Part shown: positions 1-64,000 of the stretch, piece by piece
Position numbering within the stretch: the first letter of the stretch is position 1
How the letters are laid out: each line of letters opens with the position of its first letter
Source: a virus
IMG/VR virus record: IMGVR_UViG_3300003654_000069
Span: 1 to 64,000 of that record
Length of the DNA: 64,000 nucleotides
Reading direction: 5' to 3' (one strand)
Notes under the pieces: generated by a model
Seen by the model: only the letters and a program-made list of their open reading frames with translations
What the model was told of the DNA's origin: nothing
The model's database searches: none
Program-made: the position numbers and the translations under genes

Positions 1-480
1 TTTGGAAAAAAATGTAGTCCTGATAATCTGTCTACAGATGATTTTAATGGATGGGATGAGATAGAAGACCATATTAGGAATACCCTGAAAGCTCCGGTCT
101 GTTTACCTCTATATCTTATGGATCATTCAGGAGTCAGTATAAATACTACTCCATTTGGTTGCAGATGGGATAGTGGACAAGTTGGTTTTATCTATGTAAA
201 AGCTAGTAAGATTAGAAGTGAGTACAATGTAAAGAAAGTAACCAAAAAGATCATTGAAAAAGCTACTCATTGTCTTGAATCAGAAGTAGAAACCTATGAT
301 CAATATCTTACAGGTGATGTATATGGGTTTAAACTAATGAAACTAACTCGTACAGATCTGGATGGAAAAGAAGAAAGAGAAGAGGAAGACTCATGTTATG
401 GCTTTTATGGAAGGGATATAAAGAAAAATGGTATATTAGATCATCTTGGACCTGAGGATATTCCAATTGAAAAACTATAA
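1..480 (+). CDS. hypothetical protein, 5'-truncated by the window edge; last part of the opposite-strand (non-virion) module
   Basis: Frame 1 is open from nt 1, with no stop before the ATG at 118, and ends at TAA 478-480. The product has conserved-looking motifs (LYLMDHSG, RWDSGQVGFIYV, DSCYGFYG). I cannot name the family. Confidence 0.6.
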   Translation, partial: FGKKCSPDNLSTDDFNGWDEIEDHIRNTLKAPVCLPLYLMDHSGVSINTTPFGCRWDSGQVGFIYVKASKIRSEYNVKKVTKKIIEKATHCLESEVETYDQYLTGDVYGFKLMKLTRTDLDGKEEREEEDSCYGFYGRDIKKNGILDHLGPEDIPIEKL

Positions 481-484
481 AGTA

Positions 485-706
485 ATGAAAAAGAAAAAAT
501 CAAAAATAAAATGGAGTCCTTACTTAGCTGTAGCTTATGCTGAGGGATTTGGTGAAGGAATCGGAGCTACTGAAAAAGAACAAACTCAAGCTTGGGCTTA
601 TCTGATTAAAACAGGTGATTGTTGGCATTTACAAGGATGGTTTGGCCGTATGGCTCAACTTCTAATTGAAAATGAAGTAATATCTAAAACCGGGAAAATA
701 CTATGA
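485..706 (+). CDS. small hypothetical protein (73 aa from the ATG at 485; the ORF track starts at 446)
   Basis: The in-frame ATG at 485 lies just after the upstream stop, so it avoids overlap with the previous gene. The product begins MKKKKSKIKW and contains a W/G-rich motif (AWAYLIKTGDCWHLQGWFGR). The stop overlaps the next start as ATGA at 703-706. Confidence 0.5.
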   Translation: MKKKKSKIKWSPYLAVAYAEGFGEGIGATEKEQTQAWAYLIKTGDCWHLQGWFGRMAQLLIENEVISKTGKIL

Positions 707-972
707 AACTACAAATAAACACAGTTGACAAAAGTATACTTCTTGAAGAAGGTGTAAATTTAAAGGATCTAGTAACTACTCTAAGTAGTCTATTTCCTGA
801 TTTTGGATGGTATGAGTATAAAATAGATGTGAGAGTAATAAACTACTACTCACCTAGTCAACCTAATACACCATACAGTCCTGGAAAATGGGGAACTGAA
901 AATCCACTACAAGATCTGATTACTTACTGTTCGACGGACGGTAATGGATCATATAAAATAATAACTAAGTAA
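703..972 (+). CDS. small hypothetical protein (89 aa)
   Basis: ORF coupled to the previous gene through an ATGA overlap. It is followed directly by a rho-independent terminator. Confidence 0.5.
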   Translation: MKLQINTVDKSILLEEGVNLKDLVTTLSSLFPDFGWYEYKIDVRVINYYSPSQPNTPYSPGKWGTENPLQDLITYCSTDGNGSYKIITK

Positions 973-974
973 CC

Positions 975-1018
975 GAAGGGCTATCTTGCAATCTGCAGGG
1001 TAGCCCTTCTTTTTTTTT
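975..1018 (+). terminator. rho-independent terminator at the convergence point of the plus- and minus-strand modules
   Basis: A perfect 9-bp stem, GAAGGGCTA (975-983) paired with TAGCCCTTC (1001-1009), is followed by a T9 run (1010-1018). It sits between the plus-strand stop (972) and the minus-strand stop (1017-1019). Confidence 0.8.
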
Positions 1019-4000
1019 ACTTCTTGCTACCTATCGCTTGAAAATTAACCAAATTCTTAGTAGCAAGATATGGAGACCAGAAGGTTCCCTTTATACCAAC
1101 TGTTTTTGCTGCATGGTTTATAAGCTTCCATGATTCTTCTTGCTGCCACTCATATGGACCAACATCTTTCTGGTAGTATGCCCGATCATCTCCTGTTCCC
1201 ATAAGATACACATCATTTGCCATCTGTACATAAAGATCTAATGTAGGACCAAATGCATAGGATTTCCAATTAAGCATGTTGTTATAATTATCAAGTCCAA
1301 GTCCAGGTATAGGTATCCATTGATCAGATTCAGCTCTTATTTGCATCATCAGATTAAGAGCACTGTTAGCCAACCAACCATCAAGTTTGAATGGTGCATC
1401 TGGATCCTCTACTACAAAAAGACCTGGCATATCACCTGATCTAGCTTTGATTTTTTCCCATTTGTCATCATCACCAGCATCCCAGTCAAAAAGAAACATA
1501 TAAAGCTGTGTTAAAACTATAAGCATTGCTATCTCAGCAACTGTTTTTATTACCCCTGCTTTTTCATTAGGAGTCATCATAGCAAGACTCTTACCTGCAG
1601 TCTTTACTGCTTTCATGAGTTGTTCTATGGTAACAATATACATTCCTTTATTAGCCTCACCTCTTCCAACATCGATCCTATCCCGAGGTGCCCATATTGG
1701 ACCTGAAAATGCCCATCTATTCATAAACATTGGGATAAAATATTTGTTCAAAAAGAAAGTAAGCCTTCCTAAAAGATGTCTTTCAGCCTCTGGTAGACTG
1801 AAGTTATCATATGCACCAGCCGTGCTACGTGCAACACTATGCATAAGTTCCCGCATGTTTTTAAAATCCTCCCCTTTATCCCATGAGGGATCAATTCCAT
1901 CCAATAATTTTAACTTTCCTTTACTATCCAATTCCCATGCTTGGAGATATGGTATATTTCTTATTTCATTACCTACCTTCTGTGGAACTAGTTGTCTATC
2001 CAGCATACCTGCACTCAGGGAAACTGTAGAATGGGATTCAGTCCACTTACGGAAACTGAAGAACCAACCAAAATCAAGTAACTTCTTGAGCCATGTACGA
2101 GACATTTCCTCTCCAAATACTCTTTCTGTTCTGCCTCTGAGCATATCAAAACGATGTATAAGTTGAACTCTTATACTCTGAGGTCCACCACGTTCCTGAA
2201 TAGATAAACTTAATTCAGTCATTGCCTGTGTAGCCCATACAGTCCCTGCACCATAATTTGTCATGCCAAGATACCTTCCACCAATTGCCTCGATAATATT
2301 CTGAAAAACTTGTGTAAAGGCATTCTTCAAAGCACTAATAATATCAAGAGCAAACATGGCAAAGGATGCTCTACCAAATAATGCATTTACAGTGGCATTC
2401 AATATTTTTGAGTCCTTCCCCCATCCGGCTAGGTTCTGTCCAAGGAAATGCTTTTCATAGAGTGACTCAATAGTTTTAGCTCTTATGTTCTTACTCTTTG
2501 GATCATCAACAAAAGTAACCTGTCCACGGTTATTAAGATTGTTCTTATCAATGCTATTTATCAGTTTTATTGCATTAGCGGGATCTTTTAATACAGTTCT
2601 CAGTGCCTGTGCTATAGGATTAATTTCTATAAGTTTCTTCTGTTTAGTTGCAGAATACATATATTTAGCAAGTGACATGGTAAGATCTACAGAAACCTGA
2701 TTAAATTCAAGTTCTCCTGCACCAGTAATTGGAATTTTGGAATTACCATCACTAAAAGACTCAGCTGTTACTAATTGTACAGCATCATCAAAATTGTAAT
2801 CACGGTCATAATCATCCTTTGCTGTCTGTATGAAATTTCCAACCCATCCATAGAAGGTATCAATAGGGCTACGAGCAGCATCTCCAAAACCTTTAGTCTG
2901 GACAACTTCAGCAAATACCATTGAATACCTGGGCTGATCTAGATATACCTTACCACGAACACCAATACCTTCCTGTGTTTTAAGTAAATATTTTGTAAAA
3001 ATTCCAAGAGCTTTAAATCTCGCCTTATCCATCTCTGATGTACTATTCTTCAGGGCATAGTACTTCTCATTGATATATGGACTGTTTGATGGAGCACCCT
3101 GTTCCAAGCTTAATGGTAACATTCTACCCTTGTTATCAATATGCTTTCCTACAATAAGGTTTACCTCCCCGGTTTTCGGATCATATCCATTCCGAAATTC
3201 TTTCTTTACATTAGATACACTATAACGGCTGTTGGGTACTCTGTCAATAACCTCAATTATATCTCCATTCTCATCAAGAATGTCAGTTTTGTCAAGATAA
3301 ATTGTACTATTAGGTTTCTTAACATTCCACACATAAAGTCTTTTGTATTCATTATCACTATACTCTGTAGTGTCTATCTGTATATGATTTGCCCGGAACC
3401 ATTCTCTCAGTGGAGCATTATTTGCTAATAGAGCACGACGGAGGTCACCATCAGATAAAATGTCTTCTGCATATTCATCAGTCATTTCAGTTGCCCCAGG
3501 TCCATATTTATTTATGAGTACCTGAGATTCTGTTTTTGTAAGCAAACCATTGAAGGTATTGATATAACTGTTGGTTGCATATGTTCCCCGAAGATTACGA
3601 AGTTCTCTAAAGGCATTATTAAGATCTGTCTTTTCTGTTGGAGAAAGACCTGCTGTAAGCTTTCCTTCAGGCTTTAAACTATCTGCCAGTTCTTCTAAAG
3701 CTCTTGCTCGTTGTATGTCAGCTGGTAATATCTCAGCACCAACAATATGTCCATTACCATCTCTGTGCATATTACCTATATGCAAAAGTTTCTCCCAGGC
3801 TTCTGTGGCCTCCTTGGCCTGTGGTTTATTTCTTAGGACAAGCTTTATTACATCAAGGTTTCTTTTAACTTCTGCAGCATAGGTGTCCTTTACTTTGATA
3901 ATAGTATTTCTATCAATCCAGCCTCTTCTTAGTAAATTAAACTTTTCAGAATCTCTTTCATATCCAACACCTTTATCAATAATAGCTTGTTCTACCTTCT

Positions 4001-7000
4001 TGAGATCTCCAAGGAATAGTTTTATATAAGGCTTTCTTTCATGATATCCACGACTGGCTTCTCGGAATTCTATAAGTCTCTTAGCAATAGATAAATCATA
4101 TATTCCATTAGCAGGATCATCAAACTTTGCCTTACCATCTCTATGTACTAAATAAAACAAACTATTATAATCTCTTTGGAGAGATCTGTTTATTGCATCA
4201 GATTCATCATCTCCGATTTGATCATTTGGTTTACGCTGGAATATCTGTATATTCTCAAGTGCTTTCTTTCTGGCATCAAAAGCAAGTCTTCCTATATGGT
4301 CATCAAAAAGAGTAAATTTTTCATAGAACTCAGGCACAAAATCTTGGTTCCAATAAAGACGTTCATGATCACGTATCTCTTGCTCCTTTAATCTAATCTT
4401 TTCATTGTTTGCATCGGTAAGTGGATTCCTATTCAACTCTGCAAGTTCATGAACTAGTTTAGGAAGTACTAATCTACGGTTTTTGGTTGGGTTTAAATAG
4501 GATTGAACATCTCTTTCTACCCATTCACCTTTATCATCAGTATATCCTATTTTGTCAGCAAATAATAACTGATTAGCTAAACCTTGTGTATTCATAGGAT
4601 TATATCCTAATTCTTTTAGAACATCCTGTATTTCATTTTTAAAATCTCCGAGAAGATCAAGAGCTTCGGTCTGAGCATCAGTCATGGCATCACTAAGAAA
4701 CTTGGCAAAGCCACCAATAACAAGATCACTATTCTGAAGAGGACCAAGAAGCCATTGTGCAGGAAGACTTGCATCTCCCAACTTGCCCTCTAGTATATCT
4801 TTTAGCTTTTTATCAGTAATTTGTGTCCTCTCATACTTCTTGGTTATCTCTGCAAGTGCTTCTTTGGATGCACCTTGTGTCGTAGCTTTTTTCATCGTAT
4901 CCTCATATACAATTTTCATACTAAGCTGGGTTACCTTAAGCTGCTTAAGGATAATTACATGCATTCCCGCCTTATATACTATACCAAGATTACTTTCAGC
5001 CTGTTTGAAAGTGCTAGCTATTCCACTAATAAGTTCATGTATTGGATTGGTAGTAGGAACATTATTATCATTAAGAATATTAATACTTCCCTCTATAAAT
5101 TGCTTCCAGTGTTGCACAACAGTATTATAATTAAATACTCTATAAAGATTATCAACAGCATTAAGATTATCCGTATTATCAGTAATTTGTTTAAGATGTT
5201 CATTCATTTTCTGGGCTACCAGATCAAGCCGGAGAAGACTATTAGTAAGAGCTCGGGTATGCCTCTTTGCATACTCAAGATCTACTTTAAGAGCATCTAG
5301 TTTTTTCTCCACATTTCCTTCAAAGAAACCAAGCTCCCTTTTCATTTGTGTAAGGTGACTTGGTGAATCTTGACTTATAAGAAGATCAATAACTTCTTTA
5401 TACTTTCCTCTATTTTCCTTTTGCTTCAATAAACCAACCATTGATAAAGCAGATGTATGGAAATCATTAGTAATTTGGACAATAACATTATTCTCAAGCT
5501 TTCTCAGGGCTTCTGTAAACTCCTCTTCTTTCCTTTGAAATTGTTCAACATCCGAATTTTTTATTCTGACTGTTGTCAGATTAAACTTTCCACCTGCCAT
5601 AAGCATCTCAGCCAGATCCTCAAGGGAACTGTTTACATCTAATTTCTCTACAGTAATCCTATTACCGAATATCTTTCTCAACTTCTGCTTGATGGCATAC
5701 ATAAGATTCTTAATGAACTTCATAAATGGTCCAGAATTATTGATATTATTCATTTTATTCTCAGCTGCAAGCTGAATGGACCATACAAGAGCTTCTTTCT
5801 TATATGCTGAAGTGCCTTCTTTCAGATTAGGGTACCGAGTCTCTAGAATCGTCTTGATCCGATTACTCTCATTAGATAGAAGAAACTGCGTATAGAGACT
5901 ATCAAACAGAGCTGGATCCCCCACTTCAATCGCATCAATAATAGGATGAGAGAATTCATGAAAGAGTGTTGCTGGTGATAAGAGGTCCCGTATGAAATAA
6001 GCAGTACCTCCCACATAGAATGCAGGTTCTCCTTTCCATGTTTTAGCATATGTGATAGCTTCATTTTTATCAATTATTTTATAAGGTTTACCTGTTTGGA
6101 ATGATAAGGCATCTGCCATTTTGATTAAAAATTCAAGTGCCATAGCCTGATCAGTAGATTTAAGATCCAGATTAGGTACACTTTCACCTCTATAGAATTT
6201 TGGAAAATTAGTGAAATATGGACTATAACTTTGGCTGAGTACATTAGCAACCGGTCCACCAGGAATCTTCCGGGATACATACCAGTTTCCCTTCTGTGAT
6301 TGTGTAAGAGTCCATGATTCAGGTACAACCATCTCTTTTATCTTGGCTGCAATTAGTTCCAGATCAATAGCATCAAGCTTATCGAAGATTACCCCATGCT
6401 CACTTACCTCATACATCTGATCCAGCCATTGTAGAAGCTGTCTCTGGTGAGAGGAAATGTCCATTGAATAAGATACAGCAGGATCTGAAGATGTTTTATC
6501 TCTACCCTTAATAATATCCGTTATTTTAGCTATTGTTTCTGGAGAGTTTAACAAAATAATTTGAGAAGGTTCAAATACTACTATTATATTACCCCATTCA
6601 TCTATTGGGGATTCTGAAAACTTTTTCAATTCTTCTGCAATAGTATCCTGTTTACTTAATCCTATATGAGAACCAAATATCGCATCCGAAATTTTATTTT
6701 CTCTTTTACCAATTTTAGTATTATAATAGGTTCCAAGTTCAGGATTACTAATATTCAAAATAGCAGGTGTATGAATACTTCCATATTCATCAGCACTAAA
6801 AGCTTCTCCTTCTTTTTTACGACTAAAAAATATACCATTTTCAATTTGAAATCCTCTATATAACCTTCTTTCAGATTCTTTTAATTTTCTAACAGAAGTA
6901 ATAAACTGTTCACTTCCATGCCATACTATATTCTTAACCTCACTGCCAGGTATTAACTGTTCAATAGCATATTGTATATCTTCATTACTAAATTTAGCAT

Positions 7001-7253
7001 AAGCTGGTTCTATTGATTTTAGATCATCTATATTTTTAGATTGTTCTGGAGTTATAGTAGTTTTGGTAATATCTGTTTCTGTGAGTTTTTTAGATAGGGA
7101 TTGCTGAAATACAGTAGCAACATCACTAGTACGAGTAGGTGTAGATACAATCTGTTCACCATTCTCATAGTAATTTTTATAGGCTTGGAATTCTCCTACT
7201 TCTGCTACCATGGTTTTCCAGGCAGGATCGGTTGTATTGGGGCATATACTCAT
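1017..7253 (-). CDS. giant (2078 aa) multidomain virion/ejection-type protein with an ART-like N-terminal region, an HExxH zincin motif and a C-terminal hydrophobic helix
   Basis: Uninterrupted 6.2-kb ORF. Its start overlaps the stop of the 4038-aa gene as ATGA (7250-7253). Domain motifs are listed as separate features. Confidence 0.9.
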   Translation of the reverse strand: MSICPNTTDPAWKTMVAEVGEFQAYKNYYENGEQIVSTPTRTSDVATVFQQSLSKKLTETDITKTTITPEQSKNIDDLKSIEPAYAKFSNEDIQYAIEQLIPGSEVKNIVWHGSEQFITSVRKLKESERRLYRGFQIENGIFFSRKKEGEAFSADEYGSIHTPAILNISNPELGTYYNTKIGKRENKISDAIFGSHIGLSKQDTIAEELKKFSESPIDEWGNIIVVFEPSQIILLNSPETIAKITDIIKGRDKTSSDPAVSYSMDISSHQRQLLQWLDQMYEVSEHGVIFDKLDAIDLELIAAKIKEMVVPESWTLTQSQKGNWYVSRKIPGGPVANVLSQSYSPYFTNFPKFYRGESVPNLDLKSTDQAMALEFLIKMADALSFQTGKPYKIIDKNEAITYAKTWKGEPAFYVGGTAYFIRDLLSPATLFHEFSHPIIDAIEVGDPALFDSLYTQFLLSNESNRIKTILETRYPNLKEGTSAYKKEALVWSIQLAAENKMNNINNSGPFMKFIKNLMYAIKQKLRKIFGNRITVEKLDVNSSLEDLAEMLMAGGKFNLTTVRIKNSDVEQFQRKEEEFTEALRKLENNVIVQITNDFHTSALSMVGLLKQKENRGKYKEVIDLLISQDSPSHLTQMKRELGFFEGNVEKKLDALKVDLEYAKRHTRALTNSLLRLDLVAQKMNEHLKQITDNTDNLNAVDNLYRVFNYNTVVQHWKQFIEGSINILNDNNVPTTNPIHELISGIASTFKQAESNLGIVYKAGMHVIILKQLKVTQLSMKIVYEDTMKKATTQGASKEALAEITKKYERTQITDKKLKDILEGKLGDASLPAQWLLGPLQNSDLVIGGFAKFLSDAMTDAQTEALDLLGDFKNEIQDVLKELGYNPMNTQGLANQLLFADKIGYTDDKGEWVERDVQSYLNPTKNRRLVLPKLVHELAELNRNPLTDANNEKIRLKEQEIRDHERLYWNQDFVPEFYEKFTLFDDHIGRLAFDARKKALENIQIFQRKPNDQIGDDESDAINRSLQRDYNSLFYLVHRDGKAKFDDPANGIYDLSIAKRLIEFREASRGYHERKPYIKLFLGDLKKVEQAIIDKGVGYERDSEKFNLLRRGWIDRNTIIKVKDTYAAEVKRNLDVIKLVLRNKPQAKEATEAWEKLLHIGNMHRDGNGHIVGAEILPADIQRARALEELADSLKPEGKLTAGLSPTEKTDLNNAFRELRNLRGTYATNSYINTFNGLLTKTESQVLINKYGPGATEMTDEYAEDILSDGDLRRALLANNAPLREWFRANHIQIDTTEYSDNEYKRLYVWNVKKPNSTIYLDKTDILDENGDIIEVIDRVPNSRYSVSNVKKEFRNGYDPKTGEVNLIVGKHIDNKGRMLPLSLEQGAPSNSPYINEKYYALKNSTSEMDKARFKALGIFTKYLLKTQEGIGVRGKVYLDQPRYSMVFAEVVQTKGFGDAARSPIDTFYGWVGNFIQTAKDDYDRDYNFDDAVQLVTAESFSDGNSKIPITGAGELEFNQVSVDLTMSLAKYMYSATKQKKLIEINPIAQALRTVLKDPANAIKLINSIDKNNLNNRGQVTFVDDPKSKNIRAKTIESLYEKHFLGQNLAGWGKDSKILNATVNALFGRASFAMFALDIISALKNAFTQVFQNIIEAIGGRYLGMTNYGAGTVWATQAMTELSLSIQERGGPQSIRVQLIHRFDMLRGRTERVFGEEMSRTWLKKLLDFGWFFSFRKWTESHSTVSLSAGMLDRQLVPQKVGNEIRNIPYLQAWELDSKGKLKLLDGIDPSWDKGEDFKNMRELMHSVARSTAGAYDNFSLPEAERHLLGRLTFFLNKYFIPMFMNRWAFSGPIWAPRDRIDVGRGEANKGMYIVTIEQLMKAVKTAGKSLAMMTPNEKAGVIKTVAEIAMLIVLTQLYMFLFDWDAGDDDKWEKIKARSGDMPGLFVVEDPDAPFKLDGWLANSALNLMMQIRAESDQWIPIPGLGLDNYNNMLNWKSYAFGPTLDLYVQMANDVYLMGTGDDRAYYQKDVGPYEWQQEESWKLINHAAKTVGIKGTFWSPYLATKNLVNFQAIGSKK
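1488..1553 (-). other. predicted transmembrane or membrane-inserting helix (residues 1901-1922 of the 2078-aa protein)
   Basis: A 22-residue hydrophobic run, VIKTVAEIAMLIVLTQLYMFLF, is followed by the acidic stretch DWDAGDDD. Confidence 0.45.
5946..5960 (-). other. HExxH zinc-metallopeptidase motif (HEFSH, residues 432-436 of the 2078-aa protein)
   Basis: The reverse complement of 5946-5960 is CAT GAA TTC TCT CAT. The context GGTAYFIRDLLSPATLFHEFSHPIIDAI parallels the HESWH module of the 4038-aa protein. Confidence 0.5.
6564..6932 (-). other. possible PARP/ART-like (H-[Y/F]-E type) ADP-ribosyltransferase module, residues ~108-230 of the 2078-aa protein
   Basis: The order IVWHGS ... NGIFFSRK ... 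IIVVFEPS matches the H-G-S, aromatic-F/Y-S/T and catalytic-E order of H-Y-E clade ARTs. Judged by eye only. Confidence 0.3.
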
Positions 7254-10200
7254 ATTGCGCAGGCTGCTCTTTTGATGTCTCTTACCATTTGATTGGTGAG
7301 AGGCATACTGGTTTGTAATATTCTTTCACCTTCAGTAGTACTAGTAAAGTTTTTATTTAAGTAGTTGAAATCTTTAAGTAATCTTGCCGACAAATGTGCA
7401 AAAATTCCTGGTGCAACAGCTCGTTTATCACTTAAATTATCACCAGTAATATCATCAGCACCAATAAGAGCTTGTCCCATTCCTCCTTCAGGGAATACAA
7501 TCCGCTTGGGATTAACAGGATCATTCTTCATTGCAAGAGCAGCATCCAGAACTGCATCTATTCTTTTGGCATGTGCTTCAAACTCCTTCTCAGTACCATC
7601 AGTAATCTGGGCAGTATTCTGATTTGTATAATAAGATACCCTTAATGGAATACCTATAGCATTAGTTTCACCACCTGGTCCTTTTGCTGTTTGCCATACA
7701 TGACCCGGAACACCGAAGAACTTAGTATTTACAGGTTTACCGGGAACAAGACCATCATACATAAAAATTGCATTAGGGTTCTCTATCATTATCTTCTCGG
7801 CCATCTTAACACTTTCAGATAACTTATCTGTAAATGAACTGGTATAAGTGAATACACCCGGAAAACTTTCTTTTATAAATCTTCCTTGTAAAGGTATAAG
7901 TTGAGAAGATTGTTGTGTAAAAGCTTTGATTATTACATTTTTAGTAAATTCAGCAATTCCTGGGTGACTAACTTCTCTATGTCCCGCTACATTAAGTGTT
8001 TTAATATTATTTTTTATAACAAATTCTAAAAGTTGTTCAGCAGCTTCATTAACATCTTTAGTAGTAATAACTAATACAGGACGATGTCCTTTATCACTAG
8101 ATTTCCCTGTACCATGTTGCCATTTACCTGTTTGAGCATATCCTATAGTTTTGCTTGTACCAACACTTGTTCCCCATAGAGTAGCTAATGTACCGTCTGA
8201 ATCATCTACATTTTTCATTGTTCTTTTTGGGTATGTTTTAGGATCTGATACTCCTTCAACAAGACCAAAAGACTCAAGCAAAGCTTTTTCATTCTTATCT
8301 CCACTAAGCCAATTAGGAGGGGCTGTACCACCTGTTTCAATACCTACAGCTTTAGCTCCTTCTAATCCACCTATATCTCCACCAGTTTGACCACCAGATA
8401 TAATTTTAGTGACAGCAAGTATAGTAGGTTCTACGGATGTTTGCCCCAAAGTAGCTCTATTGCTAGAGTTAATAGTATACTGTTTATACCTATCTCTATA
8501 TTGATAATTACTGGAACGGTTATTCCATGCAAACATTTCTGCAAAATTGTCTATGAAAGCAGTACCTCGTTTTCCAGAACTGATTTCATCAAGCATAGTA
8601 ATATATTTTGGCATTTCTGACTCCATAAACAAAACAGTAGTCTTCTCTGTAGGCATTATACGACCCATAGCAAACATGTTATCGGTAGCCATACCGGACT
8701 GAAGCATATTGAAGAATGGCATCTTCCGGAAGAATTCTGATATTCTCATGTTCTCCTTATCATCAGCTACTTTCATTACTCTAGGATCCATTAGATTAAG
8801 GAGACTTTCATGAAACATATTTCTCATATCAACTGTCATCCTTGGGTCATGTAAGCGAAGATTATCCATTCTTTCCAGTTGAGTTTCTCCTGGTTTAACT
8901 CCTATCTGATTGAATACAATCTGATCCAGAACAGGAAATCTGTCTGCCATATCTGTATCTCTATACTTATTCTTAAATTCTTGATACTGTTTAGCATAAC
9001 TACTGTCATTCTTAAAGACCTTCCATGTATTCCATATATTATCCAGAGCTTTATCTCGTAGAATTTCTTCATAGGAAAGTATACTTATTCTCTCATCAAA
9101 AGCAGCATGTGTTTCTCCCTCCTCTCTCTTTTGTATCTTTTCATTTCTCTCTAAATTACGTTTGAACTCATCAGTATCTTTTACATCTTTTATAGAAGTA
9201 AAGCTTCTCAGATGTTCTCTTTCTATTACGAAATGAGCATACTCATCCATTGACTCAAATACATTCTTATGAAGTGGTGCAAGACCAAGTTCTCTATATT
9301 CTGGCATAAGACCAAGACCTGGTTTTGTAATAAGATTATAGTCAGATTTGATTTTTTCTTTATCAATATACATGGTATCATTATGAACAAAGGCACCTAT
9401 CTTAAGATATCTGATTTGTGTAATAGAAGTTGTTGTATTGGTATTATACCCCTTGTACTCCTTAATATTATCTAAAGAAAATCCTCGAAGCATATCCTGA
9501 TAGATATATGATATGAAATCACTCTTCATAGTATCTATTGTCTCTTCCATATCACGATATGTTTTCTCAACAACTTCCTCAAATTTTTTATCTTCTATTT
9601 GTTTAAGTATATGGTTATTAAGTGCAGGATGATTTGAGAGTTCAAATAAAGGAGCAAGATGATGAGCGAGGAACTCAGAAATATCATAGCTACCCATTAC
9701 TGAGTCTTCCATGATATTAGTAACCATTTCTGGCCGCCATCTGCCATTCTGTTCTAGTTGTTTTGCTTTTATATGTCTGAACATAGCCATGAACATAGTA
9801 CCAGATTTTTTAGCATCAAATCTAGTAGCTAGTTTTATTTTAGTAAGACTACTACTTTGATCTTCTAGCTCAAAATAATGTAATAAGACATCAATATCAG
9901 TCTGTGATGGTTGTACAAGCTCTTCTCCTTCAACTCTTTGTCCAAATTTTTTACCCTTTTCCTTAAACACTTTAAGAGTATCGAGAAGTTCTCCTTCAGT
10001 AAATGGATTATCAGCTCTTCTGGTACGGAGATACATATATATCTCCTTCTTCATAAAGTGAATCTCTTTAGTATTTCTTATAATTTTCTGTCCGATAAGT
10101 TGTGTCTGAGCACCTTTACCTAATGCATCAAGTAAAGGTTGTGTATATCTAAGAGTCATTCCATATTTTGCATCAGATAACATAACATCCCTAGCATGGT

Positions 10201-13200
10201 TTCTAGCGTACTGTGGTTTTTCTGCAGCTTTGTTAAGGGGACCGCCAAACTGACTTTGGGCAAGTTGTTGTTCTCTTACATATGCTCTTACTAAAGGATT
10301 ATTAACAAGATAAACTGCCATCTCTTTTGTTACACCAGCTCTTCCTACCAAATAAGCAAATGTAGGAAGGACATCTAAAGAAATACCTAATCTAAATATC
10401 CACGGATCTTTTGCCACATCCACATAACCGGAAATAAGCTGGGCTTGGTATTCAGGCATTTTATATCCTTTTACATTTCTTAGTCCTGAGACAGATATTA
10501 CCTCATTACCATCATCATCTGTAACGGTATTACTATCCATATATATGGCCTGAATTCTTGCAAATTCTCTATTACCAGCCTTATCCATGAATGTATAACT
10601 CATAGGCTCACCATTATCCATAAACATTGGAGAGGTTGATGCATCTACTGCAGCAATCCCTAAACCTGCCATACCAGAACCAAATGCCTGATGCATATCT
10701 AGATTGAAGAGTTGTTCCATAACACGGGTATGACTGATTTTATCAGTCTTCTCACCATGTACATTCTCTCTAGCATCATATTCCTGAGTAAATTTCTCCA
10801 TTTCTTCTGTAAGCTTGTCATAATGGAATGTACCATTGGCACGAATAAGATCAGCAAAACCTGCAGGATCAAGAAGAATATTCTCCATAGCTAATAGTAA
10901 TTGATTCTCAGCAAATTTTGCCTCATACTCAAGAGCAAAATCTTCATAACTCTTCACTCCCTGTTCTTTTAATATATCTATTATCTCTTCTTCTGTATAA
11001 TTTCCATCATAAGCATCTGGAATTGTTGTTTCTATTAACTCATCCATTTCAGTATCTACTATCCTAATTATCTTACCATCTTCATCCTTAAGGAAATTTA
11101 CTTCAAGTGCTTTATCCCGGAGTCTTTCCCATATTTTTTTCACAGCAATAGGATCATATCCAGCTAGTCTGGGAACCCCATTAATTATGGTTATACTAGG
11201 CATAAGAGTTAATTCCTTATCACCATCAAAGTCAATACCTTTTTTAGCAAGCCATTCGGGAGGACCTATAATTATTGCTCCAGCAAGTTTTGGTAAAAAT
11301 TCATGAACTTGAACTATATCAAATGATGCTTTAGACTGACCTGGAATCCTGGGTGATATGAAACTAATCATTCTACGATTTTCATCATTAGCATACCAAC
11401 CTGGAGCTTGGATAATCTCATTGAGTCTTAATAAGGTTCTGGCAGGTTGACCATCTGGATGCACTAATTTAAGCAGCTTCTGGAAGTCTCCTTGAAGTGC
11501 AATCTTGACTCTCACAGACTGAATCTTTGAGGTATCTGGTTTCTTTACCCAGAAACCTACATTCTTATGTTCTTTTCTCTCAAAACCCTGTTCTTCCAGA
11601 AATTCAGCTATTATACCTTCTCCTGAGACATTATGTGGACTAATAGCATTAGTCTTATTGTCAGCAATGAAAGTCCGTACACCCTGGTATATGGCCTTCT
11701 TAATATGCTTTTTAATAAGTTCTACATCTTTTTCCTGATTTTTTCTTCCTCTTCCTGGAACAGAAATCATTACCTTATCAAACATGTCGTATTTATCTGC
11801 ATTAACAGCATTATCCCCACGAGCCTTTCTAAACTCATCTGCATACTTGATAGTAGAGCTTGAAGGATCATGAGAAACTGCTATAATCTTATCAGCAAAA
11901 TCAGCTTTTACCTGGTCTTTAGGAAACTTGGCACCAATAATTACAGGAGTAACCTGTCTTTCTATTGTTTTAGGATCAATTTCTCGTTCTATATGATAGC
12001 TTGCTAAACCATTACTACCATACCTCATAAGATCTGTAAAGCTTGGCTTCTTAAGTTTGATCTCTCTAACAGCATCTGAACTTTCCATACCAGCCCCAGA
12101 TACAATATTTAAAGGTTCTCCCTTTACTTTCTGTTTAATAAGTCTTCTCTCAACCATTCCTACAATCAGTCTTTCAATATCTGCGGCTGCAGGTGAAAGG
12201 GAAAGATCATGTTGAAGCTTATTCAAAATACCATTAAATTCTACAAAATCTACTTCATGTTCACCAAACTCTCCTCTTTCCAGTTCAGATTTAGCTAATG
12301 CTATAAGCTTCTCTAGATTAACCTTAGCTCCATCGCTGGTACCACTTAAATCTATATTGAGTTGCTTCTTACGAATCTCAGTCAGGTACTTTGCTGCCTT
12401 ACCAAAATCACTATGCTTTATATAGGCAGCGGAAAGCTTTCTTCTAGCTTTATCTGTAGCTTCTTTATCAATTTTACCATCTTTACCTATTACTTCAGTC
12501 TTCTTCCAGGCCTTCCTTTTTTCATCTGTGGTAACATTAGGCTTAAAATCTACAGGAACTCCATCGGACATAAGACCGGTAGTGATAAGTCTTCTCAACT
12601 GGGTAGAAAAACTAACCTTTCGCTTATACTTATCAGGAATAGATACCTGATCCTTGAGATATTCTATATAAACAGGATTCGGAGTAAATTGATAATCATC
12701 GGATGCAAAAGCAGCTATTCTATCTTCTTGATTACTATAGAACAAATCTAGTTCACCATTTTTTCCAATAGATGTAAGCTTCGACCCAGATTGAAATAAT
12801 GCATAATCGATACCTTGGGAAACCATCTTATTATGAAATATTTCCAAATTACCTGTTACAACTCCAGGAATAAGAGGTAAAAGCATCATTTTATGGAATG
12901 ACTGAAGGGGGATTCCTAGTGCTGTTGCAAGAGGACCGAACTCCTGAAGTTTCATTGTAGGAAAGAAATGTTCAGCAGCTTCAGCACTGATTTTCTCACC
13001 TTTGATAACTTTCCAATACATAGTTTCCATTTCATCAGTCCATTCATCAGAACCCATAAGCTTCTTAAGAATTCGATATGTATCAAAAGTTATCCATCCC
13101 TGTCCATCTCCTTCTTTAATACCCAGATAGTTCTTCATCTCAGCTGCAAGTATCTCATCAATTGCTTTCTTGGATAATTTTGCATCTTCCATAGTTTTTA

Positions 13201-16200
13201 CAGAATCTGCATACATTACTCTGGTATATTCTGCAAAATAAATACTATTTAATACAGAATCTTGTAGAACGGCTGACTGTACTATACCAGTCCATCTGAT
13301 ATGTATTGGCTTAAACATTCCTTCAGGGAACCACTTACTATCCATGTAAGGTCTTAATCTATTTTCCTCACCATCCATGCTGTTAATAAATGCTCGGGAA
13401 GCAGCATCATTAAGGAAACCTTTTCCTGTTGCAGGTCCTCCTGTAATACGTTTAATTGCACTTTCAGCTGATTTATACTGGGCAAGATCTCCATAAAAGA
13501 TAGTAAATGTCTCATAATTATGGATCCACATATTAGTAAGATATGCCTCAAATAAAGCTTTCTTATACTGAGGATTTGTGAAATCACCGGATATATGATG
13601 ACCCTGTCTGGCACCTGCACCAACTGATCTTAGAAGCTCTTGCATATTCTCAAGATGGGCACTATTATCAAACCCAAGTTCATTGAATGTTTCAGTAAAT
13701 TGTTTAACTCGATTATCAAAATACTTATCTAGATCTTTTATTATCTTATCCAGAAGATCCTGATTTTCTTTCTGGAGTTGTCCAAAAAGAGGATTATCAT
13801 GGTCATAGTCAGTCATTTTCATAAGCTCATCTTTCGTACTTGGAGAAAGAACATCATGAAAAAACGTGAACTTTTGTCCAGCTATGTAATAAGGAATAAG
13901 TTTACCATTTTTATCTGTAGCTTCTGTTAATGCATCACGTTCCTCTGATCCTACAGGAAGAGCTTTCAAATAATTAATCCTGGCTAGCTCATTGCTTATT
14001 TTGGAAAGAAAGATAATATTTCTTTCTTCTCTACCAGTATCAATAAGGAATTTAACAGGATCTATATAATATTTTCCAGTATGTTTTGTATTAGGTGATA
14101 TACCATTGGCCTTTGTGATCTTAGATACTCCAGACATATATGAAGTAGTTCTGTCAGAAGTTCGGGGTCCTTCAGCCCAACCTCGCTGAAAAAATGTAAT
14201 AAGATCTCCCAAAAACTTAGTAGCCTTATCAGTATCTGCTAAAGCAGATCCAGAAAGATGTATTATATCATTAAAAGTAGTAGCTACACCTGATAGATTT
14301 CCCCATATAAGTTCAACAACTGCAGTACTCTTATCTTTTTCATTAACTTTTCTCCTTTTTTCTGTTATAGGATCAAAAAGCGAGGCCATAATTATACTAT
14401 CTCTGATTAAAGGATTTCTATCTTTTTTGAGATATGACATGAAAGGAAATCTGAAAAAGAGATCATCCTCTGACTCTGAATTATTAATAGCATTGACTTG
14501 TCGTGTATTAGTAGAATGAAGAGCAAACTCATATTGAGTCTTGTTTTCTGCGGTACTGACCATAAAACCAGCAGCAGTATTATGTTGAGCTTCAAGTTCA
14601 GCTAATTTTGTAAAACGACCCTCCCATCCTGTTTTATCTCTAAGTATCTTTTCTCCTGGTATTATTTTTCCTTCAGGTGATATTTTAGGTAGATCTGTGA
14701 TATTATCTCTTTCTTGATACAATTGATTCAAAAAATCTGCTCTTAGGATAGGTTCCTTTTGGTGTATTAATATATTTAACCATCTATAAATGTGAAATAT
14801 CTGATATTTGTTATCACTATCTTTCATTATTTCAGTTTCCACTTCCAACTGTTCAGATAAGTCAATCCCAATAACTCTTAAAAATTCAGGAGATCTTAAT
14901 CTATCCAGTGTATCAACAGTACTATCTTTATCTTTAGGAGCTGCAAATTCCTTTACAACTTCTGCAATATCAAGATATACTATTCCATTAATATCTTTCT
15001 TCATGAACTTATTTCTTCCTAGTACAGGAAAGTCAGTTTGCCATTGACTCTTCATTCTTCTATGACCACCTGAAGTTTTTCCAAATGCAAAATCAAATAT
15101 ATCTACTCCTTTTGTATTTATCTCCTTATTTATAGTAAGTTGATGAAGATAGGTTCTGATCTTATCGAGGGATGCCTGAAAATCCATCCATATAACATTA
15201 ACTATTTTTTTATCACTCTTTCGATCACCAAGTCTTTCTAAGAGTTGTTTATATATATGAGCATCTGGATAATTTGGGTTGTCTCTTCTAACTACCATTC
15301 TATTATATAAAAGCTCTCTATCATTCCCACCAACCAAGTACTTAACAACTCTATTCCATACAAGCATTGGCTCCTCATAATTGAGAAAACCAAATCTGTC
15401 ATAAGCATCAGCCTGATTCTTAGACTTAAAAATGGTTTTCATGAGTACAGCTATCTCAGGAGTAGCAAAGAAGTCCAATGGAATAGTATTACCCTTTCTG
15501 TTAGGATCACTTCTTTCTTTTGCGACAGATGCACTAGTATCAAAATCATCATCTATACCTTCTAATTTCGCTTTATCCTTGGCAGTAAGAAACCGAGTAT
15601 GGTCTCTATGATAAGCAACAATCCCTTTCTTTTTATCTTTCTTAGTAGGATAAAAATTATTTTCAATATAACCCAGAAGATACATATTACGACTTTCACC
15701 AACATTAACTAGTTCTTTAGAAGGAGCTTGTTTGGCAGCTTCCTGCTGTGACATTATAAGCCGGGCAGTATCAATAGTTCTTTCAAGAGGTGAAGCAATA
15801 ATCTCAGGAATTTCTATATCCTTGAATAACTGTCCAATTTCTACAGCTTGCTTAGTACCCTTATCTGTAAGTTGTCCACCAGGAGTACCAAAAGTTTTAG
15901 TTACATTATCTATGGTTTCTCCATGTCTTACAATATGAATAGGACCATTCTTACCCTGAATAATAAAATGTGCTCCTGGTTTGAATGTACCAGCCTGTTT
16001 TACATATGCATTTCTCTGAAGTTGTGTGAATTCAGAAGGGTTCCCCTCTTTATTCCATAGACTAATTAATCCAAATGTTGAACCATGAGTAACAACTACA
16101 GTATGAGCCTTACCATTAGCTACTATATCAGATATAGCAGGAACAATTCTATTGAATGCATGATTGAAAGATTCACCATCAGAGATAATAGGCTTATCAG

Positions 16201-19200
16201 GCTTATTCATTATATTGTCAGCAATAGTCATATTTTTAGCTCTATCTTCTGGTCTTCCTACTTCAGACCCATAATCAAAACCTCTAAAACTATTAACAAG
16301 TTTAAGCTTAGACTTAACACCAGTTCTCATTGTTCTAATTTCATCAAGTACAAGGGTATATATAATTTTTTGGGAAGAAGGTTCTTTCATTAAATGATGC
16401 TCACTTATAAAATGACCTTGTCTTTTTTCCAATACTATGGCTATTTTGGTAATAATTTTATCAAGAAGACCACTTATAGCCTTAGATTCAGTATAATCAA
16501 GATTAACTGCTTCCATCGGATTGCCAGCAGCATCAGTATCAAGACCTTGAATACCTTTACGGAGAATATTGAAGTTCCGGTTACTTATATCAAAGGTAAA
16601 GTCTGAAAGATCACCTATTCTCATCTTTTCGAAAAGCTGATGGATATGTACATTATCAAGAGGACTTGCTATAACATCTTTCATACTAGTACCACCAAAA
16701 AGAGACTTGAGTATATCCCATAACCTTTTAAATATTGATTTTCTGGCTGGTCCTGAAGGGATTTTTTTACCACCAGATAACATATACTTACGGAAATCCT
16801 CTGCAAGCCACTCTTCTAATTGTTCTTCACTGGCTTTATTAAAGGCTACTGTTACACCCTTATAATCAGTAAAACTACCCTGTAATGAACCAGCCTCTTT
16901 ATAAAGTCTTTTCTTTTGTTCTTTAGTCAGGAAAAGCTGAGTGAATCCGTGCCATGACTCATGGTAAAGATCTGAGAAATCTGATCCTTTGAAAAGAACA
17001 ATACCATCAGCAGTCCATTGAGCAACTCCTGAACTGTTAACAATAGTAAACATAACTTCAAAAGGAATAAACTTTGACATAGGATGGTTTGAATACCATT
17101 TCTTGGCATCTTCTATCTGAGCTTTAGTAGCAACTAAGTTAAATGTCTTCTGAAACTTATTCTTATTCCACTTAACTTTGAATATCTCTTCAAGCTTTCT
17201 AAGTGCTGGATCTGTTAAAGGAGCTAGACTGACTGTCTTCTCTTGGGTAGGTACGGTTATATCTATATTAGGAATAGTACCCTTAGCTGCACCTAATGAT
17301 GGGGCACCAAGCATAAAATCGAGAGAGGGGTTTATAGGAGCAATCCCTCTCACACCACCATCGTCATAAGACACAGCATTAGAAAGTGTTTTTGTTGCAA
17401 TCCAATTGACATATGGTATTGCAGGTACTTTTTTAATAGATATTTTGCCATTTTTATCAGTTTCCAGACTAAACTCCTCAATCATTTTTTGGTCACTAAT
17501 AACATTATAAGTCTGGAAATTAGCCCATTTAAGAACAAGTTTTCCATTTGGGTCTTTTACCTCTACAAGCATAAAATCCTTCCCCTGATTTCTTGTTTTA
17601 GCTGCTAGTCTAGGATCACTAATTTTATCAAATAGTCTATTACCAGTTTTTAGATAAATTGCATAGGGAGTATCCTTTCCATCTTTAGTCGTCATTTCTC
17701 TACTAATAGGAACAGCATCTTTACTTATAAATGGATGACTTAGATATTTTATAATTAATTTTTTTGCTTCTTCTTTCTTAACAGCAAGCTCTTCTGGAGC
17801 AATACCGGCAGACTTATAGATATCATGACCCATGTATCTGACAGTAATATTCTTAGTATCATCTGCAAATAATTGCAATCTATCACTACTAAGTAAAAGC
17901 ATTGGTCGAAGAAGTGCTAATTTGGCATGAACAGACATGGGCTCCTTTCCTTTATCATAAATATCATCTACTATAAGACTTGCCCAACTCTCTATGTCTT
18001 CCTGAGTAATATACTTTCTAGTAAGAGGAATTTCTTCATGTACACCAGGAAGAGTTAAATTAATATTCTTTACTTCCTTTAGACCTGGAACAGGTTGAAT
18101 ATCAAAACCTTTAGATAAAGTAACTTTACTAAGATCTTCAAATTCATTTTTCGGAGTCTTGGTAATAATTCCTTGCGAACCTCCTGTTATATGGCCTATT
18201 ATCTTATTACCCTTAAGAGCACCATTATCAGTAGATAGTACATGTTTAGTAACCTGATCACGCTCCTCAGCTTGATCATTAGTAAACTTGGTTGCTTCTT
18301 CTAAGGTAATTTTTGTATATGGTTTTTTTAATGATTTTTTTACAGTTTCATTAGGATTTTCTATACCTGATTTTTCATAGTTAATACTTCCATTTTCATT
18401 TCTATGTACTCCTTTTACAGGAGAATAAAATATTCTACCATTATTTTCATCAGTAAGTTCACGTTTAACATTAAAGTATAATATTACACCATTTTCATCA
18501 GTAGCTACCATAACTACCTTTGTCTTCCAATTTGCCAAGGCAGCAGCATTATCTGTGGCATTACCATTCTCTAAAAATGCTTTATCTTGAGAACTATATT
18601 GCCCTGGAGGAATATTAGTAGCAGCCATTGCTGTATAATACAATCCTGTAGTTCCACCACCAGGTCTGATAAATTTTATATTACGACTATCATTATTATA
18701 TCTTGGATTATCTCTCAGATCATCCAAGATACTTCTCATAAATTTCATGTAGAATCCCATTTCCAGATCAGGAATATTTCTCATTATCTCAGCCCGCTGA
18801 ATACCTCTTGCTTGTTCTAAACTTTTATTATCTTCATCCCTGATTTTAGGAAGAGTTCTATGCTTAGCTTCCTGACCAGTAGTGTGGTTAAGACTTTTAA
18901 GAAGAACAGTACTTTTAATAGGCTTCTTAAATTTTCCTTTCTCTTCAGCCATTCTCTTCTGCTGTCTATCCTGTGCCTGATAAGAAAGTTCTTTACTTAT
19001 CTGCTCGGTTGTTTGAGTAGGTGTACCTTTTTCTAGATAAGTAAGAACATTAGCAATTCCTTTCTCAAGCTCTTTCCCAAACTCTCTTATATGCTTTCCG
19101 AGGGCATTCAGATCAAGACCATTATTTGCTAGATATTCTGCAAGGACTTCATTTGCTTCAGTAGACACAACAAGATTAATTGCCTTAGGAACAACTTGTA

Positions 19201-19366
19201 ATACGGATGCCGCATAGGCATGTTCATCACCTCCAATAACAAGACCCTTATCATACATATCACTAAAGAATTTATCCATAGAAAATTTAGTACCATTTTT
19301 TCTTATAGTATCTAAATTAAGACGAACAAGTTCGTATACATCACTTGGATCAAGAGGACATGCCAT
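7250..19366 (-). CDS. giant (4038 aa) virion-type two-barrel RNA polymerase fusion protein carrying zincin, histidine phosphatase and cpYpsA/SLOG modules
   Basis: Uninterrupted 12.1-kb ORF. It contains a beta-prime-like R-x-P...DFDGD motif plus three accessory enzyme signatures, each listed as a separate feature. Both gene junctions overlap (TAATG at 19364-19368, ATGA at 7250-7253). Confidence 0.85.
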   Translation of the reverse strand: MACPLDPSDVYELVRLNLDTIRKNGTKFSMDKFFSDMYDKGLVIGGDEHAYAASVLQVVPKAINLVVSTEANEVLAEYLANNGLDLNALGKHIREFGKELEKGIANVLTYLEKGTPTQTTEQISKELSYQAQDRQQKRMAEEKGKFKKPIKSTVLLKSLNHTTGQEAKHRTLPKIRDEDNKSLEQARGIQRAEIMRNIPDLEMGFYMKFMRSILDDLRDNPRYNNDSRNIKFIRPGGGTTGLYYTAMAATNIPPGQYSSQDKAFLENGNATDNAAALANWKTKVVMVATDENGVILYFNVKRELTDENNGRIFYSPVKGVHRNENGSINYEKSGIENPNETVKKSLKKPYTKITLEEATKFTNDQAEERDQVTKHVLSTDNGALKGNKIIGHITGGSQGIITKTPKNEFEDLSKVTLSKGFDIQPVPGLKEVKNINLTLPGVHEEIPLTRKYITQEDIESWASLIVDDIYDKGKEPMSVHAKLALLRPMLLLSSDRLQLFADDTKNITVRYMGHDIYKSAGIAPEELAVKKEEAKKLIIKYLSHPFISKDAVPISREMTTKDGKDTPYAIYLKTGNRLFDKISDPRLAAKTRNQGKDFMLVEVKDPNGKLVLKWANFQTYNVISDQKMIEEFSLETDKNGKISIKKVPAIPYVNWIATKTLSNAVSYDDGGVRGIAPINPSLDFMLGAPSLGAAKGTIPNIDITVPTQEKTVSLAPLTDPALRKLEEIFKVKWNKNKFQKTFNLVATKAQIEDAKKWYSNHPMSKFIPFEVMFTIVNSSGVAQWTADGIVLFKGSDFSDLYHESWHGFTQLFLTKEQKKRLYKEAGSLQGSFTDYKGVTVAFNKASEEQLEEWLAEDFRKYMLSGGKKIPSGPARKSIFKRLWDILKSLFGGTSMKDVIASPLDNVHIHQLFEKMRIGDLSDFTFDISNRNFNILRKGIQGLDTDAAGNPMEAVNLDYTESKAISGLLDKIITKIAIVLEKRQGHFISEHHLMKEPSSQKIIYTLVLDEIRTMRTGVKSKLKLVNSFRGFDYGSEVGRPEDRAKNMTIADNIMNKPDKPIISDGESFNHAFNRIVPAISDIVANGKAHTVVVTHGSTFGLISLWNKEGNPSEFTQLQRNAYVKQAGTFKPGAHFIIQGKNGPIHIVRHGETIDNVTKTFGTPGGQLTDKGTKQAVEIGQLFKDIEIPEIIASPLERTIDTARLIMSQQEAAKQAPSKELVNVGESRNMYLLGYIENNFYPTKKDKKKGIVAYHRDHTRFLTAKDKAKLEGIDDDFDTSASVAKERSDPNRKGNTIPLDFFATPEIAVLMKTIFKSKNQADAYDRFGFLNYEEPMLVWNRVVKYLVGGNDRELLYNRMVVRRDNPNYPDAHIYKQLLERLGDRKSDKKIVNVIWMDFQASLDKIRTYLHQLTINKEINTKGVDIFDFAFGKTSGGHRRMKSQWQTDFPVLGRNKFMKKDINGIVYLDIAEVVKEFAAPKDKDSTVDTLDRLRSPEFLRVIGIDLSEQLEVETEIMKDSDNKYQIFHIYRWLNILIHQKEPILRADFLNQLYQERDNITDLPKISPEGKIIPGEKILRDKTGWEGRFTKLAELEAQHNTAAGFMVSTAENKTQYEFALHSTNTRQVNAINNSESEDDLFFRFPFMSYLKKDRNPLIRDSIIMASLFDPITEKRRKVNEKDKSTAVVELIWGNLSGVATTFNDIIHLSGSALADTDKATKFLGDLITFFQRGWAEGPRTSDRTTSYMSGVSKITKANGISPNTKHTGKYYIDPVKFLIDTGREERNIIFLSKISNELARINYLKALPVGSEERDALTEATDKNGKLIPYYIAGQKFTFFHDVLSPSTKDELMKMTDYDHDNPLFGQLQKENQDLLDKIIKDLDKYFDNRVKQFTETFNELGFDNSAHLENMQELLRSVGAGARQGHHISGDFTNPQYKKALFEAYLTNMWIHNYETFTIFYGDLAQYKSAESAIKRITGGPATGKGFLNDAASRAFINSMDGEENRLRPYMDSKWFPEGMFKPIHIRWTGIVQSAVLQDSVLNSIYFAEYTRVMYADSVKTMEDAKLSKKAIDEILAAEMKNYLGIKEGDGQGWITFDTYRILKKLMGSDEWTDEMETMYWKVIKGEKISAEAAEHFFPTMKLQEFGPLATALGIPLQSFHKMMLLPLIPGVVTGNLEIFHNKMVSQGIDYALFQSGSKLTSIGKNGELDLFYSNQEDRIAAFASDDYQFTPNPVYIEYLKDQVSIPDKYKRKVSFSTQLRRLITTGLMSDGVPVDFKPNVTTDEKRKAWKKTEVIGKDGKIDKEATDKARRKLSAAYIKHSDFGKAAKYLTEIRKKQLNIDLSGTSDGAKVNLEKLIALAKSELERGEFGEHEVDFVEFNGILNKLQHDLSLSPAAADIERLIVGMVERRLIKQKVKGEPLNIVSGAGMESSDAVREIKLKKPSFTDLMRYGSNGLASYHIEREIDPKTIERQVTPVIIGAKFPKDQVKADFADKIIAVSHDPSSSTIKYADEFRKARGDNAVNADKYDMFDKVMISVPGRGRKNQEKDVELIKKHIKKAIYQGVRTFIADNKTNAISPHNVSGEGIIAEFLEEQGFERKEHKNVGFWVKKPDTSKIQSVRVKIALQGDFQKLLKLVHPDGQPARTLLRLNEIIQAPGWYANDENRRMISFISPRIPGQSKASFDIVQVHEFLPKLAGAIIIGPPEWLAKKGIDFDGDKELTLMPSITIINGVPRLAGYDPIAVKKIWERLRDKALEVNFLKDEDGKIIRIVDTEMDELIETTIPDAYDGNYTEEEIIDILKEQGVKSYEDFALEYEAKFAENQLLLAMENILLDPAGFADLIRANGTFHYDKLTEEMEKFTQEYDARENVHGEKTDKISHTRVMEQLFNLDMHQAFGSGMAGLGIAAVDASTSPMFMDNGEPMSYTFMDKAGNREFARIQAIYMDSNTVTDDDGNEVISVSGLRNVKGYKMPEYQAQLISGYVDVAKDPWIFRLGISLDVLPTFAYLVGRAGVTKEMAVYLVNNPLVRAYVREQQLAQSQFGGPLNKAAEKPQYARNHARDVMLSDAKYGMTLRYTQPLLDALGKGAQTQLIGQKIIRNTKEIHFMKKEIYMYLRTRRADNPFTEGELLDTLKVFKEKGKKFGQRVEGEELVQPSQTDIDVLLHYFELEDQSSSLTKIKLATRFDAKKSGTMFMAMFRHIKAKQLEQNGRWRPEMVTNIMEDSVMGSYDISEFLAHHLAPLFELSNHPALNNHILKQIEDKKFEEVVEKTYRDMEETIDTMKSDFISYIYQDMLRGFSLDNIKEYKGYNTNTTTSITQIRYLKIGAFVHNDTMYIDKEKIKSDYNLITKPGLGLMPEYRELGLAPLHKNVFESMDEYAHFVIEREHLRSFTSIKDVKDTDEFKRNLERNEKIQKREEGETHAAFDERISILSYEEILRDKALDNIWNTWKVFKNDSSYAKQYQEFKNKYRDTDMADRFPVLDQIVFNQIGVKPGETQLERMDNLRLHDPRMTVDMRNMFHESLLNLMDPRVMKVADDKENMRISEFFRKMPFFNMLQSGMATDNMFAMGRIMPTEKTTVLFMESEMPKYITMLDEISSGKRGTAFIDNFAEMFAWNNRSSNYQYRDRYKQYTINSSNRATLGQTSVEPTILAVTKIISGGQTGGDIGGLEGAKAVGIETGGTAPPNWLSGDKNEKALLESFGLVEGVSDPKTYPKRTMKNVDDSDGTLATLWGTSVGTSKTIGYAQTGKWQHGTGKSSDKGHRPVLVITTKDVNEAAEQLLEFVIKNNIKTLNVAGHREVSHPGIAEFTKNVIIKAFTQQSSQLIPLQGRFIKESFPGVFTYTSSFTDKLSESVKMAEKIMIENPNAIFMYDGLVPGKPVNTKFFGVPGHVWQTAKGPGGETNAIGIPLRVSYYTNQNTAQITDGTEKEFEAHAKRIDAVLDAALAMKNDPVNPKRIVFPEGGMGQALIGADDITGDNLSDKRAVAPGIFAHLSARLLKDFNYLNKNFTSTTEGERILQTSMPLTNQMVRDIKRAACAI
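7922..8419 (-). other. cpYpsA-type SLOG domain (former 'putative molybdenum carrier' family), residues ~3650-3815
   Basis: IISGGQTGGDIGG (SGGQTGGD at nt 8375-8398) ... ETGGTAPPNW ... YPKRTMKNVDDSDGTLATLWG ... LNVAGHREVSHPGI. These match the GGQTG-x-D, RT-x-NV-x-DSDGTL and NVAG-x-RE signature blocks of that family as I remember them. Confidence 0.65.
11219..11362 (-). other. catalytic double-psi beta-barrel of a multisubunit-type RNA polymerase (DFDGD = residues 2712-2716, nt 11219-11233)
   Basis: FISPRIPGQSKASFDIVQVHEFLP...AKKGIDFDGDKELTLMP parallels bacterial beta-prime NRAPTLHRLGIQAFEP...AYNADFDGDQMAVH. R2673 lies 39 residues before the Asp triad. Confidence 0.75.
15752..16300 (-). other. 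histidine phosphatase (PGAM/SixA superfamily) domain, apparently circularly permuted (residues ~1023-1205)
   Basis: C-terminal-half motifs (FDYGSEVG, DGESFNHAFNRI, VVVTHGSTFGLI with H1094 at 16085-16087) come before the N-terminal-half motifs (IVRHGET with R1147-E1150 at 15917-15928, then LTDKGTKQA and SPLERTIDTA). Confidence 0.6.
16877..17149 (-). other. HExxH zincin-like metallopeptidase module (HESWH = residues 802-806, nt 16949-16963)
   Basis: The reverse complement of 16949-16963 is CAT GAG TCA TGG CAC. The context is GVAQWTADGIVLFKGSDFSDLYHESWHGFTQLF. Confidence 0.5.
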
Positions 19367-22300
19367 TATATTTTAGGTTTTGTTGCACAGGTTAATTTAT
19401 CTTTTTTCATTTTTTCTATAATCTGTTGTTCGGTACGTTCACTCTCTTGAGCTTCAGCTCTGGCAACCTTATCAGCTGCGAATGCTGCCAGAGCTGCAAG
19501 ATTATCTTTCATGACCTGGATATCCTCCTCAGATAATGTGATGGGAGCAACTACAGATACTGCAGTGAATGGTTTCAGGAATTTGTCAATCTCAGCTTTA
19601 GTAAAAATAGATATTCCCCTCTTACTTGGAAAGCTTACTTTTATTGTTCCATCCTTTTTCTTTTCGGTAATTATTCCTCTTTCGTTGGTTATTCTACTAA
19701 CTACATATTTTCCTTTTTCATAAGTTGGAACCTTTGAGATTGCAGCTCTTCTCTTATTAAGTAATTCTGTAACCTCTGGTGATGTTATCCCGATCTGCTC
19801 AAGATACCGAGGATTTACTTCCATCAATCTTGTTAGTTCTCTCTCAAAATTTTCAACATTTTCAGTAGCTGCTATATCACTTATAAACCTAGCTCGACCC
19901 TCTTTTACACCAACTTCTTTCTTGGTTACAATATCCTTGAGTGATACTCCGGTAGGAATTTCTGTAACGAAGTTCTCTCCTTTTACCTTAGGTTTATCCT
20001 TGAAAAATCTGGTCTCATCTTCAACTTTCTTTGTGGCAGAAGCCATTGCTTCAGCTGCAGTCTGACCTCTTAACTCAAATGTCTTGGCAAGTTCAACTGT
20101 ATCTTTTGAGAGATATGCCTTATCAGCATGTTCTCTCATGAACCAATTACTTGTAATAACTGTCTTTCCTGCTGCTTTTGCTGCAAATATCTTAATCATT
20201 ACATCCTTAATCATTGCCGAATACTTGACAAAAAGAACCTGACCAGCTTTCTTAGGATCAGTTATTGGCTGGTCATTCATATCAGTAAGAGGAGGTACAT
20301 GTTCAGTCATGAATTTAAACATGATATCATCAGCATCCACTACATTAGCATCAAGAAGATTTGAATAGTCAACTCCTGGAGTTGTATATATAATTTGTGC
20401 CTTGGCAGCAGTTGCAGCTTCACCTGCAGATACCGTACTCGTACCTATACCCATGGTACGGGCATATGTATTCTTTATTTCTTGTCTTCCTGCAGCATTG
20501 AGAGTCTCAGTACCTATACCCGCAAACTTTTTTGTTAGCGTAGGTGGTGCTATTGGGCTAAGTGTGTTATCAGCATATGAAAACCATTTCTTCTGATTCT
20601 GGTCAAATATGTATATAGGCTTGCCTAAGTTGGCTGCCATTTGTACAGTATATGCAGCACCTCCATCAATAATAGGATGAGAAAGAGTATTGGTAACTCC
20701 TGCTACTCCTTTCTTTCCTGGATATACCAGAACTCCGATAGCAAATATTGCATCAGCAGCTTTTACATGAAGATACTCTTTTCTTAGAAGTCTACCTGGA
20801 TGAGTTCTTCCACCAAGTGGCTTTCTATTCAATTGTTTAACTGCTGTCTGATAAGCATCCTCCACTTCGTTTTTATTTTCAGGAGTCATTTCAGGAAGAT
20901 CAAGAGTCTTAACATCATAAACAACTGTTCTACCAACAAGATGTTTACCCTCTTCAGCCCAAGCAGTAGCTGCACCATTAGTATTACCAGTATAAAGGAT
21001 ATGATCAGCTAATCTACGTTTCCTTTCTACAGGTGGTACATCAGTACTAATCGGAAGTTTATTTAGTGCAACAAACTTAGATGTAAGCTTGAGATATTCT
21101 ACCTTTCCCATAACCTTTACTTTTTCAGTAAGAGTTGTTCTTGCATCCTCGAATGTCTTAGTTACGATACCCATTCCCATACCGGTAGCCTTATCAATAA
21201 CTACATATTGCCCGGCATCATTTTTATAAACTGCAAATCCTACACCTTTAAATTCCTGCGCTACCATAGAATCTTTAATAAGAAGATCTTTGGCATAAAC
21301 AAAACCATATCCTTTTTGATTAGATACAGAAACCATTATTCTACGATAACCTCTCTTCCCTTTATTAACATCAGAATCATGAGCAGGCATGTGAACAATT
21401 CCTTTAGGAACACCTGCTGCAGGAGTAACTGGTCCTGCTGCCTTCTCTTTCTTTTCTTTCTTTGCCTGGTCAATTTCTTCCTGGGTTTTCTCCTTTCTGG
21501 CTCTGGTTCTAGGTGCTCCGGGATCTTTCTTCTTCTTTGCTTTTTTAATAGGAATTAACACAGCATCCTTAACTTTGTCAAGTGGAATTACCTCTACTCC
21601 TTTTAGTAATTTTAGTTCAGTAGTTTTTGTATCACCACCTTGATATGCTACTTGTACTGGCATAATACCAAGAGTAGTTACAAATATTGCATTGGTATTG
21701 TTAGCAAGAATTCTATATACAGAAACCTGCTCTTGATGTTTTTGTTTTTTAGATTTACCATATTTTGTACTTTCATATTTATTATTTTTATCACCTTTAT
21801 AATGATCTACAAAATTATTACCTCTCATAGTCTTTGTGTCATAGATACGGAAGATTCCATTATCATCTACAGTAATTAAGTCAATTTCACCAGCTATTCC
21901 TAACTCATCACTAAATACCTTAATACCTTTACCTTCTGGATGACTTATAACACGTTCTCCCCTGGCTTCCATTGCCTCTTTTACTTTCTCGAGTTGTTTT
22001 ATAAAAGCTTCTACTATTTTAATATCATCTGCAATACCATATGAATCAAGAGGTTTTAATGTTCCAGCAAAGAAATCCCGATAAAGATTATCTACTTTCT
22101 TTCCTATAGTAATAGCAGACTTAACTAAGGGTTCCTCTGTATCTATTTCTTCATCTCCTGTATAACTTGTAACTCTGATTAATTTCTTTCTCTGCTCTTC
22201 GGGTAAATGAGCATCTCTCTTATGCATGTAGAACTTTTGATCCTTGGTAAGCTCTAAATCATCACTATTTTTAATAAGTTCTGCTATCTTTTCTTCGATA

Positions 22301-25300
22301 GTCAGTGGAGGACTTATCTTAAATGCTTCTCCACTGACTATCTCAGCAGCCATTCCTGTATCAATATCACCTATCTCACTTGTCATTACATCTTTATACT
22401 CAATTCTTCCTTTTTTTGTTGAATCCTCTGGAACTATCAATTTTAGATAGTCTATTGCTTCACTTTTATTAGAAACATCTACTGCATACTCCTGTTCATT
22501 ATAAGTAAATCGTAAACGATACTCAGTTCCAGCTTTTTCAACATTAGTTACTCTCATCATATAACCAATACGCTTACCACCAACATAGATATCTGTATGA
22601 CCGGTATCAAGAAGAGCATTTAAGTATCTAACTTGGTCACCATAAACACTAAGCTTACTCTGAAAATCACTTAGTCGTTCATTATCAGCGGCCTGTACCT
22701 CTTCATTAATCTCAATCGCATCAATATTGGACAGAACTATAGCTTCTAATGCATCAAACTGGATCTTAAGCTCAGCATAGTCATCAAGAGTTGCCGTATC
22801 AGATTCCAAGGTTGAATTGATAAGAGCTTTGAGTTCAGCAGTTGAAAGATTTTTATAATTATTATCTTTCTGAAACTTACTAAGCCTAGTATCGTTAACC
22901 TCCCATATTTTAATGTAATCCCGAATATAACCTATAGATTTACGGATAATATCCTTAATAATCTTAATGAGTTTCTGAATATGATTCATCTTCCCTTCAA
23001 TTCTCTTAATTCTATGAGTAATGTTTTCTCTATTAATAACAGGCATTAAAGGATCAATCAATAACTTATTATAATAATCAAGCTGATTGGTCATATCAGT
23101 ATGAATAGCTTCCAGTTGCTGAGCTTGATCTTTTAATTCCCGGACTCTATTCTGAATATCATTTAAAAGAACAAACTCTTCATGAACTGCTTCCTTCTGT
23201 GTAACTATTTCCTCAGTTCTTGTTTCTATTCTTTCAGCTGCTGCAATACCTCTTTTTGTCTTAGCGGTTGTGGTTGTACTGATTATGCCTTTAAGTGTAT
23301 TAATTTGATCCTGAATATACTTTATACTCTTAAGAATATAATTAATATCATCCTTACTAAGTTCAATAGTTCCATTAAGAAGTTCATCAAGATAGAGAAG
23401 AGTATCATCTATCCTATCCATGTCAATACCAAGAAGTTCTTTCTGTTTTTCAAGTTCTTCTATCCTCTTGGTAAGAAATGCTACTCCGGCTTGTTTAAGA
23501 GGATTGTTAGCAGCCATAGCTGCCCGTGTAGTAGCTTCTGCTGCAAGTAGACCAGCTGCTTCTGCAGCGGCTCGAGCGGCATCTGAAAATATATCCTCTG
23601 GTGCTTCTGTACGTCCTTTTAGTTTGTTATATTCATCAATAATAATTTTAACTTCAGGTTCCCTTTTCATGAAATCTTGTAAGATATCCTGATTTTCCGG
23701 TGCTAACATATCACCTTCAACCTGGTTCTCCGGAGTTTGTTTTGCATTCCATGCATTGAATGCATCAACTATGAGCTGATATAAATCTTGTGTGGCTTCT
23801 GTATTTCTGATAGCAATAATAGAAGTATCAGTTGTAATCATCTCTTTCTCTCCAATAGGTTCATCTCCTGTCTTCTGTCTTTCAAGGAACTCCTTCAACT
23901 GGGCCAGAACCATCTGAGCAATTTTGTATTTCTCAGAGTTTTTGTCAAGTTCCTTTTCCGAAGCAGTGGCATCCATTAATCTTACATCCATGTCTCCTGT
24001 AAAAAACTTTGGAATATCATCCTTATGAACCAGAACACCCAAATTATGAAGTATCTGGAGAACACCATTTACATCAAGCTTAGTATAGTAAACATTAATG
24101 CCAACTCTAGCAGCTATATCTTTTAATCTATCTTCTTCTTTTAATATTTCTCCATGAATATTGTTTGCATAATTCTCGAAATTAGATGGATCATGTAACC
24201 AGTTTGCAAAACCTGCAAAGCCTGCTCGATCATGTTCAAGTTCTATATAATCTTTGAATTTGGCAAAGGAATCTACTAGATTCTTATCAAGTAGAATTTC
24301 ACCAGCATGAGTAGCTAACAACTTAGCATGTTTGAAATAGGCCTCCTGAAGTTTTTCGTTAATATCATCAAATAAAGGAACATTATCAAATGCCTCAGCC
24401 TGATTTATAGGTTTTGAACGATGTTCTTCAACCTTCTTATTATACTCATCAAGCAAGGTTCTTATTTCATTATGAGAATCTCTTAGCTCTATAGTCTGTT
24501 TAAGATCTTTTTTCTGGTCAGCTGTGTCTCCTCCTAGCTCAATTCTTGCATTCAACTCCTTAATACGACTCATATGCTGCTCCTTATCAAGTATAGAAGT
24601 GAAATCAGTTCCCGCAATCTTAGATGTGCCCATGTTATCCATGAAGGATGAAATTATAGAATGTTGTCTTTTTACAACATCATCAAAAGCATAACCGCCA
24701 TATGCAGCATTCATCTTAGCATTCTCCCATGCATGGTGAGCTATCTCGGCTGCTTTATACTCAGGGGTACCTCGCTTAAATGCAGTCATATCAACAGGAT
24801 TACCCCATCGTGCATCAAATTCATTATACCTATCATGAATATCTTTAGCTCTATCGATTACATCATCAATTCTTTGATGAATAGGCTTATTATCTTTGTT
24901 ACCTGCATAATGTGGATTATTGAATGCCTCCCCTAGTTCTTCTGGCTTAAGTCCCTTTAAATTTTCTAACTCAGTAACAATATGCTCAAAACCACCGTTT
25001 CTAATAACATTATGAAAGTGTGTCCAGTTTGCATCTGTGAGAGCATCTCTTACTCCTTTATAATCATTGGCTCCCTCAGCCATAGTACCATACGTAGCAT
25101 AGTGTTGTTGCTTTACCATATTCTCATCGAGCATACTGAAATACTTTATACCGTGCTTATGAACATAATTGAGAGATGCAAGATAACTATCCACTGATGC
25201 ATTACGAGCAGCTTTATCTGCCTCAAATTGTACTCGATTGGTAGTTGCTTTATATGCTTTAGGAAGAGTATTAAAAAGAATATTCTGAGGAATCTGCAAA

Positions 25301-26970
25301 AAACCTCCCATAAGGAAACCTCCAAGAAATACCTCAAGTCCTTGCTCAGTCATCTGAGCATCCATTCCTTTCTTGAATGATCCCCATATTTGTCTCTTAC
25401 CAGCAAGTGCAGGATCTTCGTAAATATTACGGTAGTAATCTTTAACTCCGACTGCTATAACATCTTGCATACTCTCCTGGAATCCTTCAAAGAAATTAGC
25501 TTTTCCATATCTTAAACCACCTGCAATAATTGCGGTAGGTGACTGTTTCCAATATGCAGCCTTTGTGAACTTCTTGAATCCATCTGCCATTCGTACATAT
25601 CCCTTGGTGGCATCCTTAACAACAGTTTTTCCTGTCTGTCGTGAAAGATTACTAGCTGCTATATTGCCAAACTGGAATCCTTTAAATGCACGACCCAATA
25701 CAATAGAATTAGTAAAATAAATAAATGGCATATTAATAAGAGTCTCCATTTGACCAGCAGTCTGGGCTTTATTATAAATCTTTAATGCAGCATCACCCTC
25801 AGGCATTTTATTATTCTCATTATAATAATCATTAATCCAATCTCGGGTAAGTTCATTAGTTGTAAATCCTCCCTGTAATCTTGACTCTGCAGCTGCTGCA
25901 TTAATCATTCTAAGATCTCTATAAAGAGAACCGGCACCTCTCTGTAATTTGGCAAAATCATTTAGTCTACTGATAGCTGATCCTTCAGTAGCAATACCTC
26001 TTGCAAATGCAGTTGTTTGTTTAAGAGGGTTTAGAAAATGACCAATTCCCCGTACCGAATTCCAAAGATCTCTAGCATCCTTGGGAGTTCTAAGTGTCTT
26101 ATTAATAAGATCATTAGTTCCTGTAAGTCCTTTTACTATTTTGTTCATCATCTGACCACCCATAAGAATATTAGATACTCCCTTAGCTCCCCTGGCCATC
26201 ATCATAGGAAAGGTAGCTCCTGAGCTCATACCTCTCGTAAAAGCTGTAGCCATTAGTAAAACAGCCTCTTCAGCAGCAATTTGACCTATTATACCAACCG
26301 TATATGCGGAATTAGACATGAAATTAATTGCCTTACCACCGAGACCTGGTCTACTTGAAGCAGCAATTCCCATACGTCTTTCCATGCCAGCTGCCATTTC
26401 TCGATCCGGTTCAGCTGTCGGATTAAACCAACCTGTATATAAACTCTTTGCACCAAGACCAGCTAGTCCAGGCCACTGACTTGCCATTCTTTTAAAATCA
26501 TCATACCATGAGCCTTTTTGATTGTAAAGTTTCTCATTATCTCTATATGGAGACCATCCAAGCTTACCATATTGAGGATGCTCATAATACCTATCAAAAT
26601 CAACATCTGCTACTCCAGAGTTAAAAGAATATGCTTTAGCAAATTGATGAGGATCAGCAGCCCAATCAGGATTCTGAATTGTGTTTCTTATTGCATCAGT
26701 AAAACCTTTTGTAGAACTCAATCTTCCTGGTACCGGACCAGTTCCTGAATCACCACCAAGAAAATTGTTAATGGCAAAACTAGAAGGTACTCTTGACTGT
26801 ACCATCTTTAAAGCAGCACTTGCTTTATAAGCATCAGTAAGTCCTCTGGAATCTTCCAATCTTATCTCATTAAGTGATCCTTCGGTATCAATACCAGTAC
26901 TCCTATCAATCTCCCTAAGGTTTTTTACATAGGCAGGATCAGCCAACATTTTTTCCAATGGTGTTGCCAT
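19366..26970 (-). CDS. giant (2534 aa) virion/ejection-type protein with a PD-(D/E)xK nuclease and a SLOG-like domain
   Basis: Uninterrupted 7.6-kb ORF with TAATG overlaps at both ends. The N-terminal third is Gly/Ala/Met-rich and hydrophobic (e.g. FLGGFLMGGFLQIP). It has a long coiled-coil-like middle and a Lys-rich linker (KKAKKKKDPGAPRTRARKEK). Confidence 0.9.
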   Translation of the reverse strand: MATPLEKMLADPAYVKNLREIDRSTGIDTEGSLNEIRLEDSRGLTDAYKASAALKMVQSRVPSSFAINNFLGGDSGTGPVPGRLSSTKGFTDAIRNTIQNPDWAADPHQFAKAYSFNSGVADVDFDRYYEHPQYGKLGWSPYRDNEKLYNQKGSWYDDFKRMASQWPGLAGLGAKSLYTGWFNPTAEPDREMAAGMERRMGIAASSRPGLGGKAINFMSNSAYTVGIIGQIAAEEAVLLMATAFTRGMSSGATFPMMMARGAKGVSNILMGGQMMNKIVKGLTGTNDLINKTLRTPKDARDLWNSVRGIGHFLNPLKQTTAFARGIATEGSAISRLNDFAKLQRGAGSLYRDLRMINAAAAESRLQGGFTTNELTRDWINDYYNENNKMPEGDAALKIYNKAQTAGQMETLINMPFIYFTNSIVLGRAFKGFQFGNIAASNLSRQTGKTVVKDATKGYVRMADGFKKFTKAAYWKQSPTAIIAGGLRYGKANFFEGFQESMQDVIAVGVKDYYRNIYEDPALAGKRQIWGSFKKGMDAQMTEQGLEVFLGGFLMGGFLQIPQNILFNTLPKAYKATTNRVQFEADKAARNASVDSYLASLNYVHKHGIKYFSMLDENMVKQQHYATYGTMAEGANDYKGVRDALTDANWTHFHNVIRNGGFEHIVTELENLKGLKPEELGEAFNNPHYAGNKDNKPIHQRIDDVIDRAKDIHDRYNEFDARWGNPVDMTAFKRGTPEYKAAEIAHHAWENAKMNAAYGGYAFDDVVKRQHSIISSFMDNMGTSKIAGTDFTSILDKEQHMSRIKELNARIELGGDTADQKKDLKQTIELRDSHNEIRTLLDEYNKKVEEHRSKPINQAEAFDNVPLFDDINEKLQEAYFKHAKLLATHAGEILLDKNLVDSFAKFKDYIELEHDRAGFAGFANWLHDPSNFENYANNIHGEILKEEDRLKDIAARVGINVYYTKLDVNGVLQILHNLGVLVHKDDIPKFFTGDMDVRLMDATASEKELDKNSEKYKIAQMVLAQLKEFLERQKTGDEPIGEKEMITTDTSIIAIRNTEATQDLYQLIVDAFNAWNAKQTPENQVEGDMLAPENQDILQDFMKREPEVKIIIDEYNKLKGRTEAPEDIFSDAARAAAEAAGLLAAEATTRAAMAANNPLKQAGVAFLTKRIEELEKQKELLGIDMDRIDDTLLYLDELLNGTIELSKDDINYILKSIKYIQDQINTLKGIISTTTTAKTKRGIAAAERIETRTEEIVTQKEAVHEEFVLLNDIQNRVRELKDQAQQLEAIHTDMTNQLDYYNKLLIDPLMPVINRENITHRIKRIEGKMNHIQKLIKIIKDIIRKSIGYIRDYIKIWEVNDTRLSKFQKDNNYKNLSTAELKALINSTLESDTATLDDYAELKIQFDALEAIVLSNIDAIEINEEVQAADNERLSDFQSKLSVYGDQVRYLNALLDTGHTDIYVGGKRIGYMMRVTNVEKAGTEYRLRFTYNEQEYAVDVSNKSEAIDYLKLIVPEDSTKKGRIEYKDVMTSEIGDIDTGMAAEIVSGEAFKISPPLTIEEKIAELIKNSDDLELTKDQKFYMHKRDAHLPEEQRKKLIRVTSYTGDEEIDTEEPLVKSAITIGKKVDNLYRDFFAGTLKPLDSYGIADDIKIVEAFIKQLEKVKEAMEARGERVISHPEGKGIKVFSDELGIAGEIDLITVDDNGIFRIYDTKTMRGNNFVDHYKGDKNNKYESTKYGKSKKQKHQEQVSVYRILANNTNAIFVTTLGIMPVQVAYQGGDTKTTELKLLKGVEVIPLDKVKDAVLIPIKKAKKKKDPGAPRTRARKEKTQEEIDQAKKEKKEKAAGPVTPAAGVPKGIVHMPAHDSDVNKGKRGYRRIMVSVSNQKGYGFVYAKDLLIKDSMVAQEFKGVGFAVYKNDAGQYVVIDKATGMGMGIVTKTFEDARTTLTEKVKVMGKVEYLKLTSKFVALNKLPISTDVPPVERKRRLADHILYTGNTNGAATAWAEEGKHLVGRTVVYDVKTLDLPEMTPENKNEVEDAYQTAVKQLNRKPLGGRTHPGRLLRKEYLHVKAADAIFAIGVLVYPGKKGVAGVTNTLSHPIIDGGAAYTVQMAANLGKPIYIFDQNQKKWFSYADNTLSPIAPPTLTKKFAGIGTETLNAAGRQEIKNTYARTMGIGTSTVSAGEAATAAKAQIIYTTPGVDYSNLLDANVVDADDIMFKFMTEHVPPLTDMNDQPITDPKKAGQVLFVKYSAMIKDVMIKIFAAKAAGKTVITSNWFMREHADKAYLSKDTVELAKTFELRGQTAAEAMASATKKVEDETRFFKDKPKVKGENFVTEIPTGVSLKDIVTKKEVGVKEGRARFISDIAATENVENFERELTRLMEVNPRYLEQIGITSPEVTELLNKRRAAISKVPTYEKGKYVVSRITNERGIITEKKKDGTIKVSFPSKRGISIFTKAEIDKFLKPFTAVSVVAPITLSEEDIQVMKDNLAALAAFAADKVARAEAQESERTEQQIIEKMKKDKLTCATKPKI
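20585..21018 (-). other. SLOG-like (DprA/YpsA/LOG-type Rossmannoid) domain, residues ~1985-2130
   Basis: ILYTGNTNGAATAWAEEG ... ADAIFAIG ... IDGGAAYTVQMAANLGKPIYIFD. This is the Gly-rich loop, second GG(T/A) loop and terminal 'KP-hydrophobic' strand pattern typical of SLOG domains. Judged by eye only. Confidence 0.4.
21690..22173 (-). other. PD-(D/E)xK (RecB/Cas4-like) nuclease motif set
   Basis: GEIDLITVD (D1697, nt 21880-21882) ... FRIYDTKT (D1711-T-K1713, nt 21832-21840) ... QEQVSVYRIL (QxxxY). Confidence 0.6.
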
Positions 26971-29843
26971 TATTGTGGGATTTGGCTTAAGATCTTTTCT
27001 TTTTCTGCAATAATATTTGGATAAAACTCTTTTAAAAACGTATTGAACTTATCCTCTCCTCTTATATAAGGTTCCATTAAATTGTAATCCTTAATTATAC
27101 CAAAATTGAACTGTTGCAATTTATACAGCTGATTTTTTGTAATCATTTCCCATGTACTAGTATTAATACCTTCTTGAATTCCGAATGATGTAGCAATATT
27201 TTTTATAGCACCATCCTCTACCTCAGAAAAATAACCGTTTACCTGATATCCACCTTGATCACCCTTAACTTTTGCTATAGTAAGAGCACCTCCTCCATAG
27301 GCATAATCATTAATATCTACAGGTCCTCTATTAAGCAAGATATCCATATCAGATGTTCTTGCAGATTCAGCAAATACATTTTTGGCTACATCTTCATGCA
27401 TATATAGAGTTACAGTACCCTCCTGACCAAATAAAATTCCTTTCTTTCCCTTAGAACCTGCAAGATCTTCTTTGTAAGTATTGTCAGGAGTAAGAGTATA
27501 AGCTCTTATATTTCTGTCTCCACCACCAATTTTATGTGATCTAATAGTAACACCAGCAAGTTTATTAGTACCTGCATGCATGTCCGAACGAAAAGCATTA
27601 AGGAGCTCAATAGCTTTATTATCAGAAACCTCATCATTAAAATCAAATTCTTTATCATGTTCTCCCATCTTTGCAATTACTTGACTTGGATTTCCTGCAA
27701 AGTCTTCCAGAACACTAACTAGACCAGTATGCCCAATTGTTCCAGGACTAGTTGCTGTAGCATGTGTAGTTAATGAACGAGATGACATAACACCACCACC
27801 AGCCTCTATCTTGAATGAAGCATTGAATACTTGACCACCAGCATCATTGGAATTATATATCCTAGTCCATTCAGGCATAAGTTCATCATAAGATTTTTTT
27901 GCACCCTCACTTATTTGAGCAGGGATGCGTATACCTTTATCAACTAATGACTGATACTTTTTAGCATATTTTTTACGAAAAGTTTCATATGATATACTAG
28001 GGTCATCACCACTAGCCATAAGATCAGCATCCTTATACTTAAGATTATCACCAACAGTAAGAGGGTAATACGATTTGATATAATCAAATACCTTCTTATT
28101 ATATGCTAATGACATATCTGTTAAGGCTTCCATTACCTTTGTTTTCTGAGTAACATTAAAATCAATTTTTTCAAGATTTGCTTTTACATAATCATCCCCG
28201 ATCCAAGCTTTATTCTTCTCATATGCTGCTTGTACAGTCTTATGCATGGTTTGCCAATAACCGGGTTTCCCTTGACTAAGTATATCAATATCTTTTGTAG
28301 GATCTCCATTTGGGAATAATTCAGCTAACTGTTTTTTTCCAAATGCTTCAGTTCCTGGTGTTTTAGACATTGATAGATATTGTTGATAACTTGCACCTAA
28401 ATAATTAACTGCATGTCCTACAAGATTATCGCTTTCCTCTGTAAGCATTTCTTTATGAACATCTAGTGCTGGGGCATTCTTATCAACATCTGCTGGCTCT
28501 CCTTTAGCACTAGGTATCAATAAATTATCAAGAGGATTGTCAATAATTTCTCCTTTCTTTTTAGCTAGTGTAACCTCATTAGCAAGTCTCATAGCAAGAA
28601 GTCTTACATCATCTTTATATTTAGCATCCATCTCAATCATTCTATATTTATGATCTTCACGCTTAAGAGAAAAAGGATTAGCTTCAACTTTGGTAATACC
28701 ACCATGAGTCAGGGCATACTGTTGAGCAAAATTGGCCATATCAGAACTAAGTTTCATTTGACCAAAAGCTCCATCAACCGTTCTTCTTTTAGAATCAATA
28801 CTAATTTCCTTTTGTTGAGCAGTGGTAATCATAGTTCCAGTATCTTGGTAATGTTTCTGAGCTTTCACATTATCAAGCATATCCTGAAGGACAGCATTAT
28901 TTCTTATTGCAGTTTCAGCAACCTTACTCTCTGGTATCCCTTTCTTTATATCATTTTTGGCCATACCGTCCTTCAGCTTTAGAGTCTCTACAGCTTTATC
29001 AGTTTCTTTCTGATACGCATCATTAATTTTTTTGATTTCAGCAATACTGGTATCAAGATAATCAAGTTCTGCAGCTCTTTCATCACCACCAAACTTCTCA
29101 AGATTAGCATATATATTATTCTTTCTGTTAAGATATCCCTTAACATTATACATCTCAGCTACCTGGGGATTTCCCATCATTGCTGATACAAGATAATTTC
29201 TGAGAGGAGCTTCAAGAGCTTTACCATTTTCCCCGTAAATCATCCAATCACCTTTTGGCTCAAACCACTTAATATCAATCTTCATAGCAGTAGCAATATC
29301 AAGAGCCATCTTAGGAACATCTACACTAGGAACAAATCTGGGATTCTCAAATTTCATTGCGGTCTCATCATCTGATTTTGCAAAATCTGCAATCATATGA
29401 TTAAGATACTCATCACCTTCCTTCCACCATTTTACATCTCCACATTTTTTAGGATCTGTACAATCTCTAAGAGCTTCAGACTTACGTTGTTCTCCACGGG
29501 CTTTCTTAGTCCAGGACATATCCTTCATGATATTTTGATCATCTATCATAGGCTGAAAGATTCTGTATGCTGAATTTACATTATCATCAAGAGAAAGATC
29601 TACAGTAGAAATTCTCTGGATATCCTGTTCAATCTGATTAAAAAAGTAATCTCTTTTCTCCTTATTAGGTTCTCTTAGCATCTCGGAATTAAGAAGAGTT
29701 CCATAAATATTGCTTAACTTATCATGCCCAGCTTTATACTGAGCTTGTTTTTGAGAAAGTACACTCTGATAAAAGTTTAAATCTGGCTGAAAGGGCTGAG
29801 TTTTGGGGATGTAATCGGTTATCTGAGGAATATATGTGGCCAT
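26970..29843 (-). CDS. 957-aa hypothetical virion/internal protein
   Basis: Long ORF. It is the first gene after a promoter-like gap, and its stop overlaps the 2534-aa start. I recognised no motif. It has only 2 Cys. Confidence 0.85.
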   Translation of the reverse strand: MATYIPQITDYIPKTQPFQPDLNFYQSVLSQKQAQYKAGHDKLSNIYGTLLNSEMLREPNKEKRDYFFNQIEQDIQRISTVDLSLDDNVNSAYRIFQPMIDDQNIMKDMSWTKKARGEQRKSEALRDCTDPKKCGDVKWWKEGDEYLNHMIADFAKSDDETAMKFENPRFVPSVDVPKMALDIATAMKIDIKWFEPKGDWMIYGENGKALEAPLRNYLVSAMMGNPQVAEMYNVKGYLNRKNNIYANLEKFGGDERAAELDYLDTSIAEIKKINDAYQKETDKAVETLKLKDGMAKNDIKKGIPESKVAETAIRNNAVLQDMLDNVKAQKHYQDTGTMITTAQQKEISIDSKRRTVDGAFGQMKLSSDMANFAQQYALTHGGITKVEANPFSLKREDHKYRMIEMDAKYKDDVRLLAMRLANEVTLAKKKGEIIDNPLDNLLIPSAKGEPADVDKNAPALDVHKEMLTEESDNLVGHAVNYLGASYQQYLSMSKTPGTEAFGKKQLAELFPNGDPTKDIDILSQGKPGYWQTMHKTVQAAYEKNKAWIGDDYVKANLEKIDFNVTQKTKVMEALTDMSLAYNKKVFDYIKSYYPLTVGDNLKYKDADLMASGDDPSISYETFRKKYAKKYQSLVDKGIRIPAQISEGAKKSYDELMPEWTRIYNSNDAGGQVFNASFKIEAGGGVMSSRSLTTHATATSPGTIGHTGLVSVLEDFAGNPSQVIAKMGEHDKEFDFNDEVSDNKAIELLNAFRSDMHAGTNKLAGVTIRSHKIGGGDRNIRAYTLTPDNTYKEDLAGSKGKKGILFGQEGTVTLYMHEDVAKNVFAESARTSDMDILLNRGPVDINDYAYGGGALTIAKVKGDQGGYQVNGYFSEVEDGAIKNIATSFGIQEGINTSTWEMITKNQLYKLQQFNFGIIKDYNLMEPYIRGEDKFNTFLKEFYPNIIAEKEKILSQIPQ

Positions 29844-29851
29844 AGTGGGTG

Positions 29852-29880
29852 CAAATATAAATTAATATTCTAATATCAAA
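29852..29880 (-). promoter_or_regulatory. candidate Bacteroidota sigma-A type promoter (-33 TTTG / -7 TAnnTTTG)
   Basis: The minus strand reads TTTG (29877-29880), 17 nt, TATATTTG (29852-29859), 8 nt, then the ATG at 29843. It lies in one of the few intergenic gaps (29844-29922). Confidence 0.45.
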
Positions 29881-29922
29881 CTAATTAAGTTTAAAAATCT
29901 TTTTAGTTTAACTTTTTTTAGT

Positions 29923-32900
29923 TTATGTTACTCCAGGATATCCATAAGCTGCAGGATTATTTCCATATGGATCATCATATTCATTAAGCTCATCTGCTCT
30001 TTGATTACCCTTTGCAGAAATTCCATATGCATTATAAACAGCTCTTATAACCCCTGGATCAGTTATCTTATTCTCACTGATATATGACCCAGCTGCATCA
30101 AGTCTACCCTCTACACCTGATTTACGAGAAGTATTAAGTCCCTTACCTTGGTTATACCTAACATAACCTGTATGAGCATCTACCTGATAGGTCGGATCAA
30201 GGAAATTCAGAGCTTGTGTTTTACCCTTATTTGTCCATCCTTGTGTGAATTGTGCCAGTAACTCCTGATTAGCCTGTCTCTTGGAATTGTCAAACTGCTG
30301 TTTAAGAATTGTAGATGAATCCCATAGGTTTTTCTTAGATTCAGCATTTATAAGAGCAAATTTGTTTCTAGTATCAGCATTACCTTGTGCAAACTGATTG
30401 GCAACTCCAACATTCATAGCATCATACCTGGAAAGAGTATCAGCTTGTTGTTTTGCAATCTCACCAAACATTCTGGATGATTGTCCACTAAAACGCTGAG
30501 GACGGCCATATATACCAGCTGCTTTAGTACCAACTTGTAATTGTTCAATATTTGCTGCTAATGCTCTTGTAGGATCATAAAACCTAGGCTCAGCTAGATC
30601 CGGATGAACTGTAGGAGCCCATGGTTGATATGCTTTTAGTCCGAGTCTTACACCAGCTGCACCAGCTATATTAGCCACATCCTGAGTCCACCAGTTACCA
30701 TAAGGACTTGGTTGCCGATACATAGGATCATATGCTCGTTCAGGACCTGTAGTAGTGGTACCTGGAGTAGTAGTACCAGGTATCTTTGGAATACCACCAG
30801 GTGTTTTAGCTGTACTAGGAGCTGAAAATGTATGTTCTCCCATAAGTGAGTCAAATCCAGTACCTTTTTGTTTTTGCCCAAACCACGAAGGATTAAGTTT
30901 ATTATATTCCTCTTGAAACCAATGTGTATCTGATTGTCCTTTAGTTTTATCTTGACCAGAAACATCTCTACCTCTATATCTAGACCCTGGCTTCCATTTT
31001 CCTATAACAGTTTTATCGGTAGGATCAAAATCAGGTCTTTGTTCATATACCCATCCTTGCCTTCCCTTAAATTCTGCTTGCTGTTGTGGTGACCAAGTTA
31101 CATCTCCATATAAATTATGGCCACCACCAGGATTCGGAGATTGCGTTTCATCTCTTTCCCAACCAACAGTAGGTTCATTTTGAACATTAACTTTATACCC
31201 TGCTTCACCTTGTTCTTTCAGCCAAGCTACTGATCCCGGGGTGTATATACTCATAGTTGGTTTACCCCCTTTTGTTCCACTAGAAGTTACTGATTTTGCA
31301 GGTATAGTCCTTACAAGCTTTCCAGAAGCATCTTTTACTTCAACCCTACCATCAGGATATAGTGTACTAGTTGTTCCATCATTATACTTTGTAACTATAC
31401 CTCCTGGCTCATATTGAGTTAGGCCTCCACCATATTTTTTTAAAAAAGGATTTGCTGTTTGTAATTGTATAGTATCACCAACTGCAGGTTGTGGAGTTAC
31501 AGTCTGTGTGGGTGTAGTAGGATAGACTACAGGAGTCATTCCAGGAAATTCAGAAGATGTAGAAGTCTTTGCAGTATCAGATAATCCCTTTGTCCAAGCT
31601 TCTATAGCCACCATTTCTTCAGGAGTTAACTTTTTAGGAATACCAGGAGTTAAGGCCCATCCTGCTGCTAATGGTAGTAAAAGTCCCCGTCCTTTATAAG
31701 CAAGGTTTGCTGTCTCCAAAAGAGCTGCTGGAGTCGCCTTTGCCATATCCTTAACATATTTTATTGTACTGGTTGTAGCATCCTTTATCGCTTTAGTAGT
31801 TTTTAATGCAATTTTTTGTGTAATAGGGTGTGTAAGTATTTTACTACCAAGTTTAAAAGCACCTACTCCAAGATACATATTAGTATTTAGTCCAAGGTTT
31901 ACTGCTTTTGCTATATAGGGACTATCTTCTAAAAATCTTCCTGGTTGTGATGCCGCATCTCCAAATAATGGTACATCTTCACCTCTTTTTGCATCACCTA
32001 TTCCATAAACTATCTGAGTAAGTAATTTAGAAGGAGCTGCCATAACATTTCCCCAAGTAAACTCACTATGTTGGTAAGGTACAGCCGCTATCATTTTTTT
32101 TATCCTCTCTTCATTAAGTTGATGTGCCTTCTGTTTCCTCTTGTCTGTTTGTATTTCTTGCTCTATATTCTCCCTTTCTTGGTAGGTAAGTGGTCTCTTT
32201 TGCTTTTCTGCTAATGCCTTTATTTTTTCACCAGGAGCATAACTTTGATCAAGACGATGAGCAGCTTTAGCAGCAGCAATATTAGTATCACTAGCAGCGA
32301 TAGCATCATGGAAAGCAGCCATAGCATCATCCTGAGCAATTCTTTGATTTTCTTTATAAGTCTCAGAACCCTCTTCCCCCACATACTCACTACTCATAAA
32401 CGCCTTATAAGTAGTTTCGTAAGCCTCTCGTCCAATCGTTTGCCGATCATAATCACTGAGTGACGTTCTAGCTTTTTCAGCTTGAACAGCTTGAGCAACA
32501 GGATCATCATCCTTAGCTTTCCACTTAATACCTGCAGCTTCACTAGCCAAAAAAGACTTACGAGCATTCCTAGCAATAATACCAGCCATATCAACAGCAT
32601 CAGCATCAGCCTTAGCCTTATCCTTCATACGAGGATTAAAAGCAACCTTATAAGCTTCAGCATAAGCATTATCATAAACAGTCTGAGCAGCACTTTTTTC
32701 TACTACACTCTTTGTTTGATGCTTAGGTAATTGCATACCATATTTAGCCAGAGATATATCTTCATAATTTATATCTTCTGTTCGTTGAAAATTATCTACA
32801 AATGAGGTACCCATAGGAATACCACCAAAGTCAAAATATCCACCACCATATCTAGATATAGTTTCCTGAGGTTGCTGTTGTTGCTGAGGTTGTTGCTGAC

Positions 32901-33993
32901 CTTGTTGAGGAAGAAGTCTCTCCTTTTTAATACCCATCATAGACATATATGGTGTAGCAACTTCTGGTATTTCTTGAGGATATGCTTTTTTAGATTCTGA
33001 GGCAAGAGCTAACATGGCCAATTTTATGTTATAATTCTTTATCATCTGCTCTGCTGTTTCTCTTTGCAAATCATCAGAATTAGGATTTGCAAGAACTGCT
33101 CTATAATAGTTTATATCATACTGCTTTGCCAGTTCTGCTGGTGTGTACTTCTTCTTTGTATCTTCAGGCTTACCGAAATATCTCAGAATAGGACCTCCAA
33201 TTTCCATCTTCTTTGTATCAGAAAAGATAAAGGTACCTTCTTGTGCTTTCAAAGGTACTCCACCATGTGTATGACGAGGACCAGTAATATTAAAATGAGC
33301 AGGTAGACCTCCCTGATTAGGAACAAACATAGTTTCTCCACCTTCTGCTTCAATATTAGGATTTTCATAATTAGGCATGATAGAACTACGAACACCAGAT
33401 GCTGAATTACCACCATTAGAACTAGGCTGTTGACGAGCATGGTCAAAAGAACCTACTCTGGTATTTCCACCATGACCATATCTGGTTAGAGCACCACCAT
33501 ATTTTCCAACTGCTGAAAAAGTACCTTGATGACCTGCATCCTTAGATAAACCAAGATTAGGATATAAATCACCACGTTCACTCAATTTCTTTGAGTTATC
33601 TGCCAGTAAGTTTCCAAATTGATCTTTAAATGCTTGTTTTGCATCAGCCTTCTGGCCAGTAAGACCATATACTCCAGCCGTAACCGAGTCTGTAATATTA
33701 ATTGCCAAATCAGAATCCCATGTTCTACCAAATATATTTTCCACCTTTACATCAGTCTGTCCTGCAGGAGTACCTGCCGGTAATGGTACTCCTGTTAATT
33801 GTGCTGCTTTTGCTGCTTCTGCTGCTTCATAATCTTTTGCTGCTTCTGCTTGTAAATCTTCTTCTTGTTGTACAGAAGTGTTAAACTTACCAACTTGACT
33901 ATTCAATTGAAACTTGGGTAAACCTGTTATCCGAACAAGCTTTCCTCCACCAGAATAGTTTGGAAGTTTTATAATTTTTACTCTTTTGACCAT
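29923..33993 (-). CDS. 1356-aa Gly/Gln/Ala-rich internal or ejection-type protein
   Basis: Long ORF with repeated YGG / LPK[FH]Q motifs, a poly-Q tract (QQGQQQPQQQQQPQ), hydrophobic segments (LLLPLAAGWALTPGI) and a GPRHTHGG motif of unknown meaning. Confidence 0.85.
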   Translation of the reverse strand: MVKRVKIIKLPNYSGGGKLVRITGLPKFQLNSQVGKFNTSVQQEEDLQAEAAKDYEAAEAAKAAQLTGVPLPAGTPAGQTDVKVENIFGRTWDSDLAINITDSVTAGVYGLTGQKADAKQAFKDQFGNLLADNSKKLSERGDLYPNLGLSKDAGHQGTFSAVGKYGGALTRYGHGGNTRVGSFDHARQQPSSNGGNSASGVRSSIMPNYENPNIEAEGGETMFVPNQGGLPAHFNITGPRHTHGGVPLKAQEGTFIFSDTKKMEIGGPILRYFGKPEDTKKKYTPAELAKQYDINYYRAVLANPNSDDLQRETAEQMIKNYNIKLAMLALASESKKAYPQEIPEVATPYMSMMGIKKERLLPQQGQQQPQQQQQPQETISRYGGGYFDFGGIPMGTSFVDNFQRTEDINYEDISLAKYGMQLPKHQTKSVVEKSAAQTVYDNAYAEAYKVAFNPRMKDKAKADADAVDMAGIIARNARKSFLASEAAGIKWKAKDDDPVAQAVQAEKARTSLSDYDRQTIGREAYETTYKAFMSSEYVGEEGSETYKENQRIAQDDAMAAFHDAIAASDTNIAAAKAAHRLDQSYAPGEKIKALAEKQKRPLTYQERENIEQEIQTDKRKQKAHQLNEERIKKMIAAVPYQHSEFTWGNVMAAPSKLLTQIVYGIGDAKRGEDVPLFGDAASQPGRFLEDSPYIAKAVNLGLNTNMYLGVGAFKLGSKILTHPITQKIALKTTKAIKDATTSTIKYVKDMAKATPAALLETANLAYKGRGLLLPLAAGWALTPGIPKKLTPEEMVAIEAWTKGLSDTAKTSTSSEFPGMTPVVYPTTPTQTVTPQPAVGDTIQLQTANPFLKKYGGGLTQYEPGGIVTKYNDGTTSTLYPDGRVEVKDASGKLVRTIPAKSVTSSGTKGGKPTMSIYTPGSVAWLKEQGEAGYKVNVQNEPTVGWERDETQSPNPGGGHNLYGDVTWSPQQQAEFKGRQGWVYEQRPDFDPTDKTVIGKWKPGSRYRGRDVSGQDKTKGQSDTHWFQEEYNKLNPSWFGQKQKGTGFDSLMGEHTFSAPSTAKTPGGIPKIPGTTTPGTTTTGPERAYDPMYRQPSPYGNWWTQDVANIAGAAGVRLGLKAYQPWAPTVHPDLAEPRFYDPTRALAANIEQLQVGTKAAGIYGRPQRFSGQSSRMFGEIAKQQADTLSRYDAMNVGVANQFAQGNADTRNKFALINAESKKNLWDSSTILKQQFDNSKRQANQELLAQFTQGWTNKGKTQALNFLDPTYQVDAHTGYVRYNQGKGLNTSRKSGVEGRLDAAGSYISENKITDPGVIRAVYNAYGISAKGNQRADELNEYDDPYGNNPAAYGYPGVT

Positions 33994-34005
33994 ATTGATT
34001 AAGTA

Positions 34006-37000
34006 TTAAACATATTCTACTTTACCACCAGCTGCAAGTATTCTTTCTATCTCGCCACCTTCAAGATATATTACCTGTCCTTTCTTGTATTTAGGAAGAG
34101 GCCTTCTACGTTTACCATAAGATCCACCATGAGCATAATTTCCTTCACTATAAGGATCATATGAAGTTTCACTCTCATCATAATATTGAGCATCAGCATC
34201 GGGAGTTCCTTGTGGTTCATGTGGTTTCCAAGAAAAAGACCTAGAAGTTTTTCCTGTTAGAGTACCTGGAGTTAATCCTAGTCTTTTCTCTTCTTTCTCC
34301 ATATACTTAATCTCTTTCGGACTTGTTGGAGGACTTGCTTTATAAAGCTCAGGATTTTCCCTCCAGTGTTTATCAGCAGCACTAATAGGACGAGCATAAG
34401 GATTTTGCATAAATTCTGCCATTTTTACCTCTTTCTCACCTGGAGGAAGTGGTGGTTGACCAAAAGGATACTCTGGTTTACCAAAATAATCTTCTTGCAC
34501 TGGTTGTCCTGTGAATCTTTGAAGATTCTCAGTAGCTGGGTCACCTGTAAGCATATTTTCAACTGGTTGTCCGATAAAATTACCCTCAGCATCATAAAGC
34601 TTAGCTTGAGTAGCATTATAAGCAGCAGTACCAGCAGCTTGAGCACCCTCAATGTCACCAGGATTAGCCTTTAGATGAGCATTACGAGCAGTATCATACT
34701 CAAAATTTTCAGGATCCACTTCACCTTCTTGTGAAATAGGAGCATTTCCATCTATGGTAGTATATCCATCAGGGTTTCTAGTATTAGCAGCAATACGAGC
34801 ATTTTCTGCAGCTTGAGTACGAATTGCCGTAGCATCATAACCAGCATCAGTAGAAGGATTATAAGTATTAGGTGCTTCTGAAACAACTGGAGTATCAAAA
34901 GGACCAGGATCTCCTTTACCAGGAAACCCGTGTTTCCATGTTTCTTGTTGGTCAGGACTCATATTATCCCAAGCTTCTACTGTAATTCCAGGATTAAGTA
35001 ACTCATCTTCTTTAGGAACTACTACAGGAGCTTCTGGTACCCCTGTATTCTTCCAACCTGATTGTCCAGCATTCTGCTGCATATCTGTTAGCCATTGATT
35101 AGCCTCATCTGCAGTAGTTGCTCTATTAAGTAAAGGATTTGTATTAGTACTTGCAGTAGTACCTGTATTAGGAGTACCTGTATTAGGAGTACCTGCATTT
35201 ACAGCAGCTGCATTTGGAGTAACTGTATTTGAAGCTGTTGTAGGTGATCCTGTTTGCCACGGATAAGCAAATGTTGCTTCTTCCGATTTAATACCTCTAC
35301 CAATTCTTCGTTTTGTCGTCTTATATGAAGTCAAATATGGATTTGTTTTCTGCATTGCTGCTAAGCGTTGCACAGGAGTCATGTCTCGGAACTGATTTCG
35401 ATTCCCAGTCCATCCGGAAAAAGGATTTCCAACACCCTGTTGCTTTCCACCAATATAGATATTTTGTTTTCTTATATATGGTTGACTAGTTGAAGGATAC
35501 CAATTACTCCAACCACCACTAACAGGATTGAAAAATCCCTGGTTATAATTTCCCTGGTGTCTTTGATTGGTTGAACCTGAGAAATCTCCTTTAGACCATT
35601 TATCCCACTGGGCCCACTGCTCATTTGTTAAAGGAGTTCTTGGTGTATTTTGATCATCCCAGTATTTTTTATAAAAAGCGGCATCTTTTACAACTGGACC
35701 TTGTGGAATCATAGTTTTACTATCTTGAGCTTTAGGAAGAGAATATCCAAATCTAGCTTGTGTATTAAGATAATCTCCCATTTTCTTATCATAACCACGT
35801 GCAAATAATTTAGTAAATGGATTTCTAATATTTGCTTTCTGGTTTATATCAGCCATATTCTGACCATACATATCAAGCATATCTTTTGATTGCTGACTAA
35901 AACCAGGTTGATTAGTATATCCAAAATTAGCTCTTGGAATCCATCCACCGTTCCTACCCTGTGCAATAGCCATATTCTGACCCATATCTTGTCCTATACC
36001 TTCATTACCCATATCCTGATAAGTAGTATCTTCTGTAGGAGGATTAATCATATTATTATACTGTGCCAACTCAGACCCCTCATCTAATAAAGCTAGAAAG
36101 TTATCTCCTCTACTTTTTGACAGTTCTGAAATTGATTCATCATTGGTACCACCAGCTCCATACTTAGTACCACCGCATCCAAAACAAGGAGCTCCTCCTC
36201 TTTTAAGTTTACCTTCTCGTTCTGGATTCATTTCCAGTTCGTGTTTTTTCAATAACTTTATCAGTCTTGTTTGACTTTTCTTAGTAGCTGTTTTTGGATA
36301 GTCCATATGCATTCCATGGAGTTTCATTATTTCATCATAAGAGCCTCCCATACCAAAGTACTGAGGACCTGGGCTTCCTCCAAAGTTAGATATCTCACTC
36401 ATAGTAGGTTGCTGAGGATAAGCCGAAAAAGTTGGAAATCCACCATTAGAAAATTGCTTACCAGTATTAGGATCAATTTTAAACGGAGGAGTTATGTTAT
36501 TTATACTGTCTCTCTGTGATTTATTAATTATTGAATTAATATAATCTTGATGGAGCATATCTTTCATCTGTTTCTTATACATATCCATTGTAGGACTAAG
36601 CCCTGACTGACCTGGAATAAAACCAGGAGGAAATTCAGATATACCTGTCTCAGGATTCATTACAGCATCAGGTGCTCCTTGTGGTCCTACTATACTTTGA
36701 ATCTGATGTTTAGGAAGCATATGTCTAGGCATACCACCATTTCGAAAACTACCTTGTTCCTGTGGTTGTCCTTGTGGTTGTCCTTGTGGTTGTCCTTGTG
36801 GTTGTCCTTGTGCCTGTGCCATTACTTCTTCAATCATTGGTTCAACTTGCTCTTGAGGCATTCCTAATTGAACAAATATTTGAAGAATTATCTCAGGTGG
36901 CATTTCAGATTGTAACAATTGCATTATAACATCTTGTGGTTGTGCATTTGGTTGCTTTAACATTTGTTGTACCTGTTTCATCACTTGTTGCATCTGTTGT

Positions 37001-37332
37001 TCTTGTCCTTGCCCCTGTTCTTGCTGTACTTGTCCTGTTTCCTGATATTTTGGCATTCCTCCATAAGCAAAGCTACCACCCTGATAAGGAGCTGGAACAT
37101 TTTGATAAGCCGGAGAAAAGAATCCTCTTTCTGATTGAATCTGAGGATACATCTTTGGTGTTCCACCCATAGCCATTATATAATCTTGTTCTGTACCATA
37201 CTTGGCATAAAACTGTTGTTCAGTCCCACCAAATTTAGCGAGAATGAGTTCTTTTTGTGATTGGGGTTTTCTTTTAGGCATAATTTTAGGTATAATATTT
37301 TGTAAAGTTACGAATTTAATTGATCTAACCAA
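34006..37332 (-). CDS. 1108-aa low-complexity (Q/P/G/N-rich) internal or ejection-type protein
   Basis: Long ORF. The start may instead be the MPKRKP Met at 37281, which would remove the 25-nt overlap with the upstream gene. It contains (QGQP)4 and several GG...LPK[YHA]Q motifs. Confidence 0.85.
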   Translation of the reverse strand: MVRSIKFVTLQNIIPKIMPKRKPQSQKELILAKFGGTEQQFYAKYGTEQDYIMAMGGTPKMYPQIQSERGFFSPAYQNVPAPYQGGSFAYGGMPKYQETGQVQQEQGQGQEQQMQQVMKQVQQMLKQPNAQPQDVIMQLLQSEMPPEIILQIFVQLGMPQEQVEPMIEEVMAQAQGQPQGQPQGQPQGQPQEQGSFRNGGMPRHMLPKHQIQSIVGPQGAPDAVMNPETGISEFPPGFIPGQSGLSPTMDMYKKQMKDMLHQDYINSIINKSQRDSINNITPPFKIDPNTGKQFSNGGFPTFSAYPQQPTMSEISNFGGSPGPQYFGMGGSYDEIMKLHGMHMDYPKTATKKSQTRLIKLLKKHELEMNPEREGKLKRGGAPCFGCGGTKYGAGGTNDESISELSKSRGDNFLALLDEGSELAQYNNMINPPTEDTTYQDMGNEGIGQDMGQNMAIAQGRNGGWIPRANFGYTNQPGFSQQSKDMLDMYGQNMADINQKANIRNPFTKLFARGYDKKMGDYLNTQARFGYSLPKAQDSKTMIPQGPVVKDAAFYKKYWDDQNTPRTPLTNEQWAQWDKWSKGDFSGSTNQRHQGNYNQGFFNPVSGGWSNWYPSTSQPYIRKQNIYIGGKQQGVGNPFSGWTGNRNQFRDMTPVQRLAAMQKTNPYLTSYKTTKRRIGRGIKSEEATFAYPWQTGSPTTASNTVTPNAAAVNAGTPNTGTPNTGTTASTNTNPLLNRATTADEANQWLTDMQQNAGQSGWKNTGVPEAPVVVPKEDELLNPGITVEAWDNMSPDQQETWKHGFPGKGDPGPFDTPVVSEAPNTYNPSTDAGYDATAIRTQAAENARIAANTRNPDGYTTIDGNAPISQEGEVDPENFEYDTARNAHLKANPGDIEGAQAAGTAAYNATQAKLYDAEGNFIGQPVENMLTGDPATENLQRFTGQPVQEDYFGKPEYPFGQPPLPPGEKEVKMAEFMQNPYARPISAADKHWRENPELYKASPPTSPKEIKYMEKEEKRLGLTPGTLTGKTSRSFSWKPHEPQGTPDADAQYYDESETSYDPYSEGNYAHGGSYGKRRRPLPKYKKGQVIYLEGGEIERILAAGGKVEYV
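36761..36808 (-). repeat. perfect 12-nt x 4 tandem repeat (TGTGGTTGTCCT on the plus strand) encoding (QGQP)4
   Basis: Read directly from the sequence. The repeat is in frame, so copy-number slippage would preserve the reading frame. Confidence 0.95.
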
Positions 37333-40300
37333 CGATTGTGTTGAAATTTAACAGGTAAATCTAACGAACCACCATATTTCTTTTTCTTTAATTTAGCTAT
37401 TTTACTATCAGGAATATATTTCTTTGTTTTTGGATCAAAATAGAATCTATCATAAATTTTAAATGGGTAACCAGCTTTATGCATTAATGATGATTGTATA
37501 TAAGATACTGCTTTATCAGCAGAAGAATGCTCCCACCATTTTTCAGTATAGTGTTCAGGGGAAAAATCCCAAGCATCTGAAATAGACATATATGGTAAAT
37601 TCCTCTCATGATCCCAACCCATACCAATTTTATGTGATGCAATATTTATACTTAACATATCTGATAATATACTGTTGTGGGTATCTGGTAAAAATATTGG
37701 TTTTTTTGTTTTTATAAAATTATTATATATTTTACTTGTCTCTTCTTCATTTGGAGCTACTGTATCATTATCAACTCGTCCAATTAGGATATTATCAATT
37801 TGTCTAGATAGTTGATCATTTCTCCATTCTTTATTATCATTATCTGATACTTCTAAAATTTTATCAAAATTACTTTTAATACTATATGAAGGTAAAAATG
37901 TTAAATAATCATCTATAGGTGTATATATTGATTTTGGATATAATGGTTTTTCTGAAAAATATTGATCTAGCATTGTTACTTTATCCTCATCTCCCTTAAT
38001 AAGTACACCACTTTCAAATGTCCTCATATTACTACCTGTATAATCTCCTTTTGGCACTGTAGGATCTATAAGAGCTGCCATATCATCGTATGATCTAGAT
38101 GCCATCGGACTTTGCCCAGCAATTTCTTTTGCTTTCTTTTTTATATAATCACCAAGAATTGGTACTTTATGCATCCAGGGATTTTCATATACCATATCTT
38201 GTTTCCAATCACCAGTTGTTAAACCTTTTATAATTGGTGGATTATAGTATGCATATTCTTCAGATGTAGGAATAGGAGTTACTCCATAGGTAGCTGCAGT
38301 AGGAAGAGGTACTTCAGGAGTAGTTTTCATAGAACTAGGATCCCATTTATATTCTCCTTTAGTTTGAAATTCAGGTAATTCATCTAGCCAATTTGTTGAA
38401 ATAGAACCTCCATACTTTTTCTTAACACCATGTTCTTGTATAAACTTTTTTATTCCTTCAACCTTCTCTGCAGTTAATTGTTGCTGTGTTCCTGGTTTCC
38501 ATTCTAATACTAGATCACTGTATTCAAGTTTTCCTCTCTGCCTCTTGACATTATTAACATAACCAATATCATTCTTAGGAAGATAATAATTAACAAATTC
38601 GGAACTAAGTGCTTTACCAGGAGCATTATGCATAAGTGTTGTTAAATCAATAATCTGATCCTCTGTATAGGTAGGATATCTCTCCTTCATCCTATGATAG
38701 TTATCAATCGCTAGATTCATGGATGATACAAACTGATTTTCCGGAGTGTTAAAAGTATTACCATGATGCCTTCCTCTCTTGGATAAATCTTTCTGTTGAA
38801 ACATACCTTTACTTTTGGGACTATTATAAAATATCCACTCTCTGGTCTTACTATCTAATATATGATTCTTCTTAGAATCAAGGTATTTTCTAAATTTTTC
38901 AAGGCTATCATGGTTATTTTGAACACCATCTGCATTATCATTCCAATAAGCCTGAATCCAATTATCATCCTCTTTTCCGAATACCTCTTTCTTAATCCAT
39001 TTTACTGTATCAGAAGCTGCTGCTTTTCTGGCAGTTGGTAAAGCAGAATCAGGTACTAATGATGTTAAAAAACCCTCATCTGTTCCAAACTTAGATTCCT
39101 GACCTGCAATTCCTATCATATTATGAAAAAGCTTATCTAGCACAGCTGGTGGAAGATTAGATCCTTTTCCTAACTTCTCATAATTCTTATTATAATATGT
39201 TAGTAATAAGTTAGCTTCAGGGAATAATATTGCCTTCTTTATTTTAGGACTATGAATATTAAACCTATCTTCCGGAGTTGTATCTTTAGGAGATCCGCTT
39301 GTAACATTTTTAATAGCAGATTTTTTTCCCTTGTAGAGATGAGCATAATCATTCTTTCCATCCATAATGGCCTTCTCAGCTTTTGTTATTTCTGTTCTTA
39401 TATAAACCTGTTCTGGATCATATCGGTTTACAAACAAACCATTATAACCATAACCAAGATAATCTCCACTCTGCGGGGTATTATAAAGCTCTATCAATTT
39501 TTGCTCTGATACAGTCTCAGTTTCCCATATGTCCATACCCGCATTATCACCAATTCTATACCGGGTAGGTCTACCATCATCGAATATGATTTTCTCCAGA
39601 ATCACTTTTGCATGAGTTGGAACCTTGTTATTTTTATTTTGTGGTGTTATTGCATAATCAAGTCTACCTACTTTAGATACCCGTTCTGCTGACATTGTCC
39701 ATTGAAGTATATCTCCAACTTCAAAACCCTCATCATTAGGATTTATGTCATAGTAACCCTCTTTTCCTAACTGACCATGAAATTTTTGATTTCCTGTATA
39801 ATTCTCAGTGAAATCTTTATCTGTTATTTGTTCAATTGCAGTACATACTCCGTTTATACAGTTCATGTGCGGATATTTCTTTTTAAAATCACTTGATATA
39901 TATGGACTCTTCTTATTAATATCTTGCCAATTATCCGTAATTGCTTTCCTGTAATCCAGAGCTTGTTGACTAGGAGGCCTTACAGTATTTACATCATCTG
40001 TACTGAGTGGTTCTTGATCAACTTCAGATAAAGAACCACCCGTGTCATATCTATCTAACCAATTTGAAGTTGATCCACCATACATAAATTTAGTGGTTTT
40101 ATGAGCTCGTTTTTTAAATTTATAATTACCCGTAATTATATCTTGACCAAGTTCTTCAGAATTGCTTATAGCATTCTCTTTTGTAGTGGGATGCCACCAG
40201 CCTTCTGTAACTAATCCATACCTATTAGATTTTGTATCATAATAATATTGTTTTTTGGGGTCACTTTTAGATTTAATTACTGGTAGCTCTTGTGATATCT

Positions 40301-42044
40301 CTTGTGGTATCTTTTGTGATAGTTCTTGAAGTGGTTCTTGTTCAATTTTTGGAATAATTGTTTCTTTCGGAGTTTCTTTAACTACAAGTGAGTTATTATA
40401 ATCTTCTCTTGCTTGTCTTGTGAGATCTCCTACATCACCATCAATTCTTCCGTGATAGTGCCCTAATTTTCGTAATTTTCGTTGCTCTTCCATTATCACT
40501 AATTGTTTTTGTGTAGGTTTAGCTTGATATATTACTTTATCAACTGGTTTTTTCCATATAGCAAATGTTTCTGCCGCAGTGAAACCTGGATAATTACTTA
40601 TACCTGTTGTAATAGGTTGAAAATTTTTAGGATGGACCTGAGGATAGATATTTGGTAAATTTCGATTACTAGTAAAAACAACATTGGGCCATCTACTTTT
40701 GATCTCTATCATCTTATCAACTCCACGATTAAAATAACTTAAACTATCTCCATAAGCTATTAATCCTGGGTCTTTTGGATCTGTTACATAGATAGTTTTA
40801 CCCTTTTGAGCTTTAGGTAGATTATTTAACCAACCAGGATTTGCGTATATATTACCTATAATACCACCTTGTGCTTTTTTAGGAATTGTTTGCCTACGAT
40901 AATATTCATTATAATCAATTTTTTCATCATCTGTCAATTCTATATCCTTCTTTACAAAAGGACTCATAATATTTGTTGAAAACATATTACGTATACCCGG
41001 ACCCCAAACAGATTTATAATCACTGCTTATTGCACCATATTCATCTCTTATAGAACTGCCATCTGGATTTTTACCATAAAAATCATTAGAATTAGTATAT
41101 CTGTTTTTAAAAAACCAATCTTTTGCATTATTAATTAATAACTGTTGCTCATCTTCTGATAAATTTTTAACTTCTTCATACATTTTATTTATTTCTGAAT
41201 CATTTGAATTTTTTCTTCCTGTCCATCCCCAACTCTCATCCCAATCTTCTGGTTTATATGTTTTATATTTTCTAATATACTCCCCAACAATATAGTTTTT
41301 TGGTTTAATCGTTGGTTTCATAGTTTTCCAATCCCAACCTGCTCTCCATAACCAATCTCCAACTTGAGTTCTATTAGCAGCACTTCCATATTCAGGAATT
41401 TTATCTACAATACTCAAATAGTCTTGCTGACGACCAGCATAACTTGGAATAGGTTTTCCACCTGATGCTCCCATTGTTGTTTCAAAACCAATTACTCTAT
41501 TTGATGCAGAGTTAGTAGTATCATTTACACTTACTTGACTTGTGATTTGATATTTAGGTAAATCTAACCACTTTTTATTTCCACCATATTTAAATTTCTT
41601 TTTTATACCTATAGAAAACGTAGGATCAAATTTTTCTGTAATAGAACCTATTCCTGCATTTATATTAAGGTCTCCAATGTTATAACCATAATTAGCTCCC
41701 ATCCAATGGCTATTTCCAAATATTTTGAGATTATCAGATACCCGATTATTATTTGAATGAAATAAAGGTGAATTAATTTTTGGAGCTATAGGTAACTCAT
41801 CTAACCAACCTTCTTTTCCGATTGGAATTTCAAGTACAGGACCTTTGAATTTATACTTTTTATCAGGCTGCATTAACTTCTTCTTACCATCTCTACCAAT
41901 TCCTAATACTGGACCAAGAACATTATGCATACTTATATCACCAGAGGGAATAATATTATAATCATTGAATCTATCGGGAGAATCAGCTCTATATCCTGTT
42001 AGGGATAATCCTGTTTTTGCTTTATATAACTTCCTCTTACTCAT
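37308..42044 (-). CDS. 1578-aa cell-wall-degrading ejection/tail protein (PG-binding + CHAP/NlpC-like + SLT domains)
   Basis: Long ORF. Three peptidoglycan-related motif sets are listed as separate features. Five YGG...WLD..LP..Q punctuation motifs fall between the domains. Confidence 0.85.
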   Translation of the reverse strand: MSKRKLYKAKTGLSLTGYRADSPDRFNDYNIIPSGDISMHNVLGPVLGIGRDGKKKLMQPDKKYKFKGPVLEIPIGKEGWLDELPIAPKINSPLFHSNNNRVSDNLKIFGNSHWMGANYGYNIGDLNINAGIGSITEKFDPTFSIGIKKKFKYGGNKKWLDLPKYQITSQVSVNDTTNSASNRVIGFETTMGASGGKPIPSYAGRQQDYLSIVDKIPEYGSAANRTQVGDWLWRAGWDWKTMKPTIKPKNYIVGEYIRKYKTYKPEDWDESWGWTGRKNSNDSEINKMYEEVKNLSEDEQQLLINNAKDWFFKNRYTNSNDFYGKNPDGSSIRDEYGAISSDYKSVWGPGIRNMFSTNIMSPFVKKDIELTDDEKIDYNEYYRRQTIPKKAQGGIIGNIYANPGWLNNLPKAQKGKTIYVTDPKDPGLIAYGDSLSYFNRGVDKMIEIKSRWPNVVFTSNRNLPNIYPQVHPKNFQPITTGISNYPGFTAAETFAIWKKPVDKVIYQAKPTQKQLVIMEEQRKLRKLGHYHGRIDGDVGDLTRQAREDYNNSLVVKETPKETIIPKIEQEPLQELSQKIPQEISQELPVIKSKSDPKKQYYYDTKSNRYGLVTEGWWHPTTKENAISNSEELGQDIITGNYKFKKRAHKTTKFMYGGSTSNWLDRYDTGGSLSEVDQEPLSTDDVNTVRPPSQQALDYRKAITDNWQDINKKSPYISSDFKKKYPHMNCINGVCTAIEQITDKDFTENYTGNQKFHGQLGKEGYYDINPNDEGFEVGDILQWTMSAERVSKVGRLDYAITPQNKNNKVPTHAKVILEKIIFDDGRPTRYRIGDNAGMDIWETETVSEQKLIELYNTPQSGDYLGYGYNGLFVNRYDPEQVYIRTEITKAEKAIMDGKNDYAHLYKGKKSAIKNVTSGSPKDTTPEDRFNIHSPKIKKAILFPEANLLLTYYNKNYEKLGKGSNLPPAVLDKLFHNMIGIAGQESKFGTDEGFLTSLVPDSALPTARKAAASDTVKWIKKEVFGKEDDNWIQAYWNDNADGVQNNHDSLEKFRKYLDSKKNHILDSKTREWIFYNSPKSKGMFQQKDLSKRGRHHGNTFNTPENQFVSSMNLAIDNYHRMKERYPTYTEDQIIDLTTLMHNAPGKALSSEFVNYYLPKNDIGYVNNVKRQRGKLEYSDLVLEWKPGTQQQLTAEKVEGIKKFIQEHGVKKKYGGSISTNWLDELPEFQTKGEYKWDPSSMKTTPEVPLPTAATYGVTPIPTSEEYAYYNPPIIKGLTTGDWKQDMVYENPWMHKVPILGDYIKKKAKEIAGQSPMASRSYDDMAALIDPTVPKGDYTGSNMRTFESGVLIKGDEDKVTMLDQYFSEKPLYPKSIYTPIDDYLTFLPSYSIKSNFDKILEVSDNDNKEWRNDQLSRQIDNILIGRVDNDTVAPNEEETSKIYNNFIKTKKPIFLPDTHNSILSDMLSINIASHKIGMGWDHERNLPYMSISDAWDFSPEHYTEKWWEHSSADKAVSYIQSSLMHKAGYPFKIYDRFYFDPKTKKYIPDSKIAKLKKKKYGGSLDLPVKFQHNRWLDQLNS
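38565..39167 (-). other. SLT-type lytic transglycosylase domain
   Basis: IAGQESKFG (E983 at 39096-39098), GMFQQ (38793-38807) and MHNAPGKA (38611-38633) correspond to the ES, GLMQ and AYNAG motifs of family-1 lytic transglycosylases. Confidence 0.7.
39525..39902 (-). other. CHAP/NlpC-P60-like cysteine peptidase or amidase
   Basis: Candidate nucleophile in HMNCINGVC (C729 at 39858-39860, C734 at 39843-39845), then EVGDILQW, then PTHAKVIL (H811 at 39612-39614), then IGDNAG. Confidence 0.45.
40380..40493 (-). other. peptidoglycan-binding (PG_binding_1-like) repeat
   Basis: QRKLRKLGHYHGRIDGDVGDLTRQAREDYN matches the LGYY-x-G-x-IDG-x-FG-x-T-x-x-A pattern. D535-G-D537 is at nt 40434-40442. Confidence 0.55.
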
Positions 42045-45000
42045 TATCGCACAGATATTAACTCTTTAGTATTTATAAGTTTTACATACATCTTAATGTT
42101 ACCTGAAATATTTTTATAGAACATTACATGATTAGTATAATGTCTGAACTTCTTTCTTTGAAGTGGGGACTTACCGTAAAACAGATTAGCAGGATTGAGT
42201 ATCCGGATATATCCATTAGATTCTGTTTGCCAGATTTTTCTTTGCACCGTAGGGAAAGTAAACTCTCCTCTGTCTTCTGTTATATCCCAGAACTGATTAA
42301 TACGATACTTTTGTTCAACCTTTGCAGCAAGAATATCAATCGATGTAGCATTAACAATTGGATACTGAAGTGTCTGGACAATATCATTCTTTGGGACAAC
42401 ATTCAATATAAGAATCCCTGATACCTGTTCAGAATTATAAACTACGGCATGATCAAAATTTGCATCAAGCACATGAAATGCATCTGTACCAATCTCATCA
42501 TATATATAACACTCAAGTAGATACTCAATACTTCTTACTGTTGTTACCTGTTGCCCTGTCGATGCTATGTAATCTATTTCAAAAGGATAGTCTATACCAT
42601 AATAATTACAATAACTATTGGTAAGTACACCATGTCTCCAGATCTGACCCTGATTAGCAGGTGTATGTACAGTAGTCAGGAAATCATTCTTACTTGGAAT
42701 AGACAAGTCTGGATGCCAGTCATGAAAACCGAGCCATTGTCCATCTTTGGATTTTATATCATAACTAAGAGTCCATGAGGCATCATCAAAATACTGAGGA
42801 TCTCCCAGAGTTATAGGAAAACCGAGTGTAGCATGTACAAATCCTTCGTAAGTAGAATCAAGTATAACCTGAGCACCTATTAGTCCAGGTTTTCGCTTAA
42901 AGTCTTTCTTGGTAAAGTAGACGATACCATTCTTATTATCAAAAATAGACTGACATCCTACTCCGGCAACAGGATTATTAGTAAGACTAAAGTCAGGAAA
43001 ATCTTCAAGAATCTTAAATGGAAGATATCTTGTCATCCACCATTTCATACCCAAATTGGATATCTCTCTGAGTCCACCAGCATAATTAAATATCTTACCT
43101 TGATTCGCACTCATCCAGAAGAGACCTGATGGAGTATTAATTACACCAAGACTGTCTTGACAGGAACCATATTCATATGAAGAATCAGCATTTATAATAT
43201 TCTGAGGCTCTCTGTCAAACAATGCTCCATCACCAACAGTAATTTTTACACCAGCATCTGTTTTAAGTTCATCAACACCCTGGAATATCTGTGGACTAGC
43301 TGTATCAAAAAGTAACACTGCACCAGTCATACCTAAAGGCTTAATTGATATAAGATGATGCTTGAAATCTTTGTCATTATTTACAAGAAAGACTCTCCAG
43401 AAATCCTTTACTGACTCAAGGGTTTGTGGAAGTGAGTAAATAAGCTTGTTTGGATAAAAGACAAAACAGGTTTCGGCAATAGTAGGATTATACTCTCTCT
43501 TCTGGAGAGAGCCCCAAGGGAAAAAATTATTGAATACCCTTGAGATACTCAGTGAGGTATCATACTTAACAAAATTACCCGACTTTATAATCTTTGGATC
43601 AAATAATGTCCTTACATCTGAAAATCTATTAGGATCATAATATCTTTGCTCCATAGGATCACCCCAATCTCTTAATTCTGTATTGATCACTGACTCTACA
43701 TAGAAATCTCTTACTGCACTATTAAATGTATAAAAATATCTATTTTTCATTCTGAAAAGTCCTGGACTGCCTATACTCCCTTGATTTAAATTTGCTCCAT
43801 CTAATCGAGCTCTATCATTTGGAAGAGGGATACTTACAAAAGGTGGAGCAGTTAAATCTATCGTACCACCTGTAATGAACTCATTTATATCATAGTCAGT
43901 AAAATCTGCCCAATATCTTGGAAAGTTAAGCATGTATCTCAACTTATAATTCCATTCATACCCGTCAGGTTGATCATACAGCCAGTCCCAGAAGTAAAAG
44001 AAAGTATTCTTCTCTGTATAACGACAAACATAAGTATCTCCATTGAAAACAATAGCAGTAGAATAAGGTGCAGCAAGACCAGTTGTGTATACAGGACAGG
44101 TAGAAGCAGGAATTTGAACAATACCCTCTAACTGACCATACTGATTTCTCATTCTTTTCTTCATGGCAGCATATTGTGAACATGCTGTTGTATTAAATTC
44201 TTCCTTGGCATCATCTGGTTTAAATGAGACTAGAGTACCAACAGGAAGTCCAAGGTCACCACGTACACATGAACCAATTGTTTGGACAGAATTATCAATA
44301 GTAAGAGGTCTTGGGATATTAGAAGCAAGTGTCTGAAGTACAACAGTCTTACTCCTATATAAATTATTAATTTTAGTCTGAGCTAACGGATTAACATTAA
44401 AGTCCTGAAACTGATCATCTACATATATGGCATCTGCTATAATATGTCGGAAGTTTCCAGCATTTACATTTCCTATAGCATAATTATCCATAAATCCATG
44501 AGAAGTATATCTCATAGCATATTGAGTAAATGGAATAAGAGCTTTTATCAATTCCATGACTGCTTCTGTACTCTTACTCCAATAATTAGAAAACATTACT
44601 AAACTATTAGTAGTCTTCATAAATTTTGGAAGATATCCAAAATCAGACTGATCAGTTTCAATATTTTCTTGTCCACCACTTACACCAGGTGTAGAAAGTG
44701 CAACTACTGCAGCATTTTTATAAGTAGTTACAAGAAGAGGCTCATCTCCAAATAATGATGCTACTAATGATAGAAGAGTTGCACCTCCAGTGGGCTCTAC
44801 CTCTTCTTGATCAAAAGTATTTCGGTATGTTATTAATGCAGCAGCTCCAGCTGCTCCTGAACCTGCTGGAGAAGGTGCAAATCCTGAAGATCCCGGTCCT
44901 GTTAATATCATCCCAATATTACTAACATAAGGTGATATATAACTAGTTCTTCTCTGACCTTTTATAGCCATTATAGCATTTCCAATTCCAAGTAATGCTG

Positions 45001-47158
45001 ATATTACAAAAGTAAAATCAGTTATTAGTTTATGTTTAGGATGCTCTGGTTGTTCATCAAAACTACCCTCAACCTTACCAGACAACTCACCATAAAGTTT
45101 AAGTTCTCTTGAGGATAAATATGGATTATTGAATGAAGTATCAGGTGAATGGAATGAAAACTGATTTTTTGATAATCCACCACTAGGATTCTGAGTAGTT
45201 GGATCATCAAAAGCATTTGATAATGTAGCACCTCCGGAAGTTTCTTCTTCAGAAAGAAAAGGATCTCCCAGAGTAGCATAGGGACCAATATCTACCTGTG
45301 GATTATAAGGATAATTCTGGAATAATACTGTGGGACCACTATCAAGTGTAGTAACCCTCATGTTATTAATGATACCTTTAGCAATAACTGTTTTATTTCC
45401 TTCTCTTGAACCTCTGAGGATCTCAAATCCAGCTATACCTGGAATTAAATTACCTGCATTATCTACAGGAGGACGCACATTCTCAAATTTTACTCCGAGA
45501 AGAATTATTTTACCTAAAGCTGCATCATAATGAGTAATTGTTCTATTCTCTGGAAACTTATGGTGTCTTATCTGGTCACCACATGTATCATATTGTGGTA
45601 TGGTAGTTCCTGAAAGAGGTGGAACAGATAATTGATATGGCTGAGAACCAGGAGCTATGGCTGTCCAAGGATTAATGCTAGGATTAAACATCTCAGCTTT
45701 ATCATCGGGATACTTCTCTGTAGATTCCCAATAACCCATATATCCATCAGCTATTTCAACACCACCATCAGGAAGTGTTATCTGATTAATAGGTAATATG
45801 GGAACTATAGTAGCAGTATTAATTGTCTGCCAAGTCTGAGTTTCAGTAATATCAAGTACACTACCTGCTGGTGGAGCTGCTGTATCAGAAGGAATAAAAG
45901 GTCTTCCTGGAATATGATACGAAGCAGACTTATCTCCAGTGGTATATATAAATCTTACAAAAAATGGATATACCTCATCTCTCATATAACTGGTCTTGTT
46001 ACCACCCTTAGCATAGAAATCAGCAGGATAGGCTATAGCAGACCATTTAGTTACTATTTGATTAGCAAGAGGTTGATAATTGAAATCAAACTTACTAGTC
46101 GGACCAAGTCGGACCAAATGAGGTCCGATAGTATGCATACTCTCAGACCTTTCATATGTTGGTGAAATAAACGGGATATCCTCAACTGGTATAGAAGGTA
46201 AGGCCTCATTGATGTAATCGATAAAGATCTGTGCTTGTCTTACACTATAATTACCGATTCTCTTTGCGGAAGTCTGTTGATTAATAGTCCTTACAATAAC
46301 AAGATCAAAATAATCGAAATATTTCTTGTCAATCTCTTTAATAGTCAGGATAAGCGAACCAGCAACATTGAGATGTTCAAAGATAGGTTGTATATCAGAA
46401 GGAAGAAAGTAATCTGTAACTCTCTCGCCATTAAGAGTATATGCAATAATTGCATAATAAGAACCGTTTAGAACAGTACCTCCATTAGTTCCTCGGGTTA
46501 ACTCCAAACATGGAGTTTTCATAAGTGATTGAAGTCTTATAAGATCACAATCAAGTTGAAGAGGTATATTATTGGTACAGGTAACACAACCTACAGAAAT
46601 ATAATTAGGTGGTCCAGGAAGGACTACTAGATTCTCATCAACACATGTTTGCATATAGGGCACACCAGGCCACGGCTGCGAGTAAGGTGCTGTTGAAATA
46701 TTACCAATATTGAGTACTCTGGATGGATTTAGCCCATCATCCCAGTATACATGCCAAGTACAGTCATAACTCTCCTTAGATTGCCCTGTAATAAGATTAT
46801 GAGTATTGAAAGCCAGACAGGTATCCCTAACAATTTGGGTATATTTACATAACCCCTCATCAAAAAAACCTATTTCAGAATTAGTATTATCAGTTGAGAA
46901 AATAACCCATCGATCATCTAGAAGATGAACTACACCTATAATTATATACGGTACATCTAATGGATTCAGGCTATTAGGAATACATATCTTAGTAGAAGGT
47001 TCATTACCAACAGTACCGGTATGCCCATCCTTAGAGTTATTAATACCATTTCTTAGGTGATACCATGCACCTTCTGGTTGAAATGTTCCATCAGCATCCT
47101 TCACCATCCCTTTCAGGAAAGTATTTGACTTATCCGGACTATTCTGGTCTTCTGCCAT
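42044..47158 (-). CDS. 1704-aa large virion structural protein (tail hub, nozzle or stabilisation-type candidate)
   Basis: Long ORF with beta-rich, Trp/Tyr/Asn/Gly-rich composition. It sits between small structural genes and the ejection proteins. I recognised no catalytic motif. Confidence 0.5.
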   Translation of the reverse strand: MAEDQNSPDKSNTFLKGMVKDADGTFQPEGAWYHLRNGINNSKDGHTGTVGNEPSTKICIPNSLNPLDVPYIIIGVVHLLDDRWVIFSTDNTNSEIGFFDEGLCKYTQIVRDTCLAFNTHNLITGQSKESYDCTWHVYWDDGLNPSRVLNIGNISTAPYSQPWPGVPYMQTCVDENLVVLPGPPNYISVGCVTCTNNIPLQLDCDLIRLQSLMKTPCLELTRGTNGGTVLNGSYYAIIAYTLNGERVTDYFLPSDIQPIFEHLNVAGSLILTIKEIDKKYFDYFDLVIVRTINQQTSAKRIGNYSVRQAQIFIDYINEALPSIPVEDIPFISPTYERSESMHTIGPHLVRLGPTSKFDFNYQPLANQIVTKWSAIAYPADFYAKGGNKTSYMRDEVYPFFVRFIYTTGDKSASYHIPGRPFIPSDTAAPPAGSVLDITETQTWQTINTATIVPILPINQITLPDGGVEIADGYMGYWESTEKYPDDKAEMFNPSINPWTAIAPGSQPYQLSVPPLSGTTIPQYDTCGDQIRHHKFPENRTITHYDAALGKIILLGVKFENVRPPVDNAGNLIPGIAGFEILRGSREGNKTVIAKGIINNMRVTTLDSGPTVLFQNYPYNPQVDIGPYATLGDPFLSEEETSGGATLSNAFDDPTTQNPSGGLSKNQFSFHSPDTSFNNPYLSSRELKLYGELSGKVEGSFDEQPEHPKHKLITDFTFVISALLGIGNAIMAIKGQRRTSYISPYVSNIGMILTGPGSSGFAPSPAGSGAAGAAALITYRNTFDQEEVEPTGGATLLSLVASLFGDEPLLVTTYKNAAVVALSTPGVSGGQENIETDQSDFGYLPKFMKTTNSLVMFSNYWSKSTEAVMELIKALIPFTQYAMRYTSHGFMDNYAIGNVNAGNFRHIIADAIYVDDQFQDFNVNPLAQTKINNLYRSKTVVLQTLASNIPRPLTIDNSVQTIGSCVRGDLGLPVGTLVSFKPDDAKEEFNTTACSQYAAMKKRMRNQYGQLEGIVQIPASTCPVYTTGLAAPYSTAIVFNGDTYVCRYTEKNTFFYFWDWLYDQPDGYEWNYKLRYMLNFPRYWADFTDYDINEFITGGTIDLTAPPFVSIPLPNDRARLDGANLNQGSIGSPGLFRMKNRYFYTFNSAVRDFYVESVINTELRDWGDPMEQRYYDPNRFSDVRTLFDPKIIKSGNFVKYDTSLSISRVFNNFFPWGSLQKREYNPTIAETCFVFYPNKLIYSLPQTLESVKDFWRVFLVNNDKDFKHHLISIKPLGMTGAVLLFDTASPQIFQGVDELKTDAGVKITVGDGALFDREPQNIINADSSYEYGSCQDSLGVINTPSGLFWMSANQGKIFNYAGGLREISNLGMKWWMTRYLPFKILEDFPDFSLTNNPVAGVGCQSIFDNKNGIVYFTKKDFKRKPGLIGAQVILDSTYEGFVHATLGFPITLGDPQYFDDASWTLSYDIKSKDGQWLGFHDWHPDLSIPSKNDFLTTVHTPANQGQIWRHGVLTNSYCNYYGIDYPFEIDYIASTGQQVTTVRSIEYLLECYIYDEIGTDAFHVLDANFDHAVVYNSEQVSGILILNVVPKNDIVQTLQYPIVNATSIDILAAKVEQKYRINQFWDITEDRGEFTFPTVQRKIWQTESNGYIRILNPANLFYGKSPLQRKKFRHYTNHVMFYKNISGNIKMYVKLINTKELISVR

Positions 47159-47161
47159 AAC

Positions 47162-48103
47162 TTATACTGCATTGTTAACATTACCCTGAAGCTGACCATC
47201 ATATGATTTGAACATATCATAGTACTTACTATACATGGCCTTTCTATTTGCTACCCATAGTTTCTGCATTTCACTGAAGTTAGGGGTATTAACAATATTT
47301 AGAGCATAGTTTCTGGCAACTCTAAGTCTCTGATCAATAATTTGCATCTGAGCTATAAGGTTCTCTCCACCAAGGATAAGATTCTCAATTATTCTTTGCT
47401 TTACTGCATATTCATAATATTCATTAATCTCAGGATGATCAACAACAAGTAAATTTCCATCAGGATCAACAAGTTGTCCCTGGTAATTGATATACATCTT
47501 ACCATGTGTGAAATTAGTGAAGACAAATCCATCTCTGATATAGGCTTCATTCGTATGTCCGTGATGTTTTCCCCAGTTTAATCCCAAGTTTGGACACTCA
47601 CAATTAATAAATTTTGAATTCTTGAATACTACCTGATGAGAAAAATCATAATGTCGAGTATAGGTATTTACCTTCTGAATAATCTTATATTCTGCTCCAC
47701 ACTCGGTAAGACAGACTGAAGGAACACACTGAAAAGCAGGAGCACATGGATCTGTGGAATTCGGAAATGTCTTATATGTTGGAAATAAAGGAGTATTTAC
47801 AGATACCTCTTCAATATGGGTACCCTGAGGTGGTATGATAATCTCTGTAAAGCTCCCACACATAAGAGCAAAGTTCATTACAAAGAAGTCATCTGGAAGC
47901 TTTGCTTTATTATGCTCAATTTCAATAATTGTTTCTTTAGTCATCTGAACCCTAAGACCCAAATCATAATTGACACGAAGTGCAACCTTTGCAAGCTCTG
48001 CAGGTGTAATCTTTCCAGAAACATCAAGTGTTTTAAGATCCATACTTGCATCAGCAAGCAGCTGTTCCAATGTTCTGTATTTAAGAGTATAATTATAATT
48101 CAT
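47162..48103 (-). CDS. 313-aa hypothetical structural protein
   Basis: ORF in the operon. Its start overlaps the upstream stop as TAATG. Confidence 0.75.
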   Translation of the reverse strand: MNYNYTLKYRTLEQLLADASMDLKTLDVSGKITPAELAKVALRVNYDLGLRVQMTKETIIEIEHNKAKLPDDFFVMNFALMCGSFTEIIIPPQGTHIEEVSVNTPLFPTYKTFPNSTDPCAPAFQCVPSVCLTECGAEYKIIQKVNTYTRHYDFSHQVVFKNSKFINCECPNLGLNWGKHHGHTNEAYIRDGFVFTNFTHGKMYINYQGQLVDPDGNLLVVDHPEINEYYEYAVKQRIIENLILGGENLIAQMQIIDQRLRVARNYALNIVNTPNFSEMQKLWVANRKAMYSKYYDMFKSYDGQLQGNVNNAV

Positions 48104-48765
48104 TACCTAAGAATATTAATTTTATCATGAGCTGCTGGATCTGCAGGTATCTGTATTTGAGTCATCATTTCTTTAAGAGTAAATTGTTCTACCTCAGCAA
48201 AGATATCTTCTGGAATAGGAGCAGCTGTATCCTGATTAATCATACATTTATCAGCTTCACATAAAAATGATGATATATCACCTGACCAGACTCCTTCAAT
48301 ATTTACAGATGACCAGATGATATTAGGAAAGTAAAGAAAATCATTCAGATAATAGTAATATTTAGTTTTATCATATTTAGCTCCCGATGTTTTACTAAAA
48401 TGAATATAGGTAGCTAACTCTGTAGGATAGACTCTACTACTACCATCTACAGCAGTTATTGCTCCTAGAAGAACACCACTTGTACTATCAAGTAAAGATG
48501 GTAATTTCTCTTTTGTTCTCATTATAGTACAACCAGACTGAATATCACAGCATGCTTCTACCTTGTCAACTTCTATAAGAGCAACACAAGGAAGTGTCCG
48601 ATAAGCACTATTTGCTGAATTAGGACTTGCCTTAATATTACGACTTATAATAAAAGCTGCATATTTTAGAATAACACTATAAATGTTCCTATCTGTAAGG
48701 AAAGGATCAATTTTTACAGCTTTTAGGGCATTTCTTACCCGAGAGATTGTTTCTGCTATTATCAT
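48103..48765 (-). CDS. 220-aa hypothetical structural protein
   Basis: ORF in the operon, with an ATGA overlap to the upstream gene. Confidence 0.75.
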   Translation of the reverse strand: MIIAETISRVRNALKAVKIDPFLTDRNIYSVILKYAAFIISRNIKASPNSANSAYRTLPCVALIEVDKVEACCDIQSGCTIMRTKEKLPSLLDSTSGVLLGAITAVDGSSRVYPTELATYIHFSKTSGAKYDKTKYYYYLNDFLYFPNIIWSSVNIEGVWSGDISSFLCEADKCMINQDTAAPIPEDIFAEVEQFTLKEMMTQIQIPADPAAHDKINILR

Positions 48766-49352
48766 GACATGTCGAATTCGTTATAAAAATCCATTGCAAA
48801 TGCATTACTTATATTCTTATTATCTTGTCGTACAGTTTTCTTAGCAAGATTGGCAATACTAGTAAAGTTTGATATAACTCTATAAAGCTTCCAGTTACTT
48901 GGATAGGTCTTGGCTACTGTTCTCTTAAAAGTCCGGAATGGTCGAAATGCCCAGATATCACGATCCTTTAGTGAATGACCAGAAGTATTATTAGTATAGA
49001 ATATTTTGGCCATATGTCCATCTGTTTCCCAATTCTTATTCTCTATCTGTCTACCACACTCAATTGACTTTTTATAATCAATCGATTTTCTCTTTCTTTT
49101 ATTACAAGATCCTATGAATACGGTACCAAGATTCTCAGGAAGACATACCCCATCTCTATGCTCAATAACAGTACTCCAGATTCTACCTGTATGATTATAA
49201 ACTATTTCATGAATAAGATCATCTTTTACAGTAGCATATTGAGGAAATTTCTTTCTGAATTTATCACAGAATTCCCTATCAATTACTTCTTTCCAGGGTT
49301 TTCTATACCTTGGACCTTTAACATTCGGTTTTCTAAATGTCACACCTATCAT
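48762..49352 (-). CDS. 196-aa basic hypothetical protein
   Basis: First ORF after the 142-nt gap. The product is Lys/Arg-rich (RKPNVKGPRYRKPWK, CNKRKRKS). Confidence 0.7.
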   Translation of the reverse strand: MIGVTFRKPNVKGPRYRKPWKEVIDREFCDKFRKKFPQYATVKDDLIHEIVYNHTGRIWSTVIEHRDGVCLPENLGTVFIGSCNKRKRKSIDYKKSIECGRQIENKNWETDGHMAKIFYTNNTSGHSLKDRDIWAFRPFRTFKRTVAKTYPSNWKLYRVISNFTSIANLAKKTVRQDNKNISNAFAMDFYNEFDMS

Positions 49353-49408
49353 ACTCCAAGATACAAAAACTTTACCGATTTACCAATAAATTTTTTCAGT
49401 TTATTCAG

Positions 49409-49416
49409 CAAAGATA
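49409..49416 (-). promoter_or_regulatory. candidate -7 box (TATCTTTG = TAnnTTTG)
   Basis: The minus strand reads TATCTTTG 56 nt upstream of the ATG at 49352. It follows a weak GC hairpin plus T6 (about 49425-49455). I found no well-spaced -33 TTTG. Confidence 0.3.
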
Positions 49417-49494
49417 AACAAAAAAGCCCACAGTGATTAACCGGGGCCAGTTTGTATCGGTGCAAAAACCAATTATTGCACTTTCATATTTTAT

Positions 49495-50034
49495 TTAAGG
49501 TTTTGTATTAATTCTTAATGTTACAGAATAACAATTTCCAGAAGCACAAAAGGTATTCACTCTTATCAAATAAGTATTAGCAGATAAAAGATTTACAATA
49601 ACTGCAGTATTTGGACCTAAAGGTGACTGAGGTGGTAAAAGAGTCCAAGGGGCTACAGTAAGCAGCTTATACTCTACCTGATAACTTGTAGCTGTAGGAG
49701 ATGATACCCAGGCTATAGCAATACTATTACTAGTAATTTGATAAGGATAAACATAAGGAGAAGATTGACAAGCTGATGCAGGATTAATGCATCCCGGATT
49801 AGTTAACCATATGCTAATCATCTGCATGATTTGAGCTACAGAAGCTCCCTCTGGAAAGTTTGTATCTACAATACTATAATCATTTTGATAGACACATGCC
49901 TGATCTATGAATTCCACACATGTCTGAGGAACCGGACAATTAGGATCAGGTAGACAGGCGCAAGAAGGGACTGTTGTAAAAGGTCCATCTTTACAACCAC
50001 AACCTGGACCAGAACCGCATTTTTTACAAGCCAT
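49495..50034 (-). CDS. 179-aa cysteine-rich fibre or receptor-binding-type protein with a C-terminal FN3-like domain
   Basis: 13 Cys in 179 aa, with N-terminus MACKKCGSGPGCGCKDG. The FN3-like part is listed as a separate feature. Confidence 0.7.
   Translation of the reverse strand: MACKKCGSGPGCGCKDGPFTTVPSCACLPDPNCPVPQTCVEFIDQACVYQNDYSIVDTNFPEGASVAQIMQMISIWLTNPGCINPASACQSSPYVYPYQITSNSIAIAWVSSPTATSYQVEYKLLTVAPWTLLPPQSPLGPNTAVIVNLLSANTYLIRVNTFCASGNCYSVTLRINTKP
49507..49761 (-). other. fibronectin type III-like domain
   Basis: SIAIAWVSSPTATSYQVEYKLL...W...NTAVIVNLLSANTYLIRVNTFC fits the W / Y-x-V-x-Y / L-x-x-x-T-x-Y-x-x-R-V pattern of FN3. Confidence 0.55.
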
Positions 50035-50035
50035 T

Positions 50036-51568
50036 TTATATAGTATTAATTGTAGTTATGAAAGCTTGAGGACAGACAACAGGTGAACCAGAATTTACCT
50101 GAACTGTTATTAAAATATAATAAGTAGTTCCCGGTGTCAATGCTATAAATGTTCCTGATACCGTTGCTGCAAGAGCAGGATTTATTGTAGTTTGACTACT
50201 AATCAGAACATTATCAAGACCATAAATCTCTACTGTATAAGTAACCGGCCCGGTAACAGTATTAACAAAACTGTAATCTATAGTAGTATCAGTAGGAGTA
50301 AGAATAATAGTTTCCTGAGGGCATGGTACAGTGTTAATAATACTATATGTTAAAATCCTTTCACATTGTAATCCACCACAATCAGCACCTGGTGAAGATC
50401 TTACCCAACATCCCTGTATTGAAATTATAAGGTTTGTAGCTACATTAATAGGTGAACCAGAAAGATTTACAACAAAACTTCCGTTTAGATTAGTTATCAC
50501 AGAAACATTTGTTATAAAAATATTACCAGCACCATCAGTTATAGTAACCTGATTACCACTTGGAGAACAATCTACCATTCCTGCAGGAACAGAACCTGTA
50601 AAGTAGAGAGTCAAATTAGTTCCTGTTAATGAAGCTGTAAGATTAATATTTACATCATCACAATCTGTGCAACAACAAGTTTTAAGAATATTAAGAACTG
50701 CAGCTCTCATATCACATATAGCAATCCATTGATTATTAATAGAATCTGCTAGAGTTGAATATTGAGAAGATACTGCCCATCCTGGAAGAGTACCCATTGT
50801 GGTATTCAAATTAGCTAAAGAAGGAGAGATATCAAGATTAGAACACTGTTTCTGAATAGCCAAAAGTATTTCTATAGGAGAACCTGTAACTGATTCAAGT
50901 GTACAAAATTGTGTTTCCAAATTCTGAACTACAGTCTGAATAGGAAAACCACCAGGTGGTGGTGGTCCAAGAAGACAGCTAGATGGAATAAGTATTTCAC
51001 AAGATGGTTCATTTTCAAGAACGGTTACTCTTGCATCAATATTTGATACATTAATATTAGTATTATTAAGACCAGCTGCTATAGTTGCAACCTCTCCAAT
51101 CAAAAGGCAAAGTCTATTACCTATAGCCTGAGCATAGTCAGCCACGGTCATAGTGGTAACCCAGTCTCCAATTGGATTAAGATATCGGAAACAATCAGCT
51201 ATTGGTACATCCTGACCACCCATTCGAGCAGAACCATCCTCAGGACAACACTCTTTACATGTAGGAGGACAACCAGGTTCAAATACACAATTTTCTATTG
51301 CACAGATTCTACCTATTAGAAACTGAATAAGATCATGAAAGTTCTTTGGAGTAGGACAAATAGGGTTAAAACAAGTTAAATCGTAGGTCTTTATGTCTAA
51401 CTGATTAAGAATATCACATAATTCAGTAGCTAGTTTAGCAACTACATCTGATATAGAGTCTCCATGACATAGATTAATGCAAGGAATATCTGGTCCTTGC
51501 CAAATTACACAGTTAGAACTTACAGGATTGCAACCTTGTCCGGAAGTAATATTTGTTGGTAATGCCAT
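50036..51568 (-). CDS. 510-aa cysteine-rich fibre or receptor-binding-type protein
   Basis: 30 Cys in 510 aa, including CCC and CKECC clusters. The C-terminal ~90 aa are FN3/Ig-like (TYTVEIYG...LTPGTTYYILITVQV). Confidence 0.7.
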   Translation of the reverse strand: MALPTNITSGQGCNPVSSNCVIWQGPDIPCINLCHGDSISDVVAKLATELCDILNQLDIKTYDLTCFNPICPTPKNFHDLIQFLIGRICAIENCVFEPGCPPTCKECCPEDGSARMGGQDVPIADCFRYLNPIGDWVTTMTVADYAQAIGNRLCLLIGEVATIAAGLNNTNINVSNIDARVTVLENEPSCEILIPSSCLLGPPPPGGFPIQTVVQNLETQFCTLESVTGSPIEILLAIQKQCSNLDISPSLANLNTTMGTLPGWAVSSQYSTLADSINNQWIAICDMRAAVLNILKTCCCTDCDDVNINLTASLTGTNLTLYFTGSVPAGMVDCSPSGNQVTITDGAGNIFITNVSVITNLNGSFVVNLSGSPINVATNLIISIQGCWVRSSPGADCGGLQCERILTYSIINTVPCPQETIILTPTDTTIDYSFVNTVTGPVTYTVEIYGLDNVLISSQTTINPALAATVSGTFIALTPGTTYYILITVQVNSGSPVVCPQAFITTINTI

Positions 51569-51592
51569 TTGTTATAATTTACTAAATTTTAT

Positions 51593-52126
51593 TTAACCTA
51601 TTATTACTACACGATAAGTTCCAGGTATTGTAGGGTATATACTTAATTGATCTGCCGTCATATCATATATTATACTACAAGTAGATGTAACTTTAACCCA
51701 TTCATTGGTAGTAATATCCAACCACCAAACAGTTATAGCAAAATCAATTACATAAGGTGTATTAATAGAAGAATCAACAATACAAGTTTCTACTAAAGGA
51801 CCACAGGTAGATACATCAGTACCAGTGATTGTTATTGGTATTATTGTCTGGTTTCCTTCTGGATCAGGTATTGATAAAACAACCTCAAATGTTTTAGCAT
51901 ATTTAATTAAGGTAGGAGGACATATACAAATACCAGTTGGACCAGTTGGCCCGATTGCACCTGTGGCTCCGTCAGTTCCATTTGTTCCTGCTAAACCTGT
52001 TGCACCTGTGGGACCAATAGGACCGGTTAATCCAATAGGACCTTCTGGACCCATAGGAGCAGGATATTGATAGCATACCTGACTTGGGCAACAACAGGGA
52101 TTTGAATTACAATTATGACAACTCAT
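51593..52126 (-). CDS. 177-aa collagen-like fibre protein with Cys clusters flanking the triple-helix segment
   Basis: [13 protein letters not shown], then 14 G-X-Y triplets, then GICICPP, then a globular C-terminal domain. Confidence 0.8.
51926..52051 (-). repeat. collagen G-X-Y triplet repeat (14 triplets)
   Basis: [40 protein letters not shown]. Confidence 0.9.
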
Positions 52127-52130
52127 TTTA

Positions 52131-52643
52131 TTATAAATTTACTATATGATACAAAATATAAATTTTTATTGTGCCGTCTCCTGTTAAAGAATCTGAACCA
52201 ATTTGAATTAGCAATGGCTCGTTTTCAATTATGTTTAATCCGCCTGTATTTATAAAAGAAGAATTTTTGCGAGTTGCATTACAAACAAAACCAGCATAAT
52301 ATTGCATTTGCATTGTCCCCGAAGGATTTTTTAAATTAATAATACTACTCGTAAACCCCACACTTACAAATGTTTCTGCTATGTTTGCCTCAATAACTAC
52401 TATCGCTTTGCCTGCTCCTGGCGATGGTATCGCTTCAATAGGAATTGAATTTCCTGTTTTGATTTGGTCTGCCATGAGGGAAACAGTAATGCTTTCAAGA
52501 GTAGTACCTGGACCAGCAGGACCCATTGGACCTATTGAACCTAGGATACCTTGAGCACCAGGAGGTCCCATTAGTCCTGGTGGACCTACAATTTGTATTG
52601 TTGATTGGCAACAACAATTATTATTTCCACAATTACAACTCAT
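52131..52643 (-). CDS. 170-aa collagen-like fibre protein (paralogue)
   Basis: [12 protein letters not shown], then about 8-9 G-X-Y triplets ([27 protein letters not shown]), then a globular C-terminal domain. Confidence 0.8.
52506..52586 (-). repeat. collagen G-X-Y triplet repeat (~9 triplets)
   Basis: Read from the translation of the 170-aa ORF. Confidence 0.85.
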
Positions 52644-53154
52644 AATGATTAACTATATTATATCCGGTTGTTTGATTAGATACTAATGTTATACCTCCAA
52701 AAGTTCCTACTTCTGCAAAAAGAGATAAAGTAGCATTTACAGTATCTATAGTATCAAGATTGTCCGGATCAATACTAATATCGAAAGTTCCACTTGTTCC
52801 AAAAGCATCTTTTATAACCAGAGTATTTCTTTGAGCAAAAATATTACTTGCAGGAAGTAATTGAACTACTACAGATCCTAAACTAGTATCTATTAAAAGT
52901 ACATCTTCATCTCCGACAACTGTATATGTCGTTGCTGGACCTATATCTGGACCTGAAGGTTGACCTATAATATTAACAACCATTATAGGAGGACAAGGAC
53001 ATTCACCTTCAGGACCAATAGGACCTTCTGGACCTATTGGACCTGGATTACCCTGTATACCAGCAGGACCTTGAGGACCCATAGGACCTGGTAACTGATA
53101 CGGAATACTCGGAGTACAATTACAAGGATTCGGATTACAATTATGGCAGCTCAT
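52633..53154 (-). CDS. 173-aa collagen-like fibre protein (paralogue)
   Basis: MSCHNCNPNPCNC, then 10 G-X-Y triplets, then GECPCPP, then a globular C-terminal domain. It overlaps the next gene by 11 nt. Confidence 0.8.
   Translation of the reverse strand: MSCHNCNPNPCNCTPSIPYQLPGPMGPQGPAGIQGNPGPIGPEGPIGPEGECPCPPIMVVNIIGQPSGPDIGPATTYTVVGDEDVLLIDTSLGSVVVQLLPASNIFAQRNTLVIKDAFGTSGTFDISIDPDNLDTIDTVNATLSLFAEVGTFGGITLVSNQTTGYNIVNHYEL
52999..53088 (-). repeat. collagen G-X-Y triplet repeat (10 triplets)
   Basis: GPMGPQGPAGIQGNPGPIGPEGPIGPEGEC. Confidence 0.9.
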
Positions 53155-53192
53155 ACTATAATATAAGGTTTTTTACTGATTAATCAAAGAGG

Positions 53193-54077
53193 TTAACAAA
53201 TTAGTTTTGAAAAATCTGACAATTCTTTCTGAATCCAGATTTTATTAAGATTTTTAGGACAACAAGATTCTATTCCATATTGTTTATACTTAAACATCTC
53301 ATAGGTCATATTTGCAAAGACTTTGTTTGCTTGAATATCACATTCTTTTTCACAAATCCTATAGGTATGCTTATCTATCTCAGGAATACTTGGTTGAAAA
53401 GGAGGTTCCGGTTCTGGAGGTACTGGAGGAAGACAGCATTCACAATCAGGAAAACACTCTATAGTTCCAGTAATAGGAACTTCAACACATGGTTCATGTT
53501 CAAGTCTTTCTGGAACTTCTATTCCAGTAGGAATAGGATCGTCTATTATACAACAGTCTGTAACTTCTACAATATAACATATACAAACTCTTGGAAATTC
53601 TGTTCCTGGTCCACCGGTACATATCCTTATTACTTGTCCTACATATTCAGATAAATCGGTATTTGTTATTATAATAGGAGTTAGACCAGTACAATCAGTA
53701 AGCTTATAACAATCACACTTACAACCCGAAGGACCCCACTCAACTATAATTGATACGCTAATACCACCAACTGTAAATATAACATTTGGTGGATCAATTT
53801 CTACAAAAGGACAAGTTGTGGTTAATGTAATTGTAAAATAACACCAATCACCAATAAGACCACTAGCTACGATAGATATATTAGTTATAGGTAATACTGG
53901 CGGTAAAATAGCAGTTGCAAGAAGAGCATTTATCTCTACTAAGGTTGTTATACCTGGGTCATAATCAACAGTAAAAGGACTTGTATAACCAACAATTTCT
54001 ATTGTATTATTACCTTCTAGAAGACCAATCCGAAAGGATCCTCTATAATAACAACTATTTAGTAAGTGCGATGACAT
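53193..54077 (-). CDS. 294-aa cysteine-rich hypothetical virion protein (start moved to the internal Met)
   Basis: The ORF track starts at 54119 and overlaps the upstream 62-aa gene. The ATG at 54075-54077 (MSSHLLNS) lies 1 nt after that gene's TAA. The product has CxC, CC and CxxC clusters and a Pro-rich stretch (LPPVPPEPEPPFQPS). Confidence 0.65.
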   Translation of the reverse strand: MSSHLLNSCYYRGSFRIGLLEGNNTIEIVGYTSPFTVDYDPGITTLVEINALLATAILPPVLPITNISIVASGLIGDWCYFTITLTTTCPFVEIDPPNVIFTVGGISVSIIVEWGPSGCKCDCYKLTDCTGLTPIIITNTDLSEYVGQVIRICTGGPGTEFPRVCICYIVEVTDCCIIDDPIPTGIEVPERLEHEPCVEVPITGTIECFPDCECCLPPVPPEPEPPFQPSIPEIDKHTYRICEKECDIQANKVFANMTYEMFKYKQYGIESCCPKNLNKIWIQKELSDFSKLIC

Positions 54078-54078
54078 T

Positions 54079-54267
54079 TTATGTATGAGGTGTAAAAGGA
54101 CCTCTAGGAGGTGAAACATATCCTGGTATAGGAGATCCGGATCTTTTAGTAGCGTTATAAGTAGCTACACATTTTGTACAACACATCTTTCCATCAGATG
54201 CTGTAGTTAATTTTGCTCCCGCACATCCTACACAGGATATTCCGCAGTTTGGACATGATTGTGCCAT
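54079..54267 (-). CDS. 62-aa Cys-rich, zinc-ribbon-like small protein
   Basis: CPNC-x4-CVGC ... CCTKC. It is preceded by an AAACCAA-repeat leader. Confidence 0.5.
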   Translation of the reverse strand: MAQSCPNCGISCVGCAGAKLTTASDGKMCCTKCVATYNATKRSGSPIPGYVSPPRGPFTPHT

Positions 54268-54297
54268 AATATTGGTTTATTGGTTTATGTTGGTTTA

Positions 54298-54411
54298 TTA
54301 AGGACTTACTTCTACTATTGTAAGAATATATCCAAAGTATCCGGCAATAGCAATTACTACTGCAATGATTAATACTTTGTACTTTTTCAAAAATGCTTTT
54401 ATTTGTGACAT
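54298..54411 (-). CDS. 37-aa single-pass membrane mini-protein; not in the ORF track because it is under 60 aa
   Basis: My own translation is MSQIKAFLKKYKVLIIAVVIAIAGYFGYILTIVEVSP*. It has a basic N-terminus and a 20-residue hydrophobic core. It nearly fills the otherwise unexplained 172-nt gap (54268-54439) between two genes. Confidence 0.4.
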   Translation of the reverse strand: MSQIKAFLKKYKVLIIAVVIAIAGYFGYILTIVEVSP

Positions 54412-54439
54412 TGTATTGGGTTTTAAGGGGTTAATATTT

Positions 54440-54997
54440 TTAGCAGTCCGGACATCCGCAACCACAAGATAGTTTTTTTAGTTTACCTACTACATAATTA
54501 TACATTTCCATTCCTTTTTTAGGATGATGACAGTACTCTACATTAGCTTTAGCTCCTTTTAGAAGCATCCACAGTTCCTGAAGTTCCCGAATCTGAGACT
54601 TTGTAGGCTCAATAGGTTCACAAGCTGCCAGATCTAAACAACAAAGTAACTTATTTATTTGATTGAGAGCACATGTAATCCGAAGATGGTTATACTCTAC
54701 ATAGACCTGATCGTTAGGAGAAAGGCTGTATCTGATCACATATACCCCATCAGGAAGAGGATTAAACTGAACTCCACAGTTATATATCTGAATTCCGAGC
54801 TCACAGGCATTTAGATTTACCGAAAATCCGGTTTGGATATTAGTTACCACAGAAGGTAACTGAAATCCAGGAAGAGTAACTTCAAGTTTAGGACATTCTT
54901 TAGGAACATCCTCACTATATAAACTAGAATCACATACTTTAAAAGTTACCTCCGATAAGGTATCCGGAATATCAAGAGCAAGAAGATGTTTTGCCAT
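54440..54997 (-). CDS. 185-aa cysteine-rich hypothetical virion protein
   Basis: ORF ending in KKLSCGCGCPDC, with scattered Cys pairs (LLCCLDLAAC). Confidence 0.7.
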   Translation of the reverse strand: MAKHLLALDIPDTLSEVTFKVCDSSLYSEDVPKECPKLEVTLPGFQLPSVVTNIQTGFSVNLNACELGIQIYNCGVQFNPLPDGVYVIRYSLSPNDQVYVEYNHLRITCALNQINKLLCCLDLAACEPIEPTKSQIRELQELWMLLKGAKANVEYCHHPKKGMEMYNYVVGKLKKLSCGCGCPDC

Positions 54998-55012
54998 GTA
55001 GGTTCTTTTAAG

Positions 55013-55046
55013 TAAAAAAGGGGATGAGGTTTTTCCTCACCCCCCT
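55013..55046 (-). terminator. strong rho-independent terminator after the 523-aa gene
   Basis: The minus-strand RNA reads GGGGGUGAGG AAAAA CCUCAUCCCC UUUUUU. This is a 10-bp stem with one G-U pair, a 5-nt loop and a U6 tract, 22 nt after the stop. Confidence 0.8.
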
Positions 55047-55068
55047 TTATTACTGATTTTTATATCAA

Positions 55069-56640
55069 TTACGCAGTAACGGTGATTTGCAGTGCAAAAC
55101 AACCAGTCAGTGCTCCAAATTGGTCAGTAACAGTTACTGTGACATTGGCAGTACCTATATTAGCCAGAATAACAGTACCAGAAATTATTCCAGTATTGGC
55201 ATTAAGAGTTAATCCTGTAAGTAATGTTCCAGTCATAGTAAATCCACCAGTTGCAGGAGGTGTAACTCCAGCAGGTACAGTTACCTGGTAACTATATGCA
55301 ACAGCAGCAACACCTTGTGGGGCTACTGCAGGAATTGCACAACATGGATCTATACAATTTAGGAATTCCATTCCAGAACATGGTCCACATGATGCAGTCC
55401 AGTTAGCTAAGAATGTTTGTAAATTTGTATCAATACCATTTGTGATGATTTCAAGCATGTACTGATCATTATCAAACACTCCACTAGGATTGTTGAAACG
55501 AGGTACATTATGTAACAGATGATATACAGTATAGAAAGAATTTCTATTAATCGCACTAGTTACATCATAACCCTGAGTAATCTCACGGATTCTAAGGTCA
55601 CTACCAGTATAGAAAGGAGTTTGCATGTATGATTCAGAAAGAATCACATCACGAAGGATTGTTTCACCAAAACCCATTCCCTGACGAGGACAGCAGATTG
55701 TTTTTACACAAATTCCGGTAAATGCACATACATCACCTGTATAATCTTCCATTTCTATATAGAGTTTTACAGGCTCTTTTTCAAAGAAGTCAGAAGGATA
55801 GAAAGTGCAGTCTCCGAACTTAGTATCAATATATCCTCCGGCAATGGTCATACCAGCACCAGGAGTAGTAGCGCTACATGCAACTACAGCTACAGGTACA
55901 TAAGCAGCCCATGCGGTAGTATCATTTACACCACCAACAGCTACACCTGATTGGTTATATACAATAACCTGAAGGAATGGAGCTGTGATTGGATTTGTTA
56001 CAAATTCAGTTGCCCATGCAATATATACTGATGTAGGATCTACTGGAAGAGGTAGTAATGCAGTAGGATCACAGCATCCAGTCCACTTTGCAGTAGTTCT
56101 ATATGCATTATGATGCAAATAACGAAGAGCGGGTGATCCCTTGATATCAATTCTTAAGCTGTAACTTTCGTTGCAGAGGAATTGAAAACAGCATCCTTCA
56201 GAACCAGATACAGTAAACGGAGTATTTCCGATACCAAGAACTGATTGATTAGGAAGACATGGGGTCACACGGTACATCCTACTAATGTACTTAGGATTGA
56301 TCATTTTCGATTTAGTTGATTCCTGGTATCCACCAGCAAAAGGACCAATCTTGTCATTCTGGTATAAGGCTGAAGAAGCCAAAACCAGAGGACAGCAAAC
56401 ATAGCCGCCACTAGAAAGATTGGAATTGTTGACATTTGTCTGACCATCAGGAGTGAAGAATCCAAAGGATCCTAATCCGAGGCCAGTTGCTGCTGTTGGT
56501 CCGGGGTTAATCAGACTTGCAGTTGTGTAAGAGTTTGCACCAAAGATGAAACCACTTACATTCTGTGATTGAGCAGCATTTGCTGTCTGCTTTTTCGTTC
56601 CCAGAAAAGATTTGTTAAAGGCATGATTAAAGTAAGCCAT
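55069..56640 (-). CDS. 523-aa abundant-looking Cys-rich virion surface protein with a C-terminal Ig-like domain (alternative capsid or decoration candidate)
   Basis: It has its own upstream gap and A-rich leader and its own strong terminator. 20 Cys. The C-terminal Ig-like repeat is listed as a separate feature. Confidence 0.6.
   Translation of the reverse strand: MAYFNHAFNKSFLGTKKQTANAAQSQNVSGFIFGANSYTTASLINPGPTAATGLGLGSFGFFTPDGQTNVNNSNLSSGGYVCCPLVLASSALYQNDKIGPFAGGYQESTKSKMINPKYISRMYRVTPCLPNQSVLGIGNTPFTVSGSEGCCFQFLCNESYSLRIDIKGSPALRYLHHNAYRTTAKWTGCCDPTALLPLPVDPTSVYIAWATEFVTNPITAPFLQVIVYNQSGVAVGGVNDTTAWAAYVPVAVVACSATTPGAGMTIAGGYIDTKFGDCTFYPSDFFEKEPVKLYIEMEDYTGDVCAFTGICVKTICCPRQGMGFGETILRDVILSESYMQTPFYTGSDLRIREITQGYDVTSAINRNSFYTVYHLLHNVPRFNNPSGVFDNDQYMLEIITNGIDTNLQTFLANWTASCGPCSGMEFLNCIDPCCAIPAVAPQGVAAVAYSYQVTVPAGVTPPATGGFTMTGTLLTGLTLNANTGIISGTVILANIGTANVTVTVTDQFGALTGCFALQITVTA
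55072..55332 (-). other. Ig-like ('putative Ig'/He_PIG-type) domain
   Basis: YSYQVTVPAGVTPPATGGFTMTGTLLTGLTLNANTGIISGTVILANIGTANVTVTVTDQFG matches the Y-x-Y...LP-x-GL-x-L-x-x-x-TG-x-ISGT...V-x-V-x-D pattern. Confidence 0.6.
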
Positions 56641-56730
56641 AGTGTTTGTTTTTTTTAATTTATATAAAGTTTAAGATACATATGTTATAATATACAGTCT
56701 TTTATTGATATCTCCAAATATTTTTTCATT

Positions 56731-57432
56731 TTAATTTGATCTTTCTGCTAATTGGGTTCCTCGACTGAACTGACTACCTGATTCTATGTCTCCTGCCAGG
56801 ATAGATACTGCCTCATCAATTATTAATTCAGTAATATCATCCTTAAATTCAGATTCTACATCAACTGTTGACATAATGTTGGTATAAGGATCTACACAAT
56901 TAGCAACTTGAATTCTGATAGGTTGTCTATAATAGGTTAAAATAGCAGAAGGGATTGTAAATTCACCATTTGTATAAATTCTTGCTTTTTCACCTATGAA
57001 GGTCATAAAGGTTTCTCCCCAGTCAAAACTAGGTTTTTTGTTTACATCTCTTAATAAGACAGCAACATTGGCCTCCTCAGTCTGGTAGACTACCATTCTT
57101 CGATCTGGACAACAATCAGTGGATGCATATGCATCTAATCTTTTAAATTCGAAATAATCTGCCGGTATGACAGCTGTTTCATAATAAACTGGAAAGGGGG
57201 ATAATAGAGGTGTAACTTCCTTAAGTAGTTGTTCCAGATCATCAATTCTCCTTTTGGATTGTTCATCTCCCTGTTTCAGAATATTTGTTCCTGCAAGCTG
57301 TCTTCGACACCATGCTACCTGACTCTTATTAAATGCTTCAACAATCTGCCAACATTCTATATTATCAAAATCCTGAGAATCAAGTTTGTTGATCCGCTGT
57401 TTTACTTTTATTTGAAGTGTTGAATTAAGCAT
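56731..57432 (-). CDS. 233-aa hypothetical protein (head-tail joining position)
   Basis: ORF in the operon. I recognised no motif. Confidence 0.7.
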   Translation of the reverse strand: MLNSTLQIKVKQRINKLDSQDFDNIECWQIVEAFNKSQVAWCRRQLAGTNILKQGDEQSKRRIDDLEQLLKEVTPLLSPFPVYYETAVIPADYFEFKRLDAYASTDCCPDRRMVVYQTEEANVAVLLRDVNKKPSFDWGETFMTFIGEKARIYTNGEFTIPSAILTYYRQPIRIQVANCVDPYTNIMSTVDVESEFKDDITELIIDEAVSILAGDIESGSQFSRGTQLAERSN

Positions 57433-57613
57433 TATCTTTTTTAGATACTTGAAATAATGAAGATTTCTCCTGAGCAGCTAGTCTTTCTTCAGCTCGTTCT
57501 CGGAAGTATGCTAAAGGTTCTTTGGATCCCTTCTTGAGTTCTCTCTTAAATTCTTCTTTCAGAACCATGTATGAACCATTATTAGCATATCTTTTAACTA
57601 GTTCTCTAGCCAT
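57425..57613 (-). CDS. 62-aa highly charged small protein
   Basis: ORF with an 8-nt overlap to the downstream gene. The composition is helical and K/E/R-rich. Confidence 0.5.
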   Translation of the reverse strand: MARELVKRYANNGSYMVLKEEFKRELKKGSKEPLAYFRERAEERLAAQEKSSLFQVSKKDNA

Positions 57614-57627
57614 AATTTTAGTTTTAG

Positions 57628-58653
57628 TTATTTAATCCAGTCTTTTTCTACTTTCTCCATGAGCATATCAAGAATCTTGTCATTCAGAGGATTCTTGAAA
57701 AATTCAATTAATTCTGAACTGTTCCTTCCAAGCATCGTGTTACTCTGACTATGATATAACATTCCATCAGATTTGAGCATGATGTACTTGAAATAGGTTG
57801 AGTCCTTTATAAGAGCACGGATTTTTAATGTCTCCATGTCCAAATCACATGTAGTGATAAACTCTTGGGCTGCTCGCTTTGCATTTGTCTGAGATCCTTC
57901 TCCATTAATGAATTTATCAAGATTATCATAAATTACATCATTTGGAGTAGATTTTTTATACTGAACACTATTCGGATCAACAACCTTTGCTACATAGAAC
58001 ATCTTATTGGTATTCTTGTCAAAGAGTTTCTGAAGTTCTGATAAAGCCTTATTTCGAAGTTTTCTAGGCTCATTCTTTGTAATAGCTGTATCCTCATACT
58101 TATCTAAATAGAACTTAGGAGGAACAGGTGTTGACCTGGCAGTATCAAATGATTTTGCAACACTACTGAAACCCCCTGCCTCAATTGCATAGAGCTTTAT
58201 CAGATCATAAGGATCCTTCTCAATATCAAGAATCAAGGGTTGATTACTCAATCTAAGACGAATCTTTCCCCAAAAACTATGATTACCAGGATTAAGAAGT
58301 TTAACTTTTGACCAAAAATCCTCATCTGTAATCTTAATTACATTAGATCCCAGCTCTCTTTCAAGCTGAGCTACTATAGTACGGATCTGTTTAATCTTTG
58401 CAACTTTTTCATCTTCATCTGCAATAAGTTTAATTTCCGGTGCAAATTCATTAAGTCCAGTGACATATCTTACTACACCATTATTTTCAATACAAGCTAA
58501 ATCCTCTTCATGAAATACTCCATCAAAGAGAGCCAGGTTGTACTTCTCGAGTCCCATGTTAGATACATTAGGATCAAAATAAGGTCTGATTGCAATAGGT
58601 CCCTTTTTTAAGGCCTGATGCTTTTCAACGATTGTTACTGTTGCTGTTGTCAT
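57628..58653 (-). CDS. 341-aa hypothetical virion protein
   Basis: ORF preceded by an AAACCAA-repeat leader that is nearly identical to the one at 54268-54297. Confidence 0.75.
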   Translation of the reverse strand: MTTATVTIVEKHQALKKGPIAIRPYFDPNVSNMGLEKYNLALFDGVFHEEDLACIENNGVVRYVTGLNEFAPEIKLIADEDEKVAKIKQIRTIVAQLERELGSNVIKITDEDFWSKVKLLNPGNHSFWGKIRLRLSNQPLILDIEKDPYDLIKLYAIEAGGFSSVAKSFDTARSTPVPPKFYLDKYEDTAITKNEPRKLRNKALSELQKLFDKNTNKMFYVAKVVDPNSVQYKKSTPNDVIYDNLDKFINGEGSQTNAKRAAQEFITTCDLDMETLKIRALIKDSTYFKYIMLKSDGMLYHSQSNTMLGRNSSELIEFFKNPLNDKILDMLMEKVEKDWIK

Positions 58654-58683
58654 TGGTTTATTGGTTTGTTGGTTTATATTAAA

Positions 58684-59118
58684 TTAACTGAGGCGAATTA
58701 TTCGTACATCAGTAGCGCTTGCAATGTAAGCTCTATAAATAGATACTGTATTTGCTGCTGTAGTAGCTGTACCCTGAATAGTAACTCCAGTTCCTCCAGC
58801 AAGAGTAGTAATACCTGTTCCTAAATTCTCAATAGTAAAACTAGCTGATGAATTAGCAACACCTCCTATTGCTGCAATAATAGCAGATGCAGAAGGAGTT
58901 GTAATTGTTATATTACCTGCTGCTGTATCTTTTACTACACCATGGGCAAATTGCTCTCCTGTAAGAGTAGAAGTACCAGTAACAGTTATAGCACCTTTGG
59001 CTACACCGTTTACAGCATCTACTACTTTATTAAGATGGCCAAGCTTTGCAAGCTGTAGCTCACCATATGGAGGAACATTGAATTGTTGTTCTGGTAATTG
59101 AGATATCATGTGTTTCAT
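58684..59118 (-). CDS. 144-aa Gly/Thr/Ala-rich beta protein (decoration or fibre-like)
   Basis: ORF directly downstream of the capsid candidate. The composition is TGTSTLTG...GTGITTLAGGTGVTIQGTATT. Confidence 0.6.
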   Translation of the reverse strand: MKHMISQLPEQQFNVPPYGELQLAKLGHLNKVVDAVNGVAKGAITVTGTSTLTGEQFAHGVVKDTAAGNITITTPSASAIIAAIGGVANSSASFTIENLGTGITTLAGGTGVTIQGTATTAANTVSIYRAYIASATDVRIIRLS

Positions 59119-59149
59119 TTTATTTAGTTTTATATTGTTAGAGCTAACC

Positions 59150-59157
59150 CAAAGTTA
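59150..59157 (-). promoter_or_regulatory. candidate -7 box (TAACTTTG = TAnnTTTG)
   Basis: It lies in the 137-nt gap after the 541-aa gene, 31 nt upstream of the ATG at 59118. A GUGACC/GGUCAU hairpin (about 59223-59240) lies upstream. I found no clear -33. Confidence 0.3.
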
Positions 59158-59255
59158 TGAGCTTTGTTCAGGCTTATTACCTGGCCCGGACATCCGGTGA
59201 CTAGCTTATATTTTTAAGATAATGACCTTACGGGGTCACAATATCTCAAATTTAT

Positions 59256-60881
59256 TTAGAATGATCCTCCTGTAATCGGATTTCTCATTACTATTTTAAG
59301 AACCTTGGTAGGATCTTTTACCCAGATTGCAGGAAATGTCTGAGACATATATACCCTGTAACCATTGAATTGCCCTGAAGAGGAGAATCCTTGAGTACGA
59401 CCCATATAATCCATTGTTCCATTCTGATACCACCATTTCAATTGGTTATCCCAAGAAAGTTTCAAGAGATAAATATTGTCATTAGTGTTGTCAGTAATAT
59501 CAAAGATAATGAAATTATACGAAGAAAGAGGAAATCCATCAATAATCGGATTCTCAATGTCATTAGTATGAACATTATCGAATGCCGGATTGATAACAAA
59601 CTTTACGTTTGCCAAGAATGGAATTGTGTAACTAGTGAATGCAAAACCGTAATCAAGATCCAGGGCACTTCCTGAAACTGCTCCGATTCCACCATTACTA
59701 GATGCCTGAATAACCAGACCAGATCCACCTACTTCTTTCTTAATTGCTTCATTAATCAGTCTCATTCCACCCATACCAGTCTGAACAATCAGCTGACGTT
59801 TAGGATCTGGACCTTTGAACTCAACCTTTCCAAGATAGAAATTATAAATTTCTGAACGGAAAAGATCAAGATTAAAACCAACCTTATTATATACTCTTTT
59901 AAAAGCATTATCAAGTTGTCTCCAGAGTCCTACAGAAAGACGGATATCATCCGGACCATCCTGTTTTACTCTTCCACCATGTCCCCACATCAAGTAGGTT
60001 TCGATGTCAGAAGCAACTTTACTCAGGTGAGCAGCTTCCATTGTAGTTAAGAATGTACGTGAAAGTGAACCATTTTTCATAGCTCGCTTTACATAGTCCT
60101 TACCCATTGTGGATACCATGCTTTCAATTGAAGAAATTGAAGGATCTGTTGTTTTATCAAAGTTTCTCCAAATCTCAGTTACTGGTATAGTTCCATCAGC
60201 ATTTATTCCGCCTTTGATCATAAGATCAGCACGACTGGATACTGAATAATGTACGTGAGCTTCTGCACCTCCTACGAAGTTATAAAATTCACGGTAGCCA
60301 GATTTAGTAATGATGTCAGAGAATCTTTCTCCATACTCACCTCTAGCAGAACCTTTGCGGAACACTTTAGTTCCACAGCCCAAGTACTTACTATCAAGAA
60401 ACTTGAAACTATCATTATTCACAAGAGTAACAGTATACACGAAGCCATCTCCCATAGGAAGAATATCATCAGCAGTAATGTACATCTCAACACCGTTGTA
60501 CTTGTCATAAGTGATAATATCACCATGACCAAATTCACGTTTGTTGATTTTGATCTTGAAGGGAGAACCATCAATACCTTTTGTAAGGTTAGCTGGTTCA
60601 ATGTCTTCAATGATATAAGGAAGATCCTGTGAAATAGGAGTCTGCCATTTATACTCACCCTTTACGTTATCTACCATGATAACATTTTTGCCTCCAAAGG
60701 ATGACATTTGATAGAGAGGCATCTCTACCTTTTGAGACATTGCCCAGATGTCCACTGGTCCCAAATCCATGGGTTCTGCTGTTTTCAGCATGTTCATCAA
60801 GTGGTACGAATCCACATGAGAACTTGCATTGTAGTTGGTATCCCGCAGGAAAATACCATTGTTTAATACTGGAGTTGCCAT
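59256..60881 (-). CDS. 541-aa major capsid protein candidate (HK97-like)
   Basis: The gene order is portal, acidic scaffold-like protein, then this gene. A spine-helix-like segment followed by a Gly turn (LTTMEAAHLSKVASDIETYLMWGHGG) resembles HK97-family coat proteins. The leader is long and A/C-rich. Confidence 0.5.
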   Translation of the reverse strand: MATPVLNNGIFLRDTNYNASSHVDSYHLMNMLKTAEPMDLGPVDIWAMSQKVEMPLYQMSSFGGKNVIMVDNVKGEYKWQTPISQDLPYIIEDIEPANLTKGIDGSPFKIKINKREFGHGDIITYDKYNGVEMYITADDILPMGDGFVYTVTLVNNDSFKFLDSKYLGCGTKVFRKGSARGEYGERFSDIITKSGYREFYNFVGGAEAHVHYSVSSRADLMIKGGINADGTIPVTEIWRNFDKTTDPSISSIESMVSTMGKDYVKRAMKNGSLSRTFLTTMEAAHLSKVASDIETYLMWGHGGRVKQDGPDDIRLSVGLWRQLDNAFKRVYNKVGFNLDLFRSEIYNFYLGKVEFKGPDPKRQLIVQTGMGGMRLINEAIKKEVGGSGLVIQASSNGGIGAVSGSALDLDYGFAFTSYTIPFLANVKFVINPAFDNVHTNDIENPIIDGFPLSSYNFIIFDITDNTNDNIYLLKLSWDNQLKWWYQNGTMDYMGRTQGFSSSGQFNGYRVYMSQTFPAIWVKDPTKVLKIVMRNPITGGSF

Positions 60882-60932
60882 TGTTTTGTTGTTTTTAATT
60901 GTTATTGTTTATTGTTTATTGTTTGTTGTTTT

Positions 60933-62132
60933 CTATCTTTTGAAGAAATTGTTATTTCTTGGGATCCTTCTAGTACTAGCTTCATCCTTTTCAATTACAG
61001 GAGAATCAGTATCCCGATTCTGTTCTTCTGTTTTAAGTTGTCTTACTGTCTTTTCAATTGCTCCATTCTTACCTTGTTCCCGAAGTTTATTCTTGAATCC
61101 ATCAGGATCAGCAAGAAGCCATAGAGTTTCAGTAATCAATGAATGATTAGGTTCTACATACTGATATTTTTCCAGAAGATGTCCTAATAAGTTAGTAGGT
61201 CTTCCTGAAATTGAAGGATATCGTGGAGATACAAGTCCTTCATATAACATATTCTGAGTTTTTTTATCAAGCCTGACACCATTTAGAACACCTGGTTCAA
61301 GAGTACGGTAAATATTTTGCATATATGTATTAGAAGCATGTGCTTGCTGTTCTCTCATTTGCTCTTGTTTCGCAAGTTTCTGAGCGATAATAGTCTCTTG
61401 CATCATTTCCAATTTCGGTTTGTACTTAATAGCCTTATTTTGTAGTTCACTACGATCTTTCAAGCCAGTAATTTCTTCATCAATATCTTCTTCATTACCA
61501 TAATTAGTAGCACGAAGATAATTTCTAACAATTGTTTCATGATCAGTAGGATCCGCTACATCAAGATCCCGAATTTCTTCAGTTTGAGCAAGAGCTTGAA
61601 AAAGTCCCTTGATATCACGGCCACCATCAGCAATATATTTAGCTGCTACTTGCATTTCCTCTGGGAGTGACTGGAAAAACTCTACAGGAGTTTGCTGCCG
61701 AATCTTTTGCTCTCTTTCAGCCATATTAGCTTCTAGGAGCTCCTCATAATCTTTATCACTATAATCTTCAATTTTTTTATCATCATCAAAAGGTACGAGC
61801 TTACCAGCTTTAATAAATTTTTGAAAGAGGGCTGCTGTCTCAGTCTTTCCTTTCGCAAAGAGTTCTCCTGGCACTGTACTAAGAACTTCCGTAACCTCTG
61901 CATCTGTTGCCGCCGGCTTAGTTTGATCATTTTTAATTTCAGGTTTAACTGGAATTTCCTCAGTACTTTCCTCATTTACAAATTTCATATCCACCTTGCC
62001 GTTAGAGAATATGTTTGGTTTCTTTAAATCAGATGTTGCTGTAATGATGTTTTCAGCACCTGGTGTTCCCAGAATTTCATCCAGATCTAGTGTGACCTGG
62101 GAAACATTTGTTTCTGTTGTTGTTTTAGACAT
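60933..62132 (-). CDS. 399-aa acidic, helical scaffold-like protein
   Basis: The product is Glu/Asp/Lys-rich with long predicted helices. It lies between the portal and capsid candidates and is preceded by a promoter-like gap. Confidence 0.4.
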   Translation of the reverse strand: MSKTTTETNVSQVTLDLDEILGTPGAENIITATSDLKKPNIFSNGKVDMKFVNEESTEEIPVKPEIKNDQTKPAATDAEVTEVLSTVPGELFAKGKTETAALFQKFIKAGKLVPFDDDKKIEDYSDKDYEELLEANMAEREQKIRQQTPVEFFQSLPEEMQVAAKYIADGGRDIKGLFQALAQTEEIRDLDVADPTDHETIVRNYLRATNYGNEEDIDEEITGLKDRSELQNKAIKYKPKLEMMQETIIAQKLAKQEQMREQQAHASNTYMQNIYRTLEPGVLNGVRLDKKTQNMLYEGLVSPRYPSISGRPTNLLGHLLEKYQYVEPNHSLITETLWLLADPDGFKNKLREQGKNGAIEKTVRQLKTEEQNRDTDSPVIEKDEASTRRIPRNNNFFKR

Positions 62133-62171
62133 TATGTTTTGGTTTTTTGGTTTACAAACTTAAATCATATG

Positions 62172-62205
62172 CAAATTTATGCAATAAACCTCAGCGGTTT
62201 ACAAA
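62172..62205 (-). promoter_or_regulatory. candidate Bacteroidota-type promoter for the scaffold/capsid genes
   Basis: The minus strand reads TTTG (62202-62205), 22 nt, TAAATTTG (62172-62179), 39 nt, then the ATG at 62132. Confidence 0.4.
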
Positions 62206-62225
62206 AATTGTAAAAAAATCTGAGG
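62181..62225 (-). terminator. composite hairpin after the portal gene (attenuator or weak terminator)
   Basis: CCUCAG...UUUACAA-UUU-UUGUAAA...CUGAGG, followed by UUUAUU. This is a 6-bp outer stem and a 7-bp AT inner stem. Confidence 0.35.
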
Positions 62226-62237
62226 AGATAGCTATAC

Positions 62238-64000
62238 CTACTTCTTTTTCTTATTTAGTTTAGCTTTCTTCTGTGCATTTAACTCCATATTGGTTTTATT
62301 TTCTCTTGCAATTTTAAGATCATTCTGAGATTTTTCTCTAGCAACTTGTAGTTTTTCCCTTGTAAGTTGTTGCTTATCTTGATTCAGTCTTACCTTATTA
62401 TTCTCTTTTTCTCTCTCAAATCCCATAGTATCACTATACTCCTCTGTACCCTTGATATAATTAAGTGCATCAAGATAGTCACTCTGCTGATTGACATTTA
62501 TATCTTTCATTGCACCATATCCTGCAGCCTTAATCTGAGCTTCAACAATATCAGCCTGACGATCCTTATCATTCTCTGCAGCTTGGAATTCTCTAGCAGC
62601 TTGCGCTTCAGCTTGTTGAGCCTGTAATTGTTGTTCCTGCATTTGCTGCTGCTGTTGCATTTCTTGCTGTCTTTGCATATCTGCTCTTTCAACAGACTCT
62701 TTCATTACCTGTGTTACCTCTGCAATTGAGTCAGACTTGATTACACTACCAATATCAAAGATAGATGCACCTGTTGTATTATTAGTTATCATTAATTGTT
62801 TGAGTTTCTCAAGAATTGAACGGGAATTAGCCCTAGTAGTACAGAAAACATTAATATCACGAAGAAAAAGATCTTTACCATTAATTTCAAAATTAATCCT
62901 TTCTTCCATGTTTGTCATATACTGAAGTCTTGCTGAAGCCTTAGTAGAATTATAATATTGTGCAAGATCTGTTCTCATTTGATGCACTCTTGGCATAAGA
63001 TGATCACAGTGCTGAATAAAGTACATCTCTGTTTGGGCATATGAGTTAGTGACAGATACCTTAATACCTTCAGCTGTAGCTTGTTCAACAGCTGCGCCCA
63101 AACGCTGTGGAGTAATGCCAATTGTAGCAAAAGCCTCATTCTTAAAATAATTTGCTAACTGAATTCTTGACATAAGCCGGTTAGTCTGTTCTAAATTCAA
63201 AGTTTGGAAGTGCTGGAATGCCAGAGGATTTTCAGTATTTGTAATAGATGTATCCAATGGAAGCATCTGAAAGTTCTTCATTGCAACATATGCCTTGGCT
63301 AGATTATTCTTTCCCCAATCTTCCCCCAGAGAGTGCCGTGGGAGTGCATTCTGATCAAGCAGGATGATTGTTCCAAGCTCGTCTACTAGAATATCAGCAA
63401 TTTGATTATTAACAATATTATAGCCTATTTGGAAAGGCTTCATCATATCTACAAGAGAAGAAGATCGGGTATTTCTATCTGAAAATACAGCTCCTTCTAC
63501 AGGAAGTTTACATCCATAAAGTGAGTTATTTCCTTTAAATTGAAATTTCACAGGACCTATTTGGTTCTGATTTATTCCAAGATAGATCGGATTTATTTCA
63601 TTGGAATCGCCTCGAGTACCCCAAAAACCTGGAAGATTAGGTCCTATTTTGACTCCTCCCCATACATGATTAATATAGATCCAATCAATATGCTCACCAA
63701 AGAGCAGATTACTCTTATCCTTCTTCTTAAAGAGTGTAGTATCATAAACTGGTTTGTCTGTTACTCTATAGATTTCATCAATGATATCCTGAATTACATT
63801 ACCAGCTTCATCAATTTTGGTGAGATGCCCAACTCTTCTTTGTGATTTCCAATATGCTGTTGTTACTCTAAGCATATTACCCAATCCTTCATCAAAATAA
63901 TCATCACTCTCAGAAAGGATCATGTTTACAATATCTCCTCCGCCTTGAACATTGTCCCACATTGAGGTAAATTGTCTATAAGCTAAAGAAGGTCCTTTGG
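62238..64000 (-). CDS. portal protein candidate, 5'-truncated by the window edge
   Basis: The frame stays open from 63962 to nt 64000 (...KGPSLAYRQFTSMWDNV). It is at least 587 aa, sits upstream of the scaffold and capsid candidates, and has a Q-rich helical C-terminal tail (QRQQEMQQQQQMQEQQLQAQQAEAQ). Confidence 0.5.
   Translation of the reverse strand, partial: KGPSLAYRQFTSMWDNVQGGGDIVNMILSESDDYFDEGLGNMLRVTTAYWKSQRRVGHLTKIDEAGNVIQDIIDEIYRVTDKPVYDTTLFKKKDKSNLLFGEHIDWIYINHVWGGVKIGPNLPGFWGTRGDSNEINPIYLGINQNQIGPVKFQFKGNNSLYGCKLPVEGAVFSDRNTRSSSLVDMMKPFQIGYNIVNNQIADILVDELGTIILLDQNALPRHSLGEDWGKNNLAKAYVAMKNFQMLPLDTSITNTENPLAFQHFQTLNLEQTNRLMSRIQLANYFKNEAFATIGITPQRLGAAVEQATAEGIKVSVTNSYAQTEMYFIQHCDHLMPRVHQMRTDLAQYYNSTKASARLQYMTNMEERINFEINGKDLFLRDINVFCTTRANSRSILEKLKQLMITNNTTGASIFDIGSVIKSDSIAEVTQVMKESVERADMQRQQEMQQQQQMQEQQLQAQQAEAQAAREFQAAENDKDRQADIVEAQIKAAGYGAMKDINVNQQSDYLDALNYIKGTEEYSDTMGFEREKENNKVRLNQDKQQLTREKLQVAREKSQNDLKIARENKTNMELNAQKKAKLNKKKK

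Follow-up and report, generated by a model that had tools for sequence, protein, structure and literature searches.

A 4038-residue phage reading frame joins a predicted two-barrel RNA polymerase to a circularly permuted histidine phosphatase and a cpYpsA domain

The stretch of viral metagenomic DNA analysed here, referred to as the window (64,000 nucleotides), contains one reading frame of 4038 codons in which an initial annotation, made from the letters alone, recognised a virion-type RNA polymerase fused to three unrelated enzyme modules. We asked whether this fusion is real, which of its parts belong to a wider protein family and which are additions, and what such additions might do on a phage polymerase. 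The single frame was confirmed from ATG to stop at the position first given, and it lies on the minus strand, which the annotation had not mentioned. Its parts, and the two giant genes that flank it, are as follows.

7250..19366, minus strand: whole ORF, 4038 aa, ATG to stop
17147..19366, minus: N-terminal region, aa 1-740, conserved family scaffold
16472..17146, minus: zincin-like, putative metallopeptidase region, aa 741-965 (HESWH at nt 16949-16963)
15722..16321, minus: circularly permuted histidine phosphatase, aa 1016-1215
13367..15586, minus: gp66-like N-terminal body, aa 1261-2000 (in 115 of the best 150 of 1326 relatives)
12086..13366, minus: first-barrel (DPBB) region plus the beginning of the connector, aa 2001-2427
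11537..12085, minus: alpha/beta insert in the connector, aa 2428-2610
10067..11536, minus: catalytic barrel with DFDGD (nt 11219-11233), aa 2611-3100
8447..10066, minus: C-terminal polymerase body, aa 3101-3640 (in 143 of the best 150 of 1326 relatives)
7928..8416, minus: cpYpsA SLOG domain, aa 3651-3813, between polymerase body and tail
7253..7876, minus: tail domain at the C-terminus, aa 3831-4038, linked to DUF7831 by transitive homology
19366..26970, minus: giant gene upstream, 2534 aa, placed like phi14:2 gp67 by synteny
1017..7253, minus: giant gene downstream, 2078 aa, placed like phi14:2 gp65

The start of the ORF overlaps the stop codon of the upstream gene (TAATG), and its own stop overlaps the downstream start (ATGA). 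At about 35% G+C, roughly 7% of random codons are stops; 4038 stop-free codons then have a calculated probability of about e^-297, so the frame is not explicable by chance. A motif scan put HESWH at aa 802-806 and RHG at aa 1147-1149; DFDGD (aa 2712-2716) follows R-I-P (aa 2673-2675) by 39 residues, and GGQTG lies at aa 3658-3662. Every motif that the annotation had reported lay where it had been placed.

As the sequence is metagenomic, the frame might in principle be a chimera of separate genes, arising from misassembly or from stop codons lost through a sequencing error. A second contig (L002, JGI 3300003653) bears on this in both directions. It is 99.9% identical and keeps the same frame through aa 1-3817, with only two amino-acid differences before a deletion, yet it differs by two deletions, and the one of 314 nt ends the ORF just after cpYpsA. 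That deletion implies that the tail is dispensable, that the L002 variant is defective or that the L002 assembly is wrong. The in-frame tail is nevertheless the expected state, since 119 relatives (among the best 150 of 1326) have a homologous domain at the C-terminus. In more than 130 relatives a single ORF of 3000-4984 aa shows the same order of domains, where the annotation had envisaged that related genomes might carry the modules as separate genes. Base composition is also even throughout the region. Because the independent contig and the family architecture agree, we consider an assembly fusion very unlikely, and we give next to no credence to an artefactual origin of the ORF.

We then compared the central part of the protein with gp66, the RNA polymerase of phage phi14:2, to which the annotation had likened it. 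The ORF matched phi14:2 g066 and the crAssphage polymerase gene in tblastn searches (E 5e-8), and BLASTP aligned aa 2640-3027 with gp66 aa 1281-1655 (E 1e-13, about 20% identity in the aligned core) and first-barrel residues 2032-2203 with gp66 aa 919-1072. A family profile matched PDB 6VR4 in three collinear blocks (E 2.4e-50); its positions 942-1812 align with gp66 aa 188-1086. The segment that follows the catalytic barrel in the ORF aligns with the gp66 stretch holding the bridge helix and trigger loop. The R-x-P motif precedes the catalytic motif by 39 residues in both proteins, and BLASTP, profile and Foldseek alignments all set DFDGD over the DFDID of gp66 (aa 1361-1365). Superposing a predicted structure on gp66 had been suggested in the annotation, and our AlphaFold model of aa 2001-3100 (pLDDT 73.9, pTM 0.75) matched 6VR4_A with two barrels and a connector in one chain (Foldseek E 2e-24, probability 1.0, TM 0.51, 1077 columns). 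The next Foldseek matches, which include RNA polymerase beta-prime subunits, were non-significant (E of at least 0.2), and in BFVD the model matched many crAss-like phage proteins. Judged by sequence, profile and predicted fold, the ORF is a homologue of gp66, the two-barrel single-chain RNA polymerase.

Conservation within the family marks both barrels. In the first, D2095, R2098, K2139, H2158, K2159, K2196, K2238 and R2258 are invariant in one alignment (A1), while in another (A2) most of the same residues are only at least 90% conserved; in the model, aa 2138-2240 hold beta strands, for the most part at confident pLDDT, with values down to about 72-79 in some blocks of 10 residues. In the catalytic barrel, R2673, P2675, Q2677, K2708, G2710, D2712, D2714, D2716 and K2717 are invariant in a 52-sequence alignment. 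[quoted passage not shown]

How unusual is a polymerase of this size? An exhaustive search of representatives returned 1326 metagenomic relatives, the best 150 of which we examined. An indexed homologue search with the core (aa 2001-3100) had given no match, which we attribute to a word-index effect and not to biology, given the 1326 relatives found exhaustively; an IMG/VR pattern scan also returned no relatives. Megablast against GenBank phages gave no match to the ORF, and neither megablast nor tblastn found a close homologue there. Although the ORF is 1858 aa longer than gp66 and had been taken as exceptional for its length, it is not so among its relatives: the 133 near-full-length proteins of the best 150 have a median length of 3514 aa and a maximum of 4984 aa. 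The family is a large environmental branch of crAss-type polymerases, to which no GenBank phage is closely related.

Members of this family share a scaffold of about 3400 aa, which comprises the N-terminal region, the HExxH region, the gp66-like body and the C-terminal tail. Jackhmmer matched the N-terminal region (aa 1-740) in 103 of the best 150 of 1326 relatives, although this region has no Pfam or PHROG match. The tail was matched in 119 of the same 150, at the extreme C-terminus in 113; tail-homologous segments of the relative P0132 match Pfam DUF7831, and the ORF's own copy has no direct Pfam match. Searched against Pfam in 450-aa tiles, the whole ORF yielded only His_Phos_1 and cpYpsA, and against PHROGs only the phosphatase was recognised. 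The module list of the annotation divides in two: the phosphatase and cpYpsA are borne out as added modules, whereas the family scaffold takes in the N-terminal 740 aa, the HExxH region and the tail.

The HExxH region was found in 137 of the best 150 of 1326 relatives, and its motifs are close to invariant across these sequences: H802, E803 and H806 are each conserved at 98.5%, E851 and E852 at 100% and E856 at 96%. The latter three glutamates, which fall in a LEEWLAEDFR motif at aa 850-859, are candidate third zinc ligands, and the HExxH with a downstream Glu makes up a gluzincin pattern. The family HMM matches aa 2135-2208 of crAss001 gp47 (E 7.6e-11), and on this sequence evidence the region is homologous to the C-terminus of that cargo protein. 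Links to known zincins were weak, the best being PPEP-1/Zmp1 (E 0.12) and, for 2 of 29 fragments from the family, Pfam ATLF (E 0.019), and the Pfam MPTase models gave no match to the domain. [quoted passage not shown]

We next considered the modules set into this scaffold. Only three are lineage-specific, that is, rare or unique: the phosphatase, the alpha/beta insert and cpYpsA. The phosphatase, annotated at about aa 1023-1205, is a real, in-frame domain that extends over about aa 1016-1215 with its two halves in swapped order. It matches Pfam His_Phos_1 in two stretches (E 8e-21; 75-82 bits, cut-off 21.7). First in the chain is the C-terminal half, which holds VVTHG and H1093, and after it stands the N-terminal half, with R1147-H1148-G and SPLER containing R1198. 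Aligned with PDB entries, the native sequence yields two HSPs whose order is swapped; when re-permuted, it aligns with canonical phosphatases in one HSP (residues 5-187 against 3-179, E 9e-16). By alignment the catalytic residues R1147, H1148, R1198 and H1093 are intact, and the proton donor is uncertain because the usual Glu position aligns with Gly. The model of aa 700-1260 did not recover the permuted fold (pLDDT 58.5, no meaningful Foldseek match). Among the best 150 of 1326 relatives, the phosphatase occurs only in P0001, from the same phage, and in P0130, where the copy is degenerate and has lost its catalytic residues.

The alpha/beta insert interrupts the connector between the barrels at a site where the family consensus holds only about 10 residues. 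It has no Pfam match and is modelled at pLDDT 40-75, and phmmer found it at the same site only in P0011, P0017 and P0018 (best 150 of 1326). We based this distribution on single-pass phmmer and the consensus gap because jackhmmer, started from aa 2441-2630, strayed into the conserved core on either side and hit all relatives.

The cpYpsA SLOG domain, annotated at about aa 3650-3815, held up as an in-frame domain both in Pfam (aa 3655-3813, E 1.4e-21, profile positions 1-142 of 145) and in the second contig. It also matches PDB 3imk (E 6e-8), and the ORF, 3imk and gp55 of IAS virus have in common the GGQTGGD loop as well as the motifs RT.KNV.DSDGTL and NVAG.R. Among the best 150 of 1326 relatives it is present in P0001 only. 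Its closest homologues, at 63-65% identity, are stand-alone phage proteins encoded by genes for 168-176 aa that lie 1-1.5 kb from NADAR genes on phage-like contigs, and NADAR+cpYpsA fusions also exist. The module was probably captured from such a stand-alone phage gene. We found no biochemical characterisation of cpYpsA in the literature.

Uncultured relatives, hundreds of them, have different modules at these insertion sites. Some of their inserts are assigned by Pfam as an SF1 helicase, ART-PolyVal, an AlkB-like 2OG-Fe(II) oxygenase and DUF7831, and these and several further modules sit at or near the C-terminal insertion site. In relatives, SLOG-like and NADAR-like modules had been suspected by eye; Pfam gave only cpYpsA at E 0.068 for one of these candidates and no match for the other, and both are counted as unassigned.

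The gene neighbourhood also resembles that of phi14:2. Three overlapping giant ORFs close a 63-kb co-directional block that includes the portal and capsid genes, and the polymerase ORF is the middle one of the three after the structural genes, a synteny common to phi14:2 and the relative P0002. The equation of the flanking giants with gp65 and gp67 depends on position, since there is little sequence similarity to gp65 (E 2e-4 for the downstream giant) and none detectable between the upstream giant and gp67. The downstream giant carries HEFSH at aa 432 and an ART-PolyVal-like segment at aa 94-232, which matches Pfam ART-PolyVal at E 4e-4, under the curated cut-off, and the ART module of the relative P0108 (BLASTP E 8e-6). 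The best GenBank match of the capsid protein is a Leptolyngbya phage, at 28.6% identity, and the phage is only a distant relation of classified Crassvirales.

What might such a protein do? With moderate confidence, we favour the reading that it is the virion two-barrel polymerase of a distant crAss-like phage, packaged and ejected, and that it delivers the phosphatase and SLOG modules to the host. The ORF is here read as a virion protein of the "polyvalent" kind with a two-barrel polymerase at its base, for which we infer both packaging and an anti-defence role. In phi14:2, gp66 is packaged in the virion and transcribes the early genes, and all three giant proteins were found in particles (10.1101/2020.03.07.982082); in crAss001, cargo proteins were detected by mass spectrometry (PMC10172136). 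By analogy with gp66 and these cargo proteins, the protein would be packaged in the capsid, ejected ahead of the DNA and then put to transcribing early genes, and its conserved HExxH domain may be a processing or activating peptidase, as proposed for polyvalent proteins. The phosphatase and SLOG modules would reach the host at time zero and their targets there may be molecules derived from nucleotides or ADP-ribose, with immune signals of the host the most plausible candidates. The annotation's idea that accessory modules enter with the DNA is plausible, and if they do, the phage would be able to act on host nucleotide signalling before any phage transcription. More tentatively, the polymerase could be an injection chassis for swappable counter-defence cassettes: cpYpsA, captured from an early-gene cpYpsA/NADAR cassette, and the permuted phosphatase would together bind or dismantle immune signals derived from ADP-ribose or nucleotides before expression begins, and the insertion sites would record an arms race. 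The C-terminal insertion site would be the clearest such record, with the helicase, ART, AlkB-like and other cassettes of the relatives.

It is conceivable, if rather doubtful, that the ORF is a polyprotein, one chain cut by the HExxH domain or another protease before or after packaging. Polymerase, phosphatase and SLOG proteins would in that case work independently of one another, and the fusion would serve only co-packaging and stoichiometry. This largely overlaps with delivery by a virion polymerase, the main difference being whether cleavage occurs. The nearly invariant HExxH...E motif in 137 relatives would suit it; the gp66 preprint calls cleavage of fused giants likely and suggests that the zincin may activate the polymerase (10.1101/2020.03.07.982082), Iyer et al. 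2017 propose autoproteolysis by such domains (PMC5512222), and the modules occur as separate genes elsewhere (IAS gp55, stand-alone cpYpsA). However, the N4 virion polymerase, which also bears a zincin, is packaged unprocessed (PMC5512222), and the phosphatase and alpha/beta insert lie inside the scaffold and not at its ends; freeing the alpha/beta insert would sever the polymerase between its two barrels.

We think it unlikely that the SLOG domain, and perhaps the phosphatase, are regulatory sensors that bind host nucleotides and switch the polymerase, for example by relieving a gp66-type autoinhibition, with no part in anti-immunity. Some SLOG domains are non-catalytic ligand sensors, and sensor regulation has been proposed for phage fusions of SLOG with nucleic-acid enzymes (PMC9503650); gp66 itself is autoinhibited by a cleft-blocking domain (10.1101/2020.03.07.982082). 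Yet these modules are missing from nearly all of the best 150 of 1326 relatives, in which the C-terminal insertion site or its vicinity is taken by different effector-like enzymes (ART, helicase, AlkB-like). Because the modules are rare and relatives carry other enzymes, the pattern suits swappable effectors better than core regulation; moreover, the closest cpYpsA relatives are stand-alone genes adjoining NADAR genes, and the phosphatase keeps its catalytic residues. A polymerase made only after infection, like the non-virion two-barrel phage polymerases, with modules acting later than time zero, is highly improbable in our estimation: the phage is distant from those with demonstrated packaging, but its gene is co-directional with the structural block and ends it in the order of phi14:2, whose giants are in the particles (10.1101/2020.03.07.982082), and the crAss001 homologues were found in virions by mass spectrometry (PMC10172136).

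With more than 1300 members and a variety of enzymes at a small set of shared insertion sites, this family offers a natural list of candidates for early effectors, on a gp66-type chassis for which a crystal structure and an activity assay are already available. A histidine phosphatase in circularly permuted form is among its modules. The annotation had regarded the architecture as undescribed. Its type has been described before, while our literature search found no description of the exact combination of polymerase, permuted phosphatase and cpYpsA. Iyer et al. 2017 describe polyvalent proteins, among them virion polymerases of the N4 type that are joined to zincin and effector domains (PMC5512222), and a preprint by Drobysheva et al. 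reports zincin domains and polyprotein fusions in crAss transcription blocks. Like polyvalent proteins, the ORF joins unrelated enzymatic domains (polymerase, His_Phos_1, cpYpsA) in one frame within a structural block, and its putative zincin-like HExxH domain may be a recurrent hub; ART-PolyVal occurs in relatives and probably in the neighbouring giant gene, and delivery at DNA entry is likewise predicted, for the ORF by analogy with its homologues. Its polymerase hub, though, is two-barrel (beta/beta-prime-like) and that of the N4-type proteins is T7-like and single-subunit, and Iyer et al. 2017 (PMC5512222) do not mention histidine phosphatase, cpYpsA or crAss-like phages.

A large two-barrel precedent is gp96 of P23-45, a virion polymerase within a giant (5002-aa) multifunctional virion protein; it is fused to the tail tape-measure protein, a structural and not an enzymatic partner, and it belongs to another polymerase lineage and has no clamp (10.1101/2022.12.01.518664). 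In gut crAss-like phages, some of the proteins matched by our model are named in UniProt as helicase, ART-PolyVal-like, NTF2 or DUF7831 domain-containing. In IAS virus, gp55 ("molybdenum carrier", 837 aa) carries the same cpYpsA subfamily (37% identity, E 1e-22) and a weak DUF7831 signal, and its gene lies directly upstream of a crAss-type polymerase gene; gp55 has a gene of its own, overlapping the start of the polymerase, whereas in the ORF cpYpsA is an in-frame insertion near the C-terminus. Among the crAss001 cargo proteins that we compared (gp47, gp49 and gp50), the HExxH...LEExxAExFR signature of the ORF matches the gp47 segment at aa 2135-2208; there the domain stands at the C-terminus of a separate giant on the opposite strand to the polymerase, and in the ORF the polymerase chain itself holds it, within the N-terminal quarter. 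With gp66 (6VR4) the ORF has in common a single chain with two barrels, an aligned D-x-D-x-D motif and a place in the middle of a three-giant block, with blocks collinear from gp66 aa 188 to aa 1683. To this plan the ORF adds an N-terminal extension of about 1000 aa with the conserved HExxH, which gp66 lacks, a conserved DUF7831-like tail and three inserted modules. The fourth residue of its catalytic motif is Gly and not Ile or Val, and this canonical DFDGD site bears on the autoinhibition model proposed for gp66.

We found the 4038-aa ORF to be a single ATG-to-stop frame that carries, at the positions proposed by the initial annotation, every motif claimed for it (ORF listing and translation). 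At ~35% G+C, the estimated chance of 4038 stop-free codons is about e^-297, which rules out a random origin for the open frame, and the gene overlaps its neighbours at both junctions (TAATG upstream, ATGA downstream).

Giant ORFs and motifs of the 4038-aa product (aa numbers refer to this product)
19366..26970, minus strand: flanking giant ORF, 2534 aa
7250..19366, minus strand: ORF under study, 4038 aa, ATG to stop
1017..7253, minus strand: flanking giant ORF, 2078 aa
aa 802-806: HESWH
aa 1147-1149: RHG
11537-12085, minus strand, aa 2428-2610: alpha/beta, Rossmann-like insert of ~180 aa within the inter-barrel connector
aa 2673-2675: R-I-P
11219-11233, minus strand, aa 2712-2716: DFDGD
aa 3658-3662: GGQTG

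The window's ORFs of at least 150 aa, 24 on the minus strand and one on the plus, form one co-directional block that includes the portal and major-capsid genes as well as the giant ORFs. The three giant genes are the last in this block and keep the same order in phi14:2, which is a crAss-like phage, and in P0002, a metagenomic relative, a context that fits the identity of the 4038-aa ORF as a crAss-type polymerase.

The downstream giant (1017-7253, minus strand) has an ART-PolyVal-like segment at aa 94-232 (Pfam E 4e-4, below cut-off; BLASTP against the ART module of a relative, E 8e-6) and a HEFSH motif at aa 432-436; ART and zincin domains are the classic pair of polyvalent proteins. A 1704-aa ORF (42044-47158, minus strand) matches the PHROG 'virion structural protein' families phrog_37948 (E 1e-41) and phrog_15100. 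The four large ORFs (957-1578 aa) between it and the giant block had no PHROG match, and the three scanned against Pfam (957, 1356 and 1108 aa) had none there either. For the major capsid protein (59256-60881, minus strand), the top GenBank match was Leptolyngbya phage Lbo-JY46 (28.6% identity, 99% of the query), followed by an epsilon crAss-like phage and Cellulophaga phi4:1-type phages, so the phage is only distantly related to classified Crassvirales.

By sequence comparison and structural modeling, the ORF encodes a crAss-type polymerase of the kind represented by gp66, the phi14:2 virion RNA polymerase. In a tblastn search of GenBank phages, aa 1300-3640 matched phi14:2 g066, labelled "Catalytic RNA polymerase subunit", as well as the polymerase gene of crAssphage. 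BLASTP against gp66 returned two collinear matches, aa 2640-3027 with gp66 aa 1281-1655 (E 1e-13) and aa 2032-2203 with gp66 aa 919-1072, which place DFDGD over gp66 DFDID (1361-1365), with R-x-P 39 residues upstream in both proteins. A profile of 29 family members matched the gp66 structure, PDB 6VR4, with E 2.4e-50 in collinear blocks spanning gp66 residues 188 to 1683. Modeled in AlphaFold with the family alignment as input, aa 2001-3100 (pLDDT 73.9, pTM 0.75) matched 6VR4_A in Foldseek over 1077 columns (E 2e-24); RNA polymerase beta-prime subunits were among the next, non-significant matches, and a BFVD search with the model matched dozens of crAss-like phage proteins. The initial annotation had named the absence of a predicted barrel fold around aa 2670-2720 as grounds for refutation; this condition did not hold, as aa 2138-2240 and aa 2668-2734 of the model form beta strands, for the most part confidently predicted. 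From sequence matches through to the modeled fold, the evidence thus upholds the crAss-type virion polymerase assignment.

The polymerase departs from gp66 at the fourth catalytic-motif residue, which is Gly in the 4038-aa ORF and Ile in gp66. DFDGD is the canonical cellular form, and among the best 150 relatives it occurs only in the sister contig's protein; DFDID alone was found in 101, DFDVD alone in 27 and DFDYD alone in 5. The gp66 study describes Ile or Val at this position in all crAss-like polymerases and ties it to an inactive resting conformation (10.1101/2020.03.07.982082).

An exhaustive search of representative proteins with aa 2001-3100 recovered 1326 relatives at E<=1e-3, including 458 at E<=1e-30, and individual segments of the ORF were then searched in the best 150. 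A length of at least 3000 aa was found in 133 of these 150 (median of the 133, 3514 aa) and of at least 4000 aa in 17, with a maximum of 4984 aa. While the ORF is indeed nearly twice as long as gp66, the best relatives are similarly long, and the near-doubling is therefore a property of the whole clade.

Occurrence of ORF segments among the best 150 of 1326 relatives (P0001 is the same phage as the window)
N-terminal region, aa 1-740: 103
HExxH region: 137
Histidine phosphatase: 2 (P0001; P0130, a degenerate copy at another site)
gp66-like body, pre-core, core and post-core: 115, 150 and 143
Alpha/beta insert, aa 2428-2610: 4 (P0001, P0011, P0017 and P0018, same site)
cpYpsA: 1 (P0001 only)
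C-terminal tail: 119 (extreme C-terminal position in 113)

The ~740-aa N-terminus and ~210-aa tail, in which no motif had been recognized, are thus widely shared, and both belong to the common family scaffold. Without its three extra segments (~600 aa), the ORF would measure ~3400 aa, the family norm.

Within this scaffold, the HExxH region contains nearly invariant YHEAWHGF...LEE(Y/W)LAEDFR motifs in the 137 relatives (H802, E803 and H806, 98.5%; E851 and E852, 100%; E856, 96%; R859, 99%); judged by residue conservation, HExxH and the downstream Glu residues form a gluzincin pattern. The family HMM matched the C-terminus of crAss001 gp47 (HEAFH at aa 2157, E 7.6e-11), a virion cargo protein found by mass spectrometry (PMC10172136), and did not match the HExxH of the window's downstream giant or of its positional counterpart in phi14:2, gp65. 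Similarity to characterized peptidases was weak (PPEP-1/Zmp1, E 0.12; Pfam ATLF, E 0.019, matched by only two of the 29 family fragments), and a second AlphaFold model, of this region, was of poor quality and gave no match in a structural search. We therefore term the region zincin-like on its motif alone: the motif of the proposed zincin is present and conserved, but the fold found no structural counterpart with this poor model.

The histidine phosphatase expected at about aa 1023-1205 was recovered with its two halves in swapped order. Pfam His_Phos_1 scored 75-82 bits, where the cut-off is 21.7, and PDB alignments assigned the canonical C-terminal half, with VVTHG, to aa 1033-1098 and the canonical N-terminal half, with RHG and SPLER, to aa 1143-1209. 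In native order, the domain aligned with canonical phosphatases as two HSPs in swapped order, whereas a re-permuted query (aa 1139-1225 followed by aa 1016-1138) gave a single HSP (residues 5-187 against 3-179, E 9e-16). Judged from these alignments, the domain (15722-16321, aa 1016-1215) has undergone circular permutation, its C-terminal half now coming first. The P0130 copy (aa 2396-2519) has the same permuted order but lies at the connector site and lacks the catalytic residues (RHG to KTD, THGS to VNTS); the ORF's own domain keeps all four (Arg, His, Arg, His).

The cpYpsA SLOG domain, anticipated at about aa 3650-3815, was matched nearly full length by Pfam at aa 3655-3813 (E 1.4e-21) and also by PDB 3imk. 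The nearest homologues of this domain, at 63-65% identity, stand alone as small proteins (168-176 aa); the polymerase scaffolds share clearly less, 44% at most. Their genes sit among small-gene arrays on phage-like contigs of 80-126 kb, each with a NADAR gene 1-1.5 kb away (gene pairs at 647-1153 and 2671-3159 on contig L006, and at 10001-10531 and 11330-11869 on L008), and fused NADAR+cpYpsA proteins were also found. In IAS virus (NC_049978), a cpYpsA protein of 837 aa with the annotation 'molybdenum carrier' (8152-10665; Pfam E 7e-27; 37% identical to the ORF's cpYpsA; weak DUF7831 signal) is encoded directly upstream of the polymerase gene, overlapping it. These comparisons suggest that the ORF's cpYpsA is a captured, once separate gene; that cpYpsA occurs both beside the polymerase gene and fused to it hints that domain and polymerase block are functionally connected.

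Module turnover was also seen among the relatives. Of the best 150, 28 had insertions of more than 160 aa that separate polymerase body from tail or fall within the tail, and a further 34 had long, divergent C-terminal regions. Pfam assigned the largest inserts to SF1 helicase modules (AAA_30, UvrD_C_2, PIF1), ART-PolyVal, 2OG-Fe(II) oxygenase (AlkB-like) and DUF7831, and local searches found each module type again in 4-7 of the 150. Among the UniProt names of gut crAss-like proteins with predicted structures matching the model are "DNA helicase", "ART-PolyVal-like domain-containing" and "DUF7831 domain-containing". The conserved tail domain (7253-7876 here) is split by large inserts in P0043 (an SF1 helicase), P0039, P0130 and P0025, and so has an internal insertion site. 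The alpha/beta insert had no Pfam match and low model confidence; its site measures ~10 residues in most relatives.

A second metagenomic contig, L002 (JGI 3300003653), 99.9% identical to window 23810..1772, encodes the same protein up to aa 3817 with 2 substitutions ahead of a deletion. This effectively rules out that N-terminal region, HExxH region, phosphatase, polymerase and cpYpsA were joined only in assembly. The deletion removes window 7601-7914 at the cpYpsA/tail border; at 314 nt it is not a multiple of three and shifts the frame, so the L002 ORF stops three codons past the border (3820 aa) and the rest of the tail is a 93-aa ORF. The L002 downstream giant lacks 288 nt in frame (window 5056-5343). 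The junctions on L002 (its positions 15896/15897 and around 18145-18154) show microhomology of only 2-10 nt. Since an in-frame tail is the family norm, we take the window as the intact state and L002 as a deletion variant or misassembly.

Taken together, sequence comparison and modeling establish polymerase homology, a predicted polymerase fold, a conserved scaffold and module turnover among relatives, and at the sequence level the inserted domains keep catalytic or ligand motifs. As early transcription requires gp66, itself part of the virion (10.1101/2020.03.07.982082), and the capsid of crAss001 holds giant proteins as cargo (PMC10172136), the giant polymerase would, by analogy with these characterized homologues, be packaged, ejected and then transcribe early genes. 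Comparative genomics (PMC5512222) suggests that the HExxH domain may process or activate the giant chain, and likewise that SLOG and phosphatase could target molecules derived from nucleotides or ADP-ribose at time zero; for viral SLOG domains of the YpsA-like clade, which frequently occur together with NADAR or Macro domains, a role against cADPR-type immune signals is predicted (PMC9503650).

Among known systems gp66 stands nearest, and in concept the ORF comes closest to the polyvalent proteins of Iyer et al. 2017 (PMC5512222), a work in which every N4-type virion polymerase carries a fused zincin domain and some also have ART, lysozyme or RNase domains. The initial annotation knew of no description of the architecture; the fusion concept is known from that work, but it mentions neither histidine phosphatase nor cpYpsA, and a term search of one crAss paper found neither. 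Unlike N4-type polyvalent polymerases, the ORF carries a two-barrel enzyme on the scaffold of a large, unannotated environmental clade without a close GenBank relative, and, unlike the polyvalent proteins in PMC5512222, it has cpYpsA and a permuted histidine phosphatase among its cargo.

What the first reader, a model, noticed from the sequence alone, without database searches (positions are those of the whole stretch)
7922..8419. cpYpsA-type SLOG domain at the C-terminal end of the polymerase fusion
The blocks SGGQTGGD, GG-x-x-P, Y-x-x-RT-x-x-NV-x-DSDGTL and NVAG-x-RE are the hallmark blocks of the circularly permuted YpsA family within the SLOG superfamily. SLOG domains are thought to bind or process nucleotide-derived ligands such as NAD, ADP-ribose and cytokinin-type nucleotides. 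They recur in conflict systems. A virion-delivered copy could sequester or cleave nucleotide second messengers or NAD-derived signals made by host defences. It might instead modify the phage's own nucleotides. A second, more divergent SLOG-like domain sits in the neighbouring 2534-aa protein (nt 20585-21018). Two copies suggest the activity matters to the phage.
Basis: partly seen in the sequence, partly recalled or inferred. Interest (0 to 1): 0.7.

Follow-up and report, generated by a model that had tools for sequence, protein, structure and literature searches.

The report
SLOG module inside crAss-like virion polymerase
A giant 4038-residue protein of a crAss-like phage, which contains the phage's injected RNA polymerase, carries an intact inserted cpYpsA/SLOG nucleotide-binding domain; the same movable module recurs in many giant phage proteins, and its likely job (acting on NAD/ADP-ribose-type molecules at the start of infection) has never been tested.

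Summary
Window 7922-8419 (minus strand) encodes residues 3650-3815 of a 4038-aa ORF. It matches Pfam PF12694 (cpYpsA) at 86 bits against a cutoff of 26. The predicted fold (pLDDT 95) matches only PDB 3IMK. All 13 invariant family residues are kept.

The domain is not at the protein's end. It is a clean insertion between the conserved body of a crAss-type virion RNA polymerase protein and a conserved C-terminal DUF7831-type domain. About 36 collinear giant homologues lack it.

In IMG/VR, 26 of 81 related viral loci embed this module in reading frames over 1000 aa. The position varies, and it often sits with RNAP, DUF7831 or NADAR-like domains. The closest standalone homologues lie next to NADAR genes.

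The best reading is a mobile, probably ejected, nucleotide-binding or nucleotide-processing module aimed at NAD/ADP-ribose derivatives. That function was predicted in 2022 and is still untested.

The "second SLOG" is a real domain of a family with no Pfam model. Its link to SLOG is only weakly supported. The window's copy has lost five residues that are invariant in the family, so "two copies" is not evidence that the activity matters.

Verdict: a new architectural variant of known kinds, of moderate interest.

The parts
7916..8419 (-). cpYpsA (circularly permuted YpsA, SLOG) domain, aa ~3650-3817 of the 4038-aa protein; the Pfam envelope is aa 3655-3813
   Evidence: PF12694 at 86 bits, cutoff 26.2. 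3IMK by sequence, 1e-10, and by fold, E=1.7e-11. Model pLDDT 94.7. 43 of 46 conserved positions and all 13 invariant positions are kept.
7271..7888 (-). C-terminal DUF7831-type domain (aa ~3827-4032) that follows the cpYpsA domain; it is the ancestral C-terminus of this giant-protein family
   Evidence: 79 homologues were found, 36 of them giants over 3000 aa that carry it at their extreme C-terminus. 15 of 20 family members hit PF25176 DUF7831, best E=2.5e-7. The window's own copy gives no direct Pfam hit. A custom HMM matches it at 5e-49.
7250..19366 (-). 4038-aa giant protein: a crAss-type virion RNA polymerase fusion and the host of the cpYpsA insertion
   Evidence: ORF. It is collinear at 28-37% identity with giants of 3200-3600 aa, apart from three insertions at aa ~1000-1240, ~2460-2610 and ~3640-3850.
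11219..11233 (-). DFDGD catalytic-type motif of the two-barrel RNAP (aa 2712-2716)
   Evidence: Aligned to DFDID of the IAS virus RNAP gp056, E=4e-6. The surrounding 500 aa hit phi14:2 gp66 at 2e-9.
15722..16201 (-). Histidine-phosphatase (His_Phos_1) insertion, aa ~1056-1215; a second lineage-specific accessory module of the same protein
   Evidence: PF00300 at 75 bits, cutoff 21.7. PDB PhoE/CobC hits at 8e-6. Absent from the collinear giants.
20446..21018 (-). The 'second SLOG-like' domain (D2) in the 2534-aa neighbour (aa ~1985-2175): a degenerate member of a family with no Pfam model, consensus HSGGAxGSD...RNWxQV...GGTG...FAGIGTR
   Evidence: No Pfam hit. 190 family members, none with a Pfam domain. 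Model pLDDT 91 with no significant PDB fold hit. hhalign to cpYpsA gives E=8.8e-4 and 0.022, z about 2.9 against shuffles. Five invariant residues are lost.
6558..6929 (-). Possible ART-PolyVal (ADP-ribosyltransferase) region at the N-terminus of the downstream 2078-aa protein; context only
   Evidence: PF18760, E=4e-4, 21.6 bits, below the cutoff of 31.2.

Best explanation
What it is (shown). An intact cpYpsA-family SLOG domain has been inserted as a self-contained module into the giant virion RNA polymerase protein of a crAss-like phage. It sits between the conserved polymerase body and the conserved C-terminal DUF7831-type domain.

How it most likely works (inferred). The giant protein is packaged in the virion and ejected with the DNA, as shown for its homologue phi14:2 gp66. 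The SLOG module would therefore be in the cell from the first seconds of infection. There it would use its conserved Gly-rich loop (SGGQTGxD) and its R/N/D/E pocket to bind an adenine/ribose-containing NAD-derived molecule. It would probably hydrolyse a ribosyl linkage in that molecule. Candidates are ADP-ribose derivatives: cADPR-type immune signals, toxic ADPr metabolites, or ADP-ribose attached to nucleic acid.

This would blunt NAD/ADPr-based host defence while the tethered polymerase starts early transcription. The module probably works together with the adjacent DUF7831 domain. In related phages the partner is NADAR. This is the logic of a 'polyvalent' injected effector protein.
For: Identity.
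- PF12694 at 86 bits, with full-length coverage of the profile.
- The fold equals 3IMK.
- All 13 invariant and 43 of 46 conserved positions are retained, so the ligand site is under selection.

Insertion and mobility.
- 36 collinear giant homologues carry the C-terminal domain but lack cpYpsA.
- In P0126 only 20 aa separate the two flanking blocks, against 207 aa in the window's protein.
- The module alone, at 42-60% identity, occurs in otherwise unrelated giant ORFs at varying positions.
- 26 of 81 IMG/VR loci have it inside frames over 1000 aa; 46 are standalone.

Link to the virion RNAP.
- cpYpsA and RNAP regions share one ORF in L019, L024, L064 and L097, in both orders.
- IAS virus encodes an 837-aa cpYpsA protein directly upstream of its RNAP genes.
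- The window is a crAss-like structural/cargo block. gp66-type proteins are virion-packaged (bioRxiv 10.1101/2020.03.07.982082).

NAD/ADPr context.
- The closest standalone homologues (63-65% identity) have a NADAR gene 0.8-1.5 kb downstream. One also has a RyR-domain gene nearby.
- RyR-domain phage proteins cleave cADPR signals (PMC13232231).
- NADAR-like domains lie directly upstream of cpYpsA in giants L024, L093 and L081 (L024 against YbiA, E=0.026).
- DUF7831 co-occurs with cpYpsA in L022, L068, L095, L020 and L081, and weakly in IAS gp055.
- The published prediction for viral YpsA-like SLOGs is the same (PMC9503650).
Against: - No cpYpsA-family member has a demonstrated ligand or reaction. 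3IMK is a structural-genomics entry named only by analogy.
- No NADAR, Macro or DUF4326 domain was found in this 64-kb window.
- PADLOC and NCBIfam give nothing.
- Packaging and ejection of this particular protein, and whether the module is released by proteolysis, are inferred only.
- Other fusion partners (SF1 helicase, AlkB-like, PHP, His-phosphatase) fit a nucleic-acid-directed or regulatory role equally well.
- The NADAR-like calls in giant ORFs rest on a small custom HMM (E=7.7e-6 to 6e-4).
- Nothing shows that the host encodes a NAD-based defence system.
Confidence: 0.45

Rival explanations
1. Sensor or regulator. The SLOG domain does no catalysis. It binds a nucleotide ligand such as NAD+, ADPR or a host signal, and allosterically switches the activity of the giant protein it sits in (RNAP, helicase and so on).
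For: SLOG domains such as that of ThsA are ligand sensors. Iyer et al. propose exactly this for SLOG fusions to helicase, HNH and HTH domains (PMC9503650). cpYpsA is fused to RNAP regions in at least five giants and to an SF1 helicase in L019.
Against: The same module is standalone in 46 of 81 loci, and it sits in giants that share nothing else. Position and order relative to the RNAP vary, which is hard to reconcile with a specific allosteric interface. It pairs with the enzyme-like NADAR and DUF7831 domains.
Confidence: 0.2
2. Nucleic-acid-directed repair. Together with NADAR, DUF7831 or phosphatase partners, the module removes ADP-ribose or a related base adduct from the injected DNA or from nascent RNA (for example DarT-type ADP-ribosylation or NAD caps). 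This would keep the template or transcripts usable for the tethered polymerase.
For: The module is physically tethered to the RNAP. Its partners act on nucleic acids or phosphoesters: AlkB-like 2OG oxygenase in L095, PHP in L063, the SF1 helicase in L019, His_Phos in this protein and a weak SNase hit in L022. NADAR enzymes are known to reverse guanine ADP-ribosylation (my own knowledge: Schuller et al. 2023, not checked here). DprA, a SLOG member, binds ssDNA (PMC7824862).
Against: No DNA- or RNA-binding feature has been shown for cpYpsA. Standalone homologues sit in early-gene regions typical of small-molecule counter-defence genes, next to a RyR-domain gene.
Confidence: 0.15
3. Nucleotide-pool enzyme. 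The domain would be a LOG-like phosphoribohydrolase or nucleotide hydrolase. It would remodel host (d)NMP pools or release free bases for the phage's benefit, unrelated to immunity.
For: The best-characterised SLOG enzymes (LOG) cleave the N-glycosidic bond of AMP derivatives (PMC9503650). A histidine phosphatase module sits in the same protein.
Against: cpYpsA belongs to the YpsA-like clade, not the LOG clade, and no LOG profile hit was found. One stoichiometric injected copy per virion is a poor way to remodel bulk pools. The NADAR association points to ADPr chemistry.
Confidence: 0.08
4. Passenger or structural filler. The domain would be a recently captured module with no function in this protein.
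For: It is absent from about 36 collinear homologues. Giant cargo proteins tolerate insertions: three are present in this one protein.
Against: All invariant residues are retained, in contrast with the visibly degenerate D2 domain next door. Insertions recur independently across many giants. Similar RNAP-then-cpYpsA arrangements appear in L024 and L019 at 56-60% identity.
Confidence: 0.07

Closest known systems
Pfam PF12694 cpYpsA (formerly 'MoCo_carrier'); structural representative PDB 3IMK from Syntrophus aciditrophicus
   Same: Full-length profile match at 86 bits. All family motifs are present. The predicted fold superposes with TM 0.76/0.85 and rmsd 2.2 Å.
   Different: 3IMK and most family members are standalone proteins of about 150 aa. 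Here the domain is embedded at aa 3650-3817 of a 4038-aa phage protein. It also carries an extra loop of about 17 aa (QTGKWQHGTGKSSDKGH), shared with phage relatives such as L017. The function of the family is unknown.
IAS virus (Crassvirales, NC_049978) gp055 'molybdenum carrier', 837 aa, directly upstream of RNAP genes gp056-058
   Same: It has a cpYpsA domain 36% identical to this one (E=7e-20), in the same RNAP/cargo gene block of a crAss-like phage. A weak DUF7831 signal is present in the same protein.
   Different: It is a separate gene upstream of the RNAP rather than an insertion near the C-terminus of the RNAP protein. The domain order is DUF7831 then cpYpsA, not the reverse.
Viral YpsA-like SLOG domains predicted to process or sense ADPr derivatives (Iyer, Burroughs, Anantharaman & Aravind 2022, PMC9503650)
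   Same: Same clade. Same association with NADAR, and the same predicted early deployment against NAD/ADPr-based immunity.
   Different: That survey describes viral SLOGs as 'typically standalone' and lists sporadic fusions to HTH, HNH, exonuclease, SF1 helicase and guanylate kinase. Embedding in virion RNAP or giant cargo proteins, and the pairing with DUF7831, are not mentioned.
Polyvalent virion proteins (Iyer et al. 2017, PMC5512222), including N4-like vRNAPs fused to ART, MPTase or lysozyme domains
   Same: A giant multi-domain protein in the virion module that combines a vRNAP with accessory enzyme-like modules. It is predicted to be injected and to act early.
   Different: That paper does not mention SLOG, YpsA or His-phosphatase modules (0 occurrences). 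The polymerase here is the crAss two-barrel type, not the N4 T7-like type.
ThsA SLOG domain of type I Thoeris (3'cADPR sensor) and LOG phosphoribohydrolases
   Same: Same superfamily, going by the Pfam and literature classification. A nucleotide-binding Rossmannoid fold with a Gly-rich loop after strand 1.
   Different: No detectable sequence or Foldseek match here. The cpYpsA topology is circularly permuted. Those are host-side sensors or metabolic enzymes, not phage-delivered modules.

Membership tests
cpYpsA (PF12694) | Profile match above Pfam's gathering score over most of the model | tested here: met
   86.2 bits against 26.2, profile positions 1-141 of 145; 77.2 bits on the whole protein.
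cpYpsA (PF12694) | Signature motifs: SGGQTGxD loop, GG-x-x-P, Y-x-x-RT-x-x-NV-x-DSDGT, NVAG-x-RE | tested here: met
   All are present. All 13 invariant columns and 43 of 46 columns that are at least 85% conserved among 61 homologues are retained. The only changes are A19G, T44S and G47K.
cpYpsA (PF12694) | Fold equal to the solved family representative (3IMK) | tested here: met
   Model pLDDT 94.7. Foldseek E=1.7e-11, TM 0.76/0.85, and it is the only significant PDB hit.
SLOG superfamily (Rossmannoid, circularly permuted relative to YpsA) | Demonstrable structural relation to non-permuted SLOG members (YpsA 2NX2, LOG, DprA, ThsA) | tested here: inconclusive
   Foldseek depends on sequence order and returned no SLOG structure other than 3IMK. 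The alternating beta-alpha secondary structure is consistent with the fold. The superfamily assignment rests on the Pfam name and on Burroughs et al. 2015, which could not be read here.
SLOG superfamily | Binds or processes a nucleotide-derived ligand | not testable with these tools
   No ligand is known for any cpYpsA member; biochemistry is needed.
crAss-like virion RNA polymerase (phi14:2 gp66 type) | DFDxD-type catalytic motif within a region homologous to gp66 or crAssphage RNAP | tested here: met
   DFDGD at aa 2712-2716. tblastn of aa 2601-3100 hits phi14:2 gp66 at 2e-9 (80% coverage) and crAssphage RNAP at 7e-9. IAS gp056, E=4e-6.
crAss-like virion RNA polymerase (phi14:2 gp66 type) | Packaged in the virion and delivered to the host | not testable with these tools
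   Inferred from homology, and from the gene's place downstream of the muzzle and ring genes. The property is shown for gp66 in bioRxiv 10.1101/2020.03.07.982082.
Polyvalent proteins (Iyer et al. 2017) | Several unrelated effector or enzyme domains in one giant polypeptide encoded in the virion module | tested here: met
   RNAP, His_Phos_1, cpYpsA and a DUF7831-type domain, plus an HESWH motif, lie in one 4038-aa ORF. Three of the segments are lineage-specific insertions.
DUF7831 (PF25176), for the C-terminal tail | Profile match above the gathering score | tested here: inconclusive
   The window's own tail gives no Pfam hit. 15 of 20 homologues do, best E=2.5e-7. Relatives in L022, L068 and L095 score 100-140 bits. 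Membership is therefore by transitive homology.
SLOG/cpYpsA-like, for the second domain (D2) in the 2534-aa protein | Significant profile or fold match to any SLOG family | tested here: not met
   Window copy: no Pfam, NCBIfam or PADLOC hit. Model pLDDT 91, best PDB Foldseek E=0.48. At family level there are only weak signals. Sub-threshold hits to LDcluster4, DprA, cpYpsA, Nuc_deoxyrib_tr and YAcAr range from 0.005 to 0.04. hhalign gives 8.8e-4 and 0.022, with score 21.7 against a shuffle maximum of 18.7. The cpYpsA model hits a fragment of an uncharacterised cr130_1 protein at E=0.023.
D2 family (no Pfam model; consensus HSGGAxGSD / RNWxQV / GGTG / FAGIGTR) | Retention of the family's invariant polar residues | tested here: not met
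   D27A, R90K, Q94H, T131A and R181E are each 100% conserved in 63 relatives. In total 20 of 51 conserved positions are changed.

The most novel reading that the evidence does not exclude
The cpYpsA module, alone or with its DUF7831 or NADAR partners, would be a virion-injected enzyme that destroys NAD-derived immune signals or ADP-ribose adducts at the moment of DNA entry. Candidate signals are the cADPR isomers, His-ADPR and ADPr-1''P. This would be the first activity assigned to the whole cpYpsA family. It would also be a SLOG-based class of signal-degrading anti-defence enzyme, distinct from the RyR-domain RyDEP glycosidases. It would make the giant RNAP/cargo proteins of Crassvirales carriers of pre-made counter-defence.
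Probability: 0.25. Interest if true: 0.8.

Novelty: new variant of a known kind. Interest (0 to 1): 0.5.

Why it matters
Crassvirales include the most abundant phages of the human gut, and the roles of their giant virion RNAP and cargo proteins are largely unknown.

This work shows that an intact SLOG module is repeatedly shuffled into these proteins, together with DUF7831 and NADAR-like domains. That gives a concrete, testable idea: crAss-like phages may inject ready-made enzymes that handle NAD/ADP-ribose-derived molecules along with their polymerase.

It also gives three uncharacterised families an experimental handle and a shared context. These are cpYpsA, DUF7831 and the 'D2' family that has no Pfam model.

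The domain itself is an ordinary member of a known Pfam family, and its proposed function was already predicted in 2022. What is new is the architecture and how often it recurs, not the kind of domain.

Tried and rejected
- Near-identical DNA search in phage GenBank: no match, so the phage itself is not a deposited genome.
- phmmer of the whole 4038-aa protein against PDB did not find the gp66 structure. RNAP homology had to be shown by tblastn and BLASTP.
- PHROGs, NCBIfam and PADLOC gave nothing for the cpYpsA domain, D2, insertion 2 or the tail.
- A single-sequence search for D2 homologues found nothing. Homologues were recovered only by tblastn against phages followed by a profile search.
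- Test that D2 is a second SLOG: Foldseek of a confident model gave no significant hit, and hhalign is marginal. I do not file it as SLOG.
- Test that the tail is Macro, NADAR or DUF4326: rejected. It is DUF7831-type, and a profile search of PDB gave nothing meaningful.
- NADAR HMM hits after three iterations were inflated because the hits had been added to the model. I recomputed the E-values from the round in which each hit was first detected. I dropped the late-round L016 hit in cr130_1.
- Burroughs et al. 2015, which defines cpYpsA, could not be retrieved.
- No paper in the library mentions PF12694, DUF7831 or SLOG in crAss-like phages.
- Insertion 2 (aa 2455-2615) has no homologue in phages or PDB.
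Full report
**1. Observation**

The three large ORFs at the left of the window all lie on the minus strand:
- 1017..7253, 2078 aa
- 7250..19366, 4038 aa
- 19366..26970, 2534 aa

SGGQTGGD is at aa 3657-3664, GGTAPP at aa 3679-3684, YPKRTMKNVDDSDGTL at aa 3712-3727 and NVAGHRE at aa 3792-3798. Coordinates 7922-8419 correspond to aa 3650-3815.

Four lines of evidence identify the domain:
- The segment matches Pfam PF12694 (cpYpsA) with E=2.4e-24 and 86.2 bits. The gathering score is 26.2, and profile positions 1-141 of 145 are covered.
- The only solved relative by sequence is 3IMK, 'putative molybdenum carrier protein' (E=1e-10).
- An AlphaFold2 model built on 62 homologues is confident (pLDDT 94.7, pTM 0.90).
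- Foldseek finds 3IMK as the only significant PDB match (E=1.7e-11, TM 0.76/0.85).

Against 61 homologues, the window's copy keeps all 13 invariant columns and 43 of 46 columns that are at least 85% conserved.

**2. What surrounds it**

The window is a crAss-like phage. Pfam finds the crassvirus muzzle protein (42044..47158) and tail ring proteins 1 and 2 (47162..48765). PHROGs finds portal, major head and tail-fibre proteins further right.

It has DFDGD at aa 2712-2716. Residues 2601-3100 hit Cellulophaga phage phi14:2 gp66 'catalytic RNA polymerase subunit' (2e-9, 80% coverage) and crAssphage RNAP (7e-9). The same motif region aligns with the IAS virus RNAP. Proteins of this type are virion-packaged (bioRxiv 10.1101/2020.03.07.982082). 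For this particular protein, packaging is an inference.

**3. The domain is an insertion, and it is not the C-terminus**

A further 223 aa follow the domain. An exhaustive HMMER search with this tail found 79 relatives. Of these, 36 are giants over 3000 aa that carry the tail at their extreme C-terminus.

An HMM of cpYpsA finds no such domain in any of those 79 proteins. BLASTP shows the giants are collinear with the window's protein from end to end at 28-37% identity, apart from three segments present only here:
- aa ~1000-1240, a histidine-phosphatase module (PF00300, 75 bits)
- aa ~2460-2610, with no recognisable relatives
- aa ~3640-3850, the cpYpsA module

In P0126, for example, only 20 residues separate the two flanking blocks, against 207 here.

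The tail itself belongs to DUF7831. Fifteen of 20 tail homologues hit PF25176, although the window's own copy does not reach Pfam significance.

**4. The module is mobile and recurrent**

The closest relatives (63-65% identity) are standalone proteins of 168-176 aa on phage-like contigs of 80-126 kb.

Scanning IMG/VR gave 242 viral contigs with a relative. I examined 81 loci, the 80 best plus L018. In 26 of them the domain lies in a stop-to-stop frame over 1000 aa (up to more than 6800 aa). It can be near the N-terminus, in the middle or at the C-terminus. In 46 loci it is standalone, at 260 aa or less.

Giants such as L017 (4212 aa, 54% identity in the module) and L018 share nothing with the window's protein except the module.

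Several giants also contain crAss-type RNAP regions in the same ORF. In L024 and L019 the RNAP comes before cpYpsA; in L064 and L097 it comes after.

In the cultured-lineage reference IAS virus (Crassvirales), an 837-aa 'molybdenum carrier' protein with the same domain lies directly upstream of the RNAP genes. The match is 36% identical with E=7e-20.

So cpYpsA is a recurrent accessory of the crassvirus RNAP/cargo block. It has been captured many times.

**5. Partner domains**

DUF7831:
- L022 has cpYpsA followed immediately by DUF7831 (E=5e-41).
- L068 has DUF7831 at 2.6e-33, and L095 has it at 1.4e-28.
- L020 and L081 match my tail HMM.
- IAS gp055 has a weak, partial match (7e-4).

NADAR:
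- The standalone closest homologues have a Pfam-annotated NADAR gene 0.8-1.5 kb downstream. One contig also carries a RyR-domain gene about 4 kb away.
- Two more contigs have NADAR within 10 kb.
- NADAR-like domains lie directly upstream of cpYpsA inside giants L024, L093 and L081. Their first-detection E-values are 7.7e-6, 3.3e-4 and 6.1e-4 with a four-sequence HMM.
- The L024 segment also matches YbiA (2B3W) weakly, at E=0.026. Pairwise BLASTP shows only the NADAR signature motif, for L024 and L093.

Other partners are an SF1 helicase (L019), an AlkB-like oxygenase (L095), a PHP phosphoesterase (L063) and the His-phosphatase in this protein.

No NADAR or Macro domain was found in the window itself.

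**6. Mechanism**

Shown: family membership, an intact pocket, the insertion, its mobility, and its association with the vRNAP, DUF7831 and NADAR.

Inferred: the giant protein is ejected with the DNA, so the module is present from the start of infection. There it would bind, and probably cleave a ribosyl linkage in, an NAD/ADP-ribose-derived molecule to blunt host defence.

This matches the prediction of Iyer et al. 2022 that viral YpsA-like SLOGs degrade or sense cADPR-type signals and cooperate with Macro and NADAR domains (PMC9503650). It also fits the 'polyvalent protein' logic of injected multi-effector proteins (PMC5512222). That paper does not list SLOG domains, and the 2022 survey calls viral SLOGs 'typically standalone'.

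A 2026 preprint shows that phage RyR-domain proteins are the first known enzymes to cleave 2'/3'cADPR (PMC13232231). A SLOG-based activity therefore remains an open, testable possibility.

The rival readings cannot be excluded. They are a ligand sensor regulating the host protein, repair of ADP-ribosylated nucleic acid or NAD caps, nucleotide-pool metabolism, and an inert passenger. No cpYpsA protein has ever been characterised.

**7. The 'second SLOG'**

It spans about aa 1985-2175 (nt ~20446-21018).

It has no Pfam hit, and a single-sequence search found no homologues. tblastn against phages did find relatives:
- megaphage genomes
- N4-like virion RNAPs (Klebsiella phage Pylas and Alteromonas phage PT15-A5)
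- giant proteins of crAss-like phages cr113_1, cr109_1 and cr130_1, annotated 'DprA-like'

A profile search recovered 190 relatives, mostly standalone proteins of 180-210 aa, none with a Pfam domain. The family consensus is HSGGAxGSD...LLxRNWxQVKxSD...GGTGYAVQMA...KPVYVFDQ...FAGIGTRxI.

Its relation to cpYpsA is suggestive but not established:
- Sub-threshold Pfam hits in two homologues to five families, four SLOG and one deoxyribosyltransferase.
- hhalign E=8.8e-4 and 0.022. The alignment is collinear through all four motifs. Its score of 21.7 compares with a maximum of 18.7 in 30 column shuffles.
- Nine of ten secondary-structure elements are in the same order.
- The cpYpsA model hits a fragment of an uncharacterised cr130_1 protein at E=0.023.
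- Against this, the confident D2 model (pLDDT 91) has no significant PDB match.

More importantly, the window's copy has changed 20 of 51 conserved positions. Five of them are invariant in all 63 relatives: D27A, R90K, Q94H, T131A and R181E. It is most likely an inactive remnant, so it does not support the argument that the activity matters.

**8. Verdict**

The finding is real and correctly named at family level. It is a new architectural variant that combines two known kinds, viral YpsA-like SLOG domains and polyvalent injected proteins. The combination is recurrent in Crassvirales-like phages and was not described in the literature I could search. The biochemical function is unproven.

Interest is moderate at 0.5. 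It would be high if the module proves to be an injected enzyme acting on immune signals.

Noticed in passing
window 15722-16201 (-), aa ~1056-1215 of the 4038-aa protein: The histidine-phosphatase (His_Phos_1) module is inserted only in this lineage. Its halves appear in swapped order. The C-terminal half (GESF...VVVTHG) aligns to PhoE 1EBB residues 111-154 and comes before the N-terminal half (IVRHGET...), which aligns to residues 4-67. This suggests a circularly permuted phosphatase. The second stretch is not significant on its own.
   Followed up: partly
window ~11537-11989 (-), aa ~2460-2610: This is the third lineage-specific insertion in the RNAP protein, about 150 aa just upstream of the DFDGD region. 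It has no hit in Pfam, NCBIfam, PADLOC, PDB sequences or phage genomes.
   Followed up: partly
window 6558-6929 (-), aa 109-232 of the 2078-aa protein: A sub-threshold match to ART-PolyVal, the ADP-ribosyltransferase of polyvalent proteins (E=4e-4, 21.6 bits, cutoff 31.2). If real, an NAD-consuming ART would be encoded next to the SLOG-bearing protein.
   Followed up: no
window 16949-16963 (-), aa 802-806: An HESWH (HExxH-type) motif lies in the most conserved block shared with the giant homologues (aa 733-975, 45-49% identity). It may be a zinc-peptidase-like domain that could process the giant protein.
   Followed up: no
L010 (Klebsiella phage Pylas vRNAP, locus ~7900-8366); L015 (Alteromonas phage PT15-A5 RNAP); L009 and L016 (crAss-like cr113_1 and cr130_1): The 'D2' family (190 members, no Pfam model, mostly standalone proteins of about 200 aa) is also embedded in N4-like virion RNA polymerases and in crAss-like giant proteins annotated 'DprA-like'. 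Two unrelated kinds of virion RNAP have thus acquired the same accessory domain.
   Followed up: partly
L022 6965-19075; L068 872-13705; L095 4383-17297; L063 9989-11797; L019 2-12793: Other giant phage ORFs combine cpYpsA with DUF7831 (100-140 bits), an AlkB-like 2OG-Fe(II) oxygenase, a PHP phosphoesterase or an SF1 helicase. DUF7831 with cpYpsA is a recurring pair of uncharacterised domains.
   Followed up: partly
L024 ~9329-9781; L093 ~9548-9985; L081 (aa 1219-1339 of its 2372-aa ORF): NADAR-like domains (LSNF... and SVE-YQ motifs) lie directly upstream of cpYpsA inside giant ORFs. Detection is by a small custom HMM (E=7.7e-6 to 6e-4). L024 also matches YbiA weakly.
   Followed up: partly
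L003 5261-5971 (-) and 11330-11869 (+): The contig carrying the closest standalone cpYpsA homologue also encodes a RyR-domain protein and a NADAR protein within a few kb. RyR-domain phage proteins were recently shown to cleave cADPR immune signals. This region looks like a counter-defence cluster.
   Followed up: no
L009 and L016 (crAss-like cr113_1 and cr130_1): In-frame stop codons appear inside the annotated giant ORFs when they are translated with table 11. This is consistent with the stop-codon recoding known in some crAss-like phages. The window's own giant ORFs have none.
   Followed up: no
window 7250-7253, 19366, 26970: Consecutive giant genes overlap by 1-4 nt (stop/start overlaps). 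This suggests translational coupling along the RNAP/cargo gene block.
   Followed up: no

Follow-up and report, generated by a model that had tools for sequence, protein, structure and literature searches.

The window, a stretch of 64,000 nucleotides from virus record IMGVR_UViG_3300003654_000069, belongs to a crassvirus: it encodes ring protein 1, ring protein 2 and the muzzle protein, and portal and major head protein PHROGs were matched in it as well. The ring and muzzle genes (42044..48765) lie upstream of, and in the same gene block as, an uninterrupted open reading frame (ORF) for a 4038-aa protein that is 100% identical to a database protein, P0004. This protein contains a circularly permuted histidine-phosphatase (cpHP) domain and a DFDGD motif; the window's eight giant ORFs contain no other DFDxD. 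A preprint abstract (bioRxiv 10.1101/2020.03.07.982082) reports the DFDxD motif for all crAss-like phages. When residues 1701-3200 were compared with PDB sequences by phmmer, no match was obtained at E<=0.01, including to the solved phi14:2 gp66 RNAP. The same polypeptide has a second circularly permuted, nucleotide-related domain, cpYpsA, which is unrelated in fold to cpHP and shows, as an earlier example, that a permuted domain resembling an enzyme can sit inside giant multi-effector proteins delivered by virions or transfer systems. With cpHP, cpYpsA and the polymerase motif in one chain, the protein has the composition that defines polyvalent proteins; a neighboring ORF scored 21.6 bits against ART-PolyVal, under the cutoff of 31.2. 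In PhiCrAss001, the products of the genes past the muzzle gene have been verified as virion cargo by mass spectrometry, RNAP-associated proteins among them, and such proteins are packaged and ejected into the host before or with the DNA (PMC10172136). PhiCrAss001 gp45-gp50 and phi14:2 gp66 resemble the 4038-aa protein in their location in the block past the ring and muzzle genes, their DFDxD motif and their very large size. From this synteny we infer that the 4038-aa protein is a giant multidomain virion-cargo/RNA-polymerase-type protein.

Table 1. Features of the permuted domain, its host gene and the neighboring structural genes in the window
Feature	Position	Strand	Residues	Basis or content
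Host gene, uninterrupted 4038-aa ORF	7250..19366	-		ORF list and translation
Complete cpHP domain	15734..16315	-	1018-1211	Profile and AlphaFold2
First half in gene (canonical C-terminal part)	16016..16315	-		His_Phos_1 positions 68-169
Closure segment	15941..16015	-	1118-1142	Helix/loop, strand beta5 (AHFIIQ), G-K-N-G turn into beta1
Second half in gene (canonical N-terminal part)	15734..15940	-		His_Phos_1 positions 1-68
DFDGD motif	11219..11233	-	2712-2716	DFDxD signature of crAss-like virion RNA polymerase
cpYpsA SLOG domain	7928..8404	-	3655-3813	PF12694, E 1.4e-21, 77.2 bits vs cutoff 26.2
Ring protein 2	48103-48765	-		Pfam CrAss_Ring_2, E 4.8e-18
Ring protein 1	47162-48103	-		Pfam CrAss_Ring_1, E 2.4e-9
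Muzzle protein	42044-47158	-		Pfam crAss_MUZ, E 1.5e-22

An earlier note on this DNA had proposed, at 15752-16300, a histidine phosphatase whose motifs run in reverse order. These coordinates correspond to residues 1023-1205 and fall within the HMM-defined domain, which is slightly larger (Table 1). The translation carries the motifs where they had been placed: GESF at residue 1064, THGS at 1093 (with H1094), RHGE at 1147 (R1147 and H1148) and SPLER at 1192 (with R1196). Scanned against Pfam His_Phos_1 (PF00300), the whole protein scored 75.1 bits, relative to a cutoff of 21.7, in two stretches, and the excised region scored 84.2 bits. Residues 1018-1116 scanned alone matched model positions 68-169 (31.6 bits, E 1.6e-7) and residues 1143-1209 matched positions 1-68 (56.8 bits, E 3e-15); the part that is C-terminal in canonical enzymes precedes the N-terminal part, as the motif order had indicated. 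After we swapped the halves in silico, a single colinear match to positions 1-169 was obtained at 91.9 bits (E 5.4e-26). A canonical HMM that we built independently assigned residues 1018-1117 to its positions 71-173 and residues 1143-1211 to positions 4-73. The two pieces are exactly complementary and merge into one match upon re-ordering, an agreement far past chance, and scans with both models found no other His_Phos_1 stretch in the remainder of the 4038-aa protein.

The elements of the domain are arranged as beta3-GES-beta4(H)-beta5-beta1(RHG)-beta2(SPLxR), without beta6, and not in the canonical order beta1(RHG)-beta2(SPLxR)-beta3-GES-beta4(HG)-beta5-beta6. The first half comprises beta3, helices, the GES motif (E1065 and R1073), beta4 and T1093-H1094 (H1094 being the second catalytic His), and it also includes Gly1029 and Asp1031. 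The second half comprises beta1 with R1147-H1148-G-E-T-x-D-N1154, in which H1148 is the nucleophile, the LTDKG helix, beta2 ("IIASPLER", with R1196) and a closing helix. Between them, the closure segment stands in place of the canonical beta5-beta6 C-terminus, and its residues G1138, N1140 and G1141 are conserved across the family described below.

We predicted the structure of residues 1015-1215 (201 residues) with AlphaFold2 from an alignment of 19 sequences and obtained one compact domain of five strands (pLDDT 94.7, pTM 0.91). In the model, a strand at 119-124 and a strand at 127-133 are separated by a two-residue turn, and the block has a pLDDT of about 97-98; beta5 turns straight into beta1 as a hairpin, and the chain has no counterpart of canonical beta6. 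The order of elements is compatible with a 3-2-4-1-5 sheet. The canonical sheet has the order 324156, with strand 5 antiparallel (PMC6957218). Because beta5 adjoins beta1 and is antiparallel in the normal fold, the beta5-to-beta1 closure is geometrically simple. The earlier proposal had raised the possibilities that the halves belong to different folds, or that a canonical-order domain was present and its motifs misassigned; instead, the model is a single domain, and the halves fuse to one full-length match only when re-ordered. Sequence profiles and the order of secondary-structure elements are consistent with a branch 1 fold of the histidine phosphatase superfamily, and the HMM halves, the model and the family-wide order support a genuine circular permutation accompanied by loss of the last strand, beta6. 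Foldseek, which aligns structures sequentially, returned no significant full-length match to the model, only local matches to TIGAR and CobC (for example, the N-terminal half on CobC 6e4b over 61 columns, rmsd 1.1 A).

The permuted order characterizes a whole family of proteins and is not peculiar to this gene. An exhaustive phmmer search retrieved 127 clusters (50% identity) at E<=1e-10, and among the matches listed at least 107 members are colinear over both halves. With the independent canonical HMM, the C-half precedes the N-half in 137 of 175 proteins (the window protein plus the retrieved database proteins), and the median break point in these is HMM position 71/72. Members that stand alone (201-361 aa) have ends that coincide with the domain edges; the 201-aa protein is the cpHP domain alone and stops right after the SPLxR helix. 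In giant ORFs, the domain may be N-terminal, central or C-terminal. The family comprises well above 100 groups of phage proteins, all known from metagenomes alone and apparently undescribed: we did not find the permuted domain in GenBank phage genomes, and the curated models, solved structures and literature that we searched contained no description of a circularly permuted histidine phosphatase.

Could the reversed order instead reflect two tandem canonical copies, with the C-half surviving from the first, the N-half from the second, and the rest eroded into the flanks? Tandem domain arrays are a classical precursor of circular permutation, and the search did retrieve proteins with canonical histidine-phosphatase arrays: six of the "FF" type, plus P0048, which has three and a half copies. 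However, the halves meet at an identical profile position (68/68), and the profile scans show no eroded remnant elsewhere in the 4038-aa protein. The 201-aa member consists of "C+N" only, several members begin with a Met 8-10 residues ahead of the "TFDFG" element, before the C-half, and AlphaFold2 folds residues 1015-1215 alone into a compact unit. We regard the tandem-copy explanation as extremely improbable and effectively refuted, in agreement with the initial reading of a genuine permutation. Because the break point is common to the family, the permutation probably had a single origin.

The window copy retains the R-H-R-H tetrad (R1147, H1148, R1196 and H1094). Among the 107 members colinear over both halves, taken from the matches listed, R1147 is conserved in 107, H1148 in 106, R1196 in 107 and H1094 in 102, and further sites are also well conserved (N1154 in about 104, E1065 in 96 and R1073 in 105). 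The canonical proton-donor Glu (E83 in PhoE, E89 in dPGM, after beta3) aligns with Gly1029 in the window copy, based on the alignment with PhoE. This position is Thr in 94, Ala in 9, Ser in 2 and Glu in none of the 107 members, compared with Glu in 85 of 92 sequences of a canonical control set. The segment FDYGSEVG had been read as the L-x-E-x-x-x-G-x-x-EG motif, an assignment that fails because its Glu is absent; the set of catalytic signatures, previously described as complete, therefore includes the tetrad but lacks the proton donor. At further conserved sites, too, the window copy differs from most of the family, with G1160 (Arg in 104/107), H1088 (mostly Asn), G1095 (mostly Ser/Asn) and N1109 (mostly Arg/Lys), and judging from these substitutions it could be weakened or re-specialized. 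The loss of Glu across all 107 members could entail slow or altered chemistry. Asp1031, two residues past Gly1029, is a candidate stand-in for the Glu acid/base.

The missing Glu, together with the five deviating family-conserved positions of the window copy (1029, 1088, 1095, 1109 and 1160), would fit a genuine permuted fold that serves, at least in this copy, as a pseudo-enzyme or phosphate-binding module, acting as a structural spacer in the cargo protein or sensing a ligand. Superfamily members of the SixA type, however, operate without the same Glu. Moreover, conservation is 95-100% at all four tetrad positions (nucleophile His, second His and both Arg) among clusters that are just ~30-45% identical overall, which makes a catalysis-free reading hard to sustain. 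We therefore consider a pseudo-enzyme quite improbable.

The closest sequence relatives after re-ordering are PhoE, a broad-specificity phosphatase of Geobacillus stearothermophilus (1EBB/1H2E), and CobC, an alpha-ribazole-5'-phosphate phosphatase (6NRU, 6E4B). An un-permuted family profile matched PhoE (1EBB/1H2E) at E 2e-23, CobC at 1e-18 and TIGAR at 3e-15 and was colinear with PhoE, and the re-ordered window sequence is colinear with PhoE residues 4-154. The RHGET..N, SxLxR, GES...R and T-H motifs and a size of ~200 aa are common to cpHP and PhoE/CobC, but the cpHP chain runs from beta3 to beyond the SPLxR helix and has no beta6. PhoE Glu83 is replaced by Thr in the cpHP family and Gly in the window copy, PhoE Gln22 by Arg and Gly, respectively, and the stretch past the second His (W1104, G-R-P, Y1121) cannot be aligned with PhoE. 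The domain did not reach the NCBIfam equivalog cutoffs for CobC (TIGR03162, 63.2 vs 162.9 bits), GpmB (NF002901, 39.2 vs 261), PspA (NF045917, 41.1 vs 350) or SixA (TIGR00249, 21.4 vs 74.5), and for all four models the top-scoring stretch was the N-half.

The absent Glu is also reminiscent of SixA, a minimal branch 1 enzyme, and so bears on the idea that cpHP is a phosphoprotein phosphatase, acting on phospho-His like SixA or on pSer/pThr/pTyr like PGAM5 and Sts-1, that silences host signaling or defense kinases or balances a co-delivered kinase. A kinase domain found in polyvalent proteins of phages and conjugative elements, Kinase-PolyVal (Iyer et al. 2017, PMC5512222, which does not mention a phosphatase), is present in some giant cpHP carriers. 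This domain occurs, however, in no more than 3 of 22 such carriers (best E 3e-37; PD-(D/E)XK in 2 of 22). SixA itself is a cellular protein of canonical chain order that matches cpHP very weakly and through the N-half only, whereas the models of CobC/PhoE type score highest. Thus, a phosphoprotein substrate appears unlikely.

The earlier note had placed the domain inside a polymerase fusion, and the DFDGD motif does lie in the same ORF. Three regions of the 4038-aa protein (705-950, 1820-2457 and 2609-3032) have homologous counterparts in other giant ~4000-aa proteins with cpHP near the C-terminus, and three such proteins with the homologous polymerase region bear the domain. As an RNA-polymerase accessory, cpHP could process the 5' or 3' phosphates on early transcripts as they are made, or remove phosphate from the polymerase itself or from host RNAP. 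In those homologues, however, cpHP is found at the extreme C-terminal end instead of around residue 1000, and the polymerase region is not recognizable in many carriers. Three other crassvirus contigs each have a separate cpHP gene of 342-356 aa directly downstream of a 2136-2320-aa gene at the muzzle position that has no recorded Pfam match. The nearest characterized relatives, PhoE, CobC and TIGAR, are small-molecule enzymes. A polymerase-specific role is, in our judgment, improbable; because the domain belongs to a large phage family and its position in giant proteins varies, it is neither unique to this protein nor specifically a polymerase accessory.

The explanation that we favor, and hold to be likely, is an active permuted phosphomonoesterase of the PhoE/CobC kind, delivered to the host as ejected virion cargo. 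The data show the permutation itself, its conservation in the family, the integrity of the domain and the phage setting; catalysis, delivery by the virion and an origin through duplication are inferred. The chain begins at canonical beta3 and runs via the GES helix and beta4 (H1094) to beta5, where a tight G-x-N-G turn joins it to canonical beta1 with the RHG nucleophile (R1147, H1148); it closes after beta2 and the SPLxR helix (R1196), with the edge strand beta6 dropped and the new termini in the loop that ordinarily connects the SPLxR helix to beta3. This arrangement, which now marks a phage-borne family, probably arose when a tandem duplication was later truncated, although no direct duplication intermediate bearing the family signatures was found. 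The domain is most likely metal-independent, acting via a phospho-His1148 intermediate with the usual Glu acid/base replaced, possibly by Asp1031. Since it resides in a crassvirus virion-cargo protein with a virion RNA polymerase motif, it would enter the host with the DNA and may act in the cytoplasm during the first minutes of infection on a small phosphorylated metabolite or nucleotide, or on a phosphoprotein.

The PGAM-like histidine phosphatase superfamily is among the best-studied phosphatase folds. Annotation pipelines now call cpHP proteins "PhoE" on the N-half alone, and because the permutation defeats sequential structure search, the family will remain hidden from standard fold-based annotation. 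cpHP is a recognizable and, to judge from its motifs, probably catalytic module among the huge, almost wholly unannotated crassvirus cargo proteins. The ΦcrAss001 virion atlas does not mention a phosphatase among the cargo; the cargo proteins of PhiCrAss001 and phi14:2 have no reported phosphatase domain, and the word "phosphatase" occurs 0 times in that source (PMC10172136). A bolder and rather doubtful possibility is that crassviruses and related phages share cpHP as a conserved, hitherto unrecognized enzymatic weapon, which is ejected along with the virion cargo and removes one particular phosphate mark of the host in the first seconds of infection. If so, the mark might be a nucleotide-derived immune signal carrying a phosphate, or a switch based on phospho-His or phospho-Ser, and the loss of Glu and the permuted topology might be adaptations to the substrate, or to unfolding, threading through the tail and refolding. 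The 201-aa stand-alone members make cpHP directly accessible in vitro, and the family offers a natural experiment in the loss or relocation of the catalytic acid/base in the histidine phosphatase fold.

The interval 15752-16300 corresponds to residues 1023-1205 of a single uninterrupted 4038-aa ORF, 7250-19366 (-), and every motif cited in the earlier note lies at the residue quoted there (GESF at 1064, THGS at 1093 with H1094, RHGE at 1147 with R1147 and H1148, and SPLER at 1192). Compared with the Pfam model His_Phos_1 (cutoff, 21.7 bits), the whole protein scored 75.1 bits over two separate stretches. Scanned alone, residues 1018-1116 matched His_Phos_1 positions 68-169 (E = 1.6e-7) and residues 1143-1209 matched positions 1-68 (E = 3e-15); the two pieces complement each other exactly, residue for residue. 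When the order was un-permuted by placing residues 1135-1215 ahead of residues 1020-1134, the score rose relative to the native arrangement and the halves merged into one stretch (positions 1-169, 91.9 bits, E = 5.4e-26), colinear in alignment with residues 4-154 of PhoE. Neither Pfam nor our own canonical HMM detected a further His_Phos_1 stretch elsewhere in the 4038 residues. The complementary halves, the single higher-scoring match once re-ordered and the lack of any other stretch together confirm the reversed order, far above chance. Halves belonging to different folds, or an overlooked canonical-order copy, would have been the alternatives, and the scans show one profile, split at 68/68, with no second copy. 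The earlier note was therefore correct both in its observation and in its principal interpretation, a genuine permutation.

We asked how widespread this circularly permuted histidine phosphatase domain (cpHP) is. When a word-indexed search was run with just the domain of the window, its only matches were three canonical phosphatases, aligned over one-quarter of the query. An exhaustive phmmer search of 1.84 billion cluster representatives gave 1266 matches at E<=1e-3, of which 127 reached E<=1e-10, and among the matches listed, 107 proteins were colinear with the query in one stretch spanning both halves. We scanned 175 proteins with an independent canonical HMM, trained on 92 ordinary phosphatases of ~200 aa, and observed the canonical C-terminal portion preceding the N-terminal portion in 137, with a median break point at HMM position 71/72; the gap had a median length of 28 residues. 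Another 23 proteins were canonical and 6 were tandem canonical. The hosts are chiefly proteins of 1000-5600 aa in which cpHP is N-terminal, central or C-terminal. One 201-aa protein, P0154, consists of cpHP alone, and in the stand-alone proteins P0156, P0157 and P0014 the initiator Met lies 8-10 residues ahead of the 'TFDFG' element. This family-wide order, along with the stand-alone members, excludes both an assembly artefact and a model of two eroded canonical copies, the latter being ruled out by the 137 of 175 permuted proteins and by the domain-only P0154. The break point common to the members argues for a single origin of the permutation. Some metagenomic proteins do carry two to four canonical-order domains in tandem (P0048, 1161 aa; P0141, 771 aa; P0125/P0126/P0134/P0136/P0142), an arrangement of the kind that can give rise to a permutation. 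We rejected these arrays as direct intermediates because they keep the proton-donor Glu and lack the signatures of the permuted family.

Structure prediction bears on the same question. AlphaFold2 run on residues 990-1235 as a single sequence was uninformative (pLDDT 31.9), but with a 19-sequence alignment it predicted a single compact domain for residues 1015-1215 (pLDDT 94.7, pTM 0.91), and each of the five models reached at least 93.8 pLDDT. In the canonical fold, with sheet order 324156 and strand 5 antiparallel (PMC6957218), beta5 is the antiparallel neighbor of beta1, and a hairpin between them would be the simplest possible closure; three residues of the hairpin turn, G1138, N1140 and G1141, show conservation in the family. 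Canonical beta6 has no counterpart in the AlphaFold2 model, so the predicted event combines a permutation with the loss of an edge strand. Foldseek searches of PDB and BFVD with the cpHP model gave no significant global match, as expected of a sequential aligner applied to a permuted fold. The matches were local only, to CobC 6e4b (61 columns, rmsd 1.1 A, probability 0.95) and TIGAR 3dcy (72 columns, rmsd 4.2 A, probability 0.97), and the top BFVD match was a canonical giant-virus phosphatase (TMq 0.40).

Features of the 4038-aa ORF and its downstream neighbor. Conservation is given for 107 family members; strands are numbered along the model of residues 1015-1215.
Feature	Position	Strand	Observation
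RHG Arg	R1147		107/107
Nucleophile His	H1148		106/107
RHGETxxN Asn	N1154		about 104/107
SPLxR Arg	R1196		107/107
Second His	H1094		102/107
GES Glu	E1065		96/107
GES...R Arg	R1073		105/107
Canonical beta3	model 7-9		helices follow
beta4	model 75-79		ends in T-H1094; helices follow
beta5	model 119-124		two-residue turn follows
beta1	model 127-133		ends in R-H-G; helix follows
beta2	model 175-177		SPL; final helix follows
cpYpsA SLOG (PF12694)	7928-8404; residues 3655-3813 of the 4038-aa ORF	-	E = 1.4e-21
HExxH motif HESWH	16949-16963; residues 802-806, inside conserved region 705-950	-	
Weak ART-PolyVal match	6558-6929; residues 109-232 of ORF 1017-7253	-	E = 4e-4; 21.6 bits, under the 31.2 cutoff

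The catalytic residues are highly conserved even though overall identity between family clusters is only about 30-45%, which argues strongly that cpHP has retained catalysis. The earlier note had also counted every catalytic signature as present, and here the permutation stands but the complete set does not, as the acid/base Glu is gone; beta6 is lost as well. At the position of the canonical proton donor (PhoE E83), where 85 of 92 canonical controls carry Glu, the window has Gly1029, and the counts among the 107 family members are Thr 94, Ala 9, Ser 2 and Glu 0. Two residues further on, Asp1031 is typical of the family (D 79, N 14, E 9), making it a candidate for a relocated acid. We dropped Asp1153 (RHGETxDN) as a family-specific substitute since the motif also occurs in canonical GTDB proteins. 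The window copy itself departs from consensus at 1160, with Gly where 104 of 107 members have Arg (the position aligns with PhoE Gln22), as well as at 1088, 1095 and 1109, and may differ from typical members in specificity or efficiency.

To place cpHP among known phosphatases, we searched PDB sequences with the re-ordered family profile. PhoE ranked first (E = 2e-23), followed by CobC (1e-18 to 5e-13), TIGAR-like proteins (3e-15) and the phosphoserine phosphatase PspA (3e-12), with dPGM, F26BPase and Sts weaker than PspA. The top NCBIfam model was CobC; no NCBIfam equivalog came near its cutoff, and for every model the best-scoring stretch fell within the N-half. Based on this ranking and these subthreshold scores, cpHP most likely works like a PhoE/CobC-type phosphomonoesterase outside every defined equivalog. 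Among the candidates, we place action on a small-molecule or nucleotide phosphomonoester first and action on a phosphoprotein second; action on RNA ends, or an accessory role to the polymerase, comes third, and a pseudo-enzyme is the least favored.

An alignment-based scan located cpHP in 24 IMG/VR viral contigs; the window copy as a single sequence retrieved nothing from IMG/VR. Queried by megablast and tblastn with the window copy and with P0154, a typical member, GenBank phages yielded no relative of the permuted domain. In GTDB, a scan of 185,579 species-representative prokaryotic genomes seeded by a sequence pattern gave 63 confirmed hits, none permuted; all are canonical-order phosphatases matching the N-half only, many in Prevotella. 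Loci L029-L063 of that scan (mostly Prevotella/Bacteroidales) encode ~168-aa canonical-order Prevotella phosphatases that share 'VRHGETEDN' and 'SSDLxR' with the permuted family and, unlike it, keep the Glu ('LLRERDWG'). Because Bacteroidales are typical crassvirus hosts, cpHP may descend from a cellular ancestor related to these proteins, though the pattern-based search is biased towards the shared motif. Where sources are listed, the permuted members trace to metagenome assemblies of JGI, ENA and Logan, and none is recorded in NCBI or UniRef. An exact look-up of the 4038-aa protein in the assembly index gave no record. Pfam, NCBIfam and PHROGs hold no model of the permuted form (PHROGs matches the N-half alone, through an unannotated family), and neither PDB nor BFVD holds its structure. 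Full-text literature searches pairing circular permutation with histidine phosphatase or phosphoglycerate mutase, or crAss with histidine phosphatase, brought up no relevant paper. Judged by these results, the family is restricted to phages and known from metagenomes alone.

Several other domains accompany cpHP. The polypeptide has one more circularly permuted domain besides cpHP, the cpYpsA SLOG domain. Nucleotides and ADP-ribose derivatives are the ligands or substrates of SLOG domains, and the presence of one here may hint at a nucleotide-centered role for the whole protein. The region around HESWH is conserved in the giant carriers P0009, P0035, P0052, P0053 and P0059; Pfam does not recognize this segment, a possible zincin-like protease module for processing of the giant protein. 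The 2078-aa ORF directly downstream contains the match to ART-PolyVal, the ADP-ribosyltransferase of polyvalent proteins, and HEFSH at residue 432. Besides the phosphatase, Pfam found solely Kinase-PolyVal (3/22) and PD-(D/E)XK (2/22) in 22 other giant carriers. The giant carriers follow the 'polyvalent protein' pattern, in whose founding paper (PMC5512222) a phosphatase is never mentioned. Stand-alone cpHP proteins (P0156, P0157, P0014 and P0161 [L002 10001-11029]; P0158, P0160, P0162 and P0164 [L001 and L003 10001-11071]) are extended at the C terminus in one of two ways. Some carry DUF5856 (PF19174, E = 1.5e-15), with a segment, 'HKMHLR.TG.GSYA.HKALN.LY', that by eye resembles Dps/ferritin-like helices; others carry a Cys-rich, zinc-ribbon-like module. 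In P0090 (368 aa), the 180 C-terminal residues after cpHP contain SLOG/YpsA-like motifs ('GGAEGAD...GGTGWAV'), with no Pfam call as SLOG and no significant BLAST match to the window cpYpsA (E = 0.03); its final ~20 residues appear to stem from misassembly.

The window is from a crassvirus and encodes the portal, major head protein, ring protein 2, ring protein 1 and muzzle protein. Past the muzzle gene lie seven consecutive same-strand ORFs of 957-4038 aa. The giant ORFs at 1017-47158 (-) number eight in succession (2078, 4038, 2534, 957, 1356, 1108, 1578 and 1704 aa), and apart from the muzzle N terminus, cpHP and cpYpsA, none matches Pfam or PHROG above threshold. Stop and start codons overlap between several of them (e.g., at 7250-7253, 19366, 26970 and 42044), which suggests translational coupling. 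DFDGD at residue 2712 of the 4038-aa ORF is the sole DFDxD among the giant ORFs of the window; a preprint (bioRxiv 10.1101/2020.03.07.982082) describes DFDxD as the hallmark of the virion RNA polymerase of crAss-like phages. Three other proteins of ~4000 aa have the polymerase and HExxH regions in common with this one and carry cpHP at the C terminus instead. Three independent crassvirus contigs encode cpHP in a gene of its own (342-356 aa), directly after ring 2, ring 1 and then, where the muzzle gene would lie, a gene of 2136-2320 aa. In one crassvirus contig (L003, 11068-13350) the product of the gene following stand-alone cpHP is a 760-aa protein that combines Peptidase_C10 (streptopain-like), Inhibitor_I69 and a Por secretion tail, an unusual neighbor for a crassvirus cargo block. 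The products of post-muzzle genes of PhiCrAss001, including RNAP-associated proteins, were detected in virions by mass spectrometry and proposed to be ejected into the host before the DNA (PMC10172136). Given this precedent and the post-muzzle gene position, it is reasonable to infer that cpHP is delivered as virion cargo. The permuted domain first noticed inside a polymerase fusion is no peculiarity of that protein: it belongs to a large, mobile, phage-specific family, and its host protein here would, judging from synteny, be crassvirus virion cargo.
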